64,000 nt of DNA from Chloroflexota bacterium (GTDB lineage Bacteria > Chloroflexota > Anaerolineae > UBA2200): NCBI GenBank assembly GCA_030607875.1, contig JAUWJD010000009.1, positions 29,169-93,168 of the forward strand, written 5' to 3'. Positions 1 through 64,000 of this stretch are shown piece after piece (within the stretch, counting starts at the first letter, position 1; each line of letters opens with the position of its first letter). The notes under the pieces were generated by a model. That model was given only the letters and a program-made list of their open reading frames with translations. It was not told where the DNA came from and made no database searches. The translations under genes were made by a program, and so were the position numbers.

Positions 1-107
1 GTGCAATGAGTTGAGCCAAAGAGAACGCCATGGCATTTTCCCTCCCTTTCAAATGCTTTGGAACCAGTCCGAGAAAACACGGCACGCCAGGATCGCAGGC
101 ATTGTGG

Positions 108-2108
108 TCATTCTTCTCCCTCCCCAGAGATCGCTGTGCTGGATTCCTGCCTGCATCTGCGCAGCACTGCTTCTAGCTCCAGCACTCTGGCCGTCTCTGC
201 TAAAGGCCAACCCGTTGCCGGGTTGATGCCCATCGTCTCGAAGTAACCCTTGCTCATGGCTGCGGTGTTCAGCGTCACGCCGGCCAGGGGGCCGGCATCC
301 AGTGGCGGCTGGCCCCGCTCGCGCGCAGGCAGTGTGATCTGCTCAGGCGTGATCCCTTCGCGGGCGTTGAAGGCGTGGCGCAAGGCCTGAATGCGCTTTC
401 CGGTGCGAAGAAGACCCATCTCATCTATGTCCCAGCCGGTGGCAGCTCGCAACCATGTCAGGAACGGTGGGTCACCCATCAACAGGCTGAATTGGCACAA
501 GCCCAGGGCATCGAAAGCGCGCAGAACCGGCATCGTCGTGGCCACCTCTGCGCCCTTGGCTGCACTGTCATGGCGGGCCGCGGGCTGGCGTCCGGCGAGT
601 TTGAGATAGCGGACCAGAGAGGGATCGACTAATACCCCACTTAAAGTGGAGGTGTGCCGGCCCGGTGCCGGGTCGAACAGATAGCCTGCGCCAACACTTG
701 GTTCGTAGAGGCTGCGATGCATGGGCAGTTCCTGCCCGCCCGTGTGCATGGCCACCTCGTGGGCTTTAGGATCCAGCCGCTTGGCGGCGCGCATCACGCC
801 GTCAGCCAGCCACTCTCCCAGGCCTGGCTGGCGAGTGGCGATGCGCTTGGTCAGTTCGATGATCGCTTCGCCGTTGCCCCATCGTAACTCGAGTTCATCA
901 GCCAACTTCGGCGGCAGCCAGCCGCGCTCGTAGCACTCCATACCAAAGGCCACCGCCACACCGGTTGAGATCGTGTCCAGGCCAGACAGGTTGCAGATCT
1001 CGTTGCAAGCTACGACCGTATTCAGGTCAGCGTTCATCACCGTTGGGCCGAATGCGGCCAGGGTCTCGTACTCAGGGCGGTGGCCGGTGCCGCCACCCGG
1101 CAAGCGAATCACTGCACCGCAAGCCAGCGGACAACTGTGGCAAGCGTATGGCCTGATGTTGTCCTGGATTACCGCCTCGTCGCTGAGGTTCTCAGCCCAC
1201 GCCAGTGGATAGTCGCGCAGGCTGCTACCCGCCCAGTTACGTATGGGCGTATCACCCAGGGCGACCAGCAACGCTGTCCCCGCAGCAGTCCCGTACAGGC
1301 GGTAGTTGTCGATCACCATCTGCGCAGGGCCGCCGCTCAATCTGAGGCGGAAGCGCCGCAAGAGGGGGGCCAAGAGATGTAGCAACTTGGGCACTATGGG
1401 CATCCAGGCGGGTGGTTTGCGGCGGAAGAGCTGGCGGTAGCCTTTGGTGCTTTCGGCAAAGATGGCTTTGTCAGCTAGTGGCGGTGACCGCTTGCCACGC
1501 GCCGCCACCGCTTTGAGCTTCTTGGAGCCCATCACCGCGCCCAGACCACAGCGCGCAGCAATACGGCCACCGTCATTGACAATGCCAGAGATGAGCGACA
1601 GCTTCTCCCCAGCCGGGCCAATACAGGCAACGTGAACATCTTTGGATGTGGCCTGGCGAATCGCTTCTTCAGTGGCAAGCGTGTCCAGGCCCCAAAACTC
1701 GGACGCATGGCGCAGTTCGGCGCGTTCGCTGTCTACGTACAGATAGACCGGTTCTTGGGCCACACCGCGGACGAACAGCCCGTCGTAGCCCGCACCGCGC
1801 AGGGCTGGACCGAACTTGCCCCCGCCATTGGCATCGCCCCAGCCACCCGTGAGTGGCGACTTGGCGGCGACCATAAAGCGCCCGCTGAAAGGGGCCCCGC
1901 TGCCCGTGAGCAGGCCAGGCAGAAAGCCCAGCATGTTGTCCGGCCCGAGCGGGTCACTGCCTGCGGGAATGTGCTCATAGAGCACACGCACGCCTAGCCC
2001 GTAACCACCCAGATACTGGCGGTAGACCTCATCTGGCAGGGCCTTTGCTTCAATGGTGCCGGTTGAGAGATTGACGAACAGAACCTTTCCCCAGTATCCC
2101 TTGGGCAT
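108..2108 (-). CDS. aldehyde:ferredoxin oxidoreductase (tungsten AOR family)
   Basis: The ORF is about 667 aa and begins MPKGYWGKVLFVNLSTG...YGLGVRVL, typical of the AOR family N-terminal domain. A GGAGGAG RBS lies 7 nt upstream of the ATG at 2108. Confidence 0.85.
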   Translation of the reverse strand: MPKGYWGKVLFVNLSTGTIEAKALPDEVYRQYLGGYGLGVRVLYEHIPAGSDPLGPDNMLGFLPGLLTGSGAPFSGRFMVAAKSPLTGGWGDANGGGKFGPALRGAGYDGLFVRGVAQEPVYLYVDSERAELRHASEFWGLDTLATEEAIRQATSKDVHVACIGPAGEKLSLISGIVNDGGRIAARCGLGAVMGSKKLKAVAARGKRSPPLADKAIFAESTKGYRQLFRRKPPAWMPIVPKLLHLLAPLLRRFRLRLSGGPAQMVIDNYRLYGTAAGTALLVALGDTPIRNWAGSSLRDYPLAWAENLSDEAVIQDNIRPYACHSCPLACGAVIRLPGGGTGHRPEYETLAAFGPTVMNADLNTVVACNEICNLSGLDTISTGVAVAFGMECYERGWLPPKLADELELRWGNGEAIIELTKRIATRQPGLGEWLADGVMRAAKRLDPKAHEVAMHTGGQELPMHRSLYEPSVGAGYLFDPAPGRHTSTLSGVLVDPSLVRYLKLAGRQPAARHDSAAKGAEVATTMPVLRAFDALGLCQFSLLMGDPPFLTWLRAATGWDIDEMGLLRTGKRIQALRHAFNAREGITPEQITLPARERGQPPLDAGPLAGVTLNTAAMSKGYFETMGINPATGWPLAETARVLELEAVLRRCRQESSTAISGEGEE

Positions 2109-2306
2109 GTGAGCTCCTCCATGCAAGAGTAGGTTCGCTTGGCCCAGCCAGTCTTTGACCCCTGGGTTGGCAGTCTGCAGTTGTCAGTAGGCGGTGATCA
2201 GTATAGCTGATACGAGCACATACATACTGTAACTGGATATGTTGCTGCCCCCTGCTGCAACTGCCAACTGCCCACTGACAACTGCCAACCGCAAACCGGC
2301 AACCGT

Positions 2307-2942
2307 CTATGCTATCCCCACCGCCCTTAGCAATTCGAGCGTCTCTGGCGGCAAGGTGGCTGGTTCTTTGCCAAACAGCCTGCAGGCCAGCATGACCTGC
2401 ACAACCTCTTCGATGGCCATGGTGCGGTTGGCCGCCTGGCGCAGGGTCCAGCCAACGATCAGCAGCCCATGGCATTGCAGGAGAGCTGCCGGACTGTGCT
2501 TCAGTGCTTCCACTACACCCTCGCACAGCTCTGGTGAGCCAGAGAGGCAGTAAGGTACGATCTGGGTGTTGACGAAAGGTGCGGCATCCATGCTGATCGG
2601 CAGGATGCTGCCGCTTATCAGACCAAGTGCGGTGCACAACTTGGCGTGGCTGTGGATGACTGCCTCAATGTCTGGGTAGGCTTCATACACCGCTAGGTGG
2701 ACCTTGGTCTCGATCGAAGGGCGCTTGCGGCGTTCGTACGAACGGCCTTTGCGATTGACCTTGACGATGTCCTCAGGCTTGAGGCCACCTTTGTACAGCA
2801 TGGTCGGAGTGATGAGGAAGGCATCGTCTTCCTCGAGAATCCGGACCGAGACGTTGCCGCCTGTGGGCGTGATCATCCCCAGCTCATACAGCTCGTCAAC
2901 GACGCTCACGATTTCCTGACGCAGCTCTTGTTCTGCTGACAT
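2307..2942 (-). CDS. class II aldolase/adducin-family protein (FucA/AraD-like)
   Basis: Carries the GGNVSVR and HSHA motifs of class II aldolases or epimerases and is about 212 aa. The start is chosen at MSAEQEL with an AGGAAA RBS, although an in-frame ATG at 2963 is also possible. Confidence 0.8.
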   Translation of the reverse strand: MSAEQELRQEIVSVVDELYELGMITPTGGNVSVRILEEDDAFLITPTMLYKGGLKPEDIVKVNRKGRSYERRKRPSIETKVHLAVYEAYPDIEAVIHSHAKLCTALGLISGSILPISMDAAPFVNTQIVPYCLSGSPELCEGVVEALKHSPAALLQCHGLLIVGWTLRQAANRTMAIEEVVQVMLACRLFGKEPATLPPETLELLRAVGIA

Positions 2943-2969
2943 GTCTTTGTTTCCTCGTTTCATTCGTGG

Positions 2970-4466
2970 CTAGAGCCCGCGCGCCTGTTCAAACAACCGC
3001 GTCCACTTGCGATACAATCCTCTGTAGGCTCGAGCGTTGGCCGGATTGGGTTCCACAACTGGCTCCCAGTGTACCATTGCTTTGGCCGCCGATGGCAAGG
3101 TGGAGTAAGCACCTGCACCCACCGCCGCACAGATTGCTGCACCGAGGCTGCTTGCTTCGCGTACGCGTGGCATGTGTACTTTGCGCTGGCAGACGTCAGC
3201 GACAATCTGCACAAAGAGGCTGGAACGTGCCAGCCCGCCACACAGGTTCAACGAACTCACTTCCTGGCCGCTGATCTTTGCCAGTTGTTCGACGTTGCCG
3301 CGCGCGGCGTAGGCCACGTTCTCCAGGATGGCCCGGCCAAAGGATCCGCGCGTCAATGGGCGCTCCGTGAGCCCCAGAAATGGGAACACGAAGGTCGATT
3401 TGGGTGGAAAGGCCAGTTCACGAAAGTCCGCAACCTGTGGCCCCATCGCCGCCAGCACCTCGCCTGGCTTTGCATCCTGCATCTCATCTTCCAGCCTGTG
3501 GTAGTCGGCCATTCCGATACCGACAAAAGCTTCGCAGAACCAGCGGAAGGCAATGCCAGCCAGCCCGGCGTTGCTCTCCAGAACCCATTGGTTAGGGAGG
3601 ACGTAAGCACCCAGGTGCAGGCGGTGCAGTGCGCCAAAGATGGGACGAGAGAGAACCATTTGAACGGGCATTGTCGTTCCGGCGATGACTGTGGTCTCAC
3701 CGTCCTCGAAAGCTGCACAGCCCAGACAGGCAGCCTGTGAATCCGCCGCTCCGACGGCTACGGGTATGCCCTCTGGCAGGCCCAACGCTGCGGCTGCTTG
3801 TGGGGTCAGTGTGCCCACCTTGGTGCCAGGTGGATAACAGGGCGGATATAGCTGTGCCGAGAAATCGAGCAGGTCGCAAAGTTCAGACGACCACTGACAA
3901 TGGATGACATCAAAGAGCATGGAGGAACTGGCGTTGGTTGGCTCCGAGCAGACCTCCCCGCTGAGACGATAGGTCAGCCAGTCGCTGATCATGAGGACGT
4001 GGGCAATGCGCCTATACGCCTCGGGGCGGTGCAGGCGAAACCACCACAGGCGCTCCAGGGCATCCAGCCCCAATGGCCACCGCCCAGTGATGCGGTAGAT
4101 GGTCTCGCCAAAGTCTCTGGCGATGTCTTCGGCATGGAGCACGCCCCGGGCGTCGCGGTTGGTGCTGCAAAGGATCTCGTGGCCATCTGCGTCCAAGAAG
4201 ACGACGCCATCCCGCTGACTGGTGGTGCTTATGGCGCGCACGGACTGTGGGTCAATGCTGGCCTGCTCCATCGCCTGTCGTGTGGTGCGGCACAGGGCTG
4301 CCCACATCTCTTGTGGATCGAATTCCGAACCTAGCGGTTCGTCCTCCGGTGTGTGTGGAGCCCAATCCTGGGCTGCCGACGATAGCAGGTTTCCTTCCAG
4401 GTCGAATATGGCACTCCGCCCAGCCCCGCTGCCAGCGTCCAGGGCGATGACGCAATCACTTTTCAT
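2970..4466 (-). CDS. FGGY-family carbohydrate kinase, LsrK-like
   Basis: The ORF is 498 aa. The ALDAGSGAGRSAIFDLEGN, NRDARG and MISDWLTYRLSGE motifs closely match the E. coli LsrK/FGGY N-terminal and hinge signatures. Confidence 0.8.
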   Translation of the reverse strand: MKSDCVIALDAGSGAGRSAIFDLEGNLLSSAAQDWAPHTPEDEPLGSEFDPQEMWAALCRTTRQAMEQASIDPQSVRAISTTSQRDGVVFLDADGHEILCSTNRDARGVLHAEDIARDFGETIYRITGRWPLGLDALERLWWFRLHRPEAYRRIAHVLMISDWLTYRLSGEVCSEPTNASSSMLFDVIHCQWSSELCDLLDFSAQLYPPCYPPGTKVGTLTPQAAAALGLPEGIPVAVGAADSQAACLGCAAFEDGETTVIAGTTMPVQMVLSRPIFGALHRLHLGAYVLPNQWVLESNAGLAGIAFRWFCEAFVGIGMADYHRLEDEMQDAKPGEVLAAMGPQVADFRELAFPPKSTFVFPFLGLTERPLTRGSFGRAILENVAYAARGNVEQLAKISGQEVSSLNLCGGLARSSLFVQIVADVCQRKVHMPRVREASSLGAAICAAVGAGAYSTLPSAAKAMVHWEPVVEPNPANARAYRGLYRKWTRLFEQARGL

Positions 4467-4519
4467 GACCAGCCTCGTAGTTTGCAGAGTAGTTCAATGG
4501 CAACTGCCAGGCGCGTGCA

Positions 4520-5518
4520 CTACCACCGAAAGTCATCCAGGGTCTGCGGGTTGATGCAGTGCAGGGGGCGCTGGCTTTCGAAGAGTCGCACCAGATCAGC
4601 GACGGCGATATGCGATTGGTGGGCAACCACCTCTGCCGTGCTTCCACCAATGTGTGGCGTGGCGATGACGTTGTCCAAGGTGAGCAGCGGGTTGTCCGGC
4701 GCGGGTGGCTCGTCGTCGAACACGTCCAGCGCAGCGCCAGCCAGATGCCCATCACGCAGAGCATCGTAGAGTGCAGTCTCGTCCGTCAAGGCCGAGCGGG
4801 CCACGTTGATGAAATAGGCCCCTTCTTTCATCAGGCCGAACTCGCGCTTGCCTATCATACCGCTCGTCTCGTCAGTCACCACAGCGTGCAAGCTGACGAT
4901 GTCGGACTGCCGCAGCAGTTCGCTCAGCTCCAGCATGGCGACATTGAGTTCGCTGGCTTGCTCCTGGCTCACATACGGGTCGTAGGCGACGACGTGCGCG
5001 CCGAAGGGCAGCAGTCGTGCGGCCACCGCGCGTCCCGCGGCTCCCAGGCCCACCAGGCCAACTGTCTTTTCCCACAGCTCTGCGCCTTGGTACCGGGTGA
5101 AAACGCGGGCCAGTTTGGCCATGCCGTCGCCTTCTTGGCGCAGAATGCTGGCCAGTGGCAGAAAGCGTCTCAGCATGGACAGCATGAACAGCAACGCCAA
5201 GTCCGCCACGGCATCTGCGTTGCGCCCGGGAGCAATCAGCACCGGTACGCCATGTTCCGTGGCTGCATCAAGATCAATGTTCACCGGCGCACCACGGCAG
5301 CAGGAGATCACCTGCAGGCTGGGCACCTTGGGAAAGATGTACTTGCGGACTTGGTCCACCTCGGTGACCAGGACGTTTACGCCTTCGAGCGCCTTAACCA
5401 GCCTGGAGCCGGCCAACATGCGCATCTTCTCGCCGTAGCTGCTGTATTCCACCTCACCATAACGGCCCAGGGTGGACAGCGCCTCCTGGTCGAACCGGGC
5501 AGTGATCAGGATTTTCAT
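4520..5518 (-). CDS. D-isomer-specific 2-hydroxyacid dehydrogenase (PGDH-like)
   Basis: The ORF is 332 aa, with an NAD-binding GLVGLGAAGRAVA segment and the catalytic R-E-H region of the family (ATPHIGGST). Confidence 0.8.
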   Translation of the reverse strand: MKILITARFDQEALSTLGRYGEVEYSSYGEKMRMLAGSRLVKALEGVNVLVTEVDQVRKYIFPKVPSLQVISCCRGAPVNIDLDAATEHGVPVLIAPGRNADAVADLALLFMLSMLRRFLPLASILRQEGDGMAKLARVFTRYQGAELWEKTVGLVGLGAAGRAVAARLLPFGAHVVAYDPYVSQEQASELNVAMLELSELLRQSDIVSLHAVVTDETSGMIGKREFGLMKEGAYFINVARSALTDETALYDALRDGHLAGAALDVFDDEPPAPDNPLLTLDNVIATPHIGGSTAEVVAHQSHIAVADLVRLFESQRPLHCINPQTLDDFRW

Positions 5519-5521
5519 GGA

Positions 5522-5911
5522 CTACGCGTCAGTTTTGGCCTTGAAGTAGATGCGCTTGAAATCATCCATCAGGCCCTGCAAGCGCATCGCTGCGGCGACG
5601 TTGCCGGAAAAGGCCAGGTCGCCCTTCATCGCCGCCTTGGCTGCGTTGACTTTTCCGGTGAACATGCCGTCAAAGATGTCGCTGTCCATGGTCAGGTAGA
5701 TGTCAGCATCCTCCTCGAGCTCGCCCAGCCCTGCCTCGACCTCGCCGTCCCGGAAGTTGGTGTAGAAGAAGACGTCCAGGTCCGGAAACTCGTAGCTGAT
5801 GGTCAGGTTCTTGCCCTTGCTGGCCTGAATCAGTGCTTCGTCCGCTTGTGCCAGTTCGGCCATCTTGCTCAGGACCTTGGTCAGCTCTTCTGGAGTGTCG
5901 AATGTAGCCAT
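5522..5911 (-). CDS. SCP2 sterol-carrier-like domain protein
   Basis: The ORF is 129 aa with an SCP-2-like fold signature (GDLAFSGNVAAAMRLQGL). It lies 3 nt upstream of the dehydrogenase. Confidence 0.65.
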   Translation of the reverse strand: MATFDTPEELTKVLSKMAELAQADEALIQASKGKNLTISYEFPDLDVFFYTNFRDGEVEAGLGELEEDADIYLTMDSDIFDGMFTGKVNAAKAAMKGDLAFSGNVAAAMRLQGLMDDFKRIYFKAKTDA

Positions 5912-6061
5912 GATGTTTCCTCCTGTTTTGTGGACGTGGTATTAAATTATATCATGGGATGGCTATGGATGCAATCTGGAGTCTACCTTTTCGGCGTCGC
6001 AAGTTGCCATTTGCGATATTCGATGATATAATGTCAACACAACGACGTAGTGAGGAGACCT

Positions 6062-6541
6062 ATGGGACGACCAGACAAGCAGGCCATCCGCCGGAAGATT
6101 GTGGGCACTCTGCTGCGCCATGCGCGGCTGAGTGCGGGCAGAAGCCAGAGCGAGCTTTCTGCTGCCTTGCATGTGTCCAGGCATCGCTATGCACAGTACG
6201 AACAGGGAAAGCGAGAGCTCTCATTGCCTGACTTGGAGCTTGTTTCCGAGCTATGTGGGGTGCGGCTGGGATACTTTTTCGATGACGAAGCAGAAGTGGA
6301 AGACGAGGCTTTGGAAGTGTCTCACTCGGTGGCACCCCGCATCAAGCGCAAGATAGTGGGTGTGCTGTTGCACCAGGCCAGGCAGCTTGCAGGCAAATCA
6401 CGGAAGGAATGCGCTGCTACGCTCGGTATCTCCCCACGACGTGTTTCGCAGTACGAGAATGGAGAGAGGGAAATCTCCGCACATGAGCTCGAGATCCTGG
6501 CTCCCTATCTGGATGTACAGGTAAGCCACCTTGCGGTGTGA
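6062..6541 (+). CDS. XRE-family transcriptional regulator with two tandem HTH domains
   Basis: Contains two internal repeats of an HTH_XRE domain (RRKIVGTLLRHARLSAGRSQSELS and KRKIVGVLLHQARQLAGKSRKECA). A GAGGAGACC RBS precedes the ATG at 6062. The gene is divergent from the sugar operon. Confidence 0.75.
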   Translation: MGRPDKQAIRRKIVGTLLRHARLSAGRSQSELSAALHVSRHRYAQYEQGKRELSLPDLELVSELCGVRLGYFFDDEAEVEDEALEVSHSVAPRIKRKIVGVLLHQARQLAGKSRKECAATLGISPRRVSQYENGEREISAHELEILAPYLDVQVSHLAV

Positions 6542-6633
6542 GATGGCCTTGGCTTGCCACATGGTGGCGGAGGAGACTGAAATGTGAGTCTTGTGGGTCC
6601 TTCCTGGAAGGACAGCATGAGTGGTGTCTCGCG

Positions 6634-6666
6634 GTCATCTCAAGGTTTTGAGATGACTCTTTTTTG
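6634..6666 (+). terminator. rho-independent terminator
   Basis: A 10-bp stem (GTCATCTCAA / TTGAGATGAC) with a GGTT loop is followed by TCTTTTTTG. It lies directly after the XRE gene. Confidence 0.6.
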
Positions 6667-6749
6667 TCCGGCATGCCTGCTGTCATGCTTCTGTCTGCAG
6701 ATGATTGGCAGATACAGAGTACCGCGTCCAGGCCAGTAATCCAGGCTTC

Positions 6750-8636
6750 TCAGCGCCAGATATCCTCTATGGCTTGTCCACTGACCGTCGCTGGGGATGA
6801 GAAGCCTAACACCCTGGCAATCGTAGGAGCGATGTCCGTGATGTGCACAGGGGGAATGGGCTTGCCAGATACGAGATCGTTGCCAGCCGCGATGAAGATG
6901 CCATGCATTTCCGGCAGTGTGGCGTCCAAGCCCCCTTCAGCACCATATGGAGATGGAACCAAGAACTCCTCGAAACCCAGTGCATCGGACAGCCAATAGC
7001 CAGGTGCTGCCTGCACAAATAGATCCCCAGAGTTGGGCGAATCCAGGTGTATGCGTGACAGTTCATCGCGCGTGAGAATGCGTGCGAACACCGGCTGCCC
7101 GTCCTCGTCCTGGGTCTCTTCCAGCATCTCCACGATCTGCTGTTGTATGTCCTCATATTCCTCTGGAGCGACCAGGCCTGGCTGATCTCTACCCAGCAGG
7201 TTGATGTAGATGTGAGCGCTGCCTCCTGAGGCAAAGGCCAAAGCCTTACTCTCATCCTCGTCAACTGTATCCTGCTCATGGCTGGTGTCCAGATATAGCA
7301 GCTTGGCATCTTTCAGGATGGCGTTCAGCCTCACTGAGGTGTGCACCGACGACAAGCCATGCCCTGAGATGACTAACATAGCCGAATCGGCCACATTCAC
7401 CAGTGAGAGCAGTCGCCCCAGGTTTGCATCGGCCACCGAGTGCGCTTTCTGCCGATAGGCAGCGTACAGTTCTGCCGTTTCCAGGCTGTATCCCTGCTGA
7501 CGTTCATCGACGACAAGGAACGGCCGGGCGCACTCAGCAATGATGTTTTGCGCGGTGAGCAGCAGGGCAGGTTGATAGGCTCGGTATACTTGCGACACCA
7601 CGTCCATCATCCACTTTGCCCGCAGTTCCGCCATCTCGTAGTATTGCTGCGGTGACAACCAGCCCAGGCGCAATGCCTCGATATCCGGAGTCGGAGGCGG
7701 GAAGCCCAATTCGTTTACGCTTCTCAGCAATTCGATCGGACGCGCCCGATTGTAACTGACTCGGCTCTGATACACCGTAGCGGTGACACCGTCGGACGCT
7801 GTGAAGCAGAAGTAGGCACCACTGTGCAGCCGTGGGCTGACAGTCACTGCGGCCCATTTGCCCGGTTGCAGTTCCGTATGGCCGTTGGCCAGATTCTTGT
7901 CGCTGTCCAGGATCAATCGGTCGTAGTTGGGGGCATCGTCGTCCAGACCGCCAGCGGCCAGCACATTGAATGTCGCGACGGTGCCATCTTCTTGGCTGGC
8001 AATGCGCAGTACCCCCTCTTGCAAGGGACTGAATGAGATAGGTGCAGCCTCCCAGCCATTCGCTTCCTGAAATGAGATGACGTGCTGAACAGCCGGCACA
8101 TCGCTTTCGGCGACTGCGACCATGTAGTTGGCTTGCAGGTTGGGCACGTCCAACGCCGCGCTGGGCCAGAAGAGAGTGGCTGTCTTCAAGCCGTTGCGCA
8201 TAGCTGTGCGCCAGACCGTCTCCGGTGATGCTATGAGTTTGTCTAGCTCGCCCACGGGTTCAGGAAAAGCAGCCCCCGGCACGTGGTACTTGGCGGATAC
8301 CAGGCCGGTGCTGTTCGGGAACGCTCCCGTGCTCAGGGAGAAATAGGCTGGAGCCGCCAGAGCTGGATCTACCGTCTGCATGTATGCCGCTGTCACGCCG
8401 CGCTTGGCCAAAGCAGCCAGATTGGGCATGGTGCCATCTTGCATATAGCCAGCGAGCCAATCAGGGCGGGCACCATCCAAGGCCACGAGGACGACTCCCG
8501 CCTGCTGCCTGGACGCTTGTGTGTCACTTGGTGGAGGTGAGGCTGTTGGAACCATGGTGGGGGTCGAAGCGGACTGGCACGAGTTTGCCAACAGGAGCAA
8601 GAGCACTGTCCAGATACCAATCCATTCTCTCTTCAT
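6750..8636 (-). CDS. alkaline-phosphatase-superfamily type I phosphodiesterase / nucleotide pyrophosphatase lipoprotein
   Basis: Has the VLVALDGARPDWL metal-site motif of the superfamily and a signal peptide ending LLLLLANSC. A GGAGAG RBS precedes the MKREW start. Confidence 0.7.
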   Translation of the reverse strand: MKREWIGIWTVLLLLLANSCQSASTPTMVPTASPPPSDTQASRQQAGVVLVALDGARPDWLAGYMQDGTMPNLAALAKRGVTAAYMQTVDPALAAPAYFSLSTGAFPNSTGLVSAKYHVPGAAFPEPVGELDKLIASPETVWRTAMRNGLKTATLFWPSAALDVPNLQANYMVAVAESDVPAVQHVISFQEANGWEAAPISFSPLQEGVLRIASQEDGTVATFNVLAAGGLDDDAPNYDRLILDSDKNLANGHTELQPGKWAAVTVSPRLHSGAYFCFTASDGVTATVYQSRVSYNRARPIELLRSVNELGFPPPTPDIEALRLGWLSPQQYYEMAELRAKWMMDVVSQVYRAYQPALLLTAQNIIAECARPFLVVDERQQGYSLETAELYAAYRQKAHSVADANLGRLLSLVNVADSAMLVISGHGLSSVHTSVRLNAILKDAKLLYLDTSHEQDTVDEDESKALAFASGGSAHIYINLLGRDQPGLVAPEEYEDIQQQIVEMLEETQDEDGQPVFARILTRDELSRIHLDSPNSGDLFVQAAPGYWLSDALGFEEFLVPSPYGAEGGLDATLPEMHGIFIAAGNDLVSGKPIPPVHITDIAPTIARVLGFSSPATVSGQAIEDIWR

Positions 8637-8665
8637 CAATTGCTCTCCAGGCACGAAATGCTCGG

Positions 8666-10030
8666 CTAGCGGCTGAGCAGATCGTAAGCCGCAACGTCAG
8701 CGGCAGCCAGCGCCTCCGCTGGGTCTGTATGCTCCTGGCATACGGCTGCCGCAGCCTCAGCCAGCAATATGCTGATGTCACACCACCCGCGCAAAGCGGG
8801 CTCCGTCTGAGCATACGCCCACAGATCGCAAGCTGTCTTGTACTGCGGGTTCTGTTCGAAGTAGGCCTCCATCTCTGGCGCATATTTGCTGGACTTGAGC
8901 ATTGGCAGAGCGCCAGTGGCCAGCGCCCACTGTACGTCAGCCTTTGGCTGCACGAGCCATTTAGGAAACAGCCAGGCAGCCAGTTGTTGGCGAGGCGTTG
9001 TGCGCAACACGCTTACGGTCAAGCCATGGACACTTACCAGCGGTTTGTCCGTAAGGTAGGGCACTGGCGCAACGTTCCAGTTGAAACTACCTTCATCAAA
9101 GCCCGCAATCGCTGCCACAAATTCCGGCAGCTCGGCGGTTGTGCCAAAATAGAAAAGCACCTTCTGGGAACTCAAGTCCGCACGAGCGGTGCTTGGGTCA
9201 GATGCGCAATAAGCACAGCCGTCCTCCAGCACGTCTTTCAACACAGATAGCGCCGCAATTGCCTCCGCACTATCCAGCAAAGCCAGTCCAGTGTCAGGAT
9301 CAACGAGCAAACCGCCCAAACCGAGAATCCAGTTGACCAGAGTGGATCCATCAACAGCAGCAGCATAGCCCCAGGTACCCGCCTCTTTGTCCCTGGCTGC
9401 ATTGCATAGCTCTCTGAACGCTTCCCAGGTTCGGGGAGGTGCGTTTGCTTCGAGTTGTTCGAGCCACTGTGCGTTGTAGAACAGCACCACGAGCTGGCTA
9501 TCAAAAAGCAGGCCGAGAGGATGCTCGGCATTTGCTGGCAGGCAGCCGCCTTTCAGAACAACAGGCCACAGGTCGGTTCGGTCCAGCTTGCTCAGCCCAT
9601 ACTGAGGATTGTGGATGTAGTCATCCAGTGGCACAACTGCACCCGCCGACGCATATTCCATGATCTGTTCGCATCGTGCCATCACAATGTCTGGCGGCGT
9701 GCCGGCGGCGATGGCAGTGAGCACCTCTCTGTGCAGAGGGCTATGGAACTCTACACGCAGCCGTATACCGTAAGGATTGTTCTGTTCAAAGTCACTTGCG
9801 AGGTGCAGCAGGGTTGCTTCTTTCTCACCTGTCAGCGAGTGCCACAGATGAATCTCGCAGCCTGTGGGGTCGAGCGCTTCGATGCACTGCGGCGTGGGCG
9901 AGGACTCAGGAGTAGGCAATACCGTTGGGAGTGGTGATGGCAAACTCTCTGGCGATGCAGTGCAGCCACATAGCTGGCCGATGAAGAATAGGAATACAAT
10001 TGCCGCAAGCCACGTCGTCTTCCGTCTCAT
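8666..10030 (-). CDS. ABC transporter extracellular solute-binding lipoprotein (sugar family-1 type)
   Basis: The ORF is 454 aa with a lipoprotein signal (FFIGQLCGC) and an SBP_bac_1-like composition. No permease or ATPase gene is adjacent. Confidence 0.7.
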   Translation of the reverse strand: MRRKTTWLAAIVFLFFIGQLCGCTASPESLPSPLPTVLPTPESSPTPQCIEALDPTGCEIHLWHSLTGEKEATLLHLASDFEQNNPYGIRLRVEFHSPLHREVLTAIAAGTPPDIVMARCEQIMEYASAGAVVPLDDYIHNPQYGLSKLDRTDLWPVVLKGGCLPANAEHPLGLLFDSQLVVLFYNAQWLEQLEANAPPRTWEAFRELCNAARDKEAGTWGYAAAVDGSTLVNWILGLGGLLVDPDTGLALLDSAEAIAALSVLKDVLEDGCAYCASDPSTARADLSSQKVLFYFGTTAELPEFVAAIAGFDEGSFNWNVAPVPYLTDKPLVSVHGLTVSVLRTTPRQQLAAWLFPKWLVQPKADVQWALATGALPMLKSSKYAPEMEAYFEQNPQYKTACDLWAYAQTEPALRGWCDISILLAEAAAAVCQEHTDPAEALAAADVAAYDLLSR

Positions 10031-10294
10031 GGGCCTTCCTTACTGTGCGATAGGAAGCGAAAGGGTATGCCAAGCATGGTAAACGCTCGCTGAGGTCCGA
10101 TGCAGATGAGTATCCAGTCAGGTGATGCAATCCATTTGTTATCCCGAGCCCTGCACTCTGAAGCTTCTCAGGTACGGATCCGCAAGCCTGTCGTCGGTGC
10201 ACAGGATTATATGGCAGAACAGCTTCGTGGGCAAAGCGAAGCAGAGCAGAGTTGTCAAACCGACCAAGAGGTAGTACAATAGCGCTCCAGTGAG

Positions 10295-10750
10295 GTGCTT
10301 CAAATGAAATCGCGCGAAATCCCTTCCTCCAGCCGAGGCCCAAAGTGGCTCCTCGACTTGTTCAAGAGCTTTAGGCTAGCCTGGCATTTGCTCCGTGATC
10401 CATCTGTACCTATTGGGTTCAAATTGATCCCGCTTGGTGCGCTCTTGTACGTCCTATTCCCTGCCGACTTTATTCCTGACCTCGTGCCCGTCTTGGGCCA
10501 GATGGACGATCTGACAGTTGTTCTGCTTGGGCTCAAGCTCTTTATTGATGCTTGTCCCCCAATCACTGTGGAGAAGCATCGGGCGCAGATGTCGTCCCTT
10601 GAGGCCTCATATCGAGTTGTTGAGCATGAGCAGCCCCAAGCCGGAAACATAAGCGGCTACTTGGATATCGCGGAGCCTAGTGTGCACCAAGACGAGGTGC
10701 CAGCCTCCACTCCTGAACAATTGGCACAGGATTCCGAGCCGCCTGCATAG
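10295..10750 (+). CDS. DUF1232 (YkvA-like) membrane protein
   Basis: Carries the DFIPDLVPVLGQMDDLTVVLLGL motif characteristic of DUF1232. Confidence 0.6.
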   Translation: MLQMKSREIPSSSRGPKWLLDLFKSFRLAWHLLRDPSVPIGFKLIPLGALLYVLFPADFIPDLVPVLGQMDDLTVVLLGLKLFIDACPPITVEKHRAQMSSLEASYRVVEHEQPQAGNISGYLDIAEPSVHQDEVPASTPEQLAQDSEPPA

Positions 10751-10992
10751 CGCGCAGGCCGCCAATAGCAGAAGGCAGAATCGGACTCTGCGACCTCCGC
10801 GGCCGGCGATAGCTGAGCCACCACCTCCCACCGCGCCCTGGCCTGACACAAGGCCCTGTATGCCACTTTGACCATAGCTAGTGCTCCTGCGGCGGATATT
10901 TTGCCACACAGATTCTACCGCAGGGGTTCCAGCTTTCTCCAATGTGCGCATCACTTTCTGATAACGATCTCCTGGCCCAGTTCGTGCCAAGT

Positions 10993-11021
10993 TTGACAGT
11001 TGTGCTGAAAGCGAGTAAAGT
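10993..11021 (+). promoter_or_regulatory. candidate sigma-70 promoter for glyQS (TTGACA-17-TAAAGT)
   Basis: The hexamers and their spacing were read directly. The promoter lies about 30 nt upstream of the glyQS start. Confidence 0.35.
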
Positions 11022-11051
11022 AACGTGTTAGAGCATATTCAGGGAGAACAG

Positions 11052-14033
11052 ATGGATTTCCAAAAAGTCATCATGCGTCTGGATCAGTTCTGGGCGGAAA
11101 AGGGCTGCCTCATCTGGCAGCCCTATAATGTGCAAGTCGGTGCCGGCACCTGGAACCCGGCCACGGCGTTGCGCGTGCTGGGCCCCGAGCCCTGGAACGT
11201 CGGCTACGTTGAAACCAGTGTTCGCCCCACAGATGGTCGTTACGGGAAAAATCCCAACCGCTGGGGACAGTACTACCAATACCAGGTGATTCTCAAACCG
11301 GATCCCGGCAACCCAGTGGAACTCTATTTGGAGAGTCTCAAAGCGCTGGGAATCAACCCTCGCGAGCATGACATCCGTCTTGTAGAGGACAACTGGGTGT
11401 CTCCGGGCCTGGGTGCGTGGGGCCTCGGCTGGGAAGTGTGGATGGATGGTCAAGAAATCACGCAGTACACCTACTTCCAGCAGACTGGTGGCTTTGACCT
11501 GGATCCGGTGTCCGTCGAGATCACGTACGGCCTGGAGCGCATCGTGATGGTTTTGCAGGGCGTGCGTGACTTTGTGCACATCGAATGGGGAAATGGCATT
11601 ACCTACGGCGATATGCTTCTACGCCAGGAGATAGAGCTCTGCAAGTACAATTTTGAAACAGCCCGCGTGGAGCGGCTGATGCAGATGTACGACCTCTTTG
11701 AGGCAGAGGCCAAGGCTGCAGTGGCAGCCGGTCTGGTCATCCCTGCACACGACTATGTGCTCAAGTGTTCGCATACCTTCAACGTCCTCGATGCACGGGG
11801 AGCCATCGGCGTTACGGAGCGGGCCCACTACTTTGCGCGCATGCGTGACCTGTCGCGGGAGGTAGCCAAAGCCTACCTGGCGCAGCGTGAGGAGATGGGC
11901 TTCCCACTGCTGAGAAAAAAGCAGCGCACCGTTGCACAGGCGGCGCCGGCCATTGATGCCTCGCGCTTCCCGCAGAAGCCGGCACATCTGTTGCTGGAAA
12001 TCGGCACCGGGGAACTGCCGGCCCTGGACTTGGATGCTGCTATGGAGCAGTTGCGTAAGAACGCGCCGCAGATGCTCTCCGCGGCCAGGCTGAGTTTCCA
12101 GGAAGTGCGCGTGCTCGGCACACCTCGCCGCCTGACCATCTCGGTGCCTGGACTCTCGCCGGCTCAAGATGACGTGGAGCGGCTGACCAAGGGTCCACCT
12201 ACAAACCGAGCCTTCGACGAACAGGGCCAGCCGACCAAAGCAGCATTGGGTTTTGCCAAGGCACAAGGCGTTGATGTCTCCAGCCTGCAGAAGCGTGAGT
12301 ACGAAGGCAAGAGTTATGTCGTGGTAAGCAAGACCGAGCGTGGCCGTTCAACCGCCGAGGTGCTGGCCGGAATGCTGCCCAAGCTCATCTCCTCGCTCAA
12401 GTTTGCCAGAAGCATGCGCTGGAATGCAAGCGGCGTGGCGTTCTCGCGTCCCATTCGCTGGATTGTGGCGCTGCTGGGTGACGAGGTTGTGCCTTTTGAA
12501 TATGCTGGTGTGCAAAGCAGCCGGGTCACGCGCAGCCTGCGTCCGCTGGGTTCACGGGATATCCATGTGCCGGATGCAGATGCGTATTCTGAGCTGATGA
12601 AGGCTAACCACATCATATTGGATCCCAAAGAGCGCCAGGAGAACATCGCATCGCAGGCAGCAAAGTTGGCGGACCACGTGGGCGGGTATATCCCAGATGA
12701 TCCAGCACTGTTGCGCGAGGTAACCCATCTCGTGGAGTGGCCGGCAGCGTTGCTGGGTTACTTCGAAGAAGAGTTCCTGCAGCTACCCCAGGAAGTACTT
12801 ATTGCGGTGATGAAGAAGCACCAACGCTACTTCCCTGTGATGAAGGGGAGCAAGCTGCTGCCTTACTTCATCGCCGTGGCCAACGGCCCGTTTACACACC
12901 TCGACCCGATACGGCGAGGCAACGAGGAAGTTATCCGTGCACGCTACTCAGATGCAGCTTTCTTCTACCTGTCGGATACCCGTAAGAAGCTGGAGGATTT
13001 CCTTCCGCGTCTGGCCACGCTGACCTTTCAAGAACAGCTCGGCTCAGTGCGGGACAAGTCGGAACGCATGGAGAAGCTGGTGCCCAAGCTGGCTGACATG
13101 ACGGGAGTCTCAGAGACAGATCGACAGGTAGCTGTGCGCGCAGCTCATCTGTGCAAAGCCGATTTGGCCACGCAGATGGTCATTGAGCTGACTTCTCTAC
13201 AGGGGATCATGGGCGACAAGTATGCATCCCTCTCAGGTGAGAAGCCCGCCGTAGCCCAGACGATCCGGGAGCATTACCTGCCGCGTGGCGCTGGTGATGA
13301 GCTGCCACAGTCGATCCCAGGGCTGCTGGTCGGATTGGCCGATCGTCTCGACAGCCTGATCGGCCTGTTTGCAGTCGGCCTGTCACCGACGGGTTCTAGC
13401 GATCCCTACGGCCTGCGTCGCGCAGTGATAGGAATGGTGCAGATCCTGGTAAAGAAAAAAATCTCCCTCTCCCTCGACAAAGCGTTCCGTGCCACGGCTG
13501 CGCTGCTGCCAGTGGACCTGACAGAGGATGATCTGGCCGCTGCCCACGACTTTGTGACCCCAAGGCTGCGGGGCTACCTGCTTGACCAGGGCTACCGTCA
13601 CGACCTGGTGGATGCGGCACTGGCGGAACATGCGGATGACCCGTATCAGGCCTGGGAAACGGTGCACAGCCTCAGCGATTGGGTGGCTCGCCCAGAGTTC
13701 TCCACTCTGCTCACCGCCTACAGCCGGCCTTCCCGTATCGTGCGCGAGTACGCGACGGAATTCCCCCTGAATCCTGAGATGTTCACGGAGGCTGCGGAAC
13801 ATGAATTATATCGCGCGATGCTGGCGGCGCAGGAGCAACGCACTGCGGTGGACAGCGTGGATGGGCTGATGGCCCTACTGCGCCCACTTGCACAGCCGAT
13901 TGATGCTTTCTTCGACCAGGTGTTTGTGATGGTTGAGGAGCAAGCGGTGCGGGAGAACCGGCTGGCCCTGCTGCAACGCATTGCTGCGCTGTCCAATGGC
14001 ATCGTTGACCTGACCAAGGTATTGGGCTACTAA
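11052..14033 (+). CDS. glyQS: glycine--tRNA ligase, fused alpha and beta subunits
   Basis: The N-terminal 290 aa are colinear with GlyQ (YYQFQV, GLGWEVW, TYFQQ) and the remainder matches the GlyS beta subunit. A GGGAGA RBS precedes the ATG at 11052. Confidence 0.9.
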
Positions 14034-14040
14034 TAGTTCG

Positions 14041-14076
14041 GCAAGGGGCGCTACGCAACAGGCGTAGGCCCCTTGC
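14041..14076 (+). terminator. GC-rich hairpin after glyQS, with no U-tract
   Basis: GCAAGGGGC ... GCCCCTTGC with an inner CTACGC/GCGTAG stem. Confidence 0.4.
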
Positions 14077-14125
14077 AACAATCCTGAAATACAGGGGACT
14101 GCGTCGACTGCCGAAGGGTCCCGCC

Positions 14126-14178
14126 GCAGGTCTTGGCGAAGACAAGGTCGCAGATCTTGGCGAAGACAAGGTCGCAGG
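14126..14178. repeat. tandem direct repeat, 2 x about 24 bp (TCTTGGCGAAGACAAGGTCGCAG)
   Basis: Two nearly perfect copies lie about 110 nt upstream of the ppdK start. Confidence 0.6.
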
Positions 14179-14284
14179 CGGTCGCCCGTCGCCCGCAGGT
14201 GCCCACGGGGCATGCAGAGCACATGCAGAGCACAAACAGATGATGCACGAAGTAGTAGAATCTATCAAGAAGGAGTGTAGTCAA

Positions 14285-17083
14285 ATGGCGAAAGAGAAGA
14301 AATGGGTCTATCTCTTCAGCGAGGGCAACCGAGACATGCGCAACTTGCTGGGCGGCAAGGGCGCTAACGTAGCAGAGATGACCAATGCGGGTCTACCAGT
14401 ACCGCCTGGTTTTACCATCACCACTGAGGCGTGTAATGAGTATTTCCGCCTGGACGGCAAGTTTCCCGAGGGGATGTGGGAACAGGTGCTTGCTGCGCTG
14501 AAAGTAGTGGAACAGCAGACCGGGAAAAAGTTCGGTGATCCTGAGAATCCCCTGTTGGTCTCGGTGCGGTCCGGTGCCAGGGTCAGTATGCCGGGCATGA
14601 TGGACACCGTGCTCAACGTTGGGCTGAACGAAGACACCCTGCAGGGGATCGCCAAGCTTACCAACAACGAACGCTTTGCGTACGATGCCTATCGGCGGCT
14701 CATCCAGATGTTCGGGAAGATCGTCAAGGAAATCGAGGCCGAGAAGTTCGAGCACATCCTGCATACCTACAAAGAGAAAACGGAGGGCAAGAAAGATACC
14801 GACCTGACCGTTGACCTGCTCAAGGACATTGTCCAGGATTTCAAGGCTCTCTATAAGGAGGAGATCGGGGAAGACTTTCCGACCGAGCCGCTCAAGCAGT
14901 TGCGACAGGCTGCAGAGGCCGTTTTTGACTCCTGGTTTGGCAAACGTGCGGTGGACTATCGCAACTTCCACAAGATCTCCCATGATTGGGGCACAGCGAT
15001 CAATGTGCAGACCATGGTGTACGGCAACATGGGCTTTGACTCCGCTACAGGCGTGGCCTTTACCCGCAATCCGGCCACCGGCGAAAAGAAGCTGTACGGC
15101 GAGTATCTGCTGAACGCCCAGGGCGAGGACGTGGTTGCCGGTGTACGCACTCCGGTCAAGATTGCTCATCTCGGGGATGAGATGCCCGAGGTTTTTGAGC
15201 AGTTTGTCAAGATCACCAAGATGCTCGAAGAGCATTATAGAGATGTGCAGGACGTGGAGTTCACTGTCGAGCGTGGCAAGCTGTGGATGCTGCAGACGCG
15301 CACAGGGAAACGTACTGCCAAGGCCGCGGCCACGATCGCCGTGGACATGGTCCACGAAGGGCTGATCAGCAAAGAGGAAGCAGTGATGCGCGTCACGCCG
15401 GAGCAGGTAGATCAGTTGCTGCATCCGATCTTTGATCCAGAGGCAAAGGCCAAGGCACATGAATCAGGTAGCTACCTGGCCAAGGGATTGAACGCCAGTC
15501 CAGGTGCGGCCACCGGTGTGGCGGTATTTGATGCCACTCGCGCAGAGGAAGTAGCCGAGGGTGGCCAAGACGTCATCCTGGTCCGCCCGGAAACCAGCCC
15601 AGATGACGTGCACGGCATGTTGGCAGCACAAGGTATTCTGACCCAGCACGGTGGCGCGACTTCCCACGCTGCAGTAGTGGCGCGTGGCCTGAACAAGCCT
15701 TGCGTCGCTGGGTGCGAGGCTCTGTCCATCGACCTCGACGCGCGCCAGCTTACCGTGCAGGGCCAGGTGGTCAAAGAGGGCAACGATATCTCTATTGATG
15801 GCACCACAGGCGAAGTCTTTGTCGGCCAGATTCCCACGGTCGAGGTGATGTATAGAGAGCAGACAGAGATGATCGAGCTGCTTGGCTGGGCCGACAAGTT
15901 CCGCCGCCTGGGCGTTTGGACCAATGCCGATTACCCCCGTGATGCAGCGCGTGCGCGCGAGTTCGGCGCGGAGGGCATCGGTCTGTGCCGCACGGAGCAC
16001 ATGTTCTTCGAAGAGGACCGCCGGCCGACGGTGGTGCGCATGGTGCTTTTATCCAAAGAGACCAACAATGTTGAAGACCGCATCCAGAGGCTAGAAGCGG
16101 ACCTAGAGAAAGCCTCAGGGAAAAAGGCGGACGAGATACGCGCCGAGATTGCGGAACTGAAAAAGAATGAGGCTCGGAATGAATACTTCGCAGCCATGGA
16201 TGAACTGCTTCCCTTCCAGCGCGAGGACTTTGAGGGCATCTTTGAGGCCATGGATGGCCTTCCGGTCATCATCCGCCTGATCGATCCTCCGATGCACGAG
16301 TTCCTCCCGTCGCGAGAGGAGTTGATCCGCGAGGTCACCGAGTTGCGATGCCAGGGCGATGATCCCAAGCTTCTGGAAGAAAAAGAAAAGATGTTGCGTA
16401 CTGTGGAGGCCATGGACGAGGTCAACCCCATGCTCGGTCTTCGCGGATGCCGGGCAGGGATCATGTATCGTGGCCTGACCGCCATGCAGGTGCGGGCCAT
16501 ATTCCAGGCAGCTTGTCGCATGGCCCAGAAAGGCGTTGACGTGCATCCAGAAGTGATGATCCCTCTGGTTAGCCACGTCAACGAAATGAAGAACGAGAAG
16601 GTGGCCCTGGAGAAAGTGGCCAAGCAGGTGATGGAGGAAGAGGGCATCGAGGTGGACTACAAGTTTGGCACCATGATCGAAGTGCCCCGTGCTGCCCTCA
16701 CTGCTGACCAGATTGCCGAGTTGGCACAGTTCTTCTCCTTCGGCACCAATGACCTGACGCAGATGACCTACGGCATCTCGCGCGATGATGCAGAGGGCAA
16801 GTTCCTCCTGGCCTATGTGGACAAGAAGATCCTGCCCAGCAACCCCTTCCAGGTGCTGGATCGCGAGGGTGTGGGCAAGCTGATGAAGACAACGGTGGAG
16901 CTTGGGCGCAAGACCCGGCCAGGTATGAGCATCGGCATCTGCGGTGAACATGGTGGTGAGCCGTCGTCCATCGAGTTCTGTCACATGATCGGGCTCGACT
17001 ATGTGTCATGCTCGCCCTACCGCGTGCCTATAGCACGGTTGGCGGCAGCTCAGGCAGCGATCCGAGAGAAGCAGGGCAAATAG
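14285..17083 (+). CDS. ppdK: pyruvate, phosphate dikinase
   Basis: The ORF is 933 aa with a PEP-utilising His domain (GGATSHAAVVARG) and a TIM-barrel PEP/pyruvate domain. An AAGGAG RBS precedes the start. Confidence 0.9.
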   Translation: MAKEKKWVYLFSEGNRDMRNLLGGKGANVAEMTNAGLPVPPGFTITTEACNEYFRLDGKFPEGMWEQVLAALKVVEQQTGKKFGDPENPLLVSVRSGARVSMPGMMDTVLNVGLNEDTLQGIAKLTNNERFAYDAYRRLIQMFGKIVKEIEAEKFEHILHTYKEKTEGKKDTDLTVDLLKDIVQDFKALYKEEIGEDFPTEPLKQLRQAAEAVFDSWFGKRAVDYRNFHKISHDWGTAINVQTMVYGNMGFDSATGVAFTRNPATGEKKLYGEYLLNAQGEDVVAGVRTPVKIAHLGDEMPEVFEQFVKITKMLEEHYRDVQDVEFTVERGKLWMLQTRTGKRTAKAAATIAVDMVHEGLISKEEAVMRVTPEQVDQLLHPIFDPEAKAKAHESGSYLAKGLNASPGAATGVAVFDATRAEEVAEGGQDVILVRPETSPDDVHGMLAAQGILTQHGGATSHAAVVARGLNKPCVAGCEALSIDLDARQLTVQGQVVKEGNDISIDGTTGEVFVGQIPTVEVMYREQTEMIELLGWADKFRRLGVWTNADYPRDAARAREFGAEGIGLCRTEHMFFEEDRRPTVVRMVLLSKETNNVEDRIQRLEADLEKASGKKADEIRAEIAELKKNEARNEYFAAMDELLPFQREDFEGIFEAMDGLPVIIRLIDPPMHEFLPSREELIREVTELRCQGDDPKLLEEKEKMLRTVEAMDEVNPMLGLRGCRAGIMYRGLTAMQVRAIFQAACRMAQKGVDVHPEVMIPLVSHVNEMKNEKVALEKVAKQVMEEEGIEVDYKFGTMIEVPRAALTADQIAELAQFFSFGTNDLTQMTYGISRDDAEGKFLLAYVDKKILPSNPFQVLDREGVGKLMKTTVELGRKTRPGMSIGICGEHGGEPSSIEFCHMIGLDYVSCSPYRVPIARLAAAQAAIREKQGK

Positions 17084-17120
17084 CCCACTGTCTAGCTGAC
17101 CAGATTCCATAGTGTGAGTT

Positions 17121-17159
17121 CAGAGGTAGCCTGGACGGCTACCTCTGACTGTTTTTGCG
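17121..17159 (+). terminator. rho-independent terminator after ppdK
   Basis: An 11-bp stem (CAGAGGTAGCC / GGCTACCTCTG) is followed by ACTGTTTTTGCG. Confidence 0.7.
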
Positions 17160-17286
17160 TCTCCTCTAGCAGACACTCTCGAGCCTACTGCCCAACCTTG
17201 CGTACGCGAATCACAGCAAAGAATGGAATTCGCGGTGCGTGCTGGATTACTCTGCCCGTGAGACATACATGAACTCAAAGCATGTT

Positions 17287-17315
17287 TTGACTGCTGGTGG
17301 GGGCATGGGTATCAT
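17287..17315 (+). promoter_or_regulatory. candidate sigma-70 promoter (TTGACT-17-TATCAT)
   Basis: Lies about 30 nt upstream of the GGGAGAG RBS and ATG of the large secreted protein. Confidence 0.4.
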
Positions 17316-17344
17316 AGCCAGGCAGGTATATGGGAGAGAACTCG

Positions 17345-20300
17345 ATGAAGCTACTGGCCGGCTCCATGAAAAGAATGCCAGCGCAGCAGGCACCTCCACG
17401 CCCGCAGACCCCGTCACGATGCGGATGGAAATGGCACGTTGCCCGCCGTTTCTGCCTCTTTGTGCTGCTACTGCTGCTACTGCCCAGATGGGCGCAGGCT
17501 ATGGACGGCCCACAGCTCACACTGGCCAAGTCAGTCTCTCCGACTACGGTGCCCGCTGGCGGACGCGTGACATATACCATCACGCTGACCAACTCGGGTA
17601 ACGCAGCAGCGGAGGACGTCACTATCCGCGATACCCTGCCCGATGGCTTCTCCTATCGCCACGGGACCAGCAGGGTCACGGTGAACGGTGTCACCGTTTC
17701 CACAGCCGATCCTTCCGTCTCTGGCCATACGCTGACTTGGTCGGGTTTCCACCTGCCCTCTGGCCGGAGTGACAGCTTCTACGGCATCCACACCTTTGTG
17801 CAACGCCACACCGAACCCGGCTACCTTGACTACCAACTGAATCGTTCCACGGAACTGATGGGCAGCGGTGCCTACGTGACGCAGTTGTTCGACTGGATCG
17901 ATACGAGCTGGCCCGGACCACCGAACTGGATGCGCGATTTCGTTAGCAGAGCCTACGACCGCTGGCTCACCCCAGTAGTCCGCTTGGCGGCTGGGCGTGG
18001 CACATACTGGATCAAGCCCAAGCCAGACGGGGACGGCAGCTATACCACTTGGGCGCAAGCGTTCAAACGTGTGGTGGATGGCCTGCCCAGACGTGATGGC
18101 CATTGGCTCTACGTCCAGATTTGGAACGAGCCCAATCTGAACGAGGAGTGGGAAGGGGAGGCCAATCCCGCCGAATATGGACGCTTCCTGGTGGAGACTG
18201 CGGCTGCGATTCGCTCCATCGGTGACCCACACATTGTCATCCTCAACGGGCCATTGTCCCCGGGTGGTGAGTACTACTACCTGAACTATCTTGAGGACAT
18301 GCTGAGCACCGTGCCAGCCTCGCTATGGGCTTTTGATATCTGGGCCAGCCATCCTTATCCCAATAACCATCCTCCAGAATACAACATCCACGACGGCACG
18401 GCGAACTACCAAGATGCCACGATAGACGTTTATCAGCGCGAGCTCGAGGTGCTCGCACGCTACGGACGCAGCGGGCTCAAGGTGCTGCTTACCGAGACAG
18501 GCTACGCTCTGTATCAGGCCGATTTCATCTTTGAGGGATACCCGGCAATCAACGAGGCCATCCGTGCCGACTATATCCGGCGTGCTTTTCGTGACCACTG
18601 GAGCCAGTGGCCGGAGGTGATCGGCGTCTGTCCGTACGAACTGGTGGATCCCGATGGACAGTGGTGGGTATGGGATTGGCTATTGAATGACGGGCGCAGC
18701 CACCAGCAATACGACGCTGTCAAGGCCATGGACAAATCGTACTCGCCTGTGAGCAGCGTGCTGCAGATCACCTTCCAGGCTACGGCAGCGACCAGTGCTC
18801 GCATCCACTACAATGATGTCTCCGCCAGTGCCGCCAATGCCCCTGCGCAGTCCATCACACAGGCAGCGCCGGTGACGGTGTATGTGCCCACACCCACGCG
18901 CACGCTGACACCAACACAAACGCACACGCCGACTGCGTCGCCTACGGCGACATCTACGACAACGCAGACGTCGACGCCCATGGCTACTGCCACGCACACT
19001 CCTGAACAGACCTGGACACCCACCTTGACCCTCACAGTGACAGAGACCTTGACGCCAAGCGAAACCCTGACGATTACGCCTACTCCCACGGACATGGAGA
19101 CAGCGACCGTCACGGCAACACCGAGCCCGACGGCGACACAGACACTGACTTTGACTCCAACACCCTCTGCGACGCCCAGCCCGACCGCGTCGCCCACGGC
19201 GACGCCTACTGCGACCATTACACCCTCACCAACTGCCGTCTGTACCGACTTGATCGTCAACGGTGGCTTTGAGACTACGGAAGCCTGGCAGATCCCAGAT
19301 ACACCGCACCCGGCTGGCCATACCACCACGCGTGCTCACACCGGCCAGCGCTCCATGCGGCTGGGCATCGAGTCAGGGAGCAATATCCGCAGCTACTCCA
19401 CCGCCTGGCAGGCGATCCACGTGCCTGCGGATGCGTCGGATCCCGTCTTGACCTTCTGGTACTATCCAGTCTCCGCTGACACGGAAGGTGATGACCAGCG
19501 CGCCCTGATCTTGAACGAGCAAGGCGATGTCGAGGAATGGGTCTTCCTCTTGCGGTCCAATGCACAGAGCTGGACGTACAAAGAGTTCTCGCTTGCCGAC
19601 TACAGGGGCCAGACCATCCGCGTGTATTTCGGTGCCTTCAACGATGGATTGAATGGTGTGACAGCGATGTACGTGGATGACGTGGCCGTGCTGGTCTGCG
19701 GTGTGATGCCTACACCGACGGTCAGCCCCACTGCATCAGTGACATTGACACCCACGCCAACAGCCACTCCTACTGGCTCGGCCACACCGCTGCCTACTCC
19801 GACTGCCAGCCCCACCGCATCGGCGACGCCATCCTCAACACCAACAGCCACGCCCTCCCATACGGCAACGAGCACCGCAACCCAGACAGATACCATCACA
19901 CCCTCGCCCACAACCACGGAGATGCTCCCCCCAACCAACACATCAACCGCCACCGCCGAGCCGTCATTGACTGCAACGGTGACGTCAAGCCCTACGCCGG
20001 GATGCACTGACTTGATTGTTGATGGCGGCTTTGAGTGGGATGATGAAGCCTGGCTTATCCCGGACACGGCGTACCCGGCTGGCTATACGACAAATCAGGC
20101 GCACAGCGACCAGCGCTCTATGCGGCTGGGCATCGAATCAGGTGACAACATCTACAGCTACTCCACAGTCCGGCAGACGGTACATGTGCCCGCGAATGCG
20201 CAAGAACCAATCCTGAGATTCTGGTACTATCACGTCTCTGGCGATACCGAGCACGATTTACAATATGTGCTCATTGAGAACGAGAACGGCGACTCGGAGT

Positions 20301-21520
20301 GGGTGCTCCGTGTGCGCTCAGATGCACAGTCCTGGACACTTACGGAGCACTATCTTGCCGCTGGCTTCAAAGGTAAGGACGTCACCATCTATTTCGGCGT
20401 GCTCAACGACGGAGGCGGCGGCATCACAGCGATGTATGTGGATGATGTTTCGCTGCCCATCTGTGGCGTACAGCCAACGCCATTGCCTACCAGCAGCGTG
20501 CCCCGCAGGCAGGCGCTCTTGCCCCTGATTCTCCGAGAGTTCGAGGGGCAGAATCAGCAGGACCGCGCTTCGCCGGCAGGATTGACCGCAGCGATCAGCT
20601 CTGCGGCAAGCGTGCGCACGCTTTGGATGCCCGCCGAGCCGGACGTGTCCCCTGACTTTATCCAGGGTTTGGTGCTCAACCCGACAAACAATCTGCTCTA
20701 CGCCGCAGCGGGCAAAGGCATCTGGGTTCTCAATGTCCAGACGGGCCAAGCCGTAGCGCATATCCCTTTGGAGGCCACAGCGCGTGGCTTGGCCGTGGAT
20801 GTAGCTACCAACCGCATCTATGCCGCTCTCTGGGAGGCAAATGCTTTGGCCGTGATTGACGGTAGTCGAAATGTCTTGTGGAAGATTGTACCAGGCATCC
20901 CGGGAGCGAGCGGCGTGGCTGTAGGCAGAGATCACATCTACGTCACCGCTACCCACAGCGATGAACTGATTGTTGTCGACGGGCAGAACTGTGCTATAAT
21001 TGGGCGCATCGCTGTCGGCGATGCCCCATACGCAGTAGTGTGTGATCGTGGTCGACAGAGAGTCTACGTGGGCAATGCGGGTAGCGATACCGTGTCTATC
21101 GTAGATGGGCGCAAAGGTCTGCAGTTGAGTACTGTGAAGCTCGGTGGTCTGGGACATCCACATGGCTTGGCCCATGATCCGATCCGTGACCGTCTCTACG
21201 TGACCTACGCCCTTTCGCCCAGGTACCGGGCCATCGCAGCCATAGACGCTTCCTCGGGACAGGTGCTGTCCCGCTTGTTGGGCAACGAGAAACGCTCCCT
21301 CTTTGGAGCTTACGCCATTGCGGTTGACCCATTGCGAGGCAGGGTATACACGACAACGGTTGATGAGCTTCTAGTGCTGGCCGGCAGGACACTACGTGTG
21401 GTGGAAAGCGCGCCTGGGCCTGGGCCCACCTACGCTTTCGGTTTGTTTGCCAGTCCACTGGAGGAGCGCCTTTACGTAGCTGACGCACAGCACCGTAGGC
21501 TGGCTGTTGTCAGCAGGTGA
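17345..21520 (+). CDS. secreted multidomain protein: DUF11 + GH clan-A catalytic domain + 2 x CBM_4_9-like modules + YVTN beta-propeller
   Basis: The protein has, in order, a signal peptide (FCLFVLLLLLLPRWAQA), a DUF11 repeat (VTYTITLTNSGNAAAEDVTIRDTLP), and a TIM-barrel GH domain with IWNEPNL (acid/base) and LLTETGY (nucleophile). Two Thr/Pro-rich linkers and two roughly 150-aa Cys-bounded repeats starting CTDLIV(N/D)GGFE follow, and the C-terminus carries YVTN-type 40-residue propeller repeats. The start is chosen at MKLLAG, but upstream GTG or ATG starts are possible. Confidence 0.75.
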   Translation: MKLLAGSMKRMPAQQAPPRPQTPSRCGWKWHVARRFCLFVLLLLLLPRWAQAMDGPQLTLAKSVSPTTVPAGGRVTYTITLTNSGNAAAEDVTIRDTLPDGFSYRHGTSRVTVNGVTVSTADPSVSGHTLTWSGFHLPSGRSDSFYGIHTFVQRHTEPGYLDYQLNRSTELMGSGAYVTQLFDWIDTSWPGPPNWMRDFVSRAYDRWLTPVVRLAAGRGTYWIKPKPDGDGSYTTWAQAFKRVVDGLPRRDGHWLYVQIWNEPNLNEEWEGEANPAEYGRFLVETAAAIRSIGDPHIVILNGPLSPGGEYYYLNYLEDMLSTVPASLWAFDIWASHPYPNNHPPEYNIHDGTANYQDATIDVYQRELEVLARYGRSGLKVLLTETGYALYQADFIFEGYPAINEAIRADYIRRAFRDHWSQWPEVIGVCPYELVDPDGQWWVWDWLLNDGRSHQQYDAVKAMDKSYSPVSSVLQITFQATAATSARIHYNDVSASAANAPAQSITQAAPVTVYVPTPTRTLTPTQTHTPTASPTATSTTTQTSTPMATATHTPEQTWTPTLTLTVTETLTPSETLTITPTPTDMETATVTATPSPTATQTLTLTPTPSATPSPTASPTATPTATITPSPTAVCTDLIVNGGFETTEAWQIPDTPHPAGHTTTRAHTGQRSMRLGIESGSNIRSYSTAWQAIHVPADASDPVLTFWYYPVSADTEGDDQRALILNEQGDVEEWVFLLRSNAQSWTYKEFSLADYRGQTIRVYFGAFNDGLNGVTAMYVDDVAVLVCGVMPTPTVSPTASVTLTPTPTATPTGSATPLPTPTASPTASATPSSTPTATPSHTATSTATQTDTITPSPTTTEMLPPTNTSTATAEPSLTATVTSSPTPGCTDLIVDGGFEWDDEAWLIPDTAYPAGYTTNQAHSDQRSMRLGIESGDNIYSYSTVRQTVHVPANAQEPILRFWYYHVSGDTEHDLQYVLIENENGDSEWVLRVRSDAQSWTLTEHYLAAGFKGKDVTIYFGVLNDGGGGITAMYVDDVSLPICGVQPTPLPTSSVPRRQALLPLILREFEGQNQQDRASPAGLTAAISSAASVRTLWMPAEPDVSPDFIQGLVLNPTNNLLYAAAGKGIWVLNVQTGQAVAHIPLEATARGLAVDVATNRIYAALWEANALAVIDGSRNVLWKIVPGIPGASGVAVGRDHIYVTATHSDELIVVDGQNCAIIGRIAVGDAPYAVVCDRGRQRVYVGNAGSDTVSIVDGRKGLQLSTVKLGGLGHPHGLAHDPIRDRLYVTYALSPRYRAIAAIDASSGQVLSRLLGNEKRSLFGAYAIAVDPLRGRVYTTTVDELLVLAGRTLRVVESAPGPGPTYAFGLFASPLEERLYVADAQHRRLAVVSR
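18886..19236 (+). repeat. low-complexity Thr/Pro-rich linker-coding repeats (linker 1)
   Basis: Iterated ACN-CCN codons encode PT/TP/TAT strings. The spurious long antisense ORFs here are artefacts of this repetition. Confidence 0.6.
19705..19995 (+). repeat. low-complexity Thr/Pro-rich linker-coding repeats (linker 2)
   Basis: Same kind of repeat as linker 1, lying between the two CBM-like modules. Confidence 0.6.
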
Positions 21521-23444
21521 TCTGAGGCAAACCGTGGGTTCAATTGACGAGATCAAAGAACGTCTGGATATCGTGGATGTCATCTCCAGCTACATTCCGC
21601 TGAAGAAGGCAGGGCACAACTACAAAGCCTTGTGCCCATTCCACAGCGAGAAAACGCCGTCTTTTGTCGTCTTTCCGGATACGCAAACCTGGCATTGCTT
21701 TGGCGCTTGCAGTACCGGGGGAGACGTATTCAACTTTGTCATGCGCCATGAGAACATAGAGTTCGGTGAGGCGCTGCGCCTGCTGGCTGAGCGGGCTGGA
21801 GTGTCTCTTGAGCCACGTCGTGAAGGAGCGCAGGCAGAAGCCAAGCTCAAGGACCGCTTGCGCAAGATCAATGCTCTGGCTGCAGAGTATTTCCACTATC
21901 TCCTGCTGCAATCACCGCAAGGGGCACTGGCCAGGGACTATCTGGTCAAGCGGGGCATCTCTGAGGAAACGCGCAAACGCTTTCGATTGGGGTATGCACG
22001 CGATGACTGGGAGGCTCTGGGCAACCACCTGACCAGCAAGGGTTACTCCTGGCCAGACTTACAGGAGGCCGGGTTGGTAGTGGCGCGCGAAGGTGGTGGT
22101 TACTACGACCGTTTCCGTGGCCGGCTTGTCTTTCCCATACGGGACAGAGGCGGGTACGTTGTGGGCTTCGGAGCACGGGCGCTTGACGATTCGCTGCCCA
22201 AGTATCTGAATTCGTCACAGACAGCCATTTTCGACAAGAGCGCGGTGCTCTACGGGATCGACCAGGCCAAGAAGGCAGTTCGCGAACAGGGCTTTGCTGT
22301 CATCGTCGAGGGCTACATGGATGTGCTCATGGCGCACCAGTATGGACGCAACAACGTGGTAGCCTCTATGGGCACAGCACTGACCGAGAAGCAAATTCGT
22401 GTCATCAAGAAACTGTCCAAGAAACTGGTTCTGGCCCTCGACGCAGACGCGGCTGGCGACCAGGCGACGCTGCGGGGGCTAGAACGGGCCAAGGAGACCT
22501 TTGACCACCGTGCAGTGCCAGTGCCAACAGCGCGGGGGCTGATTCGCTATGAGAATCAGCTCGATGCAGAGATACGGGTGGCGACACTGCCCAGCGGCCT
22601 GGATCCTGATGAGGTGATAAAGGAAGACGTCGCCACGTGGGATGCTCTGATTGACCAAGCTCTGCCTGTGGTAGAATACTACCTGCAAGCAGTGATATCC
22701 AAGTTTGATCTCCATTCGCCCAAAGCAAAAGTCGCAGCAGCAAGAGAGGTATTGCCGCTGATCAAGGAAATTGGCAGTGCAGTGGAGCGCTCTCACTACC
22801 TGCAAAAGCTGGCCCGCATGTTGCGCGTCGATGAACGCGCCTTGCAGCAAGAAATGCAAAGCAAGGCGATGGCGCAGCGTAGCCCCCAAGCTGCAGAGCG
22901 GTATGGGCGGCTGTCCGCTCAGCCTGGCCTGACTTTTGGTTTGGAACGGTACATGCTCCTGCTGTTGCTCAAGCGTCCGGAGTTGCTGGCTTCCATGAAC
23001 GCTCTGCTCGACGGCCTGGAGCTAGAGCCATTGGCCGGTGAAGACTTTGGTACAGTGGAGGAAAGGGCTCTGTTCGAGTTCCTCAGCGCCCATATTGCAC
23101 AGCACGAGGGCCTGGATGTGGACGTGCTACGCCAGGAGGTAGAAGCCTCCCTAGGCCAAGCACTTGACAGCGTGTTGAGCTTGATGGAAAGCATTGCTTT
23201 TCTGTCTGATGAGCAAGCGGAGTTGGATGCTTCCAGGTGTGTTCTGCGGCTAAGGGAATCGCGCCTGCGCCGCCACAGTGAGAAGCTTGGTCATCTGCAG
23301 CAGGATGCGCGTGCCCAAAACGATGGCGATGCCGTGAAGCAATGGGGACAGATGGTGAACGGTCTGACCAGGCAGTTGGTCCGTGTGCAAAGAGAAGAGG
23401 CAGCGCACACATCCTTGAGGAGTTCGCGTCTAGAGACATCATAG
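21507..23444 (+). CDS. dnaG: DNA primase
   Basis: Has a CHC2 zinc finger (CPFHSEKTPSF...HCFGC) and a TOPRIM domain. Its ATG overlaps the preceding gene by 14 nt. Confidence 0.9.
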   Translation: MSAGDLRQTVGSIDEIKERLDIVDVISSYIPLKKAGHNYKALCPFHSEKTPSFVVFPDTQTWHCFGACSTGGDVFNFVMRHENIEFGEALRLLAERAGVSLEPRREGAQAEAKLKDRLRKINALAAEYFHYLLLQSPQGALARDYLVKRGISEETRKRFRLGYARDDWEALGNHLTSKGYSWPDLQEAGLVVAREGGGYYDRFRGRLVFPIRDRGGYVVGFGARALDDSLPKYLNSSQTAIFDKSAVLYGIDQAKKAVREQGFAVIVEGYMDVLMAHQYGRNNVVASMGTALTEKQIRVIKKLSKKLVLALDADAAGDQATLRGLERAKETFDHRAVPVPTARGLIRYENQLDAEIRVATLPSGLDPDEVIKEDVATWDALIDQALPVVEYYLQAVISKFDLHSPKAKVAAAREVLPLIKEIGSAVERSHYLQKLARMLRVDERALQQEMQSKAMAQRSPQAAERYGRLSAQPGLTFGLERYMLLLLLKRPELLASMNALLDGLELEPLAGEDFGTVEERALFEFLSAHIAQHEGLDVDVLRQEVEASLGQALDSVLSLMESIAFLSDEQAELDASRCVLRLRESRLRRHSEKLGHLQQDARAQNDGDAVKQWGQMVNGLTRQLVRVQREEAAHTSLRSSRLETS

Positions 23445-23462
23445 TACCCCTGGGGGCTGATA

Positions 23463-24710
23463 ATGGTCACGGCAGATGACCGGGAAGAGAAGAAGGATCA
23501 ACTAGTTACCAAAGGGCTGCAGCAAAAGTTCGTCACGCAGCAGGATATTGACGATCTCTTTCCAGATGCTGGTGACGCGGAAGAACGCACTGCTTTGTAC
23601 AGTGCCTTTCAAGAGATGGGCATCGCCATCCTGAAGGCCGAACCAGGAGAAGAGATTGAGGCTCCACCTGCTGAGCCAGAGGTGCCCAAAGCGCCACCCC
23701 CGCCCAGCGATCAGGTTCTGCTCGATGACCCCGTACGCATGTATCTGCGCGAAATCGGTCGGGTGCCCCTTCTGAATGCCGAAGAAGAGATCTTGCTAGC
23801 ACAAGCGATCCAACGTGGCAAAGAAGCAGGCACCAGACTTCATGAAGGCCAGCTCGAGCTAAGGACTAGACGATCGCTGGAAGAAGAGGTACGAAGGGGT
23901 GAACTGGCTCAGTGCCGCATGGTCGAGTCCAACCTACGCCTGGTGGTCAGCGTAGCCAAGAGGTACATGGGTAGGAGCCTGTCTTTCCTCGATCTGATCC
24001 AAGAAGGCAACATCGGCTTGTTGCAGGCAGTGCAAAAGTTCGATCCAACCAGGGGGTTCAAGTTTAGCACCTATGGGACGTGGTGGATACGGCAGGCCAT
24101 CAACCGGGCAATTGCCGACCAGGCGCGCACCATACGCCTTCCCGCGCACATGATTGAGACCATTAACCACTTGCTGCGGGCCTCCCGCACATTGACTCAG
24201 GAATTAGGAAGAGAACCCACTCTCAAAGAGATCGCTGTACAGATGGGCGTGCTTTCTTTAGAGGATGCAATGGCCATCAAGGAAGCCGGGAGCGCAGGTA
24301 TGCCGCTCGATCCGGAATTGCGGCACCGCCTGAAAAAGGCCGAGTTCAAGGTGCGCGATATCATGCGTATCCTTCAGGAGCCCATGTCACTGGAAATGCC
24401 TGTCGGCACTGAGGGGAGCAGTTCATTGGGCGACTTTATTCGGGATGAATCCGTGCGCGGTCCTGCAGACGAGGCCTCGCGGCTCTTGCTCCACGAGCAG
24501 ATGACGGATGTTCTGGACTCCCTCAGTCCCCGTGAAAGGCAGGTGCTCACACTGCGCTTTGGCCTGGATGGAGGCCAAAGTTACACATTGGAAGAAGTGG
24601 GGCGAAAGTTTGGCTTGACACGGGAGCGTGTCAGGCAGATCGAGTCCAAAGCCTTGCGCAAACTACGCCATCCCCTGCGCAGCCGCAAGCTGAAGGACTA
24701 TCTTACCTGA
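23463..24710 (+). CDS. rpoD: RNA polymerase sigma factor RpoD (sigma-70)
   Basis: Contains regions 1.2 to 4 ([21 protein letters not shown], region 4 HTH). It lies directly downstream of dnaG. Confidence 0.9.
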
Positions 24711-24759
24711 GCTATAATGGTTCGGCATCCCAGACACCATGTGAAGAGGAGGCACACAC

Positions 24760-25830
24760 GTGCAAATCAAAGAGTTTCTGAAGAAGCTTTCTGAAGCCAG
24801 CGGTGTGTCCGGATACGAGGCCAGCGTGCGCGAACTGGTGCGCGAAGAGTTCTCCCAGTACGCGGACGAGATACAGGTGGACACCATGGGCAGCCTGATC
24901 GCACTGAAGCGCGGCGAGGCAAAGGACGATCTCCCACGTCGCAGCATCATGCTTGCAGGACACATGGATGAAATCGGCCTGCTGGTCACCAAGTTGGAGA
25001 AAGGCTTTTTGCGTTTTGCCACTGTGGGTGGCTTCGACCTGCGGGTTCTGCTGGCACAGCAAGTCGTGGTTCATGGCCGCCGAGATTTGCCAGGCATTAT
25101 CGCCACGCGGCCCCCACATGTGCTCACACGAGAGGACCGAGAGCAGGTCGTGCCCCTGGACAAGCTGTTCATAGACGTGGGGCTGCCAGAAGATGAATTG
25201 AGCCAGTGGGTACGCGTTGGAGACGTGATCACCATACGCCGCCAGTTCACCGAATTGGCAGGCGACCTGGTGTCCGGCAAGGCCTTCGATGACCGCGCAG
25301 CGGTAGCGTGCATTGGCCATTGCCTGCAGCACCTCACCACACTGAAACACGCCTGGGACGTGTACGCCGTTGCCACAGTGCAGGAGGAGGTCGGGCTGAA
25401 AGGGGCCTTAACCAGTACCTTCGGCATCGCGCCCGATATCGGTATTGCCATAGACGTCGGCCATGGTAACATGCTGGGTGTCTCTGAAATGGATACGGTG
25501 AAAGTTGGGGGTGGGCCAGCCATTGGCTTCGGGCCCAACATCCACCCGCTAATGTACTCCCGCCTGGTGGAAACCGCCAAGTCCTATGAGATTGCTCACC
25601 AGACCGATCCCATCCCAGGCAGGAGCGGCACAGATGCCTGGGCTATGCAGGTGACGCGCGAGGGCATCCCCACCGCCCTGATCTCCATACCGCTGCGCTA
25701 CATGCACACCAGCGTCGAGACGCTTTCACTGAAGGATCTGGAGCGCATTGGTCGGCTGCTGGCCCTTTTCATCGCTAATCTGGAAGAGGCGTTTGCTGAA
25801 GAACTTGGCCTGAAGAAAGCCCACACATAG
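24760..25830 (+). CDS. M42 family (TET/FrvX-type) aminopeptidase, paralogue 1
   Basis: Begins at a GTG preceded by a GAGGAGG RBS. Carries the HMDEIG motif and the overall M42 layout. Confidence 0.85.
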   Translation: MQIKEFLKKLSEASGVSGYEASVRELVREEFSQYADEIQVDTMGSLIALKRGEAKDDLPRRSIMLAGHMDEIGLLVTKLEKGFLRFATVGGFDLRVLLAQQVVVHGRRDLPGIIATRPPHVLTREDREQVVPLDKLFIDVGLPEDELSQWVRVGDVITIRRQFTELAGDLVSGKAFDDRAAVACIGHCLQHLTTLKHAWDVYAVATVQEEVGLKGALTSTFGIAPDIGIAIDVGHGNMLGVSEMDTVKVGGGPAIGFGPNIHPLMYSRLVETAKSYEIAHQTDPIPGRSGTDAWAMQVTREGIPTALISIPLRYMHTSVETLSLKDLERIGRLLALFIANLEEAFAEELGLKKAHT

Positions 25831-25913
25831 ATACTGTGAGGGATGTGCGAAGCACCCCCGAAGCGAAAGGGACTGAACTGCGTCGCACATCGAGTGAGTG
25901 GAGGAGGAAGCCA

Positions 25914-26948
25914 TTGTTGTTGAAAGAACTCTCTGAAGCATTCGGTGTATCCGGTCACGAAGACGCAGTTCGGCAGTTGATCCTGGATGCAATCAAAGAC
26001 CGGGTGGATGAATACAACGTTGACGCCTTGGGCAATCTGATTGCCTTGAAAAGGGGCACTGGTCCATCACAGCACAAAGTCATGGTTGCTGCGCACATGG
26101 ATGAAGTGGGCCTGATGATCTTGCACATTGAGAAAGAAGGCTCGTTGCGCTTTCACCCCGTTGGCGGCATTGACCCGCGTGTCCTGCTGGCCAAGAAGGT
26201 ACTGATCGGCGATGACAAGGTGCCGGGCGTGATCGGCATGAAACCCATTCACCTGTTGGAGCCCAAGGAACGCCAACGAGTAGTCAAGGACCAAGAGCTG
26301 CACATCGACATCGGTACGTCGAGCAAGGAAGAAACCGAGAAACTGGTCAAAATCGGCGACTATGCTGCCTTCGACATCTCCTTCCGCGAACTGGGCGGCG
26401 AACTGCGCACAGTGAAGGGCAAGGCTTTTGATGACCGCGTCGGCTGCGCTGTGCTGGTCGAGTTGTTGCGCACGAGTTACCCCGTTGACCTCTACGCTGC
26501 CTTCACCGTGCAGGAGGAAGTCGGGCTGCGTGGAGCCCGAGTGGCGGCCTATTCCATTGCACCTGACTTGGCCTTCGCGCTGGAAGGTACGATCTGCGAT
26601 GACCTGCCGAAGAAGCGGGACATCAGCCCCACAACGAAGCTAGGGGCGGGGCCAGCGATCACCATCATGGACCGCTCCGTCATAGCCGACCGTCGTCTGG
26701 TGCAACTGTTGGTCGATACGGCAGAGAAGAATGGCATCCCCTATCAGTTCAAGCAGCCCGGGCTGGGCGGCACAGACGCAGGAGCCATTCACCTCTCGCG
26801 CGAGGGAGTCCCCTCCGTGGTCGTGTCTGTGCCGGCACGTTACATCCACTCGCCAGCCTGCTTGCTGAGTCTCAACGATTTCGATAACACCGTGCGCTTG
26901 ATGCGCGAGAGCCTGGCCAAAGTGAACGAACTGGATCTGAGCCGTTAG
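25914..26948 (+). CDS. M42 family aminopeptidase, paralogue 2
   Basis: A TTG start follows a GGAGGAGGA RBS (the longer ORF from 25836 lacks an RBS). Carries AAHMDEVG and the M42 layout. Confidence 0.8.
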   Translation: MLLKELSEAFGVSGHEDAVRQLILDAIKDRVDEYNVDALGNLIALKRGTGPSQHKVMVAAHMDEVGLMILHIEKEGSLRFHPVGGIDPRVLLAKKVLIGDDKVPGVIGMKPIHLLEPKERQRVVKDQELHIDIGTSSKEETEKLVKIGDYAAFDISFRELGGELRTVKGKAFDDRVGCAVLVELLRTSYPVDLYAAFTVQEEVGLRGARVAAYSIAPDLAFALEGTICDDLPKKRDISPTTKLGAGPAITIMDRSVIADRRLVQLLVDTAEKNGIPYQFKQPGLGGTDAGAIHLSREGVPSVVVSVPARYIHSPACLLSLNDFDNTVRLMRESLAKVNELDLSR

Positions 26949-26955
26949 CCGCAAT

Positions 26956-26986
26956 AGACCCCAAAGGTTTTTGGAACCTTCGGGGT
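26956..26986 (+). terminator. hairpin after M42 paralogue 2, with no U-tract
   Basis: GACCCCAAAGGTT / GAACCTTCGGGGTC forms a 13-bp stem with one mismatch around a TTTG loop. Confidence 0.4.
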
Positions 26987-26994
26987 CTGGAAAG

Positions 26995-27094
26995 CTACAG
27001 AGTACTGCGCCGATCGCCAAACTTGGATAGCCGTTTGCATGCGGCAATTCGATCAATGAGGTTTAGCCACCTTCGGTGCACAAAGCAGTAGAAC
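26995..27094 (+). promoter_or_regulatory. conserved ~100-nt upstream element, copy 1
   Basis: The 5' block CTACAGAGTACTGCGCCGA..CAAACT, an internal GTTTAGC and the 3' block AAGCAGTAGAAC are shared with the copies at 43815 and 53534. The element ends 14 nt before the start of M42 paralogue 3. Confidence 0.4.
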
Positions 27095-27108
27095 AGGAGG
27101 CATTTCTA

Positions 27109-28116
27109 GTGAAAGAACTCATCAAGGAACTGACCGAAGCGTTCGGCCCATCGGGCAATGAAGACGCCGTACGTGAAATCATCAAGAAACACGTTGCTGA
27201 GCATGTAGACGAGGTACGGGTAGACCCGCTGGGCAACTTGATCACTCTGAAGAAAGGCAAGCCCAAGAGCGGTGTGCAGTCACGCAAGATCATGCTCGCT
27301 GCACACATGGACGAAATCGGCGTGATCATCAGCTACGTGGACGACAAGGGCTTCCTGCGCTTCACTAGAGTTGGTGGAGTGTTTCCGCTTACTTTGTTAG
27401 GAAGCCGGGTGGTCTTTGCCGATGGCAGCACCGGGGTCATCGGACGCGAGAAGCCAGAGAAACGCGACGAGTTTCCGCGCATGGATAAGATGTACATCGA
27501 CGTGGGGGCTGTAGACAAAGAGCACCTGAATAGAAAGGTTGGCGACGTGGCCGCTTTCGTCCGGCCGTTTGTTGACCTGGGACAGCGTCTGACGGCCAAA
27601 GCCTTCGATGACCGCATCGGCTGCGCGATACTGCTGCAGACCGCGTTGGAGCTGAAGACAACACCACACGATGTCTACTTCGTTTTCACTGTGCAGGAAG
27701 AGGTAGGGCTGCGAGGCGCGCTGACCTCCGCTTTTGGCGTGGAGCCAGATGTGGCCATCGCTGTGGACGTCACGCTGACCGGCGATACGCCGGAAGCACA
27801 CCCCATGGCCGTCTCCCTCGGTGCCGGGCCGGCCATCAAGGTCAAAGACCGCGGCATGCTCGCCCACTCCGGCGTGAAGAATTGGATGGCCAATACCGCT
27901 GAGCGTCTGGGGGTGCCCTATCAGTTCGAGGTTCTGGAGGGAGGCACCACCGATGCCATGGCCATCCAGACATCGCGTGCTGGCGTCGCTGCAGGTGTGC
28001 TATCCATCCCCTGCCGCTATGTGCACAGCCCATCGGAGATGGTGGACTATGACGATGTGCAAAACGCGGTGAAACTGCTCGTCGGACTGTTGAGTGGGCC
28101 AGTCGACCTAGGCTGA
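27109..28116 (+). CDS. M42 family aminopeptidase, paralogue 3
   Basis: A GTG start follows an AGGAGG RBS. Carries AAHMDEIG and the M42 layout. Confidence 0.8.
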   Translation: MKELIKELTEAFGPSGNEDAVREIIKKHVAEHVDEVRVDPLGNLITLKKGKPKSGVQSRKIMLAAHMDEIGVIISYVDDKGFLRFTRVGGVFPLTLLGSRVVFADGSTGVIGREKPEKRDEFPRMDKMYIDVGAVDKEHLNRKVGDVAAFVRPFVDLGQRLTAKAFDDRIGCAILLQTALELKTTPHDVYFVFTVQEEVGLRGALTSAFGVEPDVAIAVDVTLTGDTPEAHPMAVSLGAGPAIKVKDRGMLAHSGVKNWMANTAERLGVPYQFEVLEGGTTDAMAIQTSRAGVAAGVLSIPCRYVHSPSEMVDYDDVQNAVKLLVGLLSGPVDLG

Positions 28117-28145
28117 GACAGGCAACGAATAGATACCCTGTGTGA

Positions 28146-28175
28146 AAAAGCCCCGCCCGCATGGGCGGGGCTTGG
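28146..28175. terminator. bidirectional hairpin terminator between convergent genes
   Basis: GCCCCGCCC-GCAT-GGGCGGGGC. A U-tract is present on the minus-strand reading (AAAAAG precedes the hairpin on the plus strand). Confidence 0.6.
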
Positions 28176-28286
28176 CCGTGTCTCCGTGTCCTCAGGCAAG
28201 CGGGTGCCCACATCACGCTGCCAGAAGCAAATGCATTCCCTGCCAAGCCCTAGCCGTCACCCTACCTGGGAACAGGCGGACACCGC

Positions 28287-31200
28287 CTAATCCTGCGTCT
28301 CGTCGGACATAAGGGTCTGATAGGCTTCTATCAGGGCCTTTTTGTACTCCTCAAGAGACGGTAGTCCGGCTTCCCTCCGCCTCTTGTCAACATTCGCTTC
28401 ATCTTCGATGGGCAGAGGCACGAACTCGCCATCCTTCCTCTCTAATTGTGTCCCGTATACTTGCTTTTCCCCCTCGTTAATGAGCACCCGGTCCGTCAAA
28501 TAGGCAACGTTTACCATGCGTGCTTCGAATGTCTCTGCCGCTTGTTTGAGGAGTTCCAAGCATTGTTTCTGGAAGGCAAGATCCGAGTTTGCGTGCTGCA
28601 CCAGGAGCCATGCCGCATCAGCTCCTGCCCCGCCTACCACACTGTAGCCAGGCCAACCATACTCCTGAACGATTTCTCGCATTCGGGCGGTGTTCCTGGC
28701 GTTCACCTCCTCCCACTTTATCTCAAGTGTCGGATCTGTCCCATTGGCCCGCTTCAACTGTTCTATGGCCTCCTGATCCTCGTCGACCATCCTGAGCAGT
28801 TCCTGCTGCAGTTCGCTGTTGAACTTTACTGCCAGAACAGTTTGAGCCTCCTCCGTTCCACCTTCAGGCGTGAGCGGAGTGGGCTTGAAGCTGAGCGTAG
28901 GCTCGGCATGTACTGGGGGCTGCACCTCGCGCTTCTCCGAAGAAAGACCGCTCATCAGCCGAGCTGCCACGTCAGCAACCCTGCCCGCCCCAGCCAGGTG
29001 CTCAGGTATGATTGCCTCAATGCTGTCTGTGGGGAGATGAGTGGTCTCCAGAACATCGGACGCGCAGAGGACGATGATAGGCATAGGCCGATCGGAATAA
29101 CTTTCCGAAAAACTGTACTGATGGGGCGAATGACTCTGCAACGTGATCTTGACGCCCAGTTTTCGCGCCGCCTTGCGCAACTGCGGCAGCACGCCATAGC
29201 TGCCCCACTCCTGCAGACCGAGTGCTGCATCAGGGCCATAAGCGATGCTGTCCAGATGGATCACGGCGTAGAGGCTGTACCTGGGCAGGAGCCCGCTATC
29301 CAGGAGATGCTGTATCCCCGAATCCAAGCCACCCTGCTCGACGTTCCCCCAGGCAGCGAACACAACGGTATGTTCTGGTTGATAGCCCTGTTCTTTCCAG
29401 ACACGGGCAATCTCCAGCAGAGCAGCTACGCCCGAGGCGTTGTCTACGGCGCCGGGATAGAGCCTCCCTTCCAGGTCACGACCCAGCCCGTCATAGTGCG
29501 CGCCAATGACCACCACCTGCTCAACTTTGCTCTTCCCCGGGATGGCTCCCAGGACGTGGATGCCCTTTGTTTCCGCCTGACGCTGCAGCGGGTAACTCAT
29601 GCGCACGCGCCCCGTCGTCTCCCAGACTTTGCCCTGGCCCTCGGGCAAACCCTCTACTTCTTCCTGCAGCTCCTTCAAGTGGAGGCCCAAATGCCCTAGC
29701 AACCGCTCAGCAGCCTCGTCGCTGATCTTGAAACGAGCAAAGGGGTCTGCTCCCATGAAGGAGAAACCTCCGCGAGGCAGGCTCCACCGTCCGAAGTAAT
29801 GGGGGATAGCATGTACAACGATCAGCGTGCCCACGCGTGGAGGCGGTTCGGGCCGCGGATCCTCCTGCAGGGCAGAGTAAAAGTCCAAGCCGAGGACAAC
29901 TTCTGCCTTCCCTGGCTCTCCCATTTGCAGCAGACGTATCTCAAATGGTCCCGTGCTCATGGGCTGATGCTGGCCCACCACCGTCAGGCGGCCCACGACG
30001 GGAAAAGGCGGCAGGCCAGCGCTGACATCCACAACGAAATCCTCCAGATAGGCAAATTCTTCCAGGACGTTGCCTTCTTGATCCTTCAAGATCAATTGCG
30101 GAATCTCTGCGAAATCCAGGCGTTCGAACTCGAACTGCTGGAAGTACGTCTCCCCGTCCCCTGCTGGTTCCAGCCCTGCCGCAGCGAACTGCTTGGCGAT
30201 GTACTCGGCAGCACGACGTGCACCTTCTGTCCCTGCTCGCCGTCCCTGCAATTCTTCACTCGTGAGATAGTGCACGTCTACCAGGGCACGTTCGACGTCA
30301 AAGGCGCGGGCCTGCCGAGCGTAAGCCACAGCAGGGCCAGTGTTATCCAGAATAAGCCACACGACTACAGCCACAGCAGCGGCCGCCATCAACAGGCGCT
30401 TGAAAGGCAGGCTGGCCAGGTTCACGCCACTGCGCTCCACCAGTTCCTGCAAACCCATGCCCAGCAAGTTAAAGCCCAGGACGGCGACGAAGAAAGCCGC
30501 CGCAGGATAGAGGGTCATCCAGGGATAGCTGCGAGCATAGCGCCAGGAGTTGGAGAGCATCGCCCCCCATTCAGGCACGGAGAAATAGACCACGGGCCGG
30601 TCGTACACATCCAGCGTACTGATGCCGCCCCCGATGAATATGCCCACAAACCCCAGTTCACCCAGGGTGAGCAAAACGCTGCCCATCTCCAGGGTGGCCA
30701 GGGCCAGCAGGGAGGGGAAAACGTTGGGCAGCACGTGCCGTGTGATGATCTCTGGAGTGGAGAGCCCTACTGCCCGTGCGCCCTCGATAAAGGGGCGTTG
30801 GCGGATGGTGGCAAACTCGCCACGTACAGTCTGGGTGACCTCAGCCCAGCCCAGAAAACACAGGGCAACCACAAAAGTGGATAGCCCCTTCTGGATGCCG
30901 AAAGCCAGGATCAGCAGCACACCCAGGATCAGGGAGGGGAAAGCTGCCTCAGCCCCGGCCACGCTCATAATCGCCCGATCCACAGCTCGTCCGTGGTACC
31001 AGCCAGACACGGCCCCCAGCGCGAAGCCGACGATCACTCGCACGGCCATCACTGCCGCAGCGATGGACAGGGTCTGGCCCGCACCACAGATCAGCAGGCT
31101 GAGCAAATCCCGCCCCTGCTGATCCGTCCCCAGCAGAAAGTGCGCTGACGGTGGGAACGGGGGTGTGCGTGTCACGCCATCCACCTCCAGGAACCAGGTT

Positions 31201-31331
31201 TGTTCTGTGGGGTCATGCGGCGCGAAACGCGGGCCGAAGGCAGCGGCGACGATCAGGGCCAGCACAATGAGCCCTCCGCTGATCAAGGGACCACTGGTCA
31301 GGCCATGCCACAGACGAGCCCGGCGGCGCAT
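28287..31331 (-). CDS. fusion protein: OppC/DppC-type ABC permease + extra TM helix + M28 Zn-aminopeptidase + uncharacterised C-terminal domain
   Basis: The N-terminal roughly 330 aa form a binding-protein-dependent permease (six hydrophobic segments and a conserved cytoplasmic loop). A seventh helix (LLMAAAAVAVVVWLIL) follows, then an M28 domain (VVIGAHYDGLG, AVDNASGVAALLEIA), then an unassigned tail of about 170 aa. The start is chosen at MRRRARL, overlapping the end of the OppB-like gene, because the 100 codons upstream overlap that gene. Confidence 0.7.
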   Translation of the reverse strand: MRRRARLWHGLTSGPLISGGLIVLALIVAAAFGPRFAPHDPTEQTWFLEVDGVTRTPPFPPSAHFLLGTDQQGRDLLSLLICGAGQTLSIAAAVMAVRVIVGFALGAVSGWYHGRAVDRAIMSVAGAEAAFPSLILGVLLILAFGIQKGLSTFVVALCFLGWAEVTQTVRGEFATIRQRPFIEGARAVGLSTPEIITRHVLPNVFPSLLALATLEMGSVLLTLGELGFVGIFIGGGISTLDVYDRPVVYFSVPEWGAMLSNSWRYARSYPWMTLYPAAAFFVAVLGFNLLGMGLQELVERSGVNLASLPFKRLLMAAAAVAVVVWLILDNTGPAVAYARQARAFDVERALVDVHYLTSEELQGRRAGTEGARRAAEYIAKQFAAAGLEPAGDGETYFQQFEFERLDFAEIPQLILKDQEGNVLEEFAYLEDFVVDVSAGLPPFPVVGRLTVVGQHQPMSTGPFEIRLLQMGEPGKAEVVLGLDFYSALQEDPRPEPPPRVGTLIVVHAIPHYFGRWSLPRGGFSFMGADPFARFKISDEAAERLLGHLGLHLKELQEEVEGLPEGQGKVWETTGRVRMSYPLQRQAETKGIHVLGAIPGKSKVEQVVVIGAHYDGLGRDLEGRLYPGAVDNASGVAALLEIARVWKEQGYQPEHTVVFAAWGNVEQGGLDSGIQHLLDSGLLPRYSLYAVIHLDSIAYGPDAALGLQEWGSYGVLPQLRKAARKLGVKITLQSHSPHQYSFSESYSDRPMPIIVLCASDVLETTHLPTDSIEAIIPEHLAGAGRVADVAARLMSGLSSEKREVQPPVHAEPTLSFKPTPLTPEGGTEEAQTVLAVKFNSELQQELLRMVDEDQEAIEQLKRANGTDPTLEIKWEEVNARNTARMREIVQEYGWPGYSVVGGAGADAAWLLVQHANSDLAFQKQCLELLKQAAETFEARMVNVAYLTDRVLINEGEKQVYGTQLERKDGEFVPLPIEDEANVDKRRREAGLPSLEEYKKALIEAYQTLMSDETQD

Positions 31332-31348
31332 CTCCAGCGTCCTCTGCG

Positions 31349-32296
31349 TCACGCTCCACCTCCCGGCACTGCAGTTCGCAGCCGTGGATCCGCCCAGCGG
31401 TAGCCCAGTTCCAAGAGGGCATTGATGACCAGAAAGGTAAAGCCCAGGCTTAGTACCAGGCCCGTGGTAGTGTTGATGTCGTAGCTGCGGATGGCATCCA
31501 AGAGGGCAGTGCCTACGCCAGGCCATCCGACGAACACCTCCGCTATGGGCAATGCAGCCAGGCTGTAGCGCATCGAGAGGCTGAGCGCGGTGAGTATCGA
31601 AGGAGCGGCGTTGCGGAAAGCGTGACGCCATACTACCCAGCGCCTGGAAAGGCCCTTGGCATAGGCAGTACGGATATAGTCCTGATCGAGGACATCGGCC
31701 AGGGCTAGATAGGTCATGCGCGCCATGCGAGCGATGGACGGTGCCGCCAAGACCAGCGCAGGCATGACCAGATGCTCATCCCAGCCAAATCCCCCTACCG
31801 GCAGGAGCCTCGTCCCGGTAGCACGGTAGAAACGGACAAGCATCACCTGCAACAGCAAAGCCAGGAAGAAGGTAGGCGCCGAGATGCCCACCAGGGTGGA
31901 GGCGATGATGCCCACGGAGAGGCGCGAGTGGCGTAGCAAAGCGGCCAGGGTGCCCAGGGGTATGCCAATAAGCGCTGTCAGCAGCAGCGCGACAGCCAGC
32001 AGACCCATCGAACGTGGATAATACCCCCGCAGCAACTGGGCGACCGGCCTGGTCGCCATCCGTCGACTCCGCCGCGTCCAAAGCGCGCTGTTTCCCAGGT
32101 CACCGCGAATGGCGTGGCTCAAGTATTCCCCTGTGCCAATCGCACTCTGGCGCAGTATCACAGAGGCAGGCGCATAGCCCCTCGCTCTGGCCGCTCCCAG
32201 AGTCAAATGGCACAGGAAAATGATCAACACAAGGGTGAAAACAGCGGCAATCAGATGTCGGAACGGCAAACGCAAGGTGCATTCACTCCGAAGCAA
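31349..32296 (-). CDS. OppB/DppB-type ABC transporter permease
   Basis: The ORF is 315 aa with the BPD_transp_1 layout. It starts 17 nt after the anti-sigma stop. Confidence 0.8.
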   Translation of the reverse strand: MLRSECTLRLPFRHLIAAVFTLVLIIFLCHLTLGAARARGYAPASVILRQSAIGTGEYLSHAIRGDLGNSALWTRRSRRMATRPVAQLLRGYYPRSMGLLAVALLLTALIGIPLGTLAALLRHSRLSVGIIASTLVGISAPTFFLALLLQVMLVRFYRATGTRLLPVGGFGWDEHLVMPALVLAAPSIARMARMTYLALADVLDQDYIRTAYAKGLSRRWVVWRHAFRNAAPSILTALSLSMRYSLAALPIAEVFVGWPGVGTALLDAIRSYDINTTTGLVLSLGFTFLVINALLELGYRWADPRLRTAVPGGGA

Positions 32297-32313
32297 GCAA
32301 ATGGCAGTCGGAC

Positions 32314-33000
32314 CTATTCCTGGCCATGATAGATAGTTGGCGCACTGCGTTTTTCCTCGACTGGGGCGAAGGAAAAGCTGTGCTCGCTGCTTCGCCCCCC
32401 CCTAGTCCGAAAGACCAAGTGAACCCGTACAGTGTCCGGGGGATACAACGTGCGCACCGTACTTGATGGGTCCATGACCATGAATGACTCAATAACCATG
32501 ACTCGCCCCTGTACGCTGATGCGAGCCTCCTGCGGGGGAGTCAAGGTAACGACATATCTTGTATCAGGGGTGATCCCCCGGTCCAGGAAGATGACGATGG
32601 GAGCATCGGCCGGCACATGTTCTGCGCCATCAACGGGGAAGGTACGCAACACGCGAGGTGGTTCCTGAGCATACACCTTGGGCCGTTGGGAGGCAAAGAA
32701 GACAAGACCCAGCACGATGAGGAAACTAGCAGCGAACAGGGCGTACCGTCCGAAACCCACGGGCGGCAACTTGATCCACTCGCTCAGGCGACGGATTCGA
32801 CCCCGTTGTGTCGAGACTCGCTCGTGCTGCAGGCCCAGGCGGGCGTACGTCCGCTTGATCACCCTCTCCACCAGATTCCCCTCAGAAGGCTCCAGCACGG
32901 CTTCGACGTAGAAAGGTGGGAGATCCTCCGCTTCGATGTCGAAATAGCTCCGCAGTTCCCTAGAGAAACGCCGCTCTTCGTCACAGAGATCCTTGCACAT
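32314..33000 (-). CDS. membrane anti-sigma factor (single TM, extracytoplasmic C-terminal domain)
   Basis: Starts at MCKDLCDEE with a GAGGAGCGGG RBS and overlaps the sigma gene by about 20 nt. Has one TM segment (YALFAASFLIVLGLVFFA). The assignment rests on position and architecture. Confidence 0.5.
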   Translation of the reverse strand: MCKDLCDEERRFSRELRSYFDIEAEDLPPFYVEAVLEPSEGNLVERVIKRTYARLGLQHERVSTQRGRIRRLSEWIKLPPVGFGRYALFAASFLIVLGLVFFASQRPKVYAQEPPRVLRTFPVDGAEHVPADAPIVIFLDRGITPDTRYVVTLTPPQEARISVQGRVMVIESFMVMDPSSTVRTLYPPDTVRVHLVFRTRGGRSSEHSFSFAPVEEKRSAPTIYHGQE

Positions 33001-33568
33001 TTTCCCGCTCCTCGTGCCCAATAGCCGTCATCTTTTCACGCAATGCCCGCCGGGCCCGCCACAGACGGTTCTCTACAGCCCGCTGCGTCAGCCCTACGGC
33101 CTCGGCAATCTCTCTAATGGGCTGCTCAGAAAAGTAGCGGCGGTAAACGATCGCTCTATCCAGCTCCGAAAGCTCGGCCAGGGCGCGCCGCAAACCTTCC
33201 TTGCGTTCTAGCCAGTCCTCAGCCATCTCTGCTGCCTGGTCAGGGAGAGCAGCCACATCCTTCTCTGCGCGCGTCTCAAGTTCCCGGCCTCGCTTGCGCC
33301 TTTGATCCAAAGCCATGTACTTGGCCCGCATGCGTATCCATTTGGCCAGTGTCCCTCGCTGTGCATCAAACTCATCGAGCTCACGCCAGACGGCAACGAA
33401 CACGTCGCTCACGATCTCCTCTGCATCCTCAGCGCTTCCAAGACCACCCAGGATGTGCGAGACCAGAGCATATAGCTCGGCGGCGTATCGCGCGACCAAG
33501 ACCTCCAAGCAGCGAGAGTCCCGCTGGCGTATGCCTCTGACGAGCTGGTGTTCGGGGTCCTTTGCCAT
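32981..33568 (-). CDS. ECF-type RNA polymerase sigma factor (sigma-70 family)
   Basis: The ORF is 195 aa with region 2 (DAEEIVSDVFVAVW) and region 4 (IREIAEAVGLTQRAVENRLWRARRALR). Confidence 0.8.
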   Translation of the reverse strand: MAKDPEHQLVRGIRQRDSRCLEVLVARYAAELYALVSHILGGLGSAEDAEEIVSDVFVAVWRELDEFDAQRGTLAKWIRMRAKYMALDQRRKRGRELETRAEKDVAALPDQAAEMAEDWLERKEGLRRALAELSELDRAIVYRRYFSEQPIREIAEAVGLTQRAVENRLWRARRALREKMTAIGHEERENVQGSL

Positions 33569-33694
33569 GATGAATGGCTCCTCTATAGAATACTACGTCT
33601 GGGGGTTGAGCAATCTCTCATTATTGTATCCTACGCCACGATGACCCCAATTCCTGCTGGTGTCCACCGTACTGGCAGAGCCCGATAATCAACT

Positions 33695-34009
33695 ATGCTG
33701 CCGAAGCGGGAGTCATTGAAGGAAGGAGAAAGTATCGATTCGACGGAGAAGCCCTTCAAGGAACTGACCAAAGCCCCAGGCGTGCCTAGCTATGAAAGTG
33801 AGGTTCGGGCGGTCATCCGCCGCCACCTAGAAGCGGTAGCGGCGATTGAGCGCGACCGGTTGGGCAGCATCACTGGCGTAAAGCGCGGCTCAGCGGATTG
33901 GCCGCAAGTAATGCTCGCCGGGCACATGGATGAGGTCGGCTTTGTGGTCAGCCTGATCACCGATGAGGGTTTTATCCGCATAATCGCTTCGGTCAGCTCG
34001 ATAGGCTGA
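33695..34009 (+). pseudogene. M42 aminopeptidase 5' remnant
   Basis: About 290 bp are roughly 90% identical to the leader plus first ~95 codons of the M42 gene at 41908. The ATG is mutated to ATC, and the frame runs into an unrelated sequence and a stop. Confidence 0.6.
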
Positions 34010-34747
34010 CCGCGCCCATAGAGTAACCACTGTCGGGGCTGATGGTCTGCCCGGTAATGAAGCCTGCCTCTCTTGACGCGAGGTGGAGCACCAACGAGGC
34101 CACCTCTTCGGCTTTCCCCAGCCGCCTCATAGGCGTGGCTTCCTTGATCTTCTCCGGCCTCTCGGCTCTGAGCCCCTCCAGAGACCTTGTCTCCACAAAG
34201 CCGGGTGCCACGACGTTGACCGTGATGCCCAGAGGGGCAACCTCCTGGGCTAGGGCACGGGTCAGGCCGATGACGCCGGCCTTGCTGCCGAGTAGGCCGC
34301 CGCACCCGCACAGCCAGCGAGGCCGCAGATGGAAGCGATGTTGACGATGCGCCCCCTGTGCTGGCGGAGCATCACTGGTAGCACGGCCCGCAGGCAGTTG
34401 AAGGTGCCAGTGAGATAGAGCGCCAGGGTGCTATGCCACTCCTCATCGCTTAACATCTGCAAGGGGTGGGGGGTCACTTTCGCTCCAGCGCTGTTGACCA
34501 GGATGTCGAGGCGGCCGAAGTGATCGACCAAGGCTTTCACCATGGCCTCCACCTCCGCCCTCTGGGTGATATCGGCTGGCAGGGCCAGGCCCTGTGTTGC
34601 AGCAGCCACTCTCTCGGCTGCAGTGGGATCCAGGTCGTTGATCCCCACGATGATCCCCTCCTCCGCAAAGAGGCGGGCCACAGCCTCGCCAAGGCTGCCG
34701 CCCGCCCCGCTAATGAGCGCCACCTGACCCTGCAGATCGTATCTCAC
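33993..34747 (-). pseudogene. SDR-family oxidoreductase (FabG-like) interrupted by a frameshift
   Basis: The N-terminal 160 aa (GTG start, VALISGAGGSLG, NSAG) read in one frame to AYSAA. The C-terminal part (GITVNVVAPGFVETR...ITGQTI) is in another frame. A single missing base in an AAA run near 34282 restores ...AAKAGVIGLT... Confidence 0.6.
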
Positions 34748-34784
34748 TCTTCGTCCCCCTATTCGGAAAGACGTACAGCGGCGG

Positions 34785-35615
34785 CTACATTTTCCCCGCC
34801 TTGAACTTCTCGACCTGCTTCCGGATGGCGGGCTCGGTGGGAAGTCGTTCGATGCTGGAGGCGCCAAAGAAGCCGACCACCCCCTCTGTATGGTCGTAGA
34901 TGTACTGGGCATCAGGCGGTTCGGCAATCGGACCACCGTGGCAGAGCACCAGAATGTCTGGATTGACCTTCTTCGCAGCATCGTGCATGGCCTGCACCCG
35001 CTTCGCCGACTCCTCCAGCGTCAACACTGTCTTGGCACCAATGGCTCCCTTGGATGTCAGACCCATGTGAGGGACTAGCACGTCGGCGCCGGCTTTGGCC
35101 ATTGCGACCGCGTCCTCCTCGTCCAAGACGTAGGGGCAGGTCAGCATGTCCAGTTCGTGGGCCAGTCGGATCATCTCCACCTCGAGGGCGTAGCCCATGC
35201 CCGTCTCCTCCAGGCCCTGCCGGAAGACGCCGTCAATCAGCCCGACGGTGGGAAAGTTCTGGACGCCGTCAAAGCCCATCTCCTTGATCTGCTTGAGGAA
35301 CGTGGGCATCAGTCGGAAGGGATCAGTGCCGCAGACGCCCGCCAAGACCGGCGTGTCCTTGACTACTGGCAGCACCTCAGCCGCCATCTCGACGACAATG
35401 GCGTTGGCGTCGCCGTAGGGCATCAACCCGGCCAGTGAACCCCGCCCAGCCATGCGGTAGCGGCCGGAGTTGTAGATGATGATGATGTCGGCCCCGCCGC
35501 GCTCGGCGAACTTGGCCGAGATGCCGGTGCCGGCCCCACAGCCAATGATCGGCTTGCCTTCGGCCACGGTCTGACGCAGCTTGCGCAGACTCTCTTCTCT
35601 TGAAATGTACGGCAT
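34785..35615 (-). CDS. PF09370-type TIM-barrel protein (PEP-hydrolase-like, Tm-1 C-terminal-domain homologue)
   Basis: The ORF is 276 aa. The [45 protein letters not shown] motif is typical of this family. Confidence 0.7.
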
Positions 35616-35660
35616 GATAGTGTCCTCCTTTTCTATGTGTGTTACTTGTTACATAGCGTA

Positions 35661-36872
35661 CTACTTGGCCGACAGGAATTCCAGGAGTTTGTTGGCCACG
35701 GCGTCGGCAAACTCGTCGTCGTTGATGTTGTTGTCCATCTCATACACCGGGATGTCGGGCCGCACATGCTTCTTGATAGCATCGTATAGGGCCTTGTCCG
35801 CCTCCGGCCACCAGAACTCCTTGCCCTCGGCATCCAGCATGGATACGCCCTGCAGCGGCAGGAAAAAGGCCACCGGCGCCGTGGACTTGTTGGCCTTCTC
35901 GGCCAGGATGCGGCCCAGCTCCGCGTTCTCCTCTGGGGTGGTGCGCATCAAGGTTACGTTGGGGTTCCAGTGGTAGAATCGCCGCCCTTTGTATTTCTCC
36001 GGCACCGTTTCCGGGGCCCAAAAGTTGGCCATGTCCAGACAGCCGGGGACGATGACCTGAGGCACTCCCTTCTTGGCAGCTGCATCCAGGCGTGTTGGGC
36101 CCGCTGACAGCACGCCGCCCACCAGCTCGTCCGCCCACTCCGTTGTGGTGATGTCCAGCACCCCGTTGACGTAGCCTTCCTCTATCAAGCTCTCCATAGT
36201 CTGCCCGCCGGTGCCCACTGCGTGGAAGATCAGCACCTCGTAGCCGTGCCTTTCCATCGTCTCGCGGCAGCGATTGACGACGGCAGTGGTGTTGCCAAAC
36301 ATCGAGGCGGCCAGCAAGGGCTTTTCCTCGATCTTGGGCGCTGGCGTCTCCACCATGCCCACCACCGCGCCCACCGCATTAGCGTAGATGCGGGCGCTGA
36401 TACGGTTGACCCCCGCCACGTCCACCACTGATGGAAACATGACCACGTCTTTGGTCCCCACGTAGGCTTTGGTGTCGCCCGAGGCCAGGGTGCTGACCAT
36501 GACTTTGGGGACACCCAGGGGCAGAGCGCGCATGGCAGAAGTGCCAACAGCCGTACCCGCTGAACCGCCCATGGCGATCACGCCGTCAATCTTGCCCTGG
36601 TCGTAGAGCTCCTTGACCACCTTGGCGATGCCTTTGGTCATGACATCCATGGCCAAGCCTCGGTCTGCCTTCTCTTGGAGCTCCTTGAGGCTGACGCCGC
36701 CGGCCTCGGCCACCCTCTTGGAGGGGATGTCGGCTTTGAAGCCGGGCTCGCCCACAACGCTGCTGTCTATGACCAAGGCTGCGTGCCCGCGCTGCTTGAT
36801 CTGCTCCTTGACGAAAGCGAACTCCTTGCCTTTGGTATCCAAGGCCCCAATCACTGCAATAGTCTTCGGCAT
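35661..36872 (-). CDS. UPF0261 family protein (Tm-1 N-terminal-domain homologue)
   Basis: The ORF is 403 aa and begins MPKTIAVIGALDTKGKEFAFVKEQI, the family N-terminal signature. A GGAAAGGAG RBS precedes the start. Confidence 0.8.
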   Translation of the reverse strand: MPKTIAVIGALDTKGKEFAFVKEQIKQRGHAALVIDSSVVGEPGFKADIPSKRVAEAGGVSLKELQEKADRGLAMDVMTKGIAKVVKELYDQGKIDGVIAMGGSAGTAVGTSAMRALPLGVPKVMVSTLASGDTKAYVGTKDVVMFPSVVDVAGVNRISARIYANAVGAVVGMVETPAPKIEEKPLLAASMFGNTTAVVNRCRETMERHGYEVLIFHAVGTGGQTMESLIEEGYVNGVLDITTTEWADELVGGVLSAGPTRLDAAAKKGVPQVIVPGCLDMANFWAPETVPEKYKGRRFYHWNPNVTLMRTTPEENAELGRILAEKANKSTAPVAFFLPLQGVSMLDAEGKEFWWPEADKALYDAIKKHVRPDIPVYEMDNNINDDEFADAVANKLLEFLSAK

Positions 36873-36877
36873 TTGTT

Positions 36878-36975
36878 TTTCTCCTTTCCATAACTAAGAG
36901 TCGTGAATCCCAAACAGCCGCGCTGCGTTTTCGGCAGTTCATCATCTCCTTTCCATGATTAGGAGTCGTGAATGC
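36878..36975. repeat. about 50-bp tandem duplication spanning the amidohydrolase 3' end and UPF0261 RBS junction
   Basis: Copy A (...GCTGTTTGGCATTCACGACTCCTAATCATGGAAAGGAGATGATG) and copy B (...GCTGTTTGGGATTCACGACTCTTAGTTATGGAAAGGAGAAAAACAAATG) are read here on the minus strand. Confidence 0.55.
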
Positions 36976-37876
36976 CAAACAGCCTGGCTGCGTTTCCGCC
37001 CAGGATGTCGGCTTTCTCGACGGCTGAAAGATGCGGATTCTCGCGGACTAGATCGATCATGTAGCGGATACTCACCTGGTTGGCCACGGCCGGATAGTCC
37101 GAGGCAAACAGGATGTGCTGGAAGCCCATCGTCTCGCGGATGCGCTCCACGCGCCATTCCCGCTCGACCAGCCAGGCTACGGCCGCCAGGTCCGCCCACA
37201 CGTTGGGATAGTCCGAACCCAACTGCAGCGCTTCCTCAAACCAGATGCATGGTTCATCCTTGCTGTAGCTGCCCAGGTGGGCCAGGATAATGGGCACTCG
37301 ATGATACTTCTCCAGGACAGGACGCAGCCGTTCCGGGTTGGCGTCCACCGACAGTGCTCGGGCATCCCAGGGAGGAGCCCCACAGCCAGTGTGGATCAGG
37401 ATAACCCGGCCAGTCTCTTCGCACCAGGCGCACACGCGCCGAAAATTCTCACTGTCAGCCGGGTCAAAGAACTGGGCAAAGGGCAGCAGCTTGACGCCCC
37501 GCAGCCCTAGCTGCTCGATCTCGGCCAGCTTCGCCTCTACGTACCCGGCGTCTTTGCACAGGTTCACCGACCCGAGGCCGATGAAGCGGTCGGGATGGGC
37601 GGCCACCATGTCGGCCACGATGCGGCTGGTCACCTTGGGCGTCAGCTTCTGCACCATGACCGCTTCGACTTCTGACCAGAAGACCCGATGGGCTGCCGGA
37701 GTCTTGAAAAAGCGGAAGCGGGTCTGCTGACACAGGTCAGGCCGTTTGATGTCCGCCGGGTCGGTGTCCACCGCCAGCAACACCGCATGGGTGACACCAG
37801 CCCCGTCCATCTCTGCCAGGAGGGCATCGGCACCCATCTTGGGGTGGACGTGGGCATCTACAATCAGTTCATTCAT
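36959..37876 (-). CDS. amidohydrolase-2 family metal-dependent hydrolase (TIM barrel)
   Basis: The ORF is 305 aa with the N-terminal DAHVH metal-binding motif and a C-terminal SDYP. Confidence 0.75.
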   Translation of the reverse strand: MNELIVDAHVHPKMGADALLAEMDGAGVTHAVLLAVDTDPADIKRPDLCQQTRFRFFKTPAAHRVFWSEVEAVMVQKLTPKVTSRIVADMVAAHPDRFIGLGSVNLCKDAGYVEAKLAEIEQLGLRGVKLLPFAQFFDPADSENFRRVCAWCEETGRVILIHTGCGAPPWDARALSVDANPERLRPVLEKYHRVPIILAHLGSYSKDEPCIWFEEALQLGSDYPNVWADLAAVAWLVEREWRVERIRETMGFQHILFASDYPAVANQVSIRYMIDLVRENPHLSAVEKADILGGNAARLFGIHDS

Positions 37877-37896
37877 TGCTCCGCTCCCAATAAACT

Positions 37897-38652
37897 CTAA
37901 TGCATCGTAAAGCCGCCGTCTACGGCGTAGACTTGGCCGGTGATGTAATCGGCCTCGTCGGAGGCCAGGAAAACCACCAGCCCCGTCACGTCCGCGGGCT
38001 GTCCCAGACGCGCCAGAGGCACCTGATACCTGGTGTAGAACTCCAGGGCACTGGCCGGGAAGGTCTTTAAGGCCGTCTCTGTTTCGATGATGCCGGGAGC
38101 GATGGCGTTAACGGTAATACCCAAAGAAGCGACCTCCCGCGCTAACGCCTTGGTCAGGCCAATCACTCCAGCTTTAGCTGCTGAGTAGGCCACCAGGCCG
38201 ATTCCTCCCACTAGCCCGGCCACTGAGGCCACGTTGACGATGTGGCCTTTGCGCTGCTGGCGCATGACGGGCAACACCTCTTTGCAACAAAGAAAGACCC
38301 CTTTGAGATCCAGGGCCATGACCTGATCCCAGTCCTCCTCGCTGAGGGCGGTGAAAGGCTTCATAGGGAAACTGCCAGCGTTGTTGATCAGGATGTCCAG
38401 ACGTCCCAGGGCATCCATAGCCGCGGCCATCATCCGCTTTACATCCTCGCGGCAGACGACATCAGCTTGGAGGACCAGAGCGCGACGCCCCAGGGCTTCG
38501 ATTTCTCTCCCCGTCTCCGCTGCCGCTTGTGCACGACGGCGATAGGTGACCACCACGTCTGCCCCTTCCCGGGCCAGGGCCAGGGCGATGGCTTTGCCAA
38601 CCCCCCGGGAGCTGCCCGTGACCAGGGCCACTTTGTTCTCCAGCCTCATCAA
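37897..38652 (-). CDS. SDR-family oxidoreductase (FabG-like)
   Basis: Has TGSSRGVGKAIA (Rossmann fold), NNAG and the YSAAK catalytic motif, then ...PGIIETE. Confidence 0.85.
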   Translation of the reverse strand: MMRLENKVALVTGSSRGVGKAIALALAREGADVVVTYRRRAQAAAETGREIEALGRRALVLQADVVCREDVKRMMAAAMDALGRLDILINNAGSFPMKPFTALSEEDWDQVMALDLKGVFLCCKEVLPVMRQQRKGHIVNVASVAGLVGGIGLVAYSAAKAGVIGLTKALAREVASLGITVNAIAPGIIETETALKTFPASALEFYTRYQVPLARLGQPADVTGLVVFLASDEADYITGQVYAVDGGFTMH

Positions 38653-38900
38653 TGGTCCTCCTGGGTCTCGGTGACGATGCCCACCACATCACCCACCATC
38701 ACCTTGGATCCCGGAGGGGCGAGTATCTCCTTCAACACTCCGTTGACAGGGGCAGGCACGTAGAGGGTGATTTTCTCGGTCACTGCTTCCACCAGGTCTT
38801 TGCCTTTCTGCACCCTTTCGCCAGGGGACTTGAACCAGGCGGTGATGGTCAGCTCGTGAGATCCATCAACAGTGGAAGGAATTACTAGTTTGTGTTCCAT
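38649..38900 (-). CDS. stand-alone biotin/lipoyl-attachment domain protein (83 aa)
   Basis: Aligns along its whole length with an E2 lipoyl domain. A Lys sits at the modification position (VEAVTEKITLYVPAP against VEGDKASMEVPSP). The gene overlaps the SDR start by 4 nt. Confidence 0.7.
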   Translation of the reverse strand: MEHKLVIPSTVDGSHELTITAWFKSPGERVQKGKDLVEAVTEKITLYVPAPVNGVLKEILAPPGSKVMVGDVVGIVTETQEDH

Positions 38901-39562
38901 GTTAGCTCCTGCAGGCTTATCTTCTCAAACTCCAAAGCAAAGGTCTGTCCCAGGATATCGCGCAGGCGATCTCTGATCTCTGCCATTTCAACTCCCCGCC
39001 CCAGGGTTTCCCGCAAAGAAGTGACCGGCATGTGAGGCACACCGCAGGGATTGATCCAGGAGAAGGGCTCCAGGTCCAGATCAACGTTGATAGAGAACCC
39101 GTGAAAGGTAAAGCCGTGGCGCACAGCGATACCCACGGCGGCGATCTTTTTCCCTTCCAACCATACACCGGGGTAATCTTTCTTCTTCCCAGCCTCGATG
39201 CCGTAACCGTGCAAAAGCTGAAGCAGGATATCCTCCAAACGATGCAGGTACTGATTGGCATTGAGGTGAACGTCGCCCAGGTAAAGCAGGGGAGAGACGA
39301 TCAGTTGACCGGGGGCGTGGTAGGTCACGTCGCCGCCACGGTTGCCTCTCAGAACCTGGATGCCCAGGTGGGCCAGTCCCTCCCGCGAGGCGAGGATATT
39401 GGCTTCGCTCCCGCTTCTGCCAACGGTAAAGACGGCGTAGTTCTCCTGTAAGATAACCGTCGGCATCCACCGCCCCGCCATGTACGCTTCCAGGATCTGC
39501 TCCTGGATGGCAAAGGCAGGGGCGTACTCTATCAAGCCCAAATCGAGCCAGCAGACTCGCAT
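38885..39562 (-). CDS. lipB: lipoyl(octanoyl) transferase
   Basis: Starts at MRVCWLDLGLIEYAPAFAIQ, the LipB N-terminal signature, and contains the HAPGQLI and AVGIAVRHGFTFHGFSINV catalytic regions. Overlaps the lipoyl-domain gene by 16 nt. Confidence 0.75.
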   Translation of the reverse strand: MRVCWLDLGLIEYAPAFAIQEQILEAYMAGRWMPTVILQENYAVFTVGRSGSEANILASREGLAHLGIQVLRGNRGGDVTYHAPGQLIVSPLLYLGDVHLNANQYLHRLEDILLQLLHGYGIEAGKKKDYPGVWLEGKKIAAVGIAVRHGFTFHGFSINVDLDLEPFSWINPCGVPHMPVTSLRETLGRGVEMAEIRDRLRDILGQTFALEFEKISLQELTWNTN

Positions 39563-39613
39563 ACACTTTCTCAAGAACGCCGATAGGCAGGGTGGTTTGT
39601 TGAAGTAGATGCA

Positions 39614-39652
39614 GGCACCCCTGACCCCCACTGTGTGGCAGGTAGGGGTGCC
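39614..39652 (-). terminator. GC-rich hairpin between DUF362 and lipB, with no U-tract
   Basis: GGCACCCCT ... AGGGGTGCC forms a 9-bp stem with a 21-nt loop. Confidence 0.3.
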
Positions 39653-39672
39653 ATCTCTAGCCAGTTACGCAG

Positions 39673-40974
39673 CTACTTGTACAACGCTTGCAGATCGCCG
39701 TTGAGTTGGGCGAAGATGTAGACGGGTGCACAGCCGGGATACTCGGTCACCGATTTAGCCAGCTTCATAGCCTTCTCCACCTTGCCCTTGCTGGGGAAAT
39801 ACTTCCAGCAGTCGCCAGCAACGAAGAGGTGCTTCCCTTTGGCCATCTCTGGGTCGAAATCAGGGACGCCGCCAGCAATGATGACAATCTCCCCCACCTT
39901 GTCGATAAAGTCCTTGAGGTCAATGCCGCTGACGTTGAAACCATCGAGCGCCCCGCGTGTGTTGGCGAAGCAGCCGGGGCAAGTCTGCTGCACGATGACG
40001 TGGATGCCAGGGATCAGCCCGGTCGGGTCGATCATCGGACGCTTGAAGAAGGTGCGCACTTCGGCGATGGGGACGCCCACGATCTCGATCTTGTCAATGT
40101 CCCGCTCGCCCAGGCCCTCGGTGGCAGCGATGCGCACGGAAGGGATTTCGATGGTCTCAAAGCCCATCACGTAGGCGGTCACGGCGTCCACAGCCACGGT
40201 ATCGGTGCCAGCGATGAGCAGATTCATCTCCAGTGGCGTGCCAACATGCGGTCCCTGTCCCTCCATAGCGATGATGCCGTCAACGAGGGTCAGGTCCGCT
40301 TTTCTGATACGATACATGTCGGCAAATTTCTGCCCGAGGTCAATGCGGTGGATATCCTGCTGTTGCCCGCTGGGGTGCACGTTGGGGACGATTCCGTTCC
40401 AGTTCTTGAGTCCCAGGCTGACCGTGCCCGCCAGGTGCACTTTCATTTTGGGTAGATTGATGACCCGGTCGGCGTCGAGGAAAGGCTTGAAAACCTGGGC
40501 GTGTTTGAACAGCAAGGCCCCAGGGATATCCACCTCGACCAGTTCTTCCTCATCAAAGTAGATGACCCGGTCGGCACCGCCCCGCTCGGACGCTGCTTTC
40601 ATACCAGACGCCTCAAAAGCTGGCCGGGCTCGCCCTACCTGCTGCCCCAGAGAGGGATTGTCACCCACCCAGACCTCTTTAGCCTTGGATTTCTCCTTCA
40701 GGAAGGCAACCATGCCCTCGAGGACACGAGGTTCAGTCACAGTGTAGGACTCCGCCGGCGCCTGGAAGGCCAGGTTGGGCTTGATCAGCACCGTCTCGCC
40801 CTCTTTGACGATGTTGTCAATGCCGCCCACGGCCAGGTTGATGGCCTCCTCGATCTTGGCCTTGACCTGGGCGATGTCCTCATCGTAGCGCACGAATTTG
40901 CTCGTTGGGGGCAGGAACTCCTTGGTCCCCTTGAGGTGCCCCGTCTTGACGATCGCAACCTTTGGTTTTGCCAT
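39673..40974 (-). CDS. DUF362 domain protein
   Basis: Starts at MAKPKVAIVKTG with an AGGAGG RBS. Has the VLIKPNL motif typical of DUF362 and is about 433 aa. Confidence 0.65.
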   Translation of the reverse strand: MAKPKVAIVKTGHLKGTKEFLPPTSKFVRYDEDIAQVKAKIEEAINLAVGGIDNIVKEGETVLIKPNLAFQAPAESYTVTEPRVLEGMVAFLKEKSKAKEVWVGDNPSLGQQVGRARPAFEASGMKAASERGGADRVIYFDEEELVEVDIPGALLFKHAQVFKPFLDADRVINLPKMKVHLAGTVSLGLKNWNGIVPNVHPSGQQQDIHRIDLGQKFADMYRIRKADLTLVDGIIAMEGQGPHVGTPLEMNLLIAGTDTVAVDAVTAYVMGFETIEIPSVRIAATEGLGERDIDKIEIVGVPIAEVRTFFKRPMIDPTGLIPGIHVIVQQTCPGCFANTRGALDGFNVSGIDLKDFIDKVGEIVIIAGGVPDFDPEMAKGKHLFVAGDCWKYFPSKGKVEKAMKLAKSVTEYPGCAPVYIFAQLNGDLQALYK

Positions 40975-41847
40975 TTCTTTGCCTCCTGCAAAAAGTAGTA
41001 ATTTGACCTTCATGGCCGATGAGGTGTGGCTTTTAGCCATTCTTTTTGTTGCTTAATACCCCCTTTCTAGTATGAAATGTCTCGACTGAGCTCGACAACG
41101 TCTCAGCTACGGCAAACTGGACGATAGTCCCTGGTAAGGTCTGGAGATGAAGCTAGAGGGGGTGTTACCGTCCCCTCTGGCCAGGCAAAAAAACCTTTTC
41201 AGCCCTGCTCCTTCGCCTTGGGGAACTGGGCCAATACCAAATCGAAGAAGTAGGCACCGGCGATAGCACCTAGGATGGGCACACTACAGTAGTGCCCCAG
41301 AGCTCGTTGGGCGGCCCCAGTTCACGGGCGGCAGCTCCTTGGTTTACCCACGCCGCAATGCAACCAGCGGCTTTCTACGAATGTTTTCCTCTATGGATCA
41401 CCCACTCCCGTGCTGCAAGAGCCGATCCTCTTGGAAGCAGATTCCTACGAGGAGATCGCGTTATGCAGCCTGGGCCCATCAAAAGAAAAGACCTTCCAGC
41501 ACTCGAAGTGAAGAAAGGTCTACTCTTGTCCGCCGCAACCCTCCGTTGGGTAGCACAACTTTGAATATCGGCTAGAAAATGGGAACTGTTGCATCTTCCG
41601 TTATTTACATTCTAGCACAAAACTCTGATTTGTCAAGTACAGACTCGGTCCCAAAGTGTGTTGGTGGGTTTTCGTGGCAGGATTGACCACTGCTGGTAGT
41701 TGTGATGGGCGTTACTTGGGTACTATCCCTGGTACCACTCAACCGGTGCGTTGTCGATCAACACAATCTGGAACCGAGTCCAAGTACAAAGCTTCTGCAA
41801 TAGTTTTGGGCTTTCGCCACACTTCGGAAGAAGGAGCAGCTCTGCAT

Positions 41848-41876
41848 TTGATCTTCACTCCTTTTGCTCATATAAT
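41848..41876 (+). promoter_or_regulatory. candidate sigma-70 promoter (TTGATC-17-TATAAT)
   Basis: Near-consensus hexamers lie about 30 nt upstream of the AGGAAGGAG RBS and ATG of M42 paralogue 4. Confidence 0.45.
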
Positions 41877-41907
41877 TGCACCAGCGCTTATTAAGGAAGG
41901 AGAAGGC

Positions 41908-42978
41908 ATGGATTCAACGGAGAAGCTCTTCAAGGAACTGACCAAAGCCCCAGGCGTGCCTGGCTATGAAAGTGAGGTTCGGGCGGTCATCCGCCGCCAT
42001 CTAGAAGCGATAGCCACGATTGAGCGCGACCGGTTGGGCAGCATCATCGGCGTGAAGCGCGGCTCAGAGGATTCGCCGCGAGTGATGCTCGCCGCGCACA
42101 TGGACGAAGTCGGCTTTATGGTCAGCTTGATCACCGACGAGGGATTCATCCGCTTCGTCCCCTTGGGCGGCTGGTGGGACCAGGTCATGCTAGCCCAGCG
42201 TGTGGTGATCAAGACGTCTGCTGGCGACGTATTCGGGCTGCTGGGGGCCAAGCCCCCGCACCTGCTGGAACGGGAAGAGGCCCAGAAGTTGGTGAAGAAA
42301 AAGGACATGTACGTAGATATCGGAGCCACCAGCGCCGACGAAGTGAAGGCGTGCGGGGTGCGGCTGGGTGATCCGATCATTCCCATCTGTCCCTTTACCA
42401 GCTTGAGCCCCGGCCAGACCTACATGGCCAAAGCCTGGGACGATCGCCTGGGGTGCGCGCTCTTCATCCAGGCCATCGAGCGCCTGAAGGGCCAGGCACA
42501 CCCCAATGCGGTCTACGCCGTAGGCACCGTGCAGGAAGAAGTGGGTTGTCGGGGGGCCAAGACCAGCGTGCATAACATCAACCCAGACGTGGCGATCATT
42601 CTGGAAGTGGACATCGCTGGCGACGTCCCCGGCATCAAGCCTGAGGAATCAGCGATAAAGCTCGGCAAGGGGCCTAGCTTGTTGCTGTACGATGCGCGCA
42701 TGATTCCCAACCTTCGGCTGCGCGATTTGGTGATTTCCATAGCCGAGGAGAACGACATCCCGTTGCAGTTCTCGACCATGCGCGGCGGCGCGACAGATGG
42801 ATCAATGATCCACCTGCACAACGAGGGTGTCCCCACTGTGGTGCTCGGCGTCCCCACGCGGCACATTCACAGCCATGCCGGCATCCTGCACCGTGCCGAC
42901 TACGACCACGCGCTCGACCTGCTGGTTAAGCTGATCATGCGCCTGGACGAAGCTACAGTGCGACAGCTCACCGAGTAG
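41908..42978 (+). CDS. M42 family aminopeptidase, paralogue 4
   Basis: The ORF is 356 aa, begins MDSTEKLFKELTKAPGVPGYESEV and carries AAHMDEVG. Confidence 0.85.
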   Translation: MDSTEKLFKELTKAPGVPGYESEVRAVIRRHLEAIATIERDRLGSIIGVKRGSEDSPRVMLAAHMDEVGFMVSLITDEGFIRFVPLGGWWDQVMLAQRVVIKTSAGDVFGLLGAKPPHLLEREEAQKLVKKKDMYVDIGATSADEVKACGVRLGDPIIPICPFTSLSPGQTYMAKAWDDRLGCALFIQAIERLKGQAHPNAVYAVGTVQEEVGCRGAKTSVHNINPDVAIILEVDIAGDVPGIKPEESAIKLGKGPSLLLYDARMIPNLRLRDLVISIAEENDIPLQFSTMRGGATDGSMIHLHNEGVPTVVLGVPTRHIHSHAGILHRADYDHALDLLVKLIMRLDEATVRQLTE

Positions 42979-43112
42979 CCACGCTGCCAACTGTCCACTG
43001 AGATACCCGGTCTCTTGAAGAAATCGTGTATCTAGCGTGTCCATTCGCAGCAAGAGAGAAACCTAAAGCCCCTGGGGTTCCGGCTTGTTCTCTTCACCAC
43101 CCTACATGCTTT

Positions 43113-43562
43113 CTAGCTTCGGGTTCTGCCACGCTCCTGTGCACAGTGCGGACACAAGCCATAAAAGTCCAGATAGTGACCTGTGATCACAAAGCCAGTT
43201 ACGGACGCTGTCCGGGCCACAAGATCTTCACAGCAACCGTCCTGAATCTCCACAACATGACCACAGCGCACACAACGCACTTCACAGTGTACCCCGTCGG
43301 ACGCGGGGCGAACCGCCCCACGCCGGGCACGGCCACCTTTGCCAGGAGTTTCGGCCTCCATGTCGTCGATGAAACCCGCCTCCCGCAACAGGGTTATGGT
43401 ACGCTGAATCGTGGCCATAGTGATGTCTGGCACAACCTTGCGCACTTGTTCATGTACCCAGACTGCGTCTGGACGCGAATCGGCGCGTTTCAGCACGTCC
43501 AGAACCGCCTGGCGCTGCCGTGTCATGCGATACCTTTTACCGGCACATTCAAATACCTTCAT
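43113..43562 (-). CDS. Fur-family metalloregulator (Fur/Zur/PerR)
   Basis: Has an RMTRQRQAVLDVL DNA-binding helix and C-terminal CxxC...CxxC metal sites. Confidence 0.8.
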   Translation of the reverse strand: MKVFECAGKRYRMTRQRQAVLDVLKRADSRPDAVWVHEQVRKVVPDITMATIQRTITLLREAGFIDDMEAETPGKGGRARRGAVRPASDGVHCEVRCVRCGHVVEIQDGCCEDLVARTASVTGFVITGHYLDFYGLCPHCAQERGRTRS

Positions 43563-43814
43563 TCTCATCTCAATCTAGCGTCGCGATGTATGCGTCTATC
43601 ACTTCGCCGGTGAAGCAGAATGTTGCATCCTGCCTGCACCAGTCAAATGGTCAGCAGGTGCTCACCACACAGATCATTAACACAGCATACTACCGCCCGC
43701 CGCACGTTTCTTGACGGGTGCTTGACCTTTTGCGGACATGTTTCGTACAGACCGGGGGTCTATGACAGAAACAGCGCATCAGGCGATCCCATTTGTCGGG
43801 CCGATGGCAACGGG

Positions 43815-43914
43815 TTACAGAGTACTGCGCCGAAGGTTGCCAAACTCAGGCAGTCGTTTTCATGTGACAAGCGAGCCGTACGGGTTTAGCAATTGACGCA
43901 TGAAGCAGTAGAAT
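43815..43914 (+). promoter_or_regulatory. conserved ~100-nt upstream element, copy 2
   Basis: TTACAGAGTACTGCGCCGAAGGTTGCCAAACTC...GTTTAGCAATTGACGCATGAAGCAGTAGAAT lies about 38 nt before the GH38 start. Confidence 0.4.
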
Positions 43915-43952
43915 AGCCTCACAGTACGCCGACCTTGACCAGGAGGGGAAAC

Positions 43953-46900
43953 ATGGCCAGGACCTGTATCATTGTCTCACATACGCACTGGGATCGCGAA
44001 TGGTATCAGCCCTATCAGCTCTTTCGTCTGCGGTTGGTCCGTTTGATGGACAGACTCTTGCACATCCTGGACGAAAACCCCAATTATGCCCATTTTATGT
44101 TAGACGGACAAACCATCATTCTGGAAGATTACCTTCAGATTCGGCCAGAGCGAGAAGCAGCCTTGCGCCACTATGTGCACCAAGGACGACTGCAGATCGG
44201 CCCCTGGTATGTTTTGCCTGACGAGTTCCTGGTCAGCGGCGAGGCCATGGTGCGCAATCTGCTGTTCGGCGAGCGCATGGCGCGTGAGTTCGGGGCCAAA
44301 ATGATGGTCGGCTACACTCCAGATCCCTTTGGCCATATTTCACAACTGCCGCAGATCCTGCGCGGCTTTGGCATCGAGACTACAGCGTTGCGCCGTGGCC
44401 TGGATGACCAACCTGCAGAACTGCTTTGGCAGGCTCCCGACGGCAGCACCGTCCTGCTGTGCTATCTCCGCGATGGTTACGACAACGCGGCTCGCCTCCC
44501 CCTGCACGACGAGCAAGCCCTGGCAACCGAAATCGTGCGCCTGTACAACAGCCTGGCTCCTTATGCCGCGACGGACTATGTGCTGCTGATGAACGGCACC
44601 GATCACATGGAGCCTTCACCCGAGTCGCCACAAGCTCTGGCTGCGGCCAGCAGACGGCTGCCGGACATGCGACTGCTGCACGGCACCTTGCCTATGTACG
44701 TGAATGCGGTCAAAGAGAGCCTGCAATTGAGCCAGGGCCCGACTGCTACCACCGCACCAGGGATACTGCAAACCATTCAGGGCGAGCTACGCTCTCCGAA
44801 ACGACATCATCTGCTACCAGGTGTGTTATCCGCTCGTATGTGGATCAAGCAACGCAACAACCGCATCCAGAACCTGCTGGAGAAATGGACAGAGCCGTTT
44901 GCTGCCCTGGCTGCCCTGGAAGGCGCTGGAGCACATGGTCTCAGCAACCCTGACAGCGCCTTTGCCGCAGTCTGGCAAGCATGGACCTACCTGCTGCAAA
45001 ATCATCCTCACGATTCCATCTGTGGATGCAGCGCGGACCAGACACACCGCGAGATGGTCACCCGCTTTGACTGGGCCGAGCAGATTGCCGAGGAAATCAC
45101 GCAGCAGAGCCTGGCCTCCATCGCCAACCAGATCAACACGCAACCACAGAAGTCACAAACGCAAGCTGTGCGAGTTCCACTGGTCGTGTTCAATCCTCTG
45201 ACAGCTACGCGTAGTGACCTTGTGACTACCAGTACCCAGTTGCCGGGCAGCTTGGAAGAGTTTGTTGTGGCAGACGTGGCAGGGCAGATCAAGCCACACC
45301 AGGTTCTGGCGCGAAAAGGGGCCGAGTTCGCCACGCTGCAACTGGGTCGTGATGAGGTCCTGGGACTGGCCACGATGATAGAGATGATTTCAACGCTTGG
45401 ACTATCGGTGCAGGAGATACACATAACCAGCGAAGGAGAAGCTGCCACCATAGACGTGACCTTGGCGGAACACGGCCACACCGATCCAGCGCTCATCGCC
45501 GAGGCACAGCGCCAGATAGAGGCCATCCTGGCGGAAGACACGGTGCAGACCTTCCATGTGCGCGCCCACCAGGCAACGACGGTCGAATTCCTCTTTGTGG
45601 CTGAGGGCGTCCCAGGCTGTGGATACAAGACCTACTTCCTGGTCGAGAGACCCCAGCAGCCCACTCCGGGGGATGACTCTGTAGTGGCGACTTTAGTCGC
45701 TGATCCTGACTCAAGAACGACTCAAGTCGTCACTACAGGCCAGCAGGCAGTCCCGAAGGATGGCTCCGTAGTGGCGACCTTAGTCGCTGATCCTGACTCA
45801 AAAACGACCAATGGGCCTGAAAGCCTGCACATGGAGAACGAGTTCCTGGCCGTGGATATCCATCCACAAGACGGCACGCTCACAATTTTGGACAAGCAGA
45901 CCGGAGCGACCTTCTCCGGCCTGCATCGCTTCGTGGACGGCGGCGATCGGGGAGACGAGTACAACTACTGCCCGGCAGAAGGCGACGAAACCATCTCGGC
46001 ACCTGCTTCGCCACCGGAGATCACCTGGCTGGAGCAAGGGCCGGTGCGCTGGACAATCCAGGTTAGTCAGTGTTACCACTTACCTGCCTCCCTGATCAAA
46101 GACCGCTCTGGACGCAGCAAAGAGTTGGTCGAGGTGCCGCTCACCAGCCAGATCCACCTGGGCTTGGGCGTCCCAAGGCTTGACTTCCGCACGGAGGTTG
46201 ACAACCAGGCACGCGACCACCGACTGCGCGTACACTTTCCGACACCCGTACACGCCAAGTACTGCGAAGCCGAGAGCAGTTTCGACGTCGTGCAGCGCCC
46301 GCTCGGAGTACCTGACGATACTGCAGATTGGGTCGAGCAACCCGTCCCCACGCACCCACAGAAGAGCTTTGTAGACGTCAACGACGGCGCAATCGGCCTT
46401 TTGGTCATAAACCGGGGCCTCCCAGAATACGAGGTACTGCAAGAAAAGGATGGAAGCGCAACCGTCGCCCTGACGCTGTTGCGCTGCGTGGGCTGGCTGT
46501 CACGCGACGACTACCCCTGCCGCAAAGGGCATGCTGGCCCCGCCCTGGAAACCCCAGAGGCGCAGTGCCTGGGGCATCATGTCTTTGAGTATGCGCTGGT
46601 GCCTCACGCCGGAACATGGCAACATGCCTACCCAGAAGCACATGCTTTCAATGCCCCGCTGCGGGCAGTCGTCACCCAGCAGCACGACGGCAGCCTGCCA
46701 CTAACACAGAGCCTCATCTGCCTGCAAGGTGATGGGCTGGTACTGAGCGCCGTCAAAGCGGCGGAAGCGGGGGACGGCCTGATCGTGCGCTTCTACAACG
46801 TCAACAGTGAACTGTCTGTCGCGCACTTGCAGAGCCACACGCCCACGCAGTCAGCTACGCTGGTCAATCTAGCGGAGCAAGAACTGCAGCCATTGAGCAT

Positions 46901-46970
46901 GGATGGTTCAGGTTGGATCACTGTCGAGGTCCAAGGCAAGAAGATCGCCACTGTGAAGTTAACGTTCTAG
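43953..46970 (+). CDS. glycoside hydrolase family 38 alpha-mannosidase
   Basis: Begins ARTCIIVSHTHWDREW, the GH38 N-terminal catalytic signature, and includes the GYTPDPFGH Zn-site region. It is about 1005 aa with an AGGAGGGG RBS. Confidence 0.85.
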   Translation: MARTCIIVSHTHWDREWYQPYQLFRLRLVRLMDRLLHILDENPNYAHFMLDGQTIILEDYLQIRPEREAALRHYVHQGRLQIGPWYVLPDEFLVSGEAMVRNLLFGERMAREFGAKMMVGYTPDPFGHISQLPQILRGFGIETTALRRGLDDQPAELLWQAPDGSTVLLCYLRDGYDNAARLPLHDEQALATEIVRLYNSLAPYAATDYVLLMNGTDHMEPSPESPQALAAASRRLPDMRLLHGTLPMYVNAVKESLQLSQGPTATTAPGILQTIQGELRSPKRHHLLPGVLSARMWIKQRNNRIQNLLEKWTEPFAALAALEGAGAHGLSNPDSAFAAVWQAWTYLLQNHPHDSICGCSADQTHREMVTRFDWAEQIAEEITQQSLASIANQINTQPQKSQTQAVRVPLVVFNPLTATRSDLVTTSTQLPGSLEEFVVADVAGQIKPHQVLARKGAEFATLQLGRDEVLGLATMIEMISTLGLSVQEIHITSEGEAATIDVTLAEHGHTDPALIAEAQRQIEAILAEDTVQTFHVRAHQATTVEFLFVAEGVPGCGYKTYFLVERPQQPTPGDDSVVATLVADPDSRTTQVVTTGQQAVPKDGSVVATLVADPDSKTTNGPESLHMENEFLAVDIHPQDGTLTILDKQTGATFSGLHRFVDGGDRGDEYNYCPAEGDETISAPASPPEITWLEQGPVRWTIQVSQCYHLPASLIKDRSGRSKELVEVPLTSQIHLGLGVPRLDFRTEVDNQARDHRLRVHFPTPVHAKYCEAESSFDVVQRPLGVPDDTADWVEQPVPTHPQKSFVDVNDGAIGLLVINRGLPEYEVLQEKDGSATVALTLLRCVGWLSRDDYPCRKGHAGPALETPEAQCLGHHVFEYALVPHAGTWQHAYPEAHAFNAPLRAVVTQQHDGSLPLTQSLICLQGDGLVLSAVKAAEAGDGLIVRFYNVNSELSVAHLQSHTPTQSATLVNLAEQELQPLSMDGSGWITVEVQGKKIATVKLTF
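45677..45808. repeat. in-frame 87-bp tandem duplication (2 copies) with internal palindromic arms inside GH38
   Basis: CTCTGTAGTGGCGACTTTAGTCGCTGATCCTGACTCAAGAACGAC and CTCCGTAGTGGCGACCTTAGTCGCTGATCCTGACTCAAAAACGAC lie 87 nt apart. The inverted repeat CTGTAGTGGCGAC / GTCGTCACTACAG lies within the first copy. The encoded sequence is SVVATLVADPDS(R/K)TT twice. Confidence 0.6.
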
Positions 46971-46997
46971 GGCGTTGACAAACGGCAAGCAGACGCT

Positions 46998-49280
46998 ATG
47001 ACCCCACACGAGTTTGTCCAATATCTCAAAAGCAAACGAGACTATCGCCAGCAGATCGTCCACGTCGAGCACATCCCCGCCAGATCGGCGCGCTATGCCC
47101 GCTTGAAGCGGCCTCTGCCGGCAACACTGCAACAGGCTCTGCGTCAAACCGGAGCGGACAAGCTGTATGTTCACCAGGCACAAGCGATCAATGCCATCCG
47201 TGATGGACAGCACGTGATCGTGGCTACCTCCACGGCGAGTGGCAAGACTCTGGTCTACAATGTGCCCGTGCTAGAGTCCATTATGGCAGATTATAGGTCG
47301 CGCGTTTTCTATCTGTTTCCGACCAAAGCGTTGGCCCAGGATCAACTTCGGTCGTTGAGGCAACTCACCAAACATACGCTACGCAAGCTGCAGTTCGGAA
47401 CGTATGACGGAGACACGCCCCGGGGCGCTCGAAGGCGCTTGCGTCAGTCGGCATCCATCATCCTGACCAACCCTGACATGCTGCACCTGGGCATACTCCC
47501 CAATCACTCGCTGTGGTCCAGATTCATGGCCAACCTGAAATACATCGTGATTGACGAAGCCCACGTGTACCGGGGCATCTTCGGCTCACAGGTAGCCTGC
47601 ACGTTGCGGCGCTTGCTGCGCCTGTGTCGTTTCTATGGCAGCGATCCCCAATTTATCTTCTGTTCCGCTACCATCGCCAATCCAGCGGAACACGCCCAGC
47701 GTCTTTGCAGTATGCCTGCAGCGGTGGTTGATGAAGACGGTTCCCCGCAGGCAGCGCGGGACTTTGTACTGTGGAATCCCCCGTTTCTCGATGCCGCGTG
47801 CACTGCGCGGCGCAGTGCCAACGTCGAGGCCACAGCCCTCTTCGTGGAAATGATCCGTCATAGGATCCGCAACATCACCTTCACCAAGGCGCGCAAAGTG
47901 GCAGAACTGATCCTGCTCTACGCCCGAAACATCCTGGCGGAAGAAGCGCCTGAACTGATCCCTTTGATCAAATCCTACCGCGCTGGCTACCGCCCCGAAC
48001 TACGGCGGGACATCGAGCAGGCTCTGTTTTCGGGACGGATACTAGGCGTGACGGCTACCAGTGCGCTGGAGCTCGGGGTGGATGTGGGACATCTGGACGC
48101 GACAACGCTGGTAGGCTATCCAGGGACGATAGCCAGCACCTGGCAGCGGGCTGGCCGTGCTGGCCGAGGTGTGCGCGAGGCACTGAACATCCTGATTGGC
48201 CTGGACAATCCGCTCGATCAGTACTTCATGCGGCACCCCGATGCGCTGTTCGGTCGCAGCCCAGAGAATGCGCTCATCGCACCGGACAACATATACATCC
48301 TGCTCAAGCACCTGCCCTGCGCCGCCTATGAAAAACCGCTGTCCAACAAAGACGAGAAGCTGTTCGGCCCCGGCTTTGTAGACGCGATGGTGCAACTGGA
48401 GCGAGATTACACCTTGGAGTACCACAATGATCGCTGGTTCTTCCAGGGAATCGGCTACCCTGCCGAGAAGGTCAGCCTTCGCTCGGTCTCTGCAGGCAAA
48501 GTGGCCATTCTGGATGAGTCGCAGAACTATCGCTTGATGGAAGAACTGGAAGAGACGACAGCCCCGTTGCGCGTCTATCCGGGGGCCATTTATCTGCACC
48601 AAGGCGAGTCCTATCTCATCACACGCCTTGATCTGGATATGGGCATCGCTTACGCTTCGCCGGTGGACGTCGACTATTACACCGAGCCACGAGAAATAAA
48701 CGAGGTGAGTATCCTGCAGACTCGGCGGCGGAAGAGCATGCCCGCCGGTGAGGCGCATTTCGGCCAGCTTGACGTGACCCAACAGGTCATTGGCTACAGA
48801 CGGCTACAGCAGTTCAGCGACACCGTGCTTTCATTGGAGCCTCTGGACATGCCCACACAGTCCTTCAAGACCATGGGCTTGTGGTTTGACGTGCCGCCGG
48901 ACATCAACCGAGCTGTGGACAGGCACGGATTGGATTGGGCTGGAGGGCTCCACGCGGTCGAACATGCGGCCATCGGCATGCTGCCGCTGTTCGCCATGTG
49001 TGACCGGCTGGATATTGGCGGCCTTTCGACGCCCCTGCACCCAGATACAGGCCGTGCACAGGTATTCATCTACGACGCATTTCCTGGCGGTGTGGGCATC
49101 GCTGAGAAAGGATTCGAACTTCTCCTGGAGTTGTGGAGGGCAACCCTGACAGCCATCGAAGAGTGCCCATGCCAGGAAGGATGCCCGAGCTGCATCCAAT
49201 CTCCCAAGTGCGGCAATAACAACGAACCATTGGACAAACGCGCTGCAATCCTGATCCTGCAAGCACTGTTGGGGGAATGA
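46998..49280 (+). CDS. DEXH-box helicase with C-terminal DUF1998 zinc-finger domain (MrfA/YprA-like)
   Basis: Has Walker A (TSTASGKTLVY), DEAH (VIDEAHVYRG), helicase C motifs, and a C-terminal Cys4 segment (CPCQEGCPSCIQSPKCGNNNE). Confidence 0.8.
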   Translation: MTPHEFVQYLKSKRDYRQQIVHVEHIPARSARYARLKRPLPATLQQALRQTGADKLYVHQAQAINAIRDGQHVIVATSTASGKTLVYNVPVLESIMADYRSRVFYLFPTKALAQDQLRSLRQLTKHTLRKLQFGTYDGDTPRGARRRLRQSASIILTNPDMLHLGILPNHSLWSRFMANLKYIVIDEAHVYRGIFGSQVACTLRRLLRLCRFYGSDPQFIFCSATIANPAEHAQRLCSMPAAVVDEDGSPQAARDFVLWNPPFLDAACTARRSANVEATALFVEMIRHRIRNITFTKARKVAELILLYARNILAEEAPELIPLIKSYRAGYRPELRRDIEQALFSGRILGVTATSALELGVDVGHLDATTLVGYPGTIASTWQRAGRAGRGVREALNILIGLDNPLDQYFMRHPDALFGRSPENALIAPDNIYILLKHLPCAAYEKPLSNKDEKLFGPGFVDAMVQLERDYTLEYHNDRWFFQGIGYPAEKVSLRSVSAGKVAILDESQNYRLMEELEETTAPLRVYPGAIYLHQGESYLITRLDLDMGIAYASPVDVDYYTEPREINEVSILQTRRRKSMPAGEAHFGQLDVTQQVIGYRRLQQFSDTVLSLEPLDMPTQSFKTMGLWFDVPPDINRAVDRHGLDWAGGLHAVEHAAIGMLPLFAMCDRLDIGGLSTPLHPDTGRAQVFIYDAFPGGVGIAEKGFELLLELWRATLTAIEECPCQEGCPSCIQSPKCGNNNEPLDKRAAILILQALLGE

Positions 49281-49406
49281 CATTCAGGTGACACGCGCAA
49301 AGTGGTGTCTTGCAGCGACAGATATGACCAGAGCATAGAGGAGAAGCGAGGACAAACCTGGACCGGGTATCCAGCCAGTCTCAGCAGTGCCGGCAGTGTG
49401 CGTGCC

Positions 49407-49679
49407 TCAATGCGGTGACCTGAGCATTAGCTCAATCAGATCCTCCAGCGGCTTTTCTGTGTCGGGACGGCTCGCCGCCTGGGCGGAACACTCCTTGGCA
49501 TAGTGTTTCAGCAGAAACACACTGGCACTGTAGACAGCGCCACGAATCGAAGCGAGCTGGCTAATGATTTCGGCACAATCCCGCTCGTCCTCTATCATGC
49601 GCTGCACGCCCCGGGCCTGTCCTTCTATGCGCCGCAGCCGGGAAAGCATTTGCTGTTGTACATTTTCGGCGAAAGGCAT
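49407..49679 (-). CDS. CsoR/RcnR-family metal-sensing transcriptional repressor
   Basis: The ORF is 90 aa. QARGVQRMIEDERDCAEIISQLASIRGAV matches the DUF156 signature, with Cys and His in the metal positions. Confidence 0.75.
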   Translation of the reverse strand: MPFAENVQQQMLSRLRRIEGQARGVQRMIEDERDCAEIISQLASIRGAVYSASVFLLKHYAKECSAQAASRPDTEKPLEDLIELMLRSPH

Positions 49680-49730
49680 CCTTCAAACCTCACAATTGCT
49701 GAGAGCCACCGGCTCTCATCTGCGGATGCT

Positions 49731-49931
49731 TCAACCCCCTGTTGGCGCACACGAACTGTCGACAGTTGCCGCACCCCTCCCGGAACCGCTCCTGCCAAAA
49801 AGGGAAACGGCCTTGTCTACGTGGCGGCTACCACACCGCGGGCAGCAGATATCCTGCGTCGCCGACATAGAGCGAAGCCACTTTTCGAACTTTTCGCCGC
49901 ATTCACTACAGCGATACTCGTAGATTGGCAT
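49731..49931 (-). CDS. FmdB-family zinc-ribbon protein
   Basis: Begins MPIYEYRCSECGEKFE and later has CPRCGS, which is the FmdB CxxC...CxxC signature. The longer upstream ORF is rejected. Confidence 0.6.
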   Translation of the reverse strand: MPIYEYRCSECGEKFEKWLRSMSATQDICCPRCGSRHVDKAVSLFGRSGSGRGAATVDSSCAPTGG

Positions 49932-49980
49932 GTCTATACTCCAACATTCGTATTGCCTGGATAATCTGCGGATGAATCGC

Positions 49981-50319
49981 TTACGACGCACCGTCCAAGA
50001 TAGCGTCCAGCTTCTCCGCAATAGCTTGCTTCGGACGTGCACCAACCATGCGCTCGACTTCCTGGCCATCCTTAAAGATGATCATCGTCGGTATGCCCAT
50101 GATGCCATACTGGCCAGGTGTATTGCCATTCTCATCCGTGTTCAGCTTAGCCACCACTGCGCGTCCATCATAGTCGGCCGCCAACTCCTCGATAACGGGA
50201 GCAACCATAAGACAGGGACCACACCACGGAGCCCAGAAGTCGACCACAACAGGCAGCTCGGACTCCAGAACTTCCTTTTGAAACGTCTCATCGGTCACAT
50301 GCAATAACTCTTTGCTCAT
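49981..50319 (-). CDS. trxA: thioredoxin
   Basis: Has the WCGPC active site and is 112 aa. Confidence 0.9.
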   Translation of the reverse strand: MSKELLHVTDETFQKEVLESELPVVVDFWAPWCGPCLMVAPVIEELAADYDGRAVVAKLNTDENGNTPGQYGIMGIPTMIIFKDGQEVERMVGARPKQAIAEKLDAILDGAS

Positions 50320-50340
50320 CGTTTTCTCCTTTTTGGTTCA

Positions 50341-50565
50341 TCAGTTTCTATTGAGGCGAATTGCCCCGAAGGGGCATGCTGTAACGCACAGATCGCAGCC
50401 ATAGCAACGGCTGGCATCGACAAATGGAGGCTCCCCAGGATCAAGTTGAATCAGTGCCTTGCTGCGGCAAACCGCCCTCGCCTCACACTTGACACAGCCC
50501 TGGCACAAGCCTACGTCAACGTAGGGCACAGCTTGCGTTTGCGCTTTGGCACTTTGAATGACCAT
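50341..50565 (-). CDS. 2x[4Fe-4S] ferredoxin-domain protein
   Basis: Two Cys clusters, CQGCVKCEARAVC and CYGCDLCVTACP, in 74 aa. Confidence 0.75.
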   Translation of the reverse strand: MVIQSAKAQTQAVPYVDVGLCQGCVKCEARAVCRSKALIQLDPGEPPFVDASRCYGCDLCVTACPFGAIRLNRN

Positions 50566-50752
50566 AGAGACTCCACATCGTTCACCAGATGCTCGTTACT
50601 ATACCCCCCTACTGTATATTGTAGCACAGAAACCCCTCTTTGTCAAATCGCGTTTGAGCGTGTGAAGGGCTGGGTGGTGCGAACCGACAGCTTCACCCTC
50701 CAGCAATGGAGGGTCAGCCTTGCCCTGAGTGCCCAGCAGAGCGACGCGCCAG

Positions 50753-53251
50753 TCATTCGCATAGCGTCTCCAGACCTCCAGAATGCCACAATTGGAAGCG
50801 CACTGTCCCCCTGAGAGTCTTGACATCACACGGGACCTTGCCCAGTTCCTGCAGCGATACCGCCAGGGCGCGTTTCCATTCTGCGTCCAACCAGGGTTTG
50901 ATGATTACCACTGAATTAGGGTCTGCGATGATTGCGTGGGCCGATTCAGGCAAGTTCGTATCGGTGACGGTCACCTGGACGAGTTGGGCAGGTGAGGAGG
51001 GAACAGAGTAAACCCGCTGCTGATTGTGCCGGATGCCATCAATAGACCAGGCAGGATCGGTAATGAAGACAAAAGTCTTGGCCCACTCCCCTTCCAGTTC
51101 CTGCGCGCGCATCGCAACCCGCAGGAAGAGCGTTTCCAGATTCTGGTAGCGTTCCATGCGATGCCTGGAAAGTGGATAGGCCTGGCACAGGTTATAGCCA
51201 AGCACTGTAATGAGCACCAGAGGGACAAAACCGACCGCACAGATCCGATTCCCGCAGACACGTCTGAGCTGTTGCTCGACCCAGGTCAAGCCAAGGGCGG
51301 CGAACAGAACGAAGAAGGGAAGCAGCAGAAACATCCTCGTAGTGGGGGGCCAGGACCCATCATGGGATGCTCCTAGCCCGAGGAGCAGCAGGAAAAAGCC
51401 CAGCACAAGGAAAGGGGCAAAGCGCGTCTTGCGAATCTCCTTCACAAGATAGGCCATGCCGACGACAAGCAGCGCGCCGCTCAAGGGATCGATGTACGAC
51501 ACAGCAACAAAGTGACTCTCATCTATGACATAGAGAAAAGACATCAAGGCATATATCCAATTCGTGGACACGTGCTCAACAATGCTGGTCACACTGCGCG
51601 TGATTCCAGGATTAACAAAGAGCGTTCCGGCTTCCTTGCTTTCCCAATAGCCAGGTTGGAGCAGGAGGGGGAATATGAGAAGAAGCATCGAGACAATCAG
51701 GAACGCCCAACGCCTGATGGCTGGTTTTGACCTCGGTGGGTCGTAGAGCAACAACAGCAGAAAGGGCAGCGGTACAGCCCACAAAGCAGCGGGATAGACG
51801 TAGAAGCAAGAGCCCGATGCCAGCCCCAGCACCACAAAGGCCAGCGGGCGCTTGCTCCTCAGGGCCCAGGCCGCAGCCCAGAGAGCCAGGGACATCACGA
51901 AAAGAGCCTGAGGATTGTTGTAGCCAATCTTGCTAAAGTCCATCAGATATTGCGAAGCAGCCAGGAAAAAGCAGGCCAGCAGCGCAACCCGGCGGGACAC
52001 AAACGTCTTGAAGAACAGAAAGTAGAATCCGATGGAAACGGCACTCAGGTAGATGCTGCTGAACCGCCAGCCAAAGTTGTTCGTGCCCAGCAACTTCATG
52101 GAAATCGCTTGGATCAAGGATGACAAGTAGGGATGGCCCCCGTAAACCTGCTGCCCATAGAATAAGCGTGAGCCGATGGTGGAAAGGCTCTGCTGGTCGG
52201 CAATGTGCCGAGCATAGTCGTAAAAGCTGTACTCATCTCCGACGATGGAAAACCACCACGCGTCCACGTTCAGTGTGTACAGGACCAGGGCCAATGATAT
52301 GATCCAGAAGACAGGTCCAAGCTCTCGGTAATGATAGCGCAGCAAGTTAAAGATCGCCAGGGCCAGCAGTAGGCCAGGTATCCACGCGGGGTTCCCAGTA
52401 GAAAAGGTCGCCGCCAGAAACACGATCAGGGCCACGTGCACCAGCAAAGCAGCCACAATCAGGTCCCAGTTCCGGCGGATGGCCGCTATCACTTCCTCGA
52501 CGGGTATCTCCCGCAGCGCCCATCCCACAACATAGGCCAACAAAGCCAGCGCAAGATCCCAGCCAGGCTGCCGGCCCTGGCTCGCTGCACGCACGACGAT
52601 GATCGCCAGGCTAGCGCCGGAAGCGATCAACACGATGCGACTGATGCCGAACTGGATTGGCGAAACACCTGCAGTGGCAGGAGCCGAGCTAGCAAAACTC
52701 AGATTCGAGAACACCCCCAGAGGCTTTAACTTATTGATCCACACCAAAAGGAACACACCAAAGAAACAAGCAAAGACCAAGAGGAAGTAGGGAGGAAAAC
52801 GCAAGCGGCAGATAAAGTCAATCTTGCACCACCACTGCTTTATCGATGGGGACGTTACGGGCTCTTCAAGCCAACGGTCTCGAAAGACCAACAACGAGGG
52901 AAATAGTGCCAGGAGAACGGTAACTCCAGTCAAGAAAGCTGGCTTGATTGACTCCTTCTGGGACTGCGAAGCAGACCCGTCACTGCGGTCACATTCAGCC
53001 TTCGTGGCTGCTGCTCGTCCCCCACACTCGTCAACCTGCTGCCGGAGGACATCGTATTTGCCCGGCGCTGCTTCGTCCGAGGAAGCAGAAAGTGAAGGGA
53101 GACAGAACTCTTCAGAAGACATCGCAGATCTCGACATCCGATTCTCCTCAGCCGACAGTATATGGCAATATGGGCAGGAGGACAAGGCGAGGGTCTTGTA
53201 CACGCAGTATCGCGGTAACTGAAATGGGTTCGGCGGCAGCCTGCTCCGCAT
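50753..53251 (-). CDS. GT-C-fold membrane glycosyltransferase (ArnT/PMT-like, GT39/GT83-type)
   Basis: More than ten hydrophobic segments, a DEYSFYDYARH motif in the first extracytoplasmic loop, and a C-terminal soluble domain. The start is uncertain, with in-frame Met codons at 53251, 53137 and 53122. Confidence 0.55.
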   Translation of the reverse strand: MRSRLPPNPFQLPRYCVYKTLALSSCPYCHILSAEENRMSRSAMSSEEFCLPSLSASSDEAAPGKYDVLRQQVDECGGRAAATKAECDRSDGSASQSQKESIKPAFLTGVTVLLALFPSLLVFRDRWLEEPVTSPSIKQWWCKIDFICRLRFPPYFLLVFACFFGVFLLVWINKLKPLGVFSNLSFASSAPATAGVSPIQFGISRIVLIASGASLAIIVVRAASQGRQPGWDLALALLAYVVGWALREIPVEEVIAAIRRNWDLIVAALLVHVALIVFLAATFSTGNPAWIPGLLLALAIFNLLRYHYRELGPVFWIISLALVLYTLNVDAWWFSIVGDEYSFYDYARHIADQQSLSTIGSRLFYGQQVYGGHPYLSSLIQAISMKLLGTNNFGWRFSSIYLSAVSIGFYFLFFKTFVSRRVALLACFFLAASQYLMDFSKIGYNNPQALFVMSLALWAAAWALRSKRPLAFVVLGLASGSCFYVYPAALWAVPLPFLLLLLYDPPRSKPAIRRWAFLIVSMLLLIFPLLLQPGYWESKEAGTLFVNPGITRSVTSIVEHVSTNWIYALMSFLYVIDESHFVAVSYIDPLSGALLVVGMAYLVKEIRKTRFAPFLVLGFFLLLLGLGASHDGSWPPTTRMFLLLPFFVLFAALGLTWVEQQLRRVCGNRICAVGFVPLVLITVLGYNLCQAYPLSRHRMERYQNLETLFLRVAMRAQELEGEWAKTFVFITDPAWSIDGIRHNQQRVYSVPSSPAQLVQVTVTDTNLPESAHAIIADPNSVVIIKPWLDAEWKRALAVSLQELGKVPCDVKTLRGTVRFQLWHSGGLETLCE

Positions 53252-53354
53252 CTGTGCAGCACTGCGTTCTCGATCACAACGCCTAGAGTTCCCTCAGCAT
53301 CGCCGAGACCAGAAAATCAAGAAGCAGAACCGCTTGACGATTCTGCTTGTTTGA

Positions 53355-53427
53355 CTCCTCGGGCAGGACTCGAACCTACAACCAGCCGGTTAACAGCCGG
53401 CTGCTCTACCAATTGAGCTACCGAGGA
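53355..53427 (-). tRNA. tRNA-Asn (anticodon GTT)
   Basis: The 73-nt sequence TCCTCGGTAGCTCAATTGGTAGAGCAGCCGGCTGTTAACCGGCTGGTTGTAGGTTCGAGTCCTGCCCGAGGAG folds as a cloverleaf with a 7-bp acceptor stem and anticodon loop CTGTTAA. CCA is not encoded. Confidence 0.85.
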
Positions 53428-53533
53428 ATAGCGACACACAGATTATACGCCGGAGGGCGCTTCTTGTCAAACTCAGTCGCCCCTGAAGGACAGCAGACGG
53501 CGACACTTGGTGCTGCAACCAAGGTATGCTAAA

Positions 53534-53654
53534 CTACACAGTACTGCGCCGAAGGTCGCTAAACTCGAACAGCACTTTCATATCGTTCATCCCGCTTGAC
53601 GGGACGATGATTCGGTGAAATGCGTTTAGCAATCCATGCACGAAGCAGTAGGCA
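53534..53654 (+). promoter_or_regulatory. conserved ~100-nt upstream element, copy 3 (with about 20-nt insertion)
   Basis: CTACACAGTACTGCGCCGAAGGTCGCTAAACTC...GTTTAGCAATCCATGCACGAAGCAGTAGGCA lies about 20 nt before the GT2 start. Confidence 0.4.
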
Positions 53655-53675
53655 TCAATGCTGGAGACGGACGCA

Positions 53676-54560
53676 ATGCTGAGCATCGTGATCACTGCAT
53701 ACCGAGAAGAGAAAACCATCGGCCGGGCAATCGCGGCTTTTCTGGCGCAGAATTCGCCCCAAGATCACGAGTTTTTGGTGGTCTGCCCGGACGACGAAAC
53801 GGCAGCCATCGTGGCACAGTACGCCGCACAGGACAAGCGCATTCGCCACCTGCAGGATGAGGGAAGGGGCAAGCCTGCTGCGCTGAATCTGGCTCTGGAA
53901 GCAGCACAAGGCCAAATCGTCATGCTGAGCGACGGCGACGTCTACGTTGGGCCAGGTGCTGTCCGTGCGCTCCTGGCCGCATTCGATGACCCGGACGTCG
54001 GTATCGTCAGCGGACGCCCTGTATCCATCAGTCCACGCGACACCATGCTGGGCTACTGGTCTCACCTGCTGGTGGATGCCGGCGCACACCGGCAGAGGAC
54101 GCGGAGGGCCAGACGTGGGGAATTTCTGGAATGCTCTGGATACCTGTATGCCTTCCGCCGTTCTCTGGCCAGCCCGATACCAGAAGACTCCCTGGCCGAA
54201 GACGGGCTGATCTCTCACATGGTCTGGAAGCAAGGATTCTGCACTGCCTACGCACCTGAAGCCGTGGTATATGTAAAATATCCGGCCTCCTACGAGGATT
54301 GGCTGAAGCAGAAGATCCGTACGGCGGGTGGGTACGCTCAGCAATACTTGCGCGGTTCGCGCGGCATGAAATCCCTGCGCAGCGAAGCCGCGCATGGGAC
54401 GATAGCCGCTGTCCAATACGCCCGTAGCCTGCGGGAACTGTGGTGGACGCTGCTGCTGTTTGCGGCCAGGCTACACGTGTGGCTTCGGGTTTGGTGGGAT
54501 GTGAAATGGCGTAAGAAGCCGTTTGCTCACGTCTGGCAGCGAATTGACAGCACAAAATAG
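53676..54560 (+). CDS. family 2 glycosyltransferase
   Basis: Starts at MLSIVITAYREEKTIGRAI, has a DGD motif (MLSDGDVY), and is 294 aa. Confidence 0.8.
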   Translation: MLSIVITAYREEKTIGRAIAAFLAQNSPQDHEFLVVCPDDETAAIVAQYAAQDKRIRHLQDEGRGKPAALNLALEAAQGQIVMLSDGDVYVGPGAVRALLAAFDDPDVGIVSGRPVSISPRDTMLGYWSHLLVDAGAHRQRTRRARRGEFLECSGYLYAFRRSLASPIPEDSLAEDGLISHMVWKQGFCTAYAPEAVVYVKYPASYEDWLKQKIRTAGGYAQQYLRGSRGMKSLRSEAAHGTIAAVQYARSLRELWWTLLLFAARLHVWLRVWWDVKWRKKPFAHVWQRIDSTK

Positions 54561-54575
54561 CGCTGTGAGGAGTGA

Positions 54576-55322
54576 ATGAAGGCAATCCGTTGGACCGTCA
54601 TTACGGTACTCAAGATCCTGGCAAGACTCCTGCTGAAAGTAAAAGTGACAGGCCTGGAGCGTCTACCGCCCAATGGGCCGGTCATCCTGGCCATCAACCA
54701 CATCAACTCCATTGATGCCCTGTTGCTGAGGGCATTGCTGCCCCGTGACATCATAGGGTGGGGCAAAGCCGAGATCTGGGACAATCCCATCCTCAGGATC
54801 TTGGCCCAATCATTGAACACCATCCAGCTGCGGCGCGGCGAACTGGACATCGGGTCTGTGCGCCTGGCCTTGCAGGCATTGGGCGAAGGCAAGGTGCTGG
54901 GCATCGCACCAGAAGGCACGCGCAGTTGGCATGGGCGTCTGCAACAGGGCCACCCGGGCCTCGTTTTCCTCGCCCTGCGCACGCCTGATACATTCATCTT
55001 ACCGACGGTTCTCTACGGGCAAGAACGCTTCGGCAAGAACCTACCTCACTTGCGGCGTACGGAAGTCAAGGTGTTCTTTGGGCAGGGATTCTATCTAAAT
55101 CCGGGAGACGGCAGGATGACACGGAATATGCGCCAAGAGATGACAGACGAGATCATGGCGCAAATAGCTGCTTTGCTTCCTCCGGAGTATCGCGGGGTCT
55201 ACAGCAACCTGGCAGCAGCCAGCGAGCGCTACCTGCGCTTCCCACCAGGGGCAAGGAGCAACCTGCAACTGTCCCTGAGCGACGGGGCAAACTCGGCTAT
55301 AGGCGCGGAGGATAGCCTATGA
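54576..55322 (+). CDS. plsC: 1-acyl-sn-glycerol-3-phosphate acyltransferase family protein
   Basis: Has the HXXXXD motif (NHINSID), PEGTR, and is 248 aa. Confidence 0.8.
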   Translation: MKAIRWTVITVLKILARLLLKVKVTGLERLPPNGPVILAINHINSIDALLLRALLPRDIIGWGKAEIWDNPILRILAQSLNTIQLRRGELDIGSVRLALQALGEGKVLGIAPEGTRSWHGRLQQGHPGLVFLALRTPDTFILPTVLYGQERFGKNLPHLRRTEVKVFFGQGFYLNPGDGRMTRNMRQEMTDEIMAQIAALLPPEYRGVYSNLAAASERYLRFPPGARSNLQLSLSDGANSAIGAEDSL

Positions 55323-55864
55323 GAGTCATCGCCGGTAAGGCCAAAGGGCGCCGCCTTTTCTCCGTGTCAGGGCAGTCTACGCGTCCGATCACCGATAGGG
55401 TCAAGGAAGCACTGTTCGACATCCTGGCCGGTCGCGTGATCGAGGCGCGCTTTCTGGATCTGTTCGCCGGTACGGGTGCGGTAGGCATCGAGGCTCTCAG
55501 TCGCGGGGCAGGCGACGCCACCTTCGTGGAGCGAAATTCACGTGCTCTGGCCACTTTGCGCCGCAATCTGCAGCACACAGGGCTCGCCGAACACGCTTGC
55601 GTGGTGCGGCGCGACGTCTTCAAGTTCATCGCCCGCTACCAAGGTCCACCCTTTGACATTGTGTACGTGGCCCCACCCCAGTACAAGGGCCTCTGGGCAC
55701 TCACATTGTGTGCACTGGACAACTCGCCCTTATTGGCCCTCGACAGCCTGATCGTGGCCCAGATTCATCCCAAGGAATATGAACCGCTCGATCTGACCCG
55801 ACTCGCCTTGTCAGATAGGCGCAAGTACGGCAGTACAGTGCTCTGCTTCTACGGGTTGCCCTAG
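55319..55864 (+). CDS. rsmD: 16S rRNA (guanine966-N2)-methyltransferase
   Basis: Begins MRVIAGKAKGRRL, has LDLFAGTGAVGIEALSRGA (SAM site) and a DIVYVAPPQ-like motif. Overlaps the plsC stop by 4 nt. Confidence 0.85.
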   Translation: MRVIAGKAKGRRLFSVSGQSTRPITDRVKEALFDILAGRVIEARFLDLFAGTGAVGIEALSRGAGDATFVERNSRALATLRRNLQHTGLAEHACVVRRDVFKFIARYQGPPFDIVYVAPPQYKGLWALTLCALDNSPLLALDSLIVAQIHPKEYEPLDLTRLALSDRRKYGSTVLCFYGLP

Positions 55865-55876
55865 ACAGGCGCCACT

Positions 55877-55910
55877 TGTGGGATACTTGTGGGATACTTG
55901 TGGGATAACA
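55877..55910. repeat. microsatellite: 11-bp unit CTTGTGGGATA x3
   Basis: Three perfect tandem copies lie in the 50-bp gap between the convergent rsmD and AlbA_2 genes. Confidence 0.7.
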
Positions 55911-55913
55911 CAG

Positions 55914-57284
55914 TTACTTGAAGATGTAGTACGTCGCCCGCTTCTGACCGATCTTTAACAGGATGCTACGGCTGACCAAATCGGCCAGATCGCGCCGTAT
56001 CGTCTCCGCGCTTACGTCCGGACACAGCTCTTGATACTCACGGTTGGCGATGCGCTCGTGCTCGCTCAAGTACTCCAGCGCCCTCATCTGGCGCTCATTC
56101 AGTCCCATGAGCCGCCATTGGCGATACCTGCTTCCCTTCTCAGAAAAAAAGTCCTCGCCATGCCCATATAGCGTGACCACAAAGCCATTGGCCGTCTCCC
56201 GAAATTGTGGTGGGGGCAGGCCTTCTTCAGCCATGAGCTTGATCATGCGATCTATACCGTAGCCCAGCCGTTCGACAAAGCCCATGTCTGAGAGCACTTG
56301 CACAATCACCTGGTTGCGGGAGAATCGCTCATCGACGATGTTATCAACTGTGACGTGGCCGGGCAGCCGACCGGGACTGTAGAATTCGATGCGATCGCTG
56401 AATATGGAGACGCGGATTCCATCGCCATGCAGGCTGTAGTCACGGTGAGCCACAGCATTCACGATGGCTTCACGTACAGCTTTCACTGGGTATTCGAGGC
56501 GATCCTCACGTTGCAGGGCGGAAAGCCGGGCTCCCGTACGCAGATTAGCCAGCACAGCACTCTCCACACGACGAACCTGTTCCGGCAGCGTGTCTCGGAT
56601 GTCTTCGCGCACAAACTCGTCGCTCATCTCGCGGCCGGCATAACGCACCACGACGACTTCGTTGTTGAGAAAGCGCTCGATATCCCTGGCAAAGAGCAGC
56701 AGGCCAGCCATCGTCGGATGCATCCCTTTGCGCCCGGCCAGGCGGCCCCGTTTGAGCAGCGCCTCCTGGGGCGTCAAGGCAGCCAGAGCAGGCACGGATT
56801 CCAGGTATCGATTGATCTTGTCTGCATCAAGATCATCGATCGTCGCTTCATCGACCTGATGCGACTCAAAGCTGGTCCCGCCTCGCTCCACCAGCAAACG
56901 GCGCAGTTGGCGCGGTGTCAATGGCTGATTCCGTGTACCAGACCGCATCAGGTACTTGCCGTCGACAGAGTAGACATGCGACAGTCCGCGAGGGAGCTCA
57001 ATCGACAGCAACTGAAGGCCATCGTGCGTCTCGGCAACTCGAGGCAGGGGGATGATCAAGAGAGGCTCGCAAAGCAGAGCGGCTTGGAACACGCGATCAC
57101 GCGCCTCGTCTACATCATCCAAACCTTGAACCTGTCTACTGCGCGGAGAGACGCCGAACAGTATCATCCCGCCCTGGCTGTTAGCCATCGCTGCCATTGT
57201 CTCCGCTAGGCGTCGGCTCGAGGTGCGTTGGGGGAAGAATTCCAAGTGGGCGCCACGCCGTTGTTCCAGCAAGGTCTTTATCAT
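55914..57284 (-). CDS. AlbA_2 (Schlafen-like) + HATPase_c_4 + C-terminal HTH putative transcriptional regulator
   Basis: The N-terminal AlbA_2 signature is GAHLEFFPQRTSSRRLAETMAAMANSQGGMILFGV. The C-terminal third is ATPase-like with a winged HTH. Confidence 0.6.
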   Translation of the reverse strand: MIKTLLEQRRGAHLEFFPQRTSSRRLAETMAAMANSQGGMILFGVSPRSRQVQGLDDVDEARDRVFQAALLCEPLLIIPLPRVAETHDGLQLLSIELPRGLSHVYSVDGKYLMRSGTRNQPLTPRQLRRLLVERGGTSFESHQVDEATIDDLDADKINRYLESVPALAALTPQEALLKRGRLAGRKGMHPTMAGLLLFARDIERFLNNEVVVVRYAGREMSDEFVREDIRDTLPEQVRRVESAVLANLRTGARLSALQREDRLEYPVKAVREAIVNAVAHRDYSLHGDGIRVSIFSDRIEFYSPGRLPGHVTVDNIVDERFSRNQVIVQVLSDMGFVERLGYGIDRMIKLMAEEGLPPPQFRETANGFVVTLYGHGEDFFSEKGSRYRQWRLMGLNERQMRALEYLSEHERIANREYQELCPDVSAETIRRDLADLVSRSILLKIGQKRATYYIFK

Positions 57285-57327
57285 CTGCGAGCACGCTCAT
57301 TTTGCAGCCAGGCGTAGGTACTCAGCC

Positions 57328-58416
57328 CTACGACTGAGGATAGTCCATCTTCCAGCGACCAGCGACACGAATCATCGTCCAGCGCACCTCGGTCAGGGAG
57401 CTGAGCTCGTCGCTGGTCGAACGAAACTGAACCTTCACAGTGACAATCGTGGATTGGGTATCATCCTGAGTTGGGTAGTAACTCAATTCCTTGACCACGG
57501 CCCACTTGATCTCATTGAGCGGGAAAGGCGACCCGTACTTCAGCTTGCCTTCCTGAAACTCGGCGGCGGCCTGTGTGCTCAGGTAATCGACGTGCTTTGG
57601 CTGCGGATCGGTCTTCCCAAAAGTCCTGTAGAATGCGAGTACAATCTTCTCTGCATAGGGGGTATCCAGAATGTCAGTAGGGATTCCTGCCGGAAAGTCA
57701 ATGATCGCCGCGAATGGCGACACCAAGGTGTTCGTACCTGTGATAAAGTAGCCGTCAGCCTCAGGCCTGTAAAAGTGCTTCCTCACTAAATCACTGCGTT
57801 CGTAGCCAGTACGGCTGGTCACGCTGACCTCGAGTGTGTTCTCATCAAAATGAACACCATCCGGACTGCGGAAGAAACCAATGCACCGGTACAAGGGCGG
57901 GTTGTCCGTGGGTGGCGGCCCTGGATCACGGGTGAGGCGGAAGAAGGCCAGATCAGTCTTGGTCTTGGTGCGAAAGACCAACTCCTTACGTGGCACACCA
58001 CCTGACTCCGGCACCAGATCCACAAGGGTCACTTCGGGTTTGTCTTGCGCCAAGTAGTTCTCATACGGAGCACGCAGTTTGTACGGATAGACAACAGGCA
58101 ACTGTATGGCCGGATCAAACACTACGTCGTAGATCAGGGCAGCCACGGGCCCACGGTCATTAACCTGGTCGAAGCGATAGAAAGTCAGCCACTCGTCCAC
58201 TCCGTCGCTATCGGTATCCAGTCGCTGTACACCCAATATGTTCTTGCCGCGCAAAACGTCTCTGGAGATGGCAATCACGTACTCCGGCAGTCCTTCTTCC
58301 ACAGTGCAGGCAGGCAACAGAACAGTAAGGAGAAGCATCACTGCGACGAGGCGAGCCAAACGGAATGCGCAGTGCTGTTGTCGCCCCGTCTTACGAAGGT
58401 TTCGTCTTCTGACCAT
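57328..58416 (-). CDS. hypothetical lipoprotein
   Basis: The start at MVRRRNLRK gives a positively charged n-region, an h-region and an LLPAC lipobox. The function cannot be assigned. The start overlaps the lon stop by about 26 nt. Confidence 0.5.
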
Positions 58417-60838
58417 GTTGTTCCACACTCCCCGTGTTCTTGGCCGAGGCAGCCTGCTTCCGGGTCTTGACCTGCCGTGACGGGAGGAGGGCCACCGGCA
58501 CAACCTCGTCCATCCGTTCCACGAACACAAAGTTGAGGCCCCGTTGAACTTTGCGGGGGATGTCCACCAAGTCTTTTTGGTTCCTCTTGGGCAGCAGCAC
58601 AGTCTTTAGCCCAGCTCGATATGCCGCCAGCACTTTTTCCCGTAGGCCACCAATCGGCAGTATGCGACCGCGCAAGGTGATCTCACCCGTCATGCCAACC
58701 TCGCGGTGAACAGGCCGATGGCTCAGAGCAGAAAGCAAAGCCGTAGCGATCGTAATGCCGGCAGACGGCCCATCCTTAGGAATAGCTCCTTCGGGCACAT
58801 GGACGTGGAGGTCTATGCGCTCAAAATCAATGTTCTGGATGCTGAGCTGGCTGGCATGCGCTCTCGTATAGCTTAGAGCCGCCTGGGCTGATTCCTGCAT
58901 GACGTTACCCAATTGCCCCGTCAGCAGCAGGTTGCCTTTGCCGGGCATCACTGTCACCTCAACCGAGATGATATCGCCGCCGGCCGCCGTCCACGAGAGG
59001 CCAGTCGCGACGCCCACTTCGTCTGCTTCCTCAGCCTTACCATATAAAAACTGCGGAGGGCCAAGGTGCTTGGGCAGAGTTCGCGGCAGGATGTAGCGAG
59101 GCGCACGTTTGCCTCCCGCCACCGATTTGGCCACCTTACGGCAGACCGTAGCAATGGCGCGCTCCAGGTTTCGCACACCAGCCTCGTACGTGTATTCGCG
59201 GCTCATGCGTCGCAGGGTCTCGACTGGGAAATGAAGCCGCGTTAGCCCGTGCTGTTCCAGTTGACGCGGTACGAGAAACTGCCTGGCAATCTCGATCTTC
59301 TCCTCTTCGATATAGCCAACAAAACCGATGACCTCCAGACGGTCGCGCAGCGCAGGCGGAACAGGACTGAGAATGTTCGCCGTAGTGATAAACATCACTT
59401 TGGAAAGATCGTATGGCACCTCCAGATAGTGATCTGAGAAGGAGTGATTCTGTTCTGGATCCAGGACTTCTAGCAAGGCAGCGGAAGGGTCTCCCCGGAA
59501 ATCGATTCCCAGCTTGTCGATCTCATCCAACATAAAGACAGGATTGATTGTGCCTGCACGGCGCATGGTTTGGATGATACGACCAGGCATGGCGCCGACA
59601 TAGGTGCGACGATGACCGCGAATCTCGGCCTCGTCGCGGATCCCCCCAAGACTGACGCGCACAAAACTGCGTCCCAAGGTTTCAGCAATAGACTTGCCCA
59701 AGGAGGTCTTGCCAGTCCCCGGCGCGCCCACAAAGCACAGGATGGTGCTGCCCATTTTGTCCGGCGCAAGCTTGCGGACGGCAATGTACTCCAGGATGCG
59801 CTCCTTTGCCTTGGCCAATCCGTAATGATTCTTGTTCAGGGTTTCAGTAGCTTGGGCGATATCCAGGTTGTCCTCACTGCCATTTGCCCACGGTAAATCC
59901 AACAGCCAATCGATGTAGGTGCGGATAACGCTAAACTCTGGGGCGGCCGGGGCCATACCTGCCAGGCGGCCCAGTTCCTTCTCCGCTCTTTGGCGAACCT
60001 CCTCCGGCATCTGAGCTTCGGCGATCTTCTGCTGCAGCTCGGCGATTTCCTGGGTCAGGGGATCGCTTTCGCCCAACTCGTGCTGGATGGCACGCATCTG
60101 CTCACGCAGAAAATACTCCCGCTGGCTTTTGTCCACTTCTTGCTGCACCTGCGAATGGATGCGGCTTTCCAGCTCCAGCACATCTAGTTCCTTGGCCAGC
60201 AGCACGCTGGTTCTTTCCAGGCGGGCAATGGGATCCACAATCTCCAGCAGTTCCTGTCGCCCGCCTGAATCCAGGTTGAGGTTGGAAGCCACCGAATCGG
60301 CAAGCCAGCCAGGGTCGTTGACGTTCATGGCCATGACGAAAGCGTCGTCGGGAATGCTTCGACTCAGGCGCACGACCTTCTCAAACAAAGTCAATACGGC
60401 ACGCATCAGCGCCTCGGTTGGAAGGGAAGGCTCGACTGCCTCCACCACAGGAAGCACGCGCGCCATAAGATAGGGCGTCTTCTTCACCAGCTTCAAGAGC
60501 CGCAGACGCCTGTAGCCCTGCACAAAGACACTCGTGGTCTGATCCGGCATGCGCCAAACACGCCCGATGACCGCCTCCGTCCCCAGCTTGTAGAGATCAT
60601 CCTCCACTGGATCGCGAACGTTGGCGTCGGTCTGAGCAAACACCGCGATCCGCCCATCGCCAGCCATGGCAGCTTCCACAGCCTTCACAGATCGATCGCG
60701 GCTGATGAACAGAGGAGCAGCGACACGAGGAAAGAGCACGGTGTCCCGCACCGGCAACAGAGGGAGCTCGTTTGCTTCCGTGTTCTGCTCAAGCGAGACA
60801 TGGGTCGCGAACCGGCTCAAGTCCCAATCATCTATCAT
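58391..60838 (-). CDS. lon: ATP-dependent Lon protease
   Basis: The ORF is 815 aa with an N-terminal LON domain, an AAA+ Walker A (GAPGTGKTS) and a C-terminal Ser-Lys protease domain (PKDGPSAG). Confidence 0.9.
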
Positions 60839-61244
60839 TAAACGTAATCAGCCTCCATAAAGCGTAGCGCTACTATACCACATTTTGCATGAAATGCATA
60901 GCTTCATCGCGTACACAGGGCAGGGCAATCGCATTTGGATTCTGGAGCTCCAAAATACGGCTGTGATCCGTCAGAAGCGGGCACTTTGCTGGCCTGGACA
61001 GGCCATACCCGGCTCCCCGATTCCTATCACCAGCAAGAAAGGGCACGAAATGAGTCGAGACAACACGGCAAAGCTTCCGAAAATCATTGTAGCAGGCCGT
61101 TCTCGAGTTCAAACGCGACTGCTCTGCCGGACCACAATACGTGCTTGCTTCCAGCAGGACTGTGCAGTAGAATTGAATGCAGAAATTGGCTAACACGTCC
61201 CGAGGGCCGGCTGCGCTCGGAGAACGAATGGGAGGAACCACACC

Positions 61245-61589
61245 ATGAAGGTGCAACACTATTCGAACGTCCCAGCAGAAGAAGTAACCTCAGCACCGGG
61301 AGTCACAATCCGCTGGCTCATCGCACAGAGCAGTGGGGCCAGCAACTTTGCCATGCGCGTCATCAAGGTACAGCCCGGTGCGGCGACTCCACTGCACACA
61401 CACCCCTTCGAGCATGAGGCCTACGTACTGCAAGGCGTGGGCGGGCTGCGCATCGCAGACAGGGAAGAGCCCCTGCGGGTCGGCAGTTTCGCCTTTGTGC
61501 CGCCCGACATCACGCACCAGTTCATCAATCGAGGTGAATCACCTCTGCGGTTTATCTGCGTCATACCCATGCCGGATGAGGAGCACTAG
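61245..61589 (+). CDS. cupin domain protein
   Basis: The ORF is 114 aa with a two-His/Glu cupin motif (PLHTHPFEHEAYVLQG ... PPDITHQFIN). Confidence 0.7.
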   Translation: MKVQHYSNVPAEEVTSAPGVTIRWLIAQSSGASNFAMRVIKVQPGAATPLHTHPFEHEAYVLQGVGGLRIADREEPLRVGSFAFVPPDITHQFINRGESPLRFICVIPMPDEEH

Positions 61590-61592
61590 ACG

Positions 61593-62117
61593 ATGGCTAT
61601 TTACGAATTCGAGGAGCGCAAACCAAGAGTAGGACAAGGGACCTATGTGCACCCTTCTGCAGACGTTATCGGAGCTGTAACCATCGGCGAAAACTGCTGG
61701 ATTGGGCCCGGAGCGCGCCTCCGCGGCGACTATGGCGTGATCATCTTGGGTGATAGTACAAGCATCGAAGACAACTGTGTCATACATGCACGGCCCGGCG
61801 GGATGACACGCATTGGCAACCACGTGACCATCGGCCACGGCTGCGTGATCCACAACGCCACCATCCACGACTATGCGGTGATCGGAATGGGATCGGTGGT
61901 CAGCGATTGGGCTGACGTTGGCCAGTGGGCCATCGTGGCAGAGGGGGCAGTGGTCAGACAGCGACAACAGATCCCCACTGAGCGCATCGCCGTTGGCGTC
62001 CCGGCCAAGCTCCTGGACAAGCAAGTTAGTGAGGACTATAAGGCAGAATGGTCGCATTTCAAGAACACATACGCAGACCTGGCGAGGAGATATCCCAAGG
62101 GTTTGAAGGAGACTTGA
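61593..62117 (+). CDS. gamma-carbonic-anhydrase-like / hexapeptide-repeat protein (PaaY/CaiE family)
   Basis: Left-handed beta-helix hexapeptide repeats with His residues at the gamma-CA metal positions (IHARPGG, IGHGCVIHNA). Confidence 0.75.
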   Translation: MAIYEFEERKPRVGQGTYVHPSADVIGAVTIGENCWIGPGARLRGDYGVIILGDSTSIEDNCVIHARPGGMTRIGNHVTIGHGCVIHNATIHDYAVIGMGSVVSDWADVGQWAIVAEGAVVRQRQQIPTERIAVGVPAKLLDKQVSEDYKAEWSHFKNTYADLARRYPKGLKET

Positions 62118-63145
62118 TGCACGAAGCAAGGCTCTATGAGAAGCTGGATGAAGCCAAAGTAAAGTGCCATTTATGCGCGCACCGCTGCACAATTGCCGAC
62201 GGCAAACGGGGTATCTGCCAGGTGCGAGAGAACCGGGGAGGCGTGCTCTACAGTCTGGTGTATGGCCTGGCCATTTCCCAGGCCATCGATCCGGTGGAAA
62301 AAAAGCCCCTCTTCCACTTTTACCCCGGCTCCAAGGCCTTCTCATTTGCCACAGTCGGCTGCAACTTCCATTGTTCGTTCTGCCAGAACTGGCAGATTTC
62401 ACAGATGGTTCGAGACGAGGGCCGCCTGATGGGCCATGATGCTTCGCCAGACCACCTCGCTTCCGCTGCCCACCACTATGGTTGCAAGAGCATCGCTTAT
62501 ACCTACACGGAACCGACGATTTTCTTCGAATACGCCTATGATACGGCTGTGAAAGCTGCCAGGTGGGGCATCAAGAGCATCTACGTGACCAATGGCTACA
62601 TGACAGAGGAGATGCTGGACGCATTTGGGCCTCATCTTCATGCCGCCAACGTGGACTTGAAATCCTTCAGCGATGACTTTTACCGCAGAACCTGCGGCGC
62701 TCGCCTGCAACCCGTTCTGGACACGCTCAAGGCCATGAAGAAGAGAGGCATCTGGGTGGAGATCACCACTTTAGTGGTGCCTGGTGAGAATGACTCGGAG
62801 GAAGAACTCACTCATTTGGCCGAATTCATTGCCCAAGAGGTGGGCGTAGATACACCCTGGCACGTCAGCCGATTCCACCCAGACTACCAGATGCAGGATG
62901 GACGCCAAGCCACACCCATCTCAACATTGCAGCGCGCTCGTGATATTGGCCTGCAGGCTGGATTGCGCTACGTCTACGAAGGCAACGTGCCTGGCAGTGA
63001 TGGGGAAAGCACCTACTGCTACAATTGCCACAACCTGCTGATCCGACGCCATGGCTTTGGCATCCTGGAGAACCTCATTCTCCCAGGATCCAAGTGCCCA
63101 TTCTGTGGAGTGATCATTGCCGGCGTGGGTCTGGCCGGAGAGTAA
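62117..63145 (+). CDS. radical SAM enzyme, PFL-activase-like (AmmeMemoRadiSam-type)
   Basis: The ATG overlaps the preceding stop (TGATG). Has a CNFHCSFCQNW CxxxCxxC cluster plus an N-terminal CHLCAHRC...C Cys cluster, and is 342 aa. Confidence 0.75.
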   Translation: MHEARLYEKLDEAKVKCHLCAHRCTIADGKRGICQVRENRGGVLYSLVYGLAISQAIDPVEKKPLFHFYPGSKAFSFATVGCNFHCSFCQNWQISQMVRDEGRLMGHDASPDHLASAAHHYGCKSIAYTYTEPTIFFEYAYDTAVKAARWGIKSIYVTNGYMTEEMLDAFGPHLHAANVDLKSFSDDFYRRTCGARLQPVLDTLKAMKKRGIWVEITTLVVPGENDSEEELTHLAEFIAQEVGVDTPWHVSRFHPDYQMQDGRQATPISTLQRARDIGLQAGLRYVYEGNVPGSDGESTYCYNCHNLLIRRHGFGILENLILPGSKCPFCGVIIAGVGLAGE

Positions 63146-63167
63146 ATCCAGACTCACCACTCCACTA

Positions 63168-63220
63168 CAGACACCAAGAGAGGCCAGCCTTCTGGCCTCT
63201 CTTGGTGTCTGTACTTTGCG
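63168..63220. terminator. long perfect hairpin between convergent genes
   Basis: ACAGACACCAAGAGAGGCCAG-CCTT-CTGGCCTCTCTTGGTGTCTGT forms a 21-bp stem. Confidence 0.6.
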
Positions 63221-63322
63221 GCAGAGTAGCATTCTATCTCATCAGACGAACAGGACATTGGTGCTGCACCGTTGCGACTGGCACCTTGCCGAGATCACAC
63301 CATCAGTCGGTGGCCGCTGCTA

Positions 63323-64000
63323 CTATTTCACCCTGTGGCATGCTACCCAGTGCTCGCCGCCTACGTCTATGAACTCGGGCTCATCGACATCGCAGGTTCC
63401 GGCGATCTTGACCGGGCAACGGGGGTGGAAGTTGCATCCCTTGGGCGGGTTGGCCGGGCTGGGCACGTCCCCTGGCAGGATGATGCGCTGGCGCTTCTCC
63501 TCAACAACCGGGTCGGGAATAGGCACGGCGGAGAGCAAGGCTTGCGTATAGGGGTGAAGCGGATTCTCGTACAATTTCGCACGCGTGGGCAACTCCACAA
63601 TCTTGCCCAGGTACATCACCGCTACCCGGTCGCTGATGTGCTTGACCACAGACAGGTCGTGAGCGATAAAAAGGTAGGTCAGGTGGAACTCAGCCTGTAG
63701 CTCCTCCAGCAAGTTGATAATCTGCGCCTGGATGGATACGTCGAGGGCGGAGATGGGCTCATCGCAGACGATAAAGTCCGGCTGTACCGCCAAGGCCCTC
63801 GCAACTCCAATACGCTGGCGCTGCCCTCCTGAGAATTCGTGCGGATAGCGGTTGACGAAGTAGCGGTTCAAGCCGACGACTTCCAACAAGTCCATAACCC
63901 GCTCGCGCAGGGCCTTACCCTTGAGGATGTGATGCACCTCAAGGGGCTCGCTCACGATGTCGCCCACCGTCATGCGTGGGTTCAGGGAAGCGTATGGGTC
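63323..64000 (-). CDS. oligopeptide/dipeptide ABC transporter ATP-binding protein (OppF/DppF-like), 5' end outside the window
   Basis: The frame stays open to the window edge (...[16 protein letters not shown]). Has the ABC signature FSGGQRQR, Walker B (IVCDEP) and the C-terminal oligopeptide_ABC tail ([11 protein letters not shown]). Confidence 0.8.

Follow-up and report, generated by a model that had tools for sequence, protein, structure and literature searches.

Does this locus encode a peptidase physically tethered to the pore of a peptide importer, and has such an assembly been placed under the control of an ECF sigma factor? Both ideas came from a sequence-only reading of the window, i.e. 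the whole stretch of 64,000 nucleotides of a Chloroflexota bacterium contig analysed here. Gene calls and Pfam searches confirm the layout proposed there, a series of four minus-strand genes coding for an ECF (group 4) sigma factor of 195 aa (32981..33568), a putative single-pass anti-sigma factor of 228 aa (32314..33000) whose gene has 20 nt in common with the sigma gene, an OppB/DppB-type ABC permease of 308 aa (31349..32275, as called in L001) and an OppC::M28::DUF6624 fusion (28287..31352). For the fusion gene we prefer the GTG start at 31352 (1021 aa), which follows GGAGGTGGA and shares 4 nt with the oppB stop (GTGA), to the ATG at 31331 (1014 aa) chosen previously. The gap between the anti-sigma and OppB genes is 38 nt as called, and the earlier figure of at most 17 nt holds only if the OppB-like reading frame, open upstream as far as a TTG at 32296, starts at that codon. 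The small overlaps and gaps, the conserved block upstream of the sigma gene described below and the fact that no strong internal terminator was found within the operon suggest that the four genes are co-transcribed. The same gene order is present in a separate Logan assembly; the NCBI and Logan assemblies possibly share one source sample.

By its profile matches, the operon codes for both membrane subunits of an ABC importer of the Opp/Dpp type (PepT family). BPD_transp_1 is matched by the OppB-like protein (E 4.6e-35) and by the permease part of the fusion (E 2e-17), whose six-TM OppC/DppC-type core occupies residues 1-301 in the 1014-aa numbering (30429..31331, minus strand). The profile of the fusion family aligns end to end with E. 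coli DppC (8z1v_B, E 2.5e-42, chain residues 23-293 of 300) and also matches OppC (8z21_B, E 2.4e-35), and an OppB partner adjoins or is fused in every family locus. The pair thus resembles the six-TM BPD_transp_1 heterodimer of Opp/Dpp importers (TC 3.A.1.5; E. coli DppBCDF 8z1v and OppBCDF 8z21, M. tuberculosis OppABCD 8j5q), with conservation in both of the GTDxxGRD loop and of the EAA coupling loops, that of the OppC core being FIEGARAVGLSTPEIITRHVLPN and conserved across the fusion family. In contrast to canonical OppC, the fusion protein bears an additional helix, TM7, and an ectodomain of ~460 aa; furthermore, its family differs from DppC/OppC by an insertion of ~15 residues in the last periplasmic loop.

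TM7 spans residues 310-330 (30342..30404, minus strand), with LLMAAAAVAVVVWLIL as its core, and was recognised both in a hydropathy scan and as a helix in the AF2 model. Across TM7 the mean number of Lys and Arg residues in 57 homologues falls from 4.7 (in the 18 residues that precede the helix) to 1.1 (after it). By the positive-inside rule, and likewise by the fused variants of the family and the signal peptides borne by free-standing DUF6624 proteins, the C-terminal domains are placed outside the membrane. Hydropathy, the AF2 helix and the charge bias hence agree with the seven TM helices and extracytoplasmic M28 domain anticipated from the sequence.

The permease::M28 fusion is a genuine, large and uncharacterised family that is almost confined to genomes with a Chloroflexota label. 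The fusion protein has at least 198 homologues in the database, nearly all of the 120 listed carrying both PF00528 and PF04389, and GTDB species genomes gave 478 matches encoding a relative. The best 80 of these 478 are almost all labelled Chloroflexota; every one of the 80 aligns with roughly residues 1 to 700-800 of the query, and permease and M28 are thus both covered. Four size variants were distinguished, namely OppC-M28 (~820 aa), OppB-OppC-M28 with 13 TM helices (~1200 aa), a form with a TPR N-terminus (~1330 aa) and one with a degenerate ATPase domain at the N-terminus (~1450 aa, e.g. P0009 and P0010), all of them compatible with an N-in, C-out topology. Our literature search found no description of a permease-M28 architecture, in agreement with the earlier impression that it is undescribed.

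The ectodomain (residues 333-795; 28947..30335, minus strand) is aminopeptidase-like according to Peptidase_M28 (E 1.7e-21), AF2 and Foldseek; with the BPD_transp_1 match above, the HMMs support both the OppC and the M28 assignment. The AF2 model is confident over most of the domain, and includes an inserted beta-rich domain resembling a PA/apical domain (residues 397-590; 29562-30143, minus strand), even though the Pfam PA model gave no match on the fusion protein. Foldseek retrieved 2ek8 first (E 3e-18), followed by PaAP, BSAP, transferrin receptor and GCPII, over ~470-530 columns. The best structure and sequence matches are therefore secreted PA-domain M28 enzymes (Aneurinibacillus AM-1 2ek8, BSAP/YwaD 6hc6, PaAP 8ac9), which have in common with the ectodomain a protease-like core, the inserted apical domain and an extracytoplasmic site. 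However, those enzymes are soluble and possess a complete H-D-EE-D-H set, whereas the ectodomain is anchored to a transporter subunit and shows a VE(Q) pair.

The active site was compared in a MAFFT alignment of AAP with the 120 homologues and in pairwise BLAST and HMMER alignments. VVIGAHYDGLG and AVDNASGVAALLEIA, the two M28 motifs pointed out earlier, are both present in the fusion protein, and alignment with AAP shows that the M28 ligands H612 (29496-29498), D630 (29442-29444), D694 (29250-29252) and H765 (29037-29039, all minus strand) are kept. The Glu-Glu pair of M28, catalytic base and Zn ligand, is replaced by V664-E665-Q666 (29334..29342, minus strand); where a canonical M28 has GAEE the window copy reads WGNVEQ, and with one glutamate instead of two either the base or a metal ligand is missing. 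Mutants of AAP reportedly show that both adjacent glutamates are required for efficient catalysis. The single glutamate falls at the catalytic-base position in two pairwise alignments, and four or five metal ligands are retained depending on the alignment; with these ligands and a glutamate at that position, residual or altered hydrolysis by the window copy is possible. Only P0006 and P0081 among the 120 members listed have the full H-D-E-E-D-H set. In the MAFFT alignment six proteins, that of the window among them, retain five ligands and have V or G at the catalytic glutamate; in the other members between one and five ligands are gone, most commonly with the pattern QDDEGRR. The catalytic centre is degenerate in ~110 of the 120, while the fold and the juxtamembrane motif are conserved across the family. 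These alignments suggest an ectodomain that is weakly active or inactive and that probably binds or docks rather than cuts.

The proposal that the M28 domain is an active Zn exopeptidase, held above the importer to trim peptides outside the cell immediately before they are taken up, is thus retained in its architecture, an outward M28 fold on a permease, but weakened in its chemistry by the broken Glu pair and the rarity of the full catalytic set. We regard it as unlikely. The four ligands and one glutamate retained in the window lineage, the placement of that glutamate at the base position, the two complete members and the peptidase genes that often neighbour family loci speak for it. Nevertheless, every alignment misses one glutamate (at the base, V664, or at the ligand, Q666), metal ligands are lost in ~110 of the 120 homologues in spite of the conserved fold, and in relative P0003 the linker is followed by an added second M28 that is fully canonical and would be superfluous beside an active first domain.

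Degenerate M28/PA ectodomains standing beside the membrane on one TM helix are known from transferrin receptor, nicastrin (gamma-secretase) and nicalin, where they act as receptor or gatekeeper. Profile searches matched transferrin receptor (E 1.5e-17) and nicalin (E 8.6e-11), and nicastrin only weakly, through Pfam, on a neighbouring protein. Unlike the fusion, they come from eukaryotes, are polypeptides of their own and have membrane partners that are unrelated, and a similar role for the ectodomain is only an analogy. A parallel in connectivity is offered by GlnPQ, OpuA and the P2 loop of MalF, in which, according to PMC8025302 and PMC11065425, an extracytoplasmic soluble domain is tethered to the membrane subunit of a type I importer, the same covalent arrangement as in the fusion family. 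Those domains have periplasmic-binding-protein folds with demonstrated substrate delivery, whereas the fused ectodomain has an M28/PA fold; moreover, some relatives of the fusion still have a separate SBP_bac_5 gene.

In contrast to Opp/Dpp operons, the operon lacks SBP and ATPase genes, and neither an SBP_bac_5 gene nor a complete ABC ATPase gene was found among the window ORFs examined. Of ATPases there is only the 3' portion of an OppF-type gene (63323-63973, minus strand), far from the operon; on both points the sequence-only reading was borne out. Since no ATPase or OppA gene within the window can be assigned to the system, transport itself is inferred. About a dozen relatives close canonical oppF-oppA-oppB-oppC operons at their 3' end, and in L029 an OppF-type ATPase, SBP_bac_5, OppB, OppC, an unknown 602-aa protein and OppB-OppC-M28 follow one another on one strand. 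SBP_bac_5 genes occur in 16 of the 87 loci, and OppF-type ATPases near relatives carry oligo_HPY domains. The missing genes are most simply explained by supply in trans, for which the conserved EAA coupling loops and the position of relatives in canonical opp operons argue. A PD40 propeller adjoins in 11 loci, usually followed by a giant two-M28 protein, and three M42 aminopeptidase genes are convergent with the operon in the window, L002 and L009. The degenerate ATPase domain of some relatives hints that parts of the family may have left classical transport.

Regarding regulation, the sigma protein contains Sigma70_r2 and Sigma70_r4_2 only, region 3 being absent, and scores 87.4 bits against TIGR02937 (cutoff 42.9). 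The anti-sigma-like protein consists of a cytoplasmic N-terminal part of 85 aa, one TM helix at residues ~86-103 and an outer Ig-like (Big_5) domain, the match to which is weak (E 1e-4, 23.1 bits against a cutoff of 23.6); no Pfam anti-sigma domain was detected on its 228 aa, and its five homologues all belong to the same sub-lineage. A two-part block, GAGATT-N14-CGTAG (33593..33617, minus strand), lies 25-49 nt upstream of the sigma ATG with a GGAGG ribosome-binding site downstream of it, is kept in the window, L002 and L009, and has a single occurrence in the window, where chance would give 0.11; we take it as a candidate for an autoregulated ECF promoter. The locus thereby resembles known ECF operons in its translationally coupled sigma factor (regions 2 and 4 only) and single-pass membrane protein, co-directional downstream target genes and conserved upstream motif, but differs in the lack of a recognisable anti-sigma domain and in a sigma linkage limited to two lineages. 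The latter, among 87 loci, are the sub-lineage of the window (all five members) and, independently, L068. Consequently, the suggested ECF control does not characterise the family as a whole; the literature search brought up no opp-type permease operon under ECF control. By analogy with transporter-coupled signalling, OppB/OppC::M28 might instead be a sensor, not a transporter, which signals through the Ig-domain anti-sigma factor to the ECF sigma factor. The shared operon in all five sub-lineage members and in L068, the absence of ATPase and SBP genes nearby, the pseudo-enzyme character of the ectodomain and the degenerate ATPase domains would suit such a receptor. We consider it improbable, as sigma linkage is so restricted, the EAA coupling loops are strongly conserved, many relatives sit within canonical opp operons, and the genes that follow an ECF pair as a rule form its regulon, not its sensor.

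Both permeases score below every NCBIfam equivalog cutoff, so that these matches do not fix whether the substrate is a peptide, nickel or something else. The OppB-like protein best matches Opp2B/NikB/OppB and the fusion permease NikC/Opp2C. A metal site without catalytic base might accordingly capture Ni, Co or Zn ions and hand them over to Nik-like permeases, which would fit the metal ligands and incomplete catalytic pair of the window lineage. This is very improbable, since all of these scores are far under the equivalog cutoffs (164 bits against 300-358), the ligands are lost in most family members, and the genes nearby code for peptidases, for family-5 SBPs and for ATPases of the OppF type that carry oligo_HPY.

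After the ectodomain, a Pro-rich disordered linker (residues 797-839; 28815..28943, minus strand; pLDDT <50), whose first part is common to relative P0002, a protein that ends there, leads to the tail previously left unassigned. The tail is in fact a DUF6624 domain (residues 840-1005; 28317..28814, minus strand; PF20329 E 7e-33), modelled by AF2 as a helical bundle with a small beta-hairpin (pLDDT 94), for which the fold search gave no informative match. It is 49-61% identical to free-standing signal-peptide proteins of ~210 aa, lacks their signal peptide, and within the family examined is fused in the window genome only, where it was apparently acquired. That separate genes for permease, peptidase and DUF6624 were merged by an assembly error or a frameshift could be imagined from this unique junction and the perhaps shared origin of the two assemblies, but is hardly credible given a permease-M28 junction recurring in hundreds of independent assemblies, an unbroken reading frame, a linker homologous to the C-terminal tail of P0002 and, as a true fusion predicts, no signal peptide before the fused DUF6624.

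Thus, we propose, with a probability of roughly 0.55, that the ectodomain is a capture or docking platform on an Opp-type translocator with partners in trans and an ECF-controlled operon. TM7 carries the M28 ectodomain and DUF6624 across the cytoplasmic membrane to the outside, where the ectodomain, mainly non-catalytic or weakly catalytic, would capture or dock peptides above the translocation pore; we favour this function because fold and juxtamembrane motif, but not the catalytic centre, are conserved and the window copy has one glutamate. OppD/F ATPases, and probably OppA too, would be supplied in trans. The ectodomain also appears to be a scaffold for added extracellular modules, such as DUF6624 in the window and the canonical M28 in P0003. 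In the window lineage the module would have been put behind an autoregulated ECF sigma promoter, and its expression may follow an envelope or extracellular cue that frees the sigma factor from the Ig-domain anti-sigma factor.

Four consecutive open reading frames on the minus strand, from 28287 to 33568, make up the operon, and the layout proposed by the sequence-only reading (an ECF sigma factor, a single-pass anti-sigma-like protein, an OppB-like permease and a fusion protein) was borne out by the ORFs and by the Pfam and NCBIfam models. The sigma gene (32981-33568, minus strand) encodes sigma-70 regions 2 and 4 only, with TIGR02937 scoring 87 bits (cutoff 43), and overlaps by 20 nt the gene of the 228-aa anti-sigma-like protein (32314-33000, minus strand). 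The OppB/NikB-like permease gene (31349-32275, minus strand, in an ORF open to 32296) matches BPD_transp_1 with an E value of 5e-35. The fusion gene (28287-31352, minus strand) encodes 1021 aa from a GTG at 31352, or 1014 aa from the ATG at 31331 chosen earlier; residue numbers below refer to the 1014-aa form. The GTG shares GTGA with the oppB stop (a 4-nt overlap), has GGAGGTGGA directly 5' of it and gives the 1021-aa form called in public assemblies; it is most plausibly the start of the gene. Three Pfam models match the fusion protein: BPD_transp_1 (E 2e-17; 63.7 bits against a gathering score of 26.4) and Peptidase_M28 (E 2e-21; 77.3 bits against 21.3), both of them above cutoff in line with the OppC and M28 domains originally called, and DUF6624 (PF20329; E 7e-33, residues 840-1005, model positions 2-169 of 173, 113.9 bits against 27), so that the tail first described as unassigned belongs to a named family.

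Among PDB structures, Foldseek placed the ectodomain closest to 2ek8, a PA-domain aminopeptidase from Aneurinibacillus AM-1 (E 3e-18, target TM-score 0.68), further best matches being P. aeruginosa PaAP, B. subtilis BSAP/YwaD, the transferrin receptor and GCPII. The alignments ran over 470-530 columns and covered the protease-like core together with an inserted beta domain (residues 397-590). A profile of the family matched the transferrin receptor (E 1.5e-17, profile positions 365-751 on receptor residues 9-398) and also nicalin. The "PA-type" label is based on this structural and profile evidence, because the Pfam PA model gave no match, even at an E value of 10, on the 220 aa (about residues 378-597) that include the insert.

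The active site was analysed in an alignment of 120 homologues with the Vibrio aminopeptidase (AAP), the M28 reference, whose metal ligands were taken as H97, D117, E152, D179 and H256. Residues 78-183 of the AAP sequence used were confirmed by a PDB alignment. The full H97-D117-E151-E152-D179-H256 set (AAP numbering) is intact in two family proteins, P0006 and P0081. By the MAFFT alignment, the window protein, P0002-P0004, P0016 and P0043 keep five ligands but have V or G in place of the catalytic Glu, so that the base is missing; the remainder, about 110 proteins, have lost one to five ligands, the commonest pattern being Q-D-D-E-G-R-R. The window protein retains H612, D630, D694 and H765, and its Glu-pair motif reads FAAWGNVEQGGLDSG against FAAWGAEELGLVGS in P0006, the segment WGNVEQGG, conserved across P0001-P0004, having a single Glu in place of an adjacent Glu-Glu pair. 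MAFFT and two of the three BLAST alignments equate V664 with E151 and E665 with E152; the other BLAST alignment and a phmmer (HMMER) alignment, by means of a gap, equate E665 with E151 and Q666 with E152. Under either alignment the window protein lacks one glutamate of the adjacent pair, and mutagenesis of AAP is reported to show that both are required for efficient catalysis. Invariant or nearly so in the family are the residues of the structural core and a juxtamembrane GPAxxYA motif just after TM7. Since fold and motif are conserved while the catalytic centre is mostly lost, selection appears to have retained the fold and the attachment to the permease, and not hydrolysis. The ectodomain belongs to the M28 fold family, yet it lacks the Glu-Glu pair of an active enzyme. 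The sequence-only reading had suggested an exopeptidase physically tethered to the importer pore; the tether to an importer permease stands, and the claim of active catalysis is weakened. A truly active tethered exopeptidase, which would accord with the four ligands kept in the window protein and with the intact sites of P0006 and P0081, is rather unlikely in view of the missing adjacent Glu and of the one to five ligands lost in about 110 of the 120 homologues.

The location of the ectodomain was deduced from several lines of evidence. E. coli DppC (8z1v_B, E 2.5e-42, residues 23-293 of the 300 in the chain) and OppC (8z21_B) both align end to end with the family profile, and their six-TM cores have both N- and C-termini in the cytoplasm. 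An AlphaFold2 model of the fusion protein, built from a 57-sequence alignment (mean pLDDT 75, pTM 0.68), shows a confident permease core, a helix at 310-330 and a mostly confident globular domain at 333-795. In the 57 homologues Lys and Arg average 4.7 (net charge +3.8) in the 18 residues before TM7 versus 1.1 (net charge -0.2) in the 18 after it, a bias that reads as a clear positive-inside signal. An N-in, C-out arrangement fits every OppB-OppC and N-terminal-domain fusion, free-standing DUF6624 proteins carry signal peptides or lipoboxes, and the closest M28 relatives of the ectodomain are secreted enzymes. From all this the ectodomain lies almost certainly outside the membrane, where it had been placed at the outset.

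The closest relatives of the fusion protein, 81-84% identical, diverge after a common Pro-rich linker. P0002 ends after this linker, P0004 carries an unrelated tail, and P0003 (81% identical) has, where the window protein has DUF6624, a second PA-type M28 domain (about residues 840-1260) whose catalytic residues (HxD, D, EE, D, H) are all intact. DUF6624 is absent from all the other 119 listed fusion homologues. With free-standing proteins of 150-300 aa, most of them near 210 aa in length, the domain shares 49-61% identity; the few of these with a named source come from Blastocatellia, Gemmataceae and Bacillota. The sole paper naming DUF6624 reports its co-occurrence with graspetide gene clusters and nothing further on its function (PMC13097080).

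The anti-sigma identity of the second gene product is inferred from its context, namely a gene that overlaps the one for the sigma factor, one TM helix (about residues 86-103) and co-conservation. Anti-sigma models of Pfam and NCBIfam, zf-HC2 and RskA among them, do not match the protein, a borderline Big_5 Ig-like match (E 1e-4) lies outside the membrane, and a database of 5.8 billion proteins yielded only five homologues, all from one sub-lineage. The sigma/anti-sigma pair is located upstream of oppB in the window and at L002 and L009, the loci of close relatives of the window operon, and of the four anti-sigma homologues other than the window protein, two come from contigs equal in length to those bearing P0002 and P0003; at a further locus, L068, a different ECF sigma gene and a gene for a 117-aa single-TM protein precede a 35%-identical TPR-OppB-OppC-M28 gene. 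Searches with phmmer and a four-sequence sigma HMM found no sigma genes at the rest of the 87 family loci, ruling out the ECF sigma factor as a family-wide partner (4 of 87). The co-occurrence that would point to ECF control thus holds in the window, L002, L009 and L068 and fails as a family trait, and the sigma linkage is best read, from these gene orders, as a lineage-specific rewiring. Beside this distribution, a role of the complex as a sensor for the ECF sigma/anti-sigma pair appears improbable.

Upstream of the sigma ATG, at 25-49 nt, the block GAGATT-N14-CGTAG followed by GGAGG is conserved in the window, L002 and L009; this candidate promoter occurs once in the window, and a second copy, such as one ahead of oppB, was not found. 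A scan for intrinsic terminators returned seven weak sites against 4.1 expected, none of them in the intergenic gaps of the operon. Given the conserved block and the lack of a strong intergenic terminator, co-transcription from an autoregulated ECF promoter is plausible in the window lineage. At L002 an insertion of about 310 nt (8760-9070), absent from the window and L009, separates the anti-sigma gene from oppB. Inside this insertion is a direct repeat, GTC[A/G]ACGGATTGCCTTCGGCGAA..., and the insertion may be a small repeat element splitting the operon. Just upstream of the sigma promoter region lies an ORF (33790-34311, minus strand, 173 aa) that is not conserved in L002; neither this ORF nor another at 4559-6031 (plus strand, 490 aa) has a Pfam match. 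Elsewhere in the window, a protein of 1396 aa containing DUF11 and MAM-like domains (17330-21520, plus strand) is encoded directly upstream of dnaG and rpoD.

The membrane part of the fusion protein is a PepT-family permease, with the BPD_transp_1 domain, an EAA coupling loop of the kind that docks the ATPase subunit (FIEGARAVGL...RHVLPN) and an OppB-type partner, which is fused or immediately upstream at every family locus. Within the loop R186, G189, R198, H199, P202 and N203 vary little or not at all across 57 homologues. No NCBIfam model matched at the equivalog level that would specify a substrate, NikC scoring 164 bits (cutoff 358) and Opp4C 160 bits (cutoff 350), and SBP_bac_5 genes lie near the relatives at 16 of the 87 loci. 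A metal-uptake module, suggested by the Nik-like character of the best NCBIfam matches, is very improbable when these scores are set beside their cutoffs.

The family has at least 198 homologues in the protein database searched, of which 120 were listed, nearly all with both PF00528 and PF04389, and 478 matches encoding a relative were found in a search of one genome per GTDB species. Each of the best 80 of these 478 covers about query residues 1 to 700-800, spanning permease and M28 domain, and all 80 are labelled Chloroflexota, mostly Anaerolineae/Anaerolineales, bar two Thermotogae MAGs and one Zixiibacteriota MAG. A false fusion or frameshift at about 30340 is ruled out by so wide a recurrence of the architecture, and with the identical four-gene arrangement present in the Logan assembly of run SRR12623517 an assembly artefact retains next to no probability. 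The family comprises length classes of about 820 aa (OppC-M28), 1200 aa (OppB-OppC-M28, with 13 hydrophobic helices), 1330 aa (OppB-OppC-M28 with a TPR-like N-terminus) and 1450 aa (for example P0009 and P0010), the last with an N-terminal ABC_tran-like domain. The extension of the 1330-aa class, being TPR-like, is not a fused anti-sigma domain, and the ATPase domain of the 1450-aa class, detectable in P0009 and P0010, was discarded as a sign of self-sufficient transport on account of its lack of the Walker A and signature (LSGGQ) motifs. In databases the family proteins are annotated only as "ABC transporter permease subunit". One genome, the MAG CAYZGO01, holds two paralogues, a sigma-linked OppC-M28 type (L009, 84% identical) and a 1445-aa fused type (L077, 39% identical); the window organism may likewise have a second copy outside the window.

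To describe the genomic surroundings of the family, the neighbouring ORFs of the 87 loci were clustered and representatives were annotated. At about 12 loci, L029 among them, a canonical opp operon (OppF-type ATPase with oligo_HPY, SBP_bac_5, OppB and OppC) is followed on one strand by OppB-OppC-M28, in most cases after a lipoprotein of about 590 aa. This last protein has no Pfam match and is conserved at 13 loci (L029, 4998-6806; L028, L062, L074, L051, L060 and others), in most of them between the canonical oppC and the OppB-OppC-M28 gene; the sole sequence inspected (L044, 4823-6595) has the signal of a lipoprotein, an ectodomain rich in beta structure in which h-L-V-W motifs recur, and several TM helices at the C-terminal end. 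At 11 loci, including L004, L038, L055, L087 and L080, a PD40 beta-propeller protein of about 385 aa is encoded after OppB and OppC-M28, and in most of them a giant protein of 1600-2050 aa comes next; the one scanned (L004, 10503-16580) carries two M28 domains and Peptidase_MA_2. MacB/FtsX and membrane-fusion adaptor genes precede the form fused to the degenerate ATPase (the 1450-aa class: L006, 8001-12320; L007, L026, L077), stand-alone family genes occur (for example at L008), and ATPase-like neighbours are otherwise rare (8 of 87 loci). In the window, three tandem M42 aminopeptidase genes (24760-28116, plus strand) converge on the 3' end of the operon, and L002 and L009 have the same trio beside the fusion gene. 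Typical M42 enzymes are cytoplasmic and of the TET type. A fourth M42 gene (41656-42978, plus strand) lies 13 kb from the trio. These neighbourhoods tie the family to peptide processing and uptake and, combined with the conservation of the EAA loops, suggest a supply in trans of the ATPases and perhaps of OppA. No family-5 SBP gene and no complete ABC ATPase gene was detected among the window ORFs examined, and the operon has neither, as first noticed; the sole ATPase among these ORFs is encoded by an OppF-type gene (63323-63973, minus strand; ABC_tran and oligo_HPY) cut by the window end to its 3' part, which probably belongs to a canonical opp operon and could supply ATPases in trans.

The data directly support a two-subunit Opp/Dpp-type translocator in which the OppC subunit displays an M28/PA-fold ectodomain and DUF6624 outside the membrane. 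We propose that the ectodomain, weakly active or inactive, would capture peptide N-termini or dock partners such as OppA or secreted peptidases above the pore, that OppD/F ATPases would come from another opp operon, and that expression in the window lineage would track an ECF sigma signal; to this mechanism as a whole we assign a probability of roughly 0.55. A bolder version, argued by analogy and quite doubtful, would have the M28/PA pseudo-aminopeptidase as a built-in substrate receptor or gate of an Opp-type importer, replacing or complementing OppA through binding of the peptide N-terminus at a metal site no longer able to hydrolyse, and occupancy of this site might also reach the ECF sigma factor through the Ig-domain anti-sigma.

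In Opp/Dpp importers specificity resides in the soluble binding protein, whereas in the present family, which is large and nearly confined to Chloroflexota genomes, a peptidase-fold ectodomain is welded to the pore subunit and its catalytic site has decayed. Nicastrin, nicalin and the transferrin receptor are M28 pseudopeptidases serving eukaryotic membrane machines, and their ectodomains resemble that of the fusion protein by analogy only. The same limit applies to GlnPQ and OpuA, importers with fused binding domains (PMC8025302, PMC11065425). The literature searched contained no relevant description of a permease-M28 fusion or of an ECF-controlled opp-type operon, in keeping with the sequence-only reading, which knew of none; the architecture is solid, widespread and uncharacterised. 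The series of active, half-degenerate and fully degenerate sites within the family could date the loss of catalysis, and the family is a defined target for structural and biochemical work. It would be a bacterial counterpart of nicastrin, nicalin and the transferrin receptor, with an M28 pseudopeptidase in the role of accessory to a membrane machine, and it suggests an unrecognised organisation of peptide capture at the membrane in the abundant, mostly uncultured, peptide-scavenging Anaerolineae.

Follow-up and report, generated by a model that had tools for sequence, protein, structure and literature searches.

A conserved DUF362–LipB–lipoyl carrier–SDR gene module as a possible variant of the nickel-pincer nucleotide (lar) operon

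The locus is a mosaic around a conserved module of four genes, encoding a lactate-racemase-like DUF362 protein, LipB, a lipoyl carrier (79–83 aa) and a FabG-like SDR. It lies in a 64-kb stretch of DNA from a Chloroflexota bacterium, the whole of which is termed the window. The reading that we favour, giving it an even chance, is of the module as a modified lar (nickel-pincer nucleotide, NPN) operon in which DUF362 stands in for LarA, partnered by a dedicated lipoyl arm. The order of the four genes is shared by 24 of 31 groups of relatives (dereplicated at 95% DUF362 identity, each with at least 2.5 kb of downstream sequence). The core occurs in at least five phyla (Chloroflexota, Desulfobacterota, Spirochaetota, Bacillota and Synergistota), its bearers belonging to the Anaerolineales, Desulfobacteraceae/Syntrophobacterales, Spirochaetaceae, Eubacteriaceae, Erysipelotrichaceae and Synergistaceae, and its order is kept while the flanks vary. 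The initial annotation had taken six genes, from lipB onward, as one operon, with DUF362 outside it behind a hairpin. Conservation of gene order holds for the four-gene core, but the exact six-gene order is found only in the source strain or species (L001 and L002). DUF362 is part of the core, and the genes for amidohydrolase-2, UPF0261 and PF09370 are variable accessories.

All seven open reading frames were re-found on the minus strand with the coordinates and spacings first annotated, each with its expected domain scoring above the Pfam gathering threshold. The LipB and carrier genes overlap by 16 nt and the carrier and SDR1 genes by 1–4 nt, the gene caller placing the SDR1 start at 38649 rather than 38652; the other gaps are 20, 86 and 45 nt. 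The 8.2-kb region is reproduced gap-free in the independent assembly L001 (run SRR12623517) with 99.99% identity. A 9-bp local stem is present between the DUF362 and LipB genes. Since the fold of this interval is not more stable than that of shuffled sequence (z = -0.87) and a T-run is absent, it provides no evidence of a terminator. The best sigma-70-like match upstream of DUF362 (41609–41636, minus strand) is a candidate promoter by its match to consensus; it combines TTGACA, a 16-nt spacer and a TG-extended TAGAAT, and the start codon follows about 635 nt later.

The DUF362 protein (433 aa; 39673–40974, minus strand; PF04015, E = 2.7e-50) is encoded by the first gene of the core, and its orthologues are 64–90% identical across at least five phyla. 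Searches of the PDB with phmmer and hmmsearch gave no match. DUF362 and the DUF2088 of LarA belong to the same Pfam clan, CL0471 (PMC11770544). An AF2 model (pLDDT 84) has LarA-family structures as its top PDB fold matches in Foldseek, 7S91 (E = 1.8e-5, probability 1.0) followed by 9Q3K and 9Q3J, with TM-scores that are low (0.36–0.38). DUF362 is thus predicted by modelling to have the LarA fold; homology to LarA at the level of sequence is not significant (hhalign probability <1%). K178, H180, K190 and N191 are conserved even among DUF362 members of 23–34% identity. The family-wide His-x9-Lys has the spacing of the catalytic His174 and the cofactor-tethering Lys184 of LarA, and a greedy hhalign path, which is a manual/greedy alignment and not a structural superposition, places H180 and K190 on H174 and K184. 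Four cysteines of the C-terminal domain (C332, C335, C389 and C415) are near-invariant. DUF362 is a putative nickel-pincer-nucleotide enzyme that would bind NPN.

The initial annotation missed both the LarA fold of the model and the genomic coupling of the module to lar genes. LarB, LarE or LarC is encoded near the core in half (10) of the 20 groups that have the core and 4.5 kb or more of downstream sequence; the other 10 are without adjacent lar genes. Where gene tables or ordered listings give the arrangement, the lar genes sit 3′ of the SDR, in most of them directly, while in L030 and L037 one FAAL-PCP gene stands between. LarE and LarB exceed their NCBIfam equivalog cut-offs (322 and 340 bits versus 150; 301 versus 175). 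The gene order in L106, for example, is MIP–DUF362–LipB–carrier–SDR–LarB–LarE–LarC–MIP–Dak1–Dak2. Many relatives are laid out in the manner of a lar operon, with a LarD-type MIP channel before DUF362, DUF362 in the place of LarA, and LarB, LarE and LarC after the SDR. No LarA-like ORF was found in any of about 100 loci, and hundreds of prokaryotes are known to make NPN yet lack LarA (PMC13524815). LarB, LarC and LarE are absent from the source window, so the link to NPN rests on the relatives. The literature searched contained no description of the LipB–carrier/DUF362 system, in keeping with the original suggestion of an undescribed pathway, nor of a pairing of the module with genes for the pincer cofactor.

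LipB (225 aa; 38885–39562, minus strand; LplA-B_cat) scores 137 bits with TIGR00214 (cut-off 83.55) and matches Thermus thermophilus LipB (2QHS) over its full length (E = 6e-42). Its KIAAVGI and NPCG segments align with KLCAIGV and VPCG of 2QHS, and from its sequence it looks like an ordinary octanoyltransferase with the catalytic motifs intact. The stand-alone carrier (83 aa; 38649–38900, minus strand; PF00364, Biotin_lipoyl) has its acceptor Lys43 within TEKI. Solved E2 lipoyl domains account for all of its best PDB matches and align their lipoyl-lysine with K43; T(E/D)KI with Lys43 is invariant in 18 orthologues. This supports a carrier of lipoyl type, not biotin type, with Lys43 as the probable site of modification, as first proposed. 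In the window, no E1, E2 catalytic domain, E3 or GcvH was found and no set of LipA-like motifs, and LipB and the lipoyl domain were each found once; a second canonical lipB with GcvH elsewhere had been seen at the outset as weakening a dedicated role. No LipA was found near any of the compared clusters. The conservation of LipB and the mini carrier supports a dedicated pair outside the context of 2-oxoacid dehydrogenase or glycine cleavage, as the initial annotation held. L016, L066 and L067 have lost the carrier and the SDRs, and what is left of LipB there lacks the catalytic Lys and Cys; LipB therefore decays once the carrier is gone. DUF362 orthologues without LipB and carrier exist in Synergistota and L016; DUF362 can therefore do without the carrier.

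SDR1 (37897–38652, minus strand; PF00106, PF13561), the product of the last gene of the core, is a FabG-like NAD(P)-dependent protein scoring 260 bits with the FabG subfamily NF009466 (cut-off 222). Its orthologues keep TGxxxGxG, NNAG and S-Y-x3-K, and the dinucleotide-binding motif is complete.

In a lar-type operon of this kind DUF362 would bind the nickel-pincer cofactor and perform hydride transfer on a small substrate taken up from outside, which might be a hydroxy-carbonyl compound, a polyol or a hydroxy-acid; the neighbouring genes point to glycerol/dihydroxyacetone-like, lactate-like or acetoin-like compounds as candidates. LipB would move octanoate onto Lys43 of the carrier from an acyl-phosphopantetheine donor, either the ACP of fatty-acid synthesis or, for certain lineages, a FAAL-PCP fusion encoded nearby. 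Conversion to lipoyl would fall to a lipoyl synthase whose gene lies elsewhere. Genes of fatty-acyl supply recur beside the module, as a FAAL-PCP fusion (L030, L036, L037), FabF (L058) or a fab cluster (L033, L035). The lipoyl arm might then shuttle between DUF362 and the SDR as a dedicated dithiol/disulfide or acyl-accepting partner. We infer the substrate and, above all, this shuttling; to our knowledge no chemistry joins a dithiolane to NPN.

LipB and the small lipoyl protein could alternatively be general lipoylation machinery, providing an octanoyl relay like the GcvH of Bacillus LipM/LipL and being mere neighbours of DUF362 and the SDR. We consider this unlikely. The ordinary character of the LipBs would agree with it (those of Firmicute and Chloroflexi clusters share 37–47% identity with each other, and the canonical LipB of Thermus is 34–44% identical to all), as would the FabF gene or fab cluster in some genomes and the single LipB of the window. 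However, the core order is kept across phyla despite changing flanks, LipB and carrier lie between DUF362 and LarBEC in one same-strand, closely spaced string of genes, and in L016, L066 and L067 the loss of carrier and SDR goes with loss of LipB function. Moreover, Firmicutes have the module too, and their housekeeping octanoyltransferase is as a rule LipM, not LipB.

It is no more probable that LipB loads some other thioester-activated acyl group onto the carrier lysine, so that a substrate or the pincer cofactor is tethered on a swinging arm. The group could be a 2-hydroxyacyl substrate or else a pyridinium-dicarboxylate precursor of the pincer; either the FAAL-PCP fusion would activate it, or it would arrive as a LarE-Cys thioester. 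AMP-binding enzymes do recur directly 3′ of the SDR or lar genes; FAAL-PCP in L030, L037 and L036 takes the position of LarE in L063, which itself has an AMP-binding gene. Yet most clusters lack such a gene, the AMP-ligase resembles fatty-acyl-AMP ligases, and the sequence of LipB is that of a typical octanoyltransferase. LarA and NphT tether NPN to lysine (PMC13524815), but DUF362 retains a candidate tethering lysine of its own, K190. In favour of this reading, LipB recognises mainly the acyl-phosphopantetheine arm and not the ACP protein (PMC9307952).

Slightly more doubtful is a role of the carrier with LipB, and perhaps the SDR, in cofactor supply and not in catalysis. A dihydrolipoyl dithiol could give sulfur or reducing power to a [4Fe-4S]-type LarE, chaperone nickel or keep the oxygen- and oxidation-labile pincer reduced. 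The module immediately adjoins LarE, LarB and LarC in relatives, and the LarE of L010 has a CxxC + CAC cysteine pattern, which is typical of cluster-dependent LarE. Lipoate-binding proteins handle sulfur in the sHdr-LbpA system (PMC6067878) and LarA homologues loaded with NPN are labile (PMC11796402). However, canonical lar operons work without a helper of this kind, conservation of the module is just as strong where no lar gene adjoins it, and the SDR would have no obvious role.

The three accessory genes vary among relatives, and in the source genome lie between SDR1 and a frameshifted SDR2. Amidohydrolase-2 (305 aa; 36959–37876, minus strand; PF04909, Amidohydro_2) is 87% identical to the product of the gene after LarE in L060–L062 and weakly matches fuconolactonase, as well as 3IRS and LigW. 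The UPF0261 protein (403 aa; 35661–36872, minus strand; PF06792, PF23189), which has both the N- and the C-terminal UPF0261 domain, is of the Tm-1 N-terminal/MarK kinase family, with 593 bits for NF002674 (cut-off 335) and PDB matches to Tm-1 (3WRY, E = 3e-84) and MarK (9MPY, E = 9e-69); D12-T13-K14 falls on MarK residues 14–16, as judged from the alignment offset. The earlier view that UPF0261 lacks established biochemistry is outdated, MarK having been described in 2025 as an ATP-dependent kinase (PMC12624787). Its partner, the PF09370 TIM barrel (276 aa; 34785–35615, minus strand; E = 1e-133), matches Mll9387 (2P10, E = 1e-108). These proteins would carry out accessory downstream steps tied to DUF362 and not to the lipoyl part. 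That all six genes from lipB form one lipoyl- or octanoyl-carrier-dependent pathway, with UPF0261/PF09370 and the amidohydrolase acting on a carrier-bound intermediate, is improbable and largely refuted by the comparative data. In the source genome they all run the same way at close spacing, no convincing terminator lies among them, and the amidohydrolase recurs in a related cluster, but the six-gene order is confined to the source strain or species and L003–L008 have SDR2 directly 3′ of SDR1. In addition, UPF0261 and PF09370 track DUF362 and not the carrier, adjoining DUF362 in L016 and L067, which have lost the carrier, and in Synergistota, where no LipB or carrier was seen nearby.

The possibility that the 83-aa protein is the biotin carboxyl carrier of a carboxylase can be practically dismissed: PF00364 includes biotinyl as well as lipoyl domains and the carrier domains of carboxylases give weak NCBIfam matches (E = 3.5e-4 to 9e-3), but the strong matches are all lipoyl domains, the motif is T(E/D)KI where biotinyl domains typically have (A/V)MKM, the partner is LipB and not BirA, and no carboxylase is encoded in the window or the conserved neighbourhood.

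The 8.2-kb island is bordered by a direct repeat of 280 nt with 88% identity. At the left border (33719–33998, plus strand) the 5′ end of an M42 peptidase gene recurs as an incomplete, diverged copy, within an ORF at 33695–34009. The matching 5′ segment at the right border (41893–42172, plus strand) lies inside the intact M42 gene (ORF 41656–42978, with the Pfam match starting at residue 128). In relatives SDR1 is followed directly by a second SDR, and SDR2 (33993–34747, minus strand) is a frameshifted copy of this gene; its tblastn match to the SDR2 of L003 is split between two frames, with 79% and 77% identity. The frame is broken just past the catalytic YSAA, and the same break is present in L001. 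A tandem duplication of 65 nt with 82% identity (36862–36991, unstranded; repeat family D2) covers the stop codon of amidohydrolase-2 and the ribosome-binding site and start of UPF0261.

The genes of the locus lie on the minus strand and, taken in the direction of transcription, encode a DUF362 protein (39673–40974; PF04015), a protein with an LplA/LipB catalytic domain (38885–39562; PF21948, E = 1.6e-41, and TIGR00214), an 83-aa carrier comprising a Biotin_lipoyl domain (38649–38900; PF00364, 47.5 bits versus 22.1), a classical SDR (SDR1; 37897–38652, assigned by Pfam), an Amidohydro_2 protein (36959–37876; Pfam), a UPF0261 protein with N-terminal and C-terminal domains (35661–36872; PF06792 and PF23189) and a PF09370 protein (34785–35615; Pfam). 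All the ORFs are found where the initial annotation placed them, with the spacings it described, and every domain that it named exceeds the Pfam gathering score. The hairpin noted between DUF362 and LipB is present as a local stem, but it is not a terminator, since the fold is no stabler than shuffled sequence (z = −0.87) and lacks a T-run. The 8.2-kb region is matched at 99.99% identity, ungapped, by L001, a contig of an independent assembly from another sequencing run, and the features of the locus are thus not assembly noise. Within the 64-kb window this LipB and this lipoyl domain are the only ones, and neither a LipA-like motif set nor a lar gene for synthesis of the nickel-pincer nucleotide is found.

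The DUF362 alignment was scanned against a collection of species-representative genomes and the JGI metagenome collection, with individual homologue look-ups added. The resulting comparison set has 102 loci, forming 42 groups at 95% DUF362 identity, and the core was counted in the 31 groups whose sequence extends 2.5 kb or more beyond DUF362 on its downstream side. LipB, carrier and SDR follow DUF362 in the same order in 24 of these, so the conserved unit is DUF362–LipB–carrier–SDR. One group retains only a remnant of LipB, five lack LipB, carrier and SDR, and in one (Synergistota) these are replaced by a gene for a 296-aa protein together with UPF0261 and PF09370. The hosts are Anaerolineales, Desulfobacteraceae/Syntrophobacterales (an Olavius symbiont among them), Spirochaetaceae, Eubacteriaceae (including one complete genome, CP130740.1), Erysipelotrichaceae and Synergistaceae, and the module is common in anaerobes of sediments, digesters and symbioses. 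DUF362, originally set outside the operon, is the most conserved member of the core, being 64–90% identical among Chloroflexota, Desulfobacterota, Bacillota, Synergistota, Spirochaetota and Ignavibacteriales. Identities within the same clusters are lower for LipB (40–66%), SDR (45–70%) and the carrier (32–57%). Judged from these values, the unusual conservation of DUF362 suggests strong constraint, horizontal spread or both.

DUF362 and the DUF2088 domain of the lactate racemase LarA belong to one Pfam clan, CL0471 (PMC11770544). An AlphaFold2 model of DUF362 based on 32 orthologues (mean pLDDT 84) has the two-domain α/β fold of LarA. The top six PDB matches returned by Foldseek are all LarA-family chains, headed by malate racemase 7S91 (E = 1.8e-5, probability 1.0) and followed by 9Q3K and 9Q3J. 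The TM-scores of the model with the LarA family are just 0.36–0.38, which differing orientations of the two domains would fit. At the level of primary structure PF04015 is the sole Pfam match, with no membership of PF09861/DUF2088; neither single-sequence phmmer nor a profile search with DUF362 finds LarA in the PDB, and hhalign against a three-sequence LarA alignment gives a probability below 1%, even with distant DUF362 members added.

The sequence and numbering of LarA were verified against 5HUQ. LarA has a strand LLIS, then six residues, H174, nine residues and K184; DUF362 has a strand RVIN, then six residues, H180, nine residues and K190. The greedy hhalign path and a gap-free reading by eye agree in placing H180 and K190 on H174 and K184, the profile match not being significant and the path serving as a hint only. 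In LarA H174 is a catalytic base and K184 tethers the cofactor. The Ni-ligand His200 of LarA has an ambiguous counterpart, H200 or H209, in what is a mapping of sequence and not a structural superposition. Even DUF362 proteins of just 23–34% identity share K178, H180, K190 and N191 without exception. The C-terminal domain of DUF362 contains four near-invariant cysteines (C332, C335, C389 and C415), a pattern that suggests an Fe–S or zinc site.

The connection with the nickel-pincer cofactor comes from the relatives. In the related locus L010 genes for a PP-loop protein, an AIR-carboxylase-like protein and a nickel-insertion protein lie directly 3′ of the SDR. NCBIfam models confirm the lar identity in two lineages, where LarE reaches 322 and 340 bits (cut-off 150) and LarB 301 bits (cut-off 175), and LarC is assigned by Pfam Ni_insertion (PF01969). 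HMMs built from the Lar proteins of the relatives were then applied to groups with at least 4.5 kb downstream. LarB, LarE or LarC genes are present in 10 of the 20 such groups that bear the core, and in none of four core-less groups with equal flank. Wherever gene tables or ordered listings exist the lar genes are 3′ of the SDR, directly so in most and after a FAAL-PCP gene in L030 and L037; in the short contigs L009 and L089 they are likewise downstream of it. Three loci illustrate the arrangement. L106 reads MIP–DUF362–LipB–carrier–SDR–LarB–LarE–LarC–MIP–Dak1–Dak2, L063 reads MIP–DUF362–LipB–carrier–SDR–LarE–LarB–LarC–AMP-ligase, and L037 (Eubacteriaceae) reads DUF362–sigma-54 activator–LipB–carrier–SDR–FAAL-PCP–LarB–LarC.

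The lar operon of Lactiplantibacillus plantarum runs larA-larB-larC-larD-larE, where LarD is an aquaglyceroporin. In the relatives, similarly, a LarA-fold protein is encoded in a single run of genes together with LarB, LarE, LarC and an MIP channel, and the arrangement there is that of a lar operon with DUF362 in the position of LarA and three extra genes. The differences are that the LarA-fold protein is DUF362 (PF04015) rather than DUF2088 and carries the extra four-cysteine C-terminal domain, and that genes for LipB, the carrier and the SDR separate it from the lar genes, which the window itself lacks. No compared locus has a LarA-like ORF. In these operons the nickel-pincer cofactor is probably used by DUF362, whose putative binding of it we consider likely. 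No literature linking DUF362 or lipoyl proteins to the cofactor was found in the papers searched. A 'LarG lipoyl carrier protein' in a Pelobacter genome paper proved to be GcvH-like, near act genes and unrelated to the nickel-pincer lar genes, and following it up in the literature gave only the human LARG gene.

The module is best read as a lar-type system in which DUF362 operates with a dedicated lipoyl arm. DUF362 would act on a small hydroxy compound taken up by the cell, transferring hydride by means of the nickel-pincer cofactor. LipB would octanoylate the carrier, a lipoyl synthase encoded elsewhere would finish the lipoyl group, and the lipoyl arm would be the dedicated partner of DUF362 and the SDR. 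All these steps taken together are finely balanced between true and false. A functional link of the carrier to DUF362 and the SDR is, on its own, somewhat probable, and a specific redox or acyl shuttle between the three is doubtful. Equally tentative is a direct catalytic partnership, in which a protein-bound lipoyl (or other N6-acyl-lysine) swinging arm might exchange hydride-derived reducing equivalents, or an acyl or thiohemiacetal intermediate, with the pincer cofactor of DUF362; in its boldest form the arm lysine would carry the pincer cofactor or the substrate itself. Such a lipoyl–pincer partnership would conceivably be categorically new enzymology, a claim we make with the same reserve; we know of no chemistry linking the dithiolane to the pincer cofactor. 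Against the reading as a whole are the lack of lar genes in the window, the absence of lipA near any cluster and the nature of the residue mapping between DUF362 and LarA.

LipB exceeds the TIGR00214 equivalog cut-off of NCBIfam (137.1 bits versus 83.55) and can be aligned from end to end with the LipB of Thermus thermophilus (2QHS, E = 6e-42). In this alignment KIAAVGI and NPCG, which we take to hold the catalytic Lys and Cys, face KLCAIGV and VPCG of the Thermus protein. These motifs are kept in the cluster LipBs of other phyla. The best solved relatives of the carrier are all E2 lipoyl domains, and K43 falls on the lipoyl-lysine of 1LAB, 2L5T and 7B9K. Without exception, 18 orthologues drawn from several phyla have T(E/D)KI at this site. 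The original assignment as a lipoyl-type carrier is thus upheld, and LipB very probably loads octanoyl onto K43. The orthologues of the SDR keep TGxxxGxG, NNAG, S-Y-x3-K and an Asp or Arg on the adenosine side, a complete dinucleotide-binding motif that makes the SDR a normal NAD(P) enzyme and not a likely pincer binder. We had considered it for that role by analogy with NphT, an aldo-keto reductase.

It is improbable that this is housekeeping lipoylation merely adjoining DUF362 and the SDR. In favour of that view, the cluster LipBs are ordinary by identity, the Firmicute and Chloroflexi copies being 37–47% identical to one another and the canonical Thermus LipB 34–44% identical to all. In L016, L066 and L067, loci of an Anaerolineales lineage, the carrier gene and the two SDR genes are lost by deletion, with DUF362, UPF0261/PF09370, MIP and Dak1/2 left intact, indicating that DUF362 can persist without the lipoyl part. 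LipB is reduced there to a stub (5002–5736 in L016; also in L066 and L067) in which homology ends at about residue 132, with the catalytic Lys and Cys motifs lost. LipB is therefore without a role in this lineage once the carrier is gone, which favours a dedicated LipB–carrier pair.

A second improbable alternative is that a non-octanoyl acyl group, or the cofactor itself, is tethered to the carrier lysine. Fatty-acyl supply genes recur next to the module; Eubacteriaceae and Synergistaceae have FAAL-PCP, another Firmicute a genuine FabF and Erysipelotrichaceae a fab cluster. Octanoate (then lipoate) on Lys43 is favoured for this reason. It is likewise improbable that the lipoyl part has a helper role in cofactor synthesis or upkeep, a view for which the adjacency to LarB, LarE and LarC in relatives speaks.

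That all six genes from LipB to PF09370 form a single pathway, as the initial annotation supposed, is very improbable. Identical copies of the carrier are found only on two short public contigs, which are also the only other places where the gene order is that of the window. The nearest relatives, with carriers 83% identical, have MIP–DUF362–LipB–carrier–SDR1–SDR2–MIP–Dak1–Dak2, and the amidohydrolase, UPF0261 and PF09370 are absent between SDR1 and SDR2. In more distant relatives (LipB 64–67% identical) a sugar-type ABC transporter and Zn-ADH precede DUF362–LipB–carrier–SDR. The amidohydrolase-2 is a recurrent accessory, as it is 87% identical to the gene after LarE in L060–L062; it shows weak similarity to lactonases and decarboxylases of its superfamily.

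The possibility that the 83-aa protein is a biotin carrier can be set aside; matches to carboxylase carriers exist and are weak, its motif is TEKI where biotinyl domains have (A/V)-M-K-M, and neither the window nor the conserved neighbourhood encodes a carboxylase or BirA.

The best family matches of the carrier are the E2 lipoyl domains of SucB and AcoC, and relatives of the locus share a theme with acetoin dehydrogenase systems in their AcoR/MimR-like sigma-54 activators, Zn-ADH and SDR. In contrast to 2-oxoacid dehydrogenase complexes there is no TPP-dependent E1, E2 catalytic domain or E3 in the window or conserved neighbourhood; the earlier statement that 2-oxoacid dehydrogenase and glycine-cleavage components are missing holds for the window and for the Pfam-annotated neighbourhoods of the relatives. 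The GcvH-L/LplA2/SirTM/macrodomain operon of Staphylococcus and Streptococcus also has a dedicated lipoyl carrier with a dedicated attachment enzyme in an accessory operon, but differs in its GcvH carrier fold, LplA ligase, ADP-ribosylation partners and the lack of a nickel-cofactor link. The sHdr–LbpA system of sulfur oxidation likewise has a lipoyl protein with its own attachment enzyme outside 2-oxoacid dehydrogenase and glycine cleavage (PMC6067878). There LbpA is GcvH-like, is loaded by the sLpl(AB) ligase with LipS1/LipS2 and partners an Hdr-like complex (PMC6067878), whereas here the carrier is of E2 type, presumably loaded by LipB, with a LarA-fold protein and an SDR as its putative partners. 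A lipoyl carrier with its own LipB and no 2-oxoacid dehydrogenase would add a further non-classical task for lipoate to those of sHdr–LbpA and GcvH-L.

Few families of pincer users are known, namely LarA homologues, an ornithine cyclodeaminase and the AKR-fold NphT. Hundreds of prokaryotes make the nickel-pincer cofactor without LarA (PMC13524815), and the present module bears on which enzymes use it in such organisms. It nominates the large, uncharacterised DUF362 family as a further user, for which the conserved His-x9-Lys motif and the operons already holding LarB, LarE and LarC offer handles. Were the lipoyl–pincer partnership true, there would be a new cofactor partnership and a first function for the large DUF362 family, as nickel-pincer enzymes. 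NphT, a nickel-pincer-dependent hydride transferase, is a comparable case, a candidate non-LarA user found by adjacency to larBCE and with a sugar/polyol-type substrate theme (PMC13524815). It differs in its aldo-keto-reductase (TIM barrel) fold and in having no lipoyl partner, and DUF362 is not among the families reported in that paper.

The genes neighbouring the module in relatives include MIP channels, dihydroxyacetone-kinase subunits, a sugar-type ABC transporter and Zn-ADH, and in Synergistota also a class II aldolase, a 2-hydroxyacid dehydrogenase and an FGGY kinase. From these we infer that the substrate is a small polyol, hydroxy-ketone or hydroxy-acid. The module is tied to genes for uptake of small polyols and sugars, and may be an unrecognised route of carbon use.

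The UPF0261 protein matches PF06792 and PF23189, and NF002674 with 593 bits versus 335. It aligns along its length with the N-terminal region of plant Tm-1 (3WRY; E = 3e-84) and with full-length MarK (Saro_1862; 9MPY, E = 9e-69); K14 corresponds to MarK residue 16 by an alignment offset of +2, and the position of the ATP-site lysine thus holds Lys. MarK, an aromatic kinase that depends on ATP, gave the first activity demonstrated for a UPF0261 domain (PMC12624787), and the view that the family lacks established biochemistry no longer stands. MarK has a phenol-binding pocket with His219, His304 and His348. The MarK gene is associated with acetovanillone carboxylase genes (PMC12624787), none of which is nearby here, where the cluster is of polyol/hydroxy-acid type. 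The PF09370 protein matches the uncharacterised Mll9387 (2P10) and mirrors the C-terminal half of Tm-1-like proteins (PMC5028733). The two genes are adjacent and 45 nt apart, as expected of the split Tm-1-like pair proposed for them. The pair is immediately upstream of DUF362 in L016, L066 and L067, and about 2.6 kb from it in Synergistota with no LipB nearby; a lone PF09370 gene lies upstream of an MIP gene in L004. The annotation is corrected accordingly: the pair travels with DUF362 and not with the lipoyl carrier. A 65-nt tandem duplication (36862–36926 and 36927–36991, 82% identity) encompasses the final codons of the amidohydrolase with their stop, before the ribosome-binding site and start of UPF0261, and may be the scar where the pair joined the amidohydrolase.

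SDR2 (33993–34747, minus strand) is frameshifted just after the catalytic YSAA. The independent, 99.99%-identical assembly has the identical break, so sequencing error is excluded and SDR2 is either a genuine pseudogene or subject to a programmed shift.

Several other features accompany the core in relatives. The FAAL-PCP of L037 (15065–16915), L030 and L036, in Eubacteriaceae and Synergistaceae, is a fatty-acyl-AMP-ligase-like enzyme fused to a phosphopantetheine carrier domain and encoded 3′ of the SDR; in L037 its position is exactly that of LarE in L063. Conceivably it supplies LipB with acyl groups as a dedicated donor, which would amount to a LipB-based salvage route. In the Erysipelotrichaceae loci L033 (13136–20614) and L035 the core lies tail-to-tail with a fatty-acid synthesis cluster of FabZ-like, FabF, FabG, FabD and FabK-like proteins and a fused biotin carboxylase–carboxyltransferase (1024 aa). 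A conserved protein of about 296 aa is encoded immediately 3′ of DUF362 in loci of the Synergistota type, and in L016 it precedes UPF0261 (L034 11503–12393; L016 351–1352; also L031, L041, L095–L097, L099, L114 and L117). It was considered as a distant amidohydrolase-2, but has no similarity to it and no Pfam or NCBIfam match.

The regulators encoded in relatives are MimR/AcoR-like sigma-54 activators or GAF histidine kinases, both absent from the window. No match to the sigma-54 promoter consensus is found near the cluster, the count being below chance. The best promoter-like site (41636–41609, minus strand) has TTGACA, a 16-nt spacer and TAGAAT with TG, and is about 635 nt before the start of DUF362. 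The long leader that follows (40975–41640) has no Rfam family match; an Rfam scan of the whole window gave a single tRNA as its sole match, and no riboswitch in the approximately 900 nt upstream of DUF362.

The whole cluster is flanked by a 280-nt direct repeat (33719–33998 and 41893–42172) of 88% identity, whose copies begin 8174 nt apart. Each copy corresponds to the 5′ part of an M42 aminopeptidase gene, intact on the right and truncated to a 104-aa ORF on the left, and the public contig L001 terminates within the repeats. It looks like the 8.2-kb island arrived, or was rearranged, via recombination at the peptidase gene. Elsewhere in the window, a 1114-aa ORF on the minus strand (28287–31631) resembles, from its translation, an oligopeptide-type ABC permease in its N-terminal half, joined to an M28-like peptidase region and a C-terminal domain.

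Follow-up and report, generated by a model that had tools for sequence, protein, structure and literature searches.

Described bacterial MITEs are 70–300 bp in length, carry TIRs of 15–30 bp and TA termini, duplicate their target, exist as both long and short variants, and fold into stem-loops (PMC2229807, PMC3733652, PMC2649163). Among them, the Correia elements of Neisseria (CREE/NEMIS) are non-coding repeats of ~100 nt and ~155 nt in which inverted-repeat ends accompany a core; the long and short forms differ by an internal segment, insertion takes place at TA (sometimes with CA) with duplication, most copies lie 5' of genes, and transcripts of the elements form long hairpins (PMC2649163, PMC2229807). 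Two promoter arrangements have been reported for these elements: in the 'Black' promoter the -35 lies near the element end and the -10 is completed by the flank, and in the 'Snyder' promoter a native -35 is combined with the element's first six bases (PMC2649163, PMC2229807). The RUP of Streptococcus pneumoniae is an intergenic element of ~107 bp that inserts at TA, and its proposed mobilization in trans is attributed to a transposase of the IS630 family (PMC2229807). REPINs are ~100-nt hairpin doublets with GTAG on the outside that are dispersed in spacers, often together with RayT genes, and REPs mostly follow genes, in spacers that separate ORFs of convergent or co-directional arrangement (PMC3733652).

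Here, we describe a repeat within a 64-kb stretch of Chloroflexota DNA (hereafter, the window) that an earlier note had recognized as a conserved sequence upstream of unrelated genes and had interpreted as a shared regulatory site or a structured leader. Our analysis indicates that it is very likely a MITE of about 91 nt, being mobile DNA that neither encodes a protein nor moves autonomously, and by analogy it would work most like the Correia elements of Neisseria. As in Correia elements, two copies have CA instead of TA, and a putative promoter at a GH38 gene (TTAGCA-17-TA/GAAT, the slash marking the element boundary) has the Black arrangement. Unlike Correia elements, however, the repeat belongs to the phylum Chloroflexota, has no sequence similarity to them, lacks an evident IHF site, and has outermost 9 nt that are not good inverted repeats. 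Its orientation bias (seven of seven co-directional gene pairs that were checked) is also not a described CREE property. Judging from sequence comparison, it is a new family of a known kind, with no detectable relationship to those described families that could be tested.

Copies of the Element in the Window

The three copies that had been placed ahead of an M42 peptidase gene, a GH38 gene, and a GT2 glycosyltransferase gene are present on the plus strand and align with each other over their full length. In the window, there are exactly three occurrences of the 13-mer AGTACTGCGCCGA and no matches to it at one mismatch, as compared to ~0.002 exact matches that are expected by arithmetic in 128 kb; the 13-mers common to the three copies are beyond what chance gives. 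The sequence GAAGTAGTAGAAT, which the earlier note had considered related and which precedes ppdK, turned out to be the 3' tip of a fourth, variant copy (14092–14255). The other related sequence that had been proposed, CAGTAGAAT before a cupin gene (61165–61173), showed no further similarity and is not a copy. No further core copies were detected by nhmmer on either strand of the window. A weak match to the 3' tip at 40987 was judged not to be a copy. The features of the four copies are as follows.

14090–14257, plus strand: copy D (variant), comprising TA (14090–91), a 164-nt element (14092–14255), and TA (14256–57)
26996–27090, plus strand: copy A, comprising TA, a 91-nt element (26998–27088), and TA (nhmmer)
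43816–43910, plus strand: copy B (the flagged copy), comprising TA (43816–17), a 91-nt element (43818–43908), and TA (43909–10) (nhmmer, E 1e-20)
43818–43845, plus strand: 5' arm of copy B, comprising the tip CAGAGTACTGCG and then the inverted-repeat part ...TTGCCAAAC
43882–43908, plus strand: 3' arm of copy B, comprising GTTTAGCAATTGACGC and then the tip ATGAAGCAG
53535–53650, plus strand: copy C, comprising TA, a 112-nt element (53537–53648), and TA (nhmmer)

The genes adjoining the copies were confirmed by Pfam. Copy A lies between two M42 peptidase genes, the downstream one of which has a GTG start at 27109, and copy B lies between fur (43568–43113, minus strand) and GH38 (43953–46970, plus strand). 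The best homologs of the GH38 protein carry names from metagenome bins of Chloroflexota and Anaerolineae, with 72% identity for the closest full-length homolog and 91% for a partial one; a search for exact matches to this protein recovered no record. Copy C, upstream of which there is also a PMT_2 gene (minus strand), is located between a tRNA gene (53427–53355, minus strand) and the GT2 glycosyltransferase gene, and copy D follows the glycyl-tRNA synthetase gene and precedes ppdK (ATG at 14285). The copies are 10–17 kb apart among housekeeping genes, and all four have their ends 19–43 nt upstream of a same-strand start codon.

The conserved blocks had been quoted correctly, except that the first copy (copy A) reads AAAGCAGTAG rather than GAAGCAGTAG. 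The distance of 14–40 nt that had been given between the 3' block and the ribosome-binding site does not apply to copy A, which leaves 4 nt between its end and the AGGAGG of the M42 gene that follows.

Architecture of the Element

Elements range in size from 86 to 190 nt, with most being 88–97 nt, and have no ORF inside. The conserved 5' tip is CAGAGTACTGCG (aligned form, CAGAGTACTGC(G/A)) and the conserved 3' tip is GCACGAAGCAG (aligned form, (G/A)TGCACGAAGCAG). Inside these tips are subterminal inverted repeats of 17–29 nt that contain GCTAAAC and GTTTAGC and surround a short variable center. GC(Y)AAAC pairs with GTTTAGC in all 14 copies compared (14/14). In one subtype, GCG-TCAAT-TGCTAAAC is paired with GTTTAGCA-ATTGA-CGC, while another has the arm pair CCGAAGGTTGCTAAAC and GTTTAGCAACCTTCGG; perfect 23-bp stems fold in some copies. 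Since the arms are reverse complements, the 5' block, the internal GTTTAGC, and the 3' block of the earlier note together represent the two inverted-repeat arms and their tips. Although conserved, the outermost 9 nt are ill-matched between the two ends, with CAGAGTACT agreeing with the reverse complement of the other end, CTGCTTCGT, at 4/9 positions. Poorly matching termini of this kind are unusual for a cut-and-paste element.

Several copies contain additional modules. Copy D retains both tips (CAGGGGACTGCG... and ...GATGCACGAAGTAG), and its GCTAAAC/GTTTAGC core has been swapped for other modules that include a 24-nt tandem duplication at 14130–14177. Among copies at loci fetched from other contigs (denoted by L numbers), those in L006 and L010 occupy different loci and carry the same ~90-nt insert in the 5' arm; 46 nt of this insert recur in the 3' arm of copy D, inverted and with 98% identity. 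The insertion of about 20 nt that had been reported in the third copy is real and is a separate small hairpin repeat.

53582–53608, plus strand: small hairpin repeat ATCGTTCATCCCGCTTGACGGGACGAT in the middle of copy C (nhmmer)

The hairpin unit, ATCGTTCATCCCGCTTGACGGGAC, is common to copy C, L013, and L016, forms a tandem array in an L013 spacer, and adjoins RayT pseudogenes in L030. Evidently, genomes of this lineage contain several families of small repeats that insert into each other.

Empty, Filled, and Nested Insertion Sites

Relatives without the element differ from the filled sites by exactly the element and one TA, and this is the case in both the M42-M42 and the fur-GH38 spacers. The M42-M42 spacer of L007, the flanking orthologs of which share 90% and 88% amino-acid identity with those of the window, is an empty site; its junction (...GGGGTCTGTGGACACCTGGAACAGGAGGCATT) and that of the window after subtraction of 26998–27090 (...GGGGTCTGGAAAGCTAGAACAGGAGGCATT) align with no gap at the junction. 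The fur-GH38 spacer is element-free in L005, L007, and L008, where it reads GGTTAGAATA(G/A)C. The same spacer of the window reads GGTTA-[CAGAG...GCAG]-TAGAATAGC, such that the element is followed by TAGAATA. MAFFT misplaced the gaps at both empty sites, the flanks of which have hairpins that resemble the element, and this was resolved by pairwise alignment after removal of the element. In L006, a 91%-identical relative, the insertion is present at the place of copy B.

Two further observations point to movement. In L009, a young copy is nested in an older, diverged copy at GTT-TA-[element]-TA-G, inside the GTTTAG of the latter. The copy in L012/L025 is 100% identical to that in L027 and their flanks differ. 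Such identical copies with different flanks indicate recent movement.

The flanks of the copies are also alike. A TA lies immediately before the element in 14/18 listed rows (13/16 distinct loci), with CA in two others, and TA follows the element in all copies, including six that the search pattern had not selected. The usual flank context is YTA-[element]-TAG(A); TAGA follows the element in 11/18 listed rows, and the left side has no mirror image of it. At the two empty sites and the one nested site, a single TA (or TG) is found where the filled site has TA-element-TA, although, with a duplication of only 2 bp, insertion next to a TA without duplication may also apply. IS630 itself prefers CTAG and duplicates the TA, and the YTA...TAG flanks of the present element match that preference.

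Distribution of the Family

The earlier note had recommended a search of the whole genome for more copies. A scan of metagenome contigs with a pattern for the 3' half returned 19 loci, 14 of which were true copies and five of which were chance matches, and two more copies, a diverged second one in L016 and the partial host copy in L009, were recovered by nhmmer. Including the four copies in the window, the family amounts to about 20 members. An exact pattern for the 5' half was used to screen 185,579 species-representative genomes and yielded four hits, all of which were chance matches without the 3' block. The family is therefore narrow, given that no true copy was recovered among species-representative genomes with the 5'-half pattern. 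Three scans of viral contigs returned one chance-like match (L028 and L029, without the 3' end) and two empty results.

Genes that neighbor the copies are unrelated and encode PPDK, M42 peptidases, GH38, GT2, AdoMet synthetase, a Xer-type recombinase, an ABC transporter, and 3-hydroxyacyl-CoA dehydrogenase. For L009 and L016, the GT2- and Rho-like ORFs were recognized by eye only.

Origin of the Element

The dispersed copies, the empty sites, the nesting, the identical copies at different loci, the TA flanks, the inverted-repeat arms, and the unrelated neighbors collectively identify the element as a probable MITE. In size, in having no coding capacity, in its inverted repeats of 17–29 nt, in the TA duplication, and in its dispersed copies that are present at some loci and absent from their counterparts, it has the features by which MITEs are recognized, and the TA target duplication together with the YTA...TAG flanks of most copies is as found for elements of the IS630/Tc1-mariner type. 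We propose that the element integrates at TA, usually in the context YTA/G(A), and that TA thereby ends up on both sides. A transposase encoded elsewhere in the genome would presumably mobilize it in trans, and the TA flanks and the CTAG-like target suggest that this enzyme is IS630/Tc1-mariner-like. The four copies in the window would then represent independent insertions before ppdK, an M42 peptidase gene, GH38, and the GT2 gene. Neither the window nor the 39 fetched loci contained a transposase gene or a full-length IS with matching ends. RUP is tied to IS630-Spn1 by TIR identity, whereas the parent IS of the present element was not among the fetched loci, and the tips here are asymmetric, unlike those of RUP and other IS630-derived MITEs.

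An alternative that also invokes mobility is that of a single-strand (HUH/Y1) element, either a REPIN-like doublet or a palindromic derivative of IS200/IS605, that is moved by a RayT-like tyrosine transposase and inserts 3' of NCTA with no duplication, in which case the shared TA would reflect the matching ends of the left and right cleavage sites. This would account for the outer ends of most copies, (C/T)TAC...GTAG, given that GTAG is the tag of RAYT-associated REPs and lies outside in head-to-head doublets (PMC3733652). It would also fit tips that are conserved yet asymmetric and a target that is asymmetric, with TAGA on one side only, and single-strand transposition could yield the observed orientation with respect to genes (7/7). 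Moreover, one copy, like a REPIN, abuts a RayT pseudogene: only 17 nt separate the 5' tip of the L011 copy from a RayT-like gene start. The fragment was recognized by NCBIfam (NF047646, E 5.7e-9, a score below the cut-off of the family) and not by Pfam. The module found in copy D, L006, and L010 likewise adjoins every RayT-like pseudogene in 28 kb of MAG GCA_964478075.1. However, the 28 kb of that MAG that surround its RayT genes contain no core copy, and the RayT of L011 is truncated with an HUH motif that reads HLY. Intact relatives of this RayT (L038, L039) have on their flanks another repeat, a classical GTAG REPIN of the form GTAGGGG(A/C)GAGGCATTCC...GGAATGCCTC (GTAGGGGAGAGGCATTCC...GGAATGCCTC), and this REPIN is also inserted in frame in the RayT pseudogenes. 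This RayT clade thus already has a REPIN of its own, which was not found in the window. Furthermore, the halves of the present element are not autonomous, GC-rich palindromes of 20–40 bp as in REPINs (a local stem is at most 3–5 bp) but arms that are inverted copies of each other, and at the two empty sites that were reconstructed, GTAG takes its G from the target DNA (TTAG). Unlike REPs, the copies also lie in front of gene starts. We therefore consider a single-strand element of this kind unlikely.

The remaining alternatives attribute the similarity of the copies to regulation. An RNA structure that controls the genes of a regulon from their 5' UTRs, for example as a riboswitch or a protein-binding leader, would be consistent with the long hairpin that the plus strand can form, with the variable-length inserts at its loops, with the few compensatory changes in the stems, and with the position of the element just upstream of ribosome-binding sites on the coding strand. 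However, the plus strand folds better than the minus strand in only 8/16 copies (mean difference, 0.1 kcal/mol), and RNAalifold retains just 14 pairs, all of them in the inverted repeats, with a negligible covariation term of -0.19 kcal/mol, which speaks against a conserved leader. Compensatory changes between subtypes are as expected of inverted repeats from different source elements and do not discriminate between these explanations; a double change in L021 (GCAT/ATGC to CCAT/ATGG) that leaves the arms complementary may be the sole hint of some selection on the hairpin itself. Rfam, applied to the whole window at the gathering threshold and to 43700–44000 at E values up to 10, returned only a tRNA, in agreement with the earlier view that the sequence matches no named RNA family. 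A transcription-factor site or promoter architecture shared by co-regulated genes, with the palindromic AGTACT block as the operator, would be suggested by the near invariance of the 5' block that contains this palindrome (CAGTACTG in copy C) and by its location 70–100 nt upstream of genes. Here, however, a whole 91-nt unit moves together with TA flanks rather than a site of ~16 bp, copies also occur within operon-like runs of genes, and copy A, at 4 nt from the Shine-Dalgarno sequence, leaves no room for a promoter. Both the RNA and the operator are further contradicted by the downstream genes, which have no common function, and by relatives in which the orthologous genes and promoters lack the element, and the nested copies and the identical copies at different loci are at odds with a regulatory RNA. 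Fold symmetry, negligible covariation, empty sites, and an incoherent set of genes thus exclude a riboswitch-like leader or a regulon operator as the cause of conservation. Of the two functions that had been proposed earlier, a leader kept for regulation is now largely refuted and highly improbable, and a shared activator or repressor site at the 5' block is likewise highly improbable: the sequence is missing at orthologous positions, the genes are unrelated, the element inserts into itself, and the blocks are inverted repeats of each other. The same observations argue that the copies are similar through transposition and not through common regulation.

An integron attC site was also considered. 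Such sites are imperfect palindromes with RYYYAAC and GTTRRRY as their outer ends and follow the gene cassettes of an array. GCTAAAC and GTTTAGC resemble core sites, but they are ~20 nt inside the element rather than at its outer ends; in addition, the copies are 10–17 kb apart among housekeeping genes and the insertion consists of the bare element at a TA. This candidate was rejected.

Probable Consequences for the GH38 Promoter

The earlier note had suggested that TAGAAT acts as the -10 hexamer of the genes downstream of the element. As a property of the element this does not hold, since TAGAAT is target DNA and most copies have no -10-like hexamer after the element; in the window, TAGAAT was found 14 times as compared to 10.7 expected, and is thus not enriched. 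For GH38, TAGAAT (43909–43914) is nevertheless very probably the -10, given that GGTTAGAATA is at the same place in element-free orthologous loci, and for ppdK it is possibly so. The relevant features upstream of GH38, the functions of which are predicted, are as follows.

43793–43798, plus strand: TTGTCG, probable ancestral -35 of GH38, 17 nt before the TA at 43816 (from aligned relatives)
43886–43914, plus strand: hybrid promoter-like site TTAGCA-17-TAGAAT

In relatives, the GH38 promoter consists of TTGT(C/G)T, 17 nt, and TAGAAT at the aligned position. Through the insertion, the old -35 in the window (TTGTCG) is now 93 bases further from TAGAAT. The hybrid site combines TTAGCA, within the 3' arm of the element, with a TAGAAT that is made up of the flanking TA and native GAAT, and it is the sole sigma-70-like match in the GH38 region (0.3 expected). 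A consensus scan is meaningful for this organism, since a perfect TTGACA-17-TATAAT drives a nearby tRNA gene. No promoter-like match was found at copies A, C, or D. These data suggest that the element landed in the ancestral -10 box of GH38 and that its own TTAGCA, at 17 bp, would replace the old -35. The insertion of copy B thus probably rewired the GH38 promoter.

Other side effects on adjoining genes are likely. For example, an upstream promoter that reads through the element would be predicted to add a long hairpin to the 5' leader of the transcript.

Orientation of the Copies and Possible Co-option

In all seven co-directional gene pairs that were checked (copies A and D, L013, L018, L020, L021, and L026), the plus strand of the element is the coding strand (one-sided binomial probability of 0.008, n = 7). 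Where the spacer is divergent (three cases: copy B, copy C, and L009), the 3' end is toward the nearer gene, and no copies were seen between convergent genes. A simple DDE MITE does not predict a bias toward the same orientation as the genes. The asymmetric target and the asymmetric tips may be related to it, and ends that are conserved but different, together with the asymmetric target YTA/GA, could be read as evidence of an orientation-locked element that integrates or survives solely when its 3' end is directed toward the start of the next gene, either through a directional mechanism (single-strand HUH-type or otherwise) that is linked to transcription or replication, or as a portable promoter or leader cassette. 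We regard such an element as rather improbable.

A mobile origin is compatible with the subsequent co-option of retained copies as expression modules, either through an outward -35 that is combined with a flanking TA-N3-T or through a leader hairpin that affects mRNA stability, and we consider this possible but less likely than not. The copies in the window, 19–43 nt before start codons and on the same strand, the co-directional match (7/7), and the three divergent spacers would all fit such a role. Likewise, TTAGCA-17-TAGAAT is the only promoter-like site left for GH38, and subtypes with short arms place TTAGCA exactly 17 nt from the flanking TA. There is also precedent, in that Correia elements do exactly this (PMC2649163) and the effect of ERIC on mRNA depends on orientation (PMC2229807). 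However, the promoter-like match is restricted to copy B among the window copies, and a 3' arm that is 3 nt longer in about half of the copies increases the spacing to 20 nt. The -35-like hexamer is present at both ends, the arms being inverted repeats, and it therefore does not explain the orientation bias. In addition, short spacers make closeness to start codons expected, and the sample is small.

Implications

Recognition of the element as a probable MITE has value for annotation, in that the repeat is not mistaken for a riboswitch or for the signal of a regulon. It also marks four insertion sites, as well as other small repeat families, in an uncultured, Anaerolineae-like lineage of Chloroflexota for which there are few descriptions of mobile repeats. 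Should the orientation bias extend to the whole genome, its mechanism would merit attention, although no long-standing question is opened by it. Lastly, the promoter of GH38 (mannosylglycerate-hydrolase-like) would provide a natural example of a MITE that inserted in a -10 box and brought with it a substitute -35.

Repeats Associated with RayT Genes and the Element

The intact RayT genes (loci L038 and L039), together with the GTAG REPIN that flanks them, GTAGGGG(A/C)(G/A)AGGCATTCC...GGAATGCCT(C/T)GCCC, constitute a classical REPtron. In degenerate RayT genes this REPIN was found inserted in frame, where it adds ~35 aa (VGARHSQEVSSSML...NALPL). The window contained no copy of it, and its occurrences were as follows:

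L039, 90-200 and 885-981; L038, 597-700: GTAG REPIN at intact RayT genes
L030 (locus of RayT-like pseudogenes), 10166-10275 and 10640-10750: GTAG REPIN
L011 (element tip near a RayT-like gene), about 1000-1115: GTAG REPIN

Long variants of the element, including copy D upstream of ppdK, contain a ~46-nt module, (GTGCTCTGCAT)x2-RCCCCGTGGGCACCTGCGGGCGAC, which was observed in both orientations. Every RayT-like pseudogene of MAG GCA_964478075.1 is adjoined by this module, which appears to be an independent repeat. Copy D also comprises a 24-nt unit duplicated in perfect register.

Window, 14188-14233: ~46-nt module in copy D
L006, 1475-1530, and L010 (element-bearing loci): ~46-nt module
L030, 1324-1358, 9897-9924, 17634-17661, and 18153-18216: ~46-nt module
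Window, 14130-14177: tandem duplication of (G/A)TCTTGGCGAAGACAAGGTCGCAG within copy D

The window has a single occurrence of a small hairpin repeat, (ATC)GTTCATCCCGCTTGACGGGAC, which sits within copy C (53582-53608). The same hairpin is present within the element copies of L013 and L016 and at the following sites:

L013 spacer, 2560-2670, element-oriented strand (reverse complement of the stored locus): five or more hairpin units arrayed in tandem
L030, 455-480 and 17600-17625: hairpin beside RayT-like pseudogenes of the related MAG

Insertion in the GH38 Gene

In the GH38 protein, 43 aa (DDSVVATLVADPDSRTT...DGSVVATLVADPDSKTT) are inserted in frame relative to its closest homolog, P0001, which does not have them; this insertion is accounted for by a tandem repeat within the ORF:

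Window, 45653-45808: tandem repeat of an 87-nt unit (69 nt aligned, 84% identity)

This unit contains a GTAG-tagged hairpin, GTAGTGGCGACTTTAGTCGC, and looks like an intragenic REP-like insertion. Elsewhere in the window, another tandem repeat was detected:

Window, 36862-36991: 65-nt unit, GTCTTCGGCATTTGTTTTTCTCCTTTCCATAACTAAGAGTCGTGAATCCCAAACAGCCGCGCTGC, present twice in tandem (82% identity), at a boundary between - strand ORFs

Composition, Paralogs, and Promoters

Cumulative GC skew climbs from 0 to 28 kb, reaches its maximum at about 26000-28000, and then declines. The peak in part tracks a switch in gene strand at 28.2 kb, and could reflect either that switch alone or a replication terminus. 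At least five M42-family peptidase paralogs, picked up as diverged direct repeats around an HMDE motif, lie within 18 kb:

Window, 24.7-28.1 kb (24760-28116): three paralogs in tandem
Window, near 33.9 kb (33719-33998): one paralog
Window, near 42.0 kb (41893-42172): one paralog

In the fur-GH38 spacer, a block with two TTGAC motifs, GCCGCACGTTTCTTGACGGGTGCTTGACCTTTTGCGGAC (43703-43745), is kept in the relatives L005 and L007, where GH38 identity is only 69-72%; it probably represents either the promoter/operator of fur or a control region that is shared. A perfect consensus promoter was also identified:

Window, 53470-53442, - strand: TTGACA-17-TATAAT, directly upstream of a tRNA gene (53427-53355)

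This site shows that the organism uses sigma-70-type consensus promoters.
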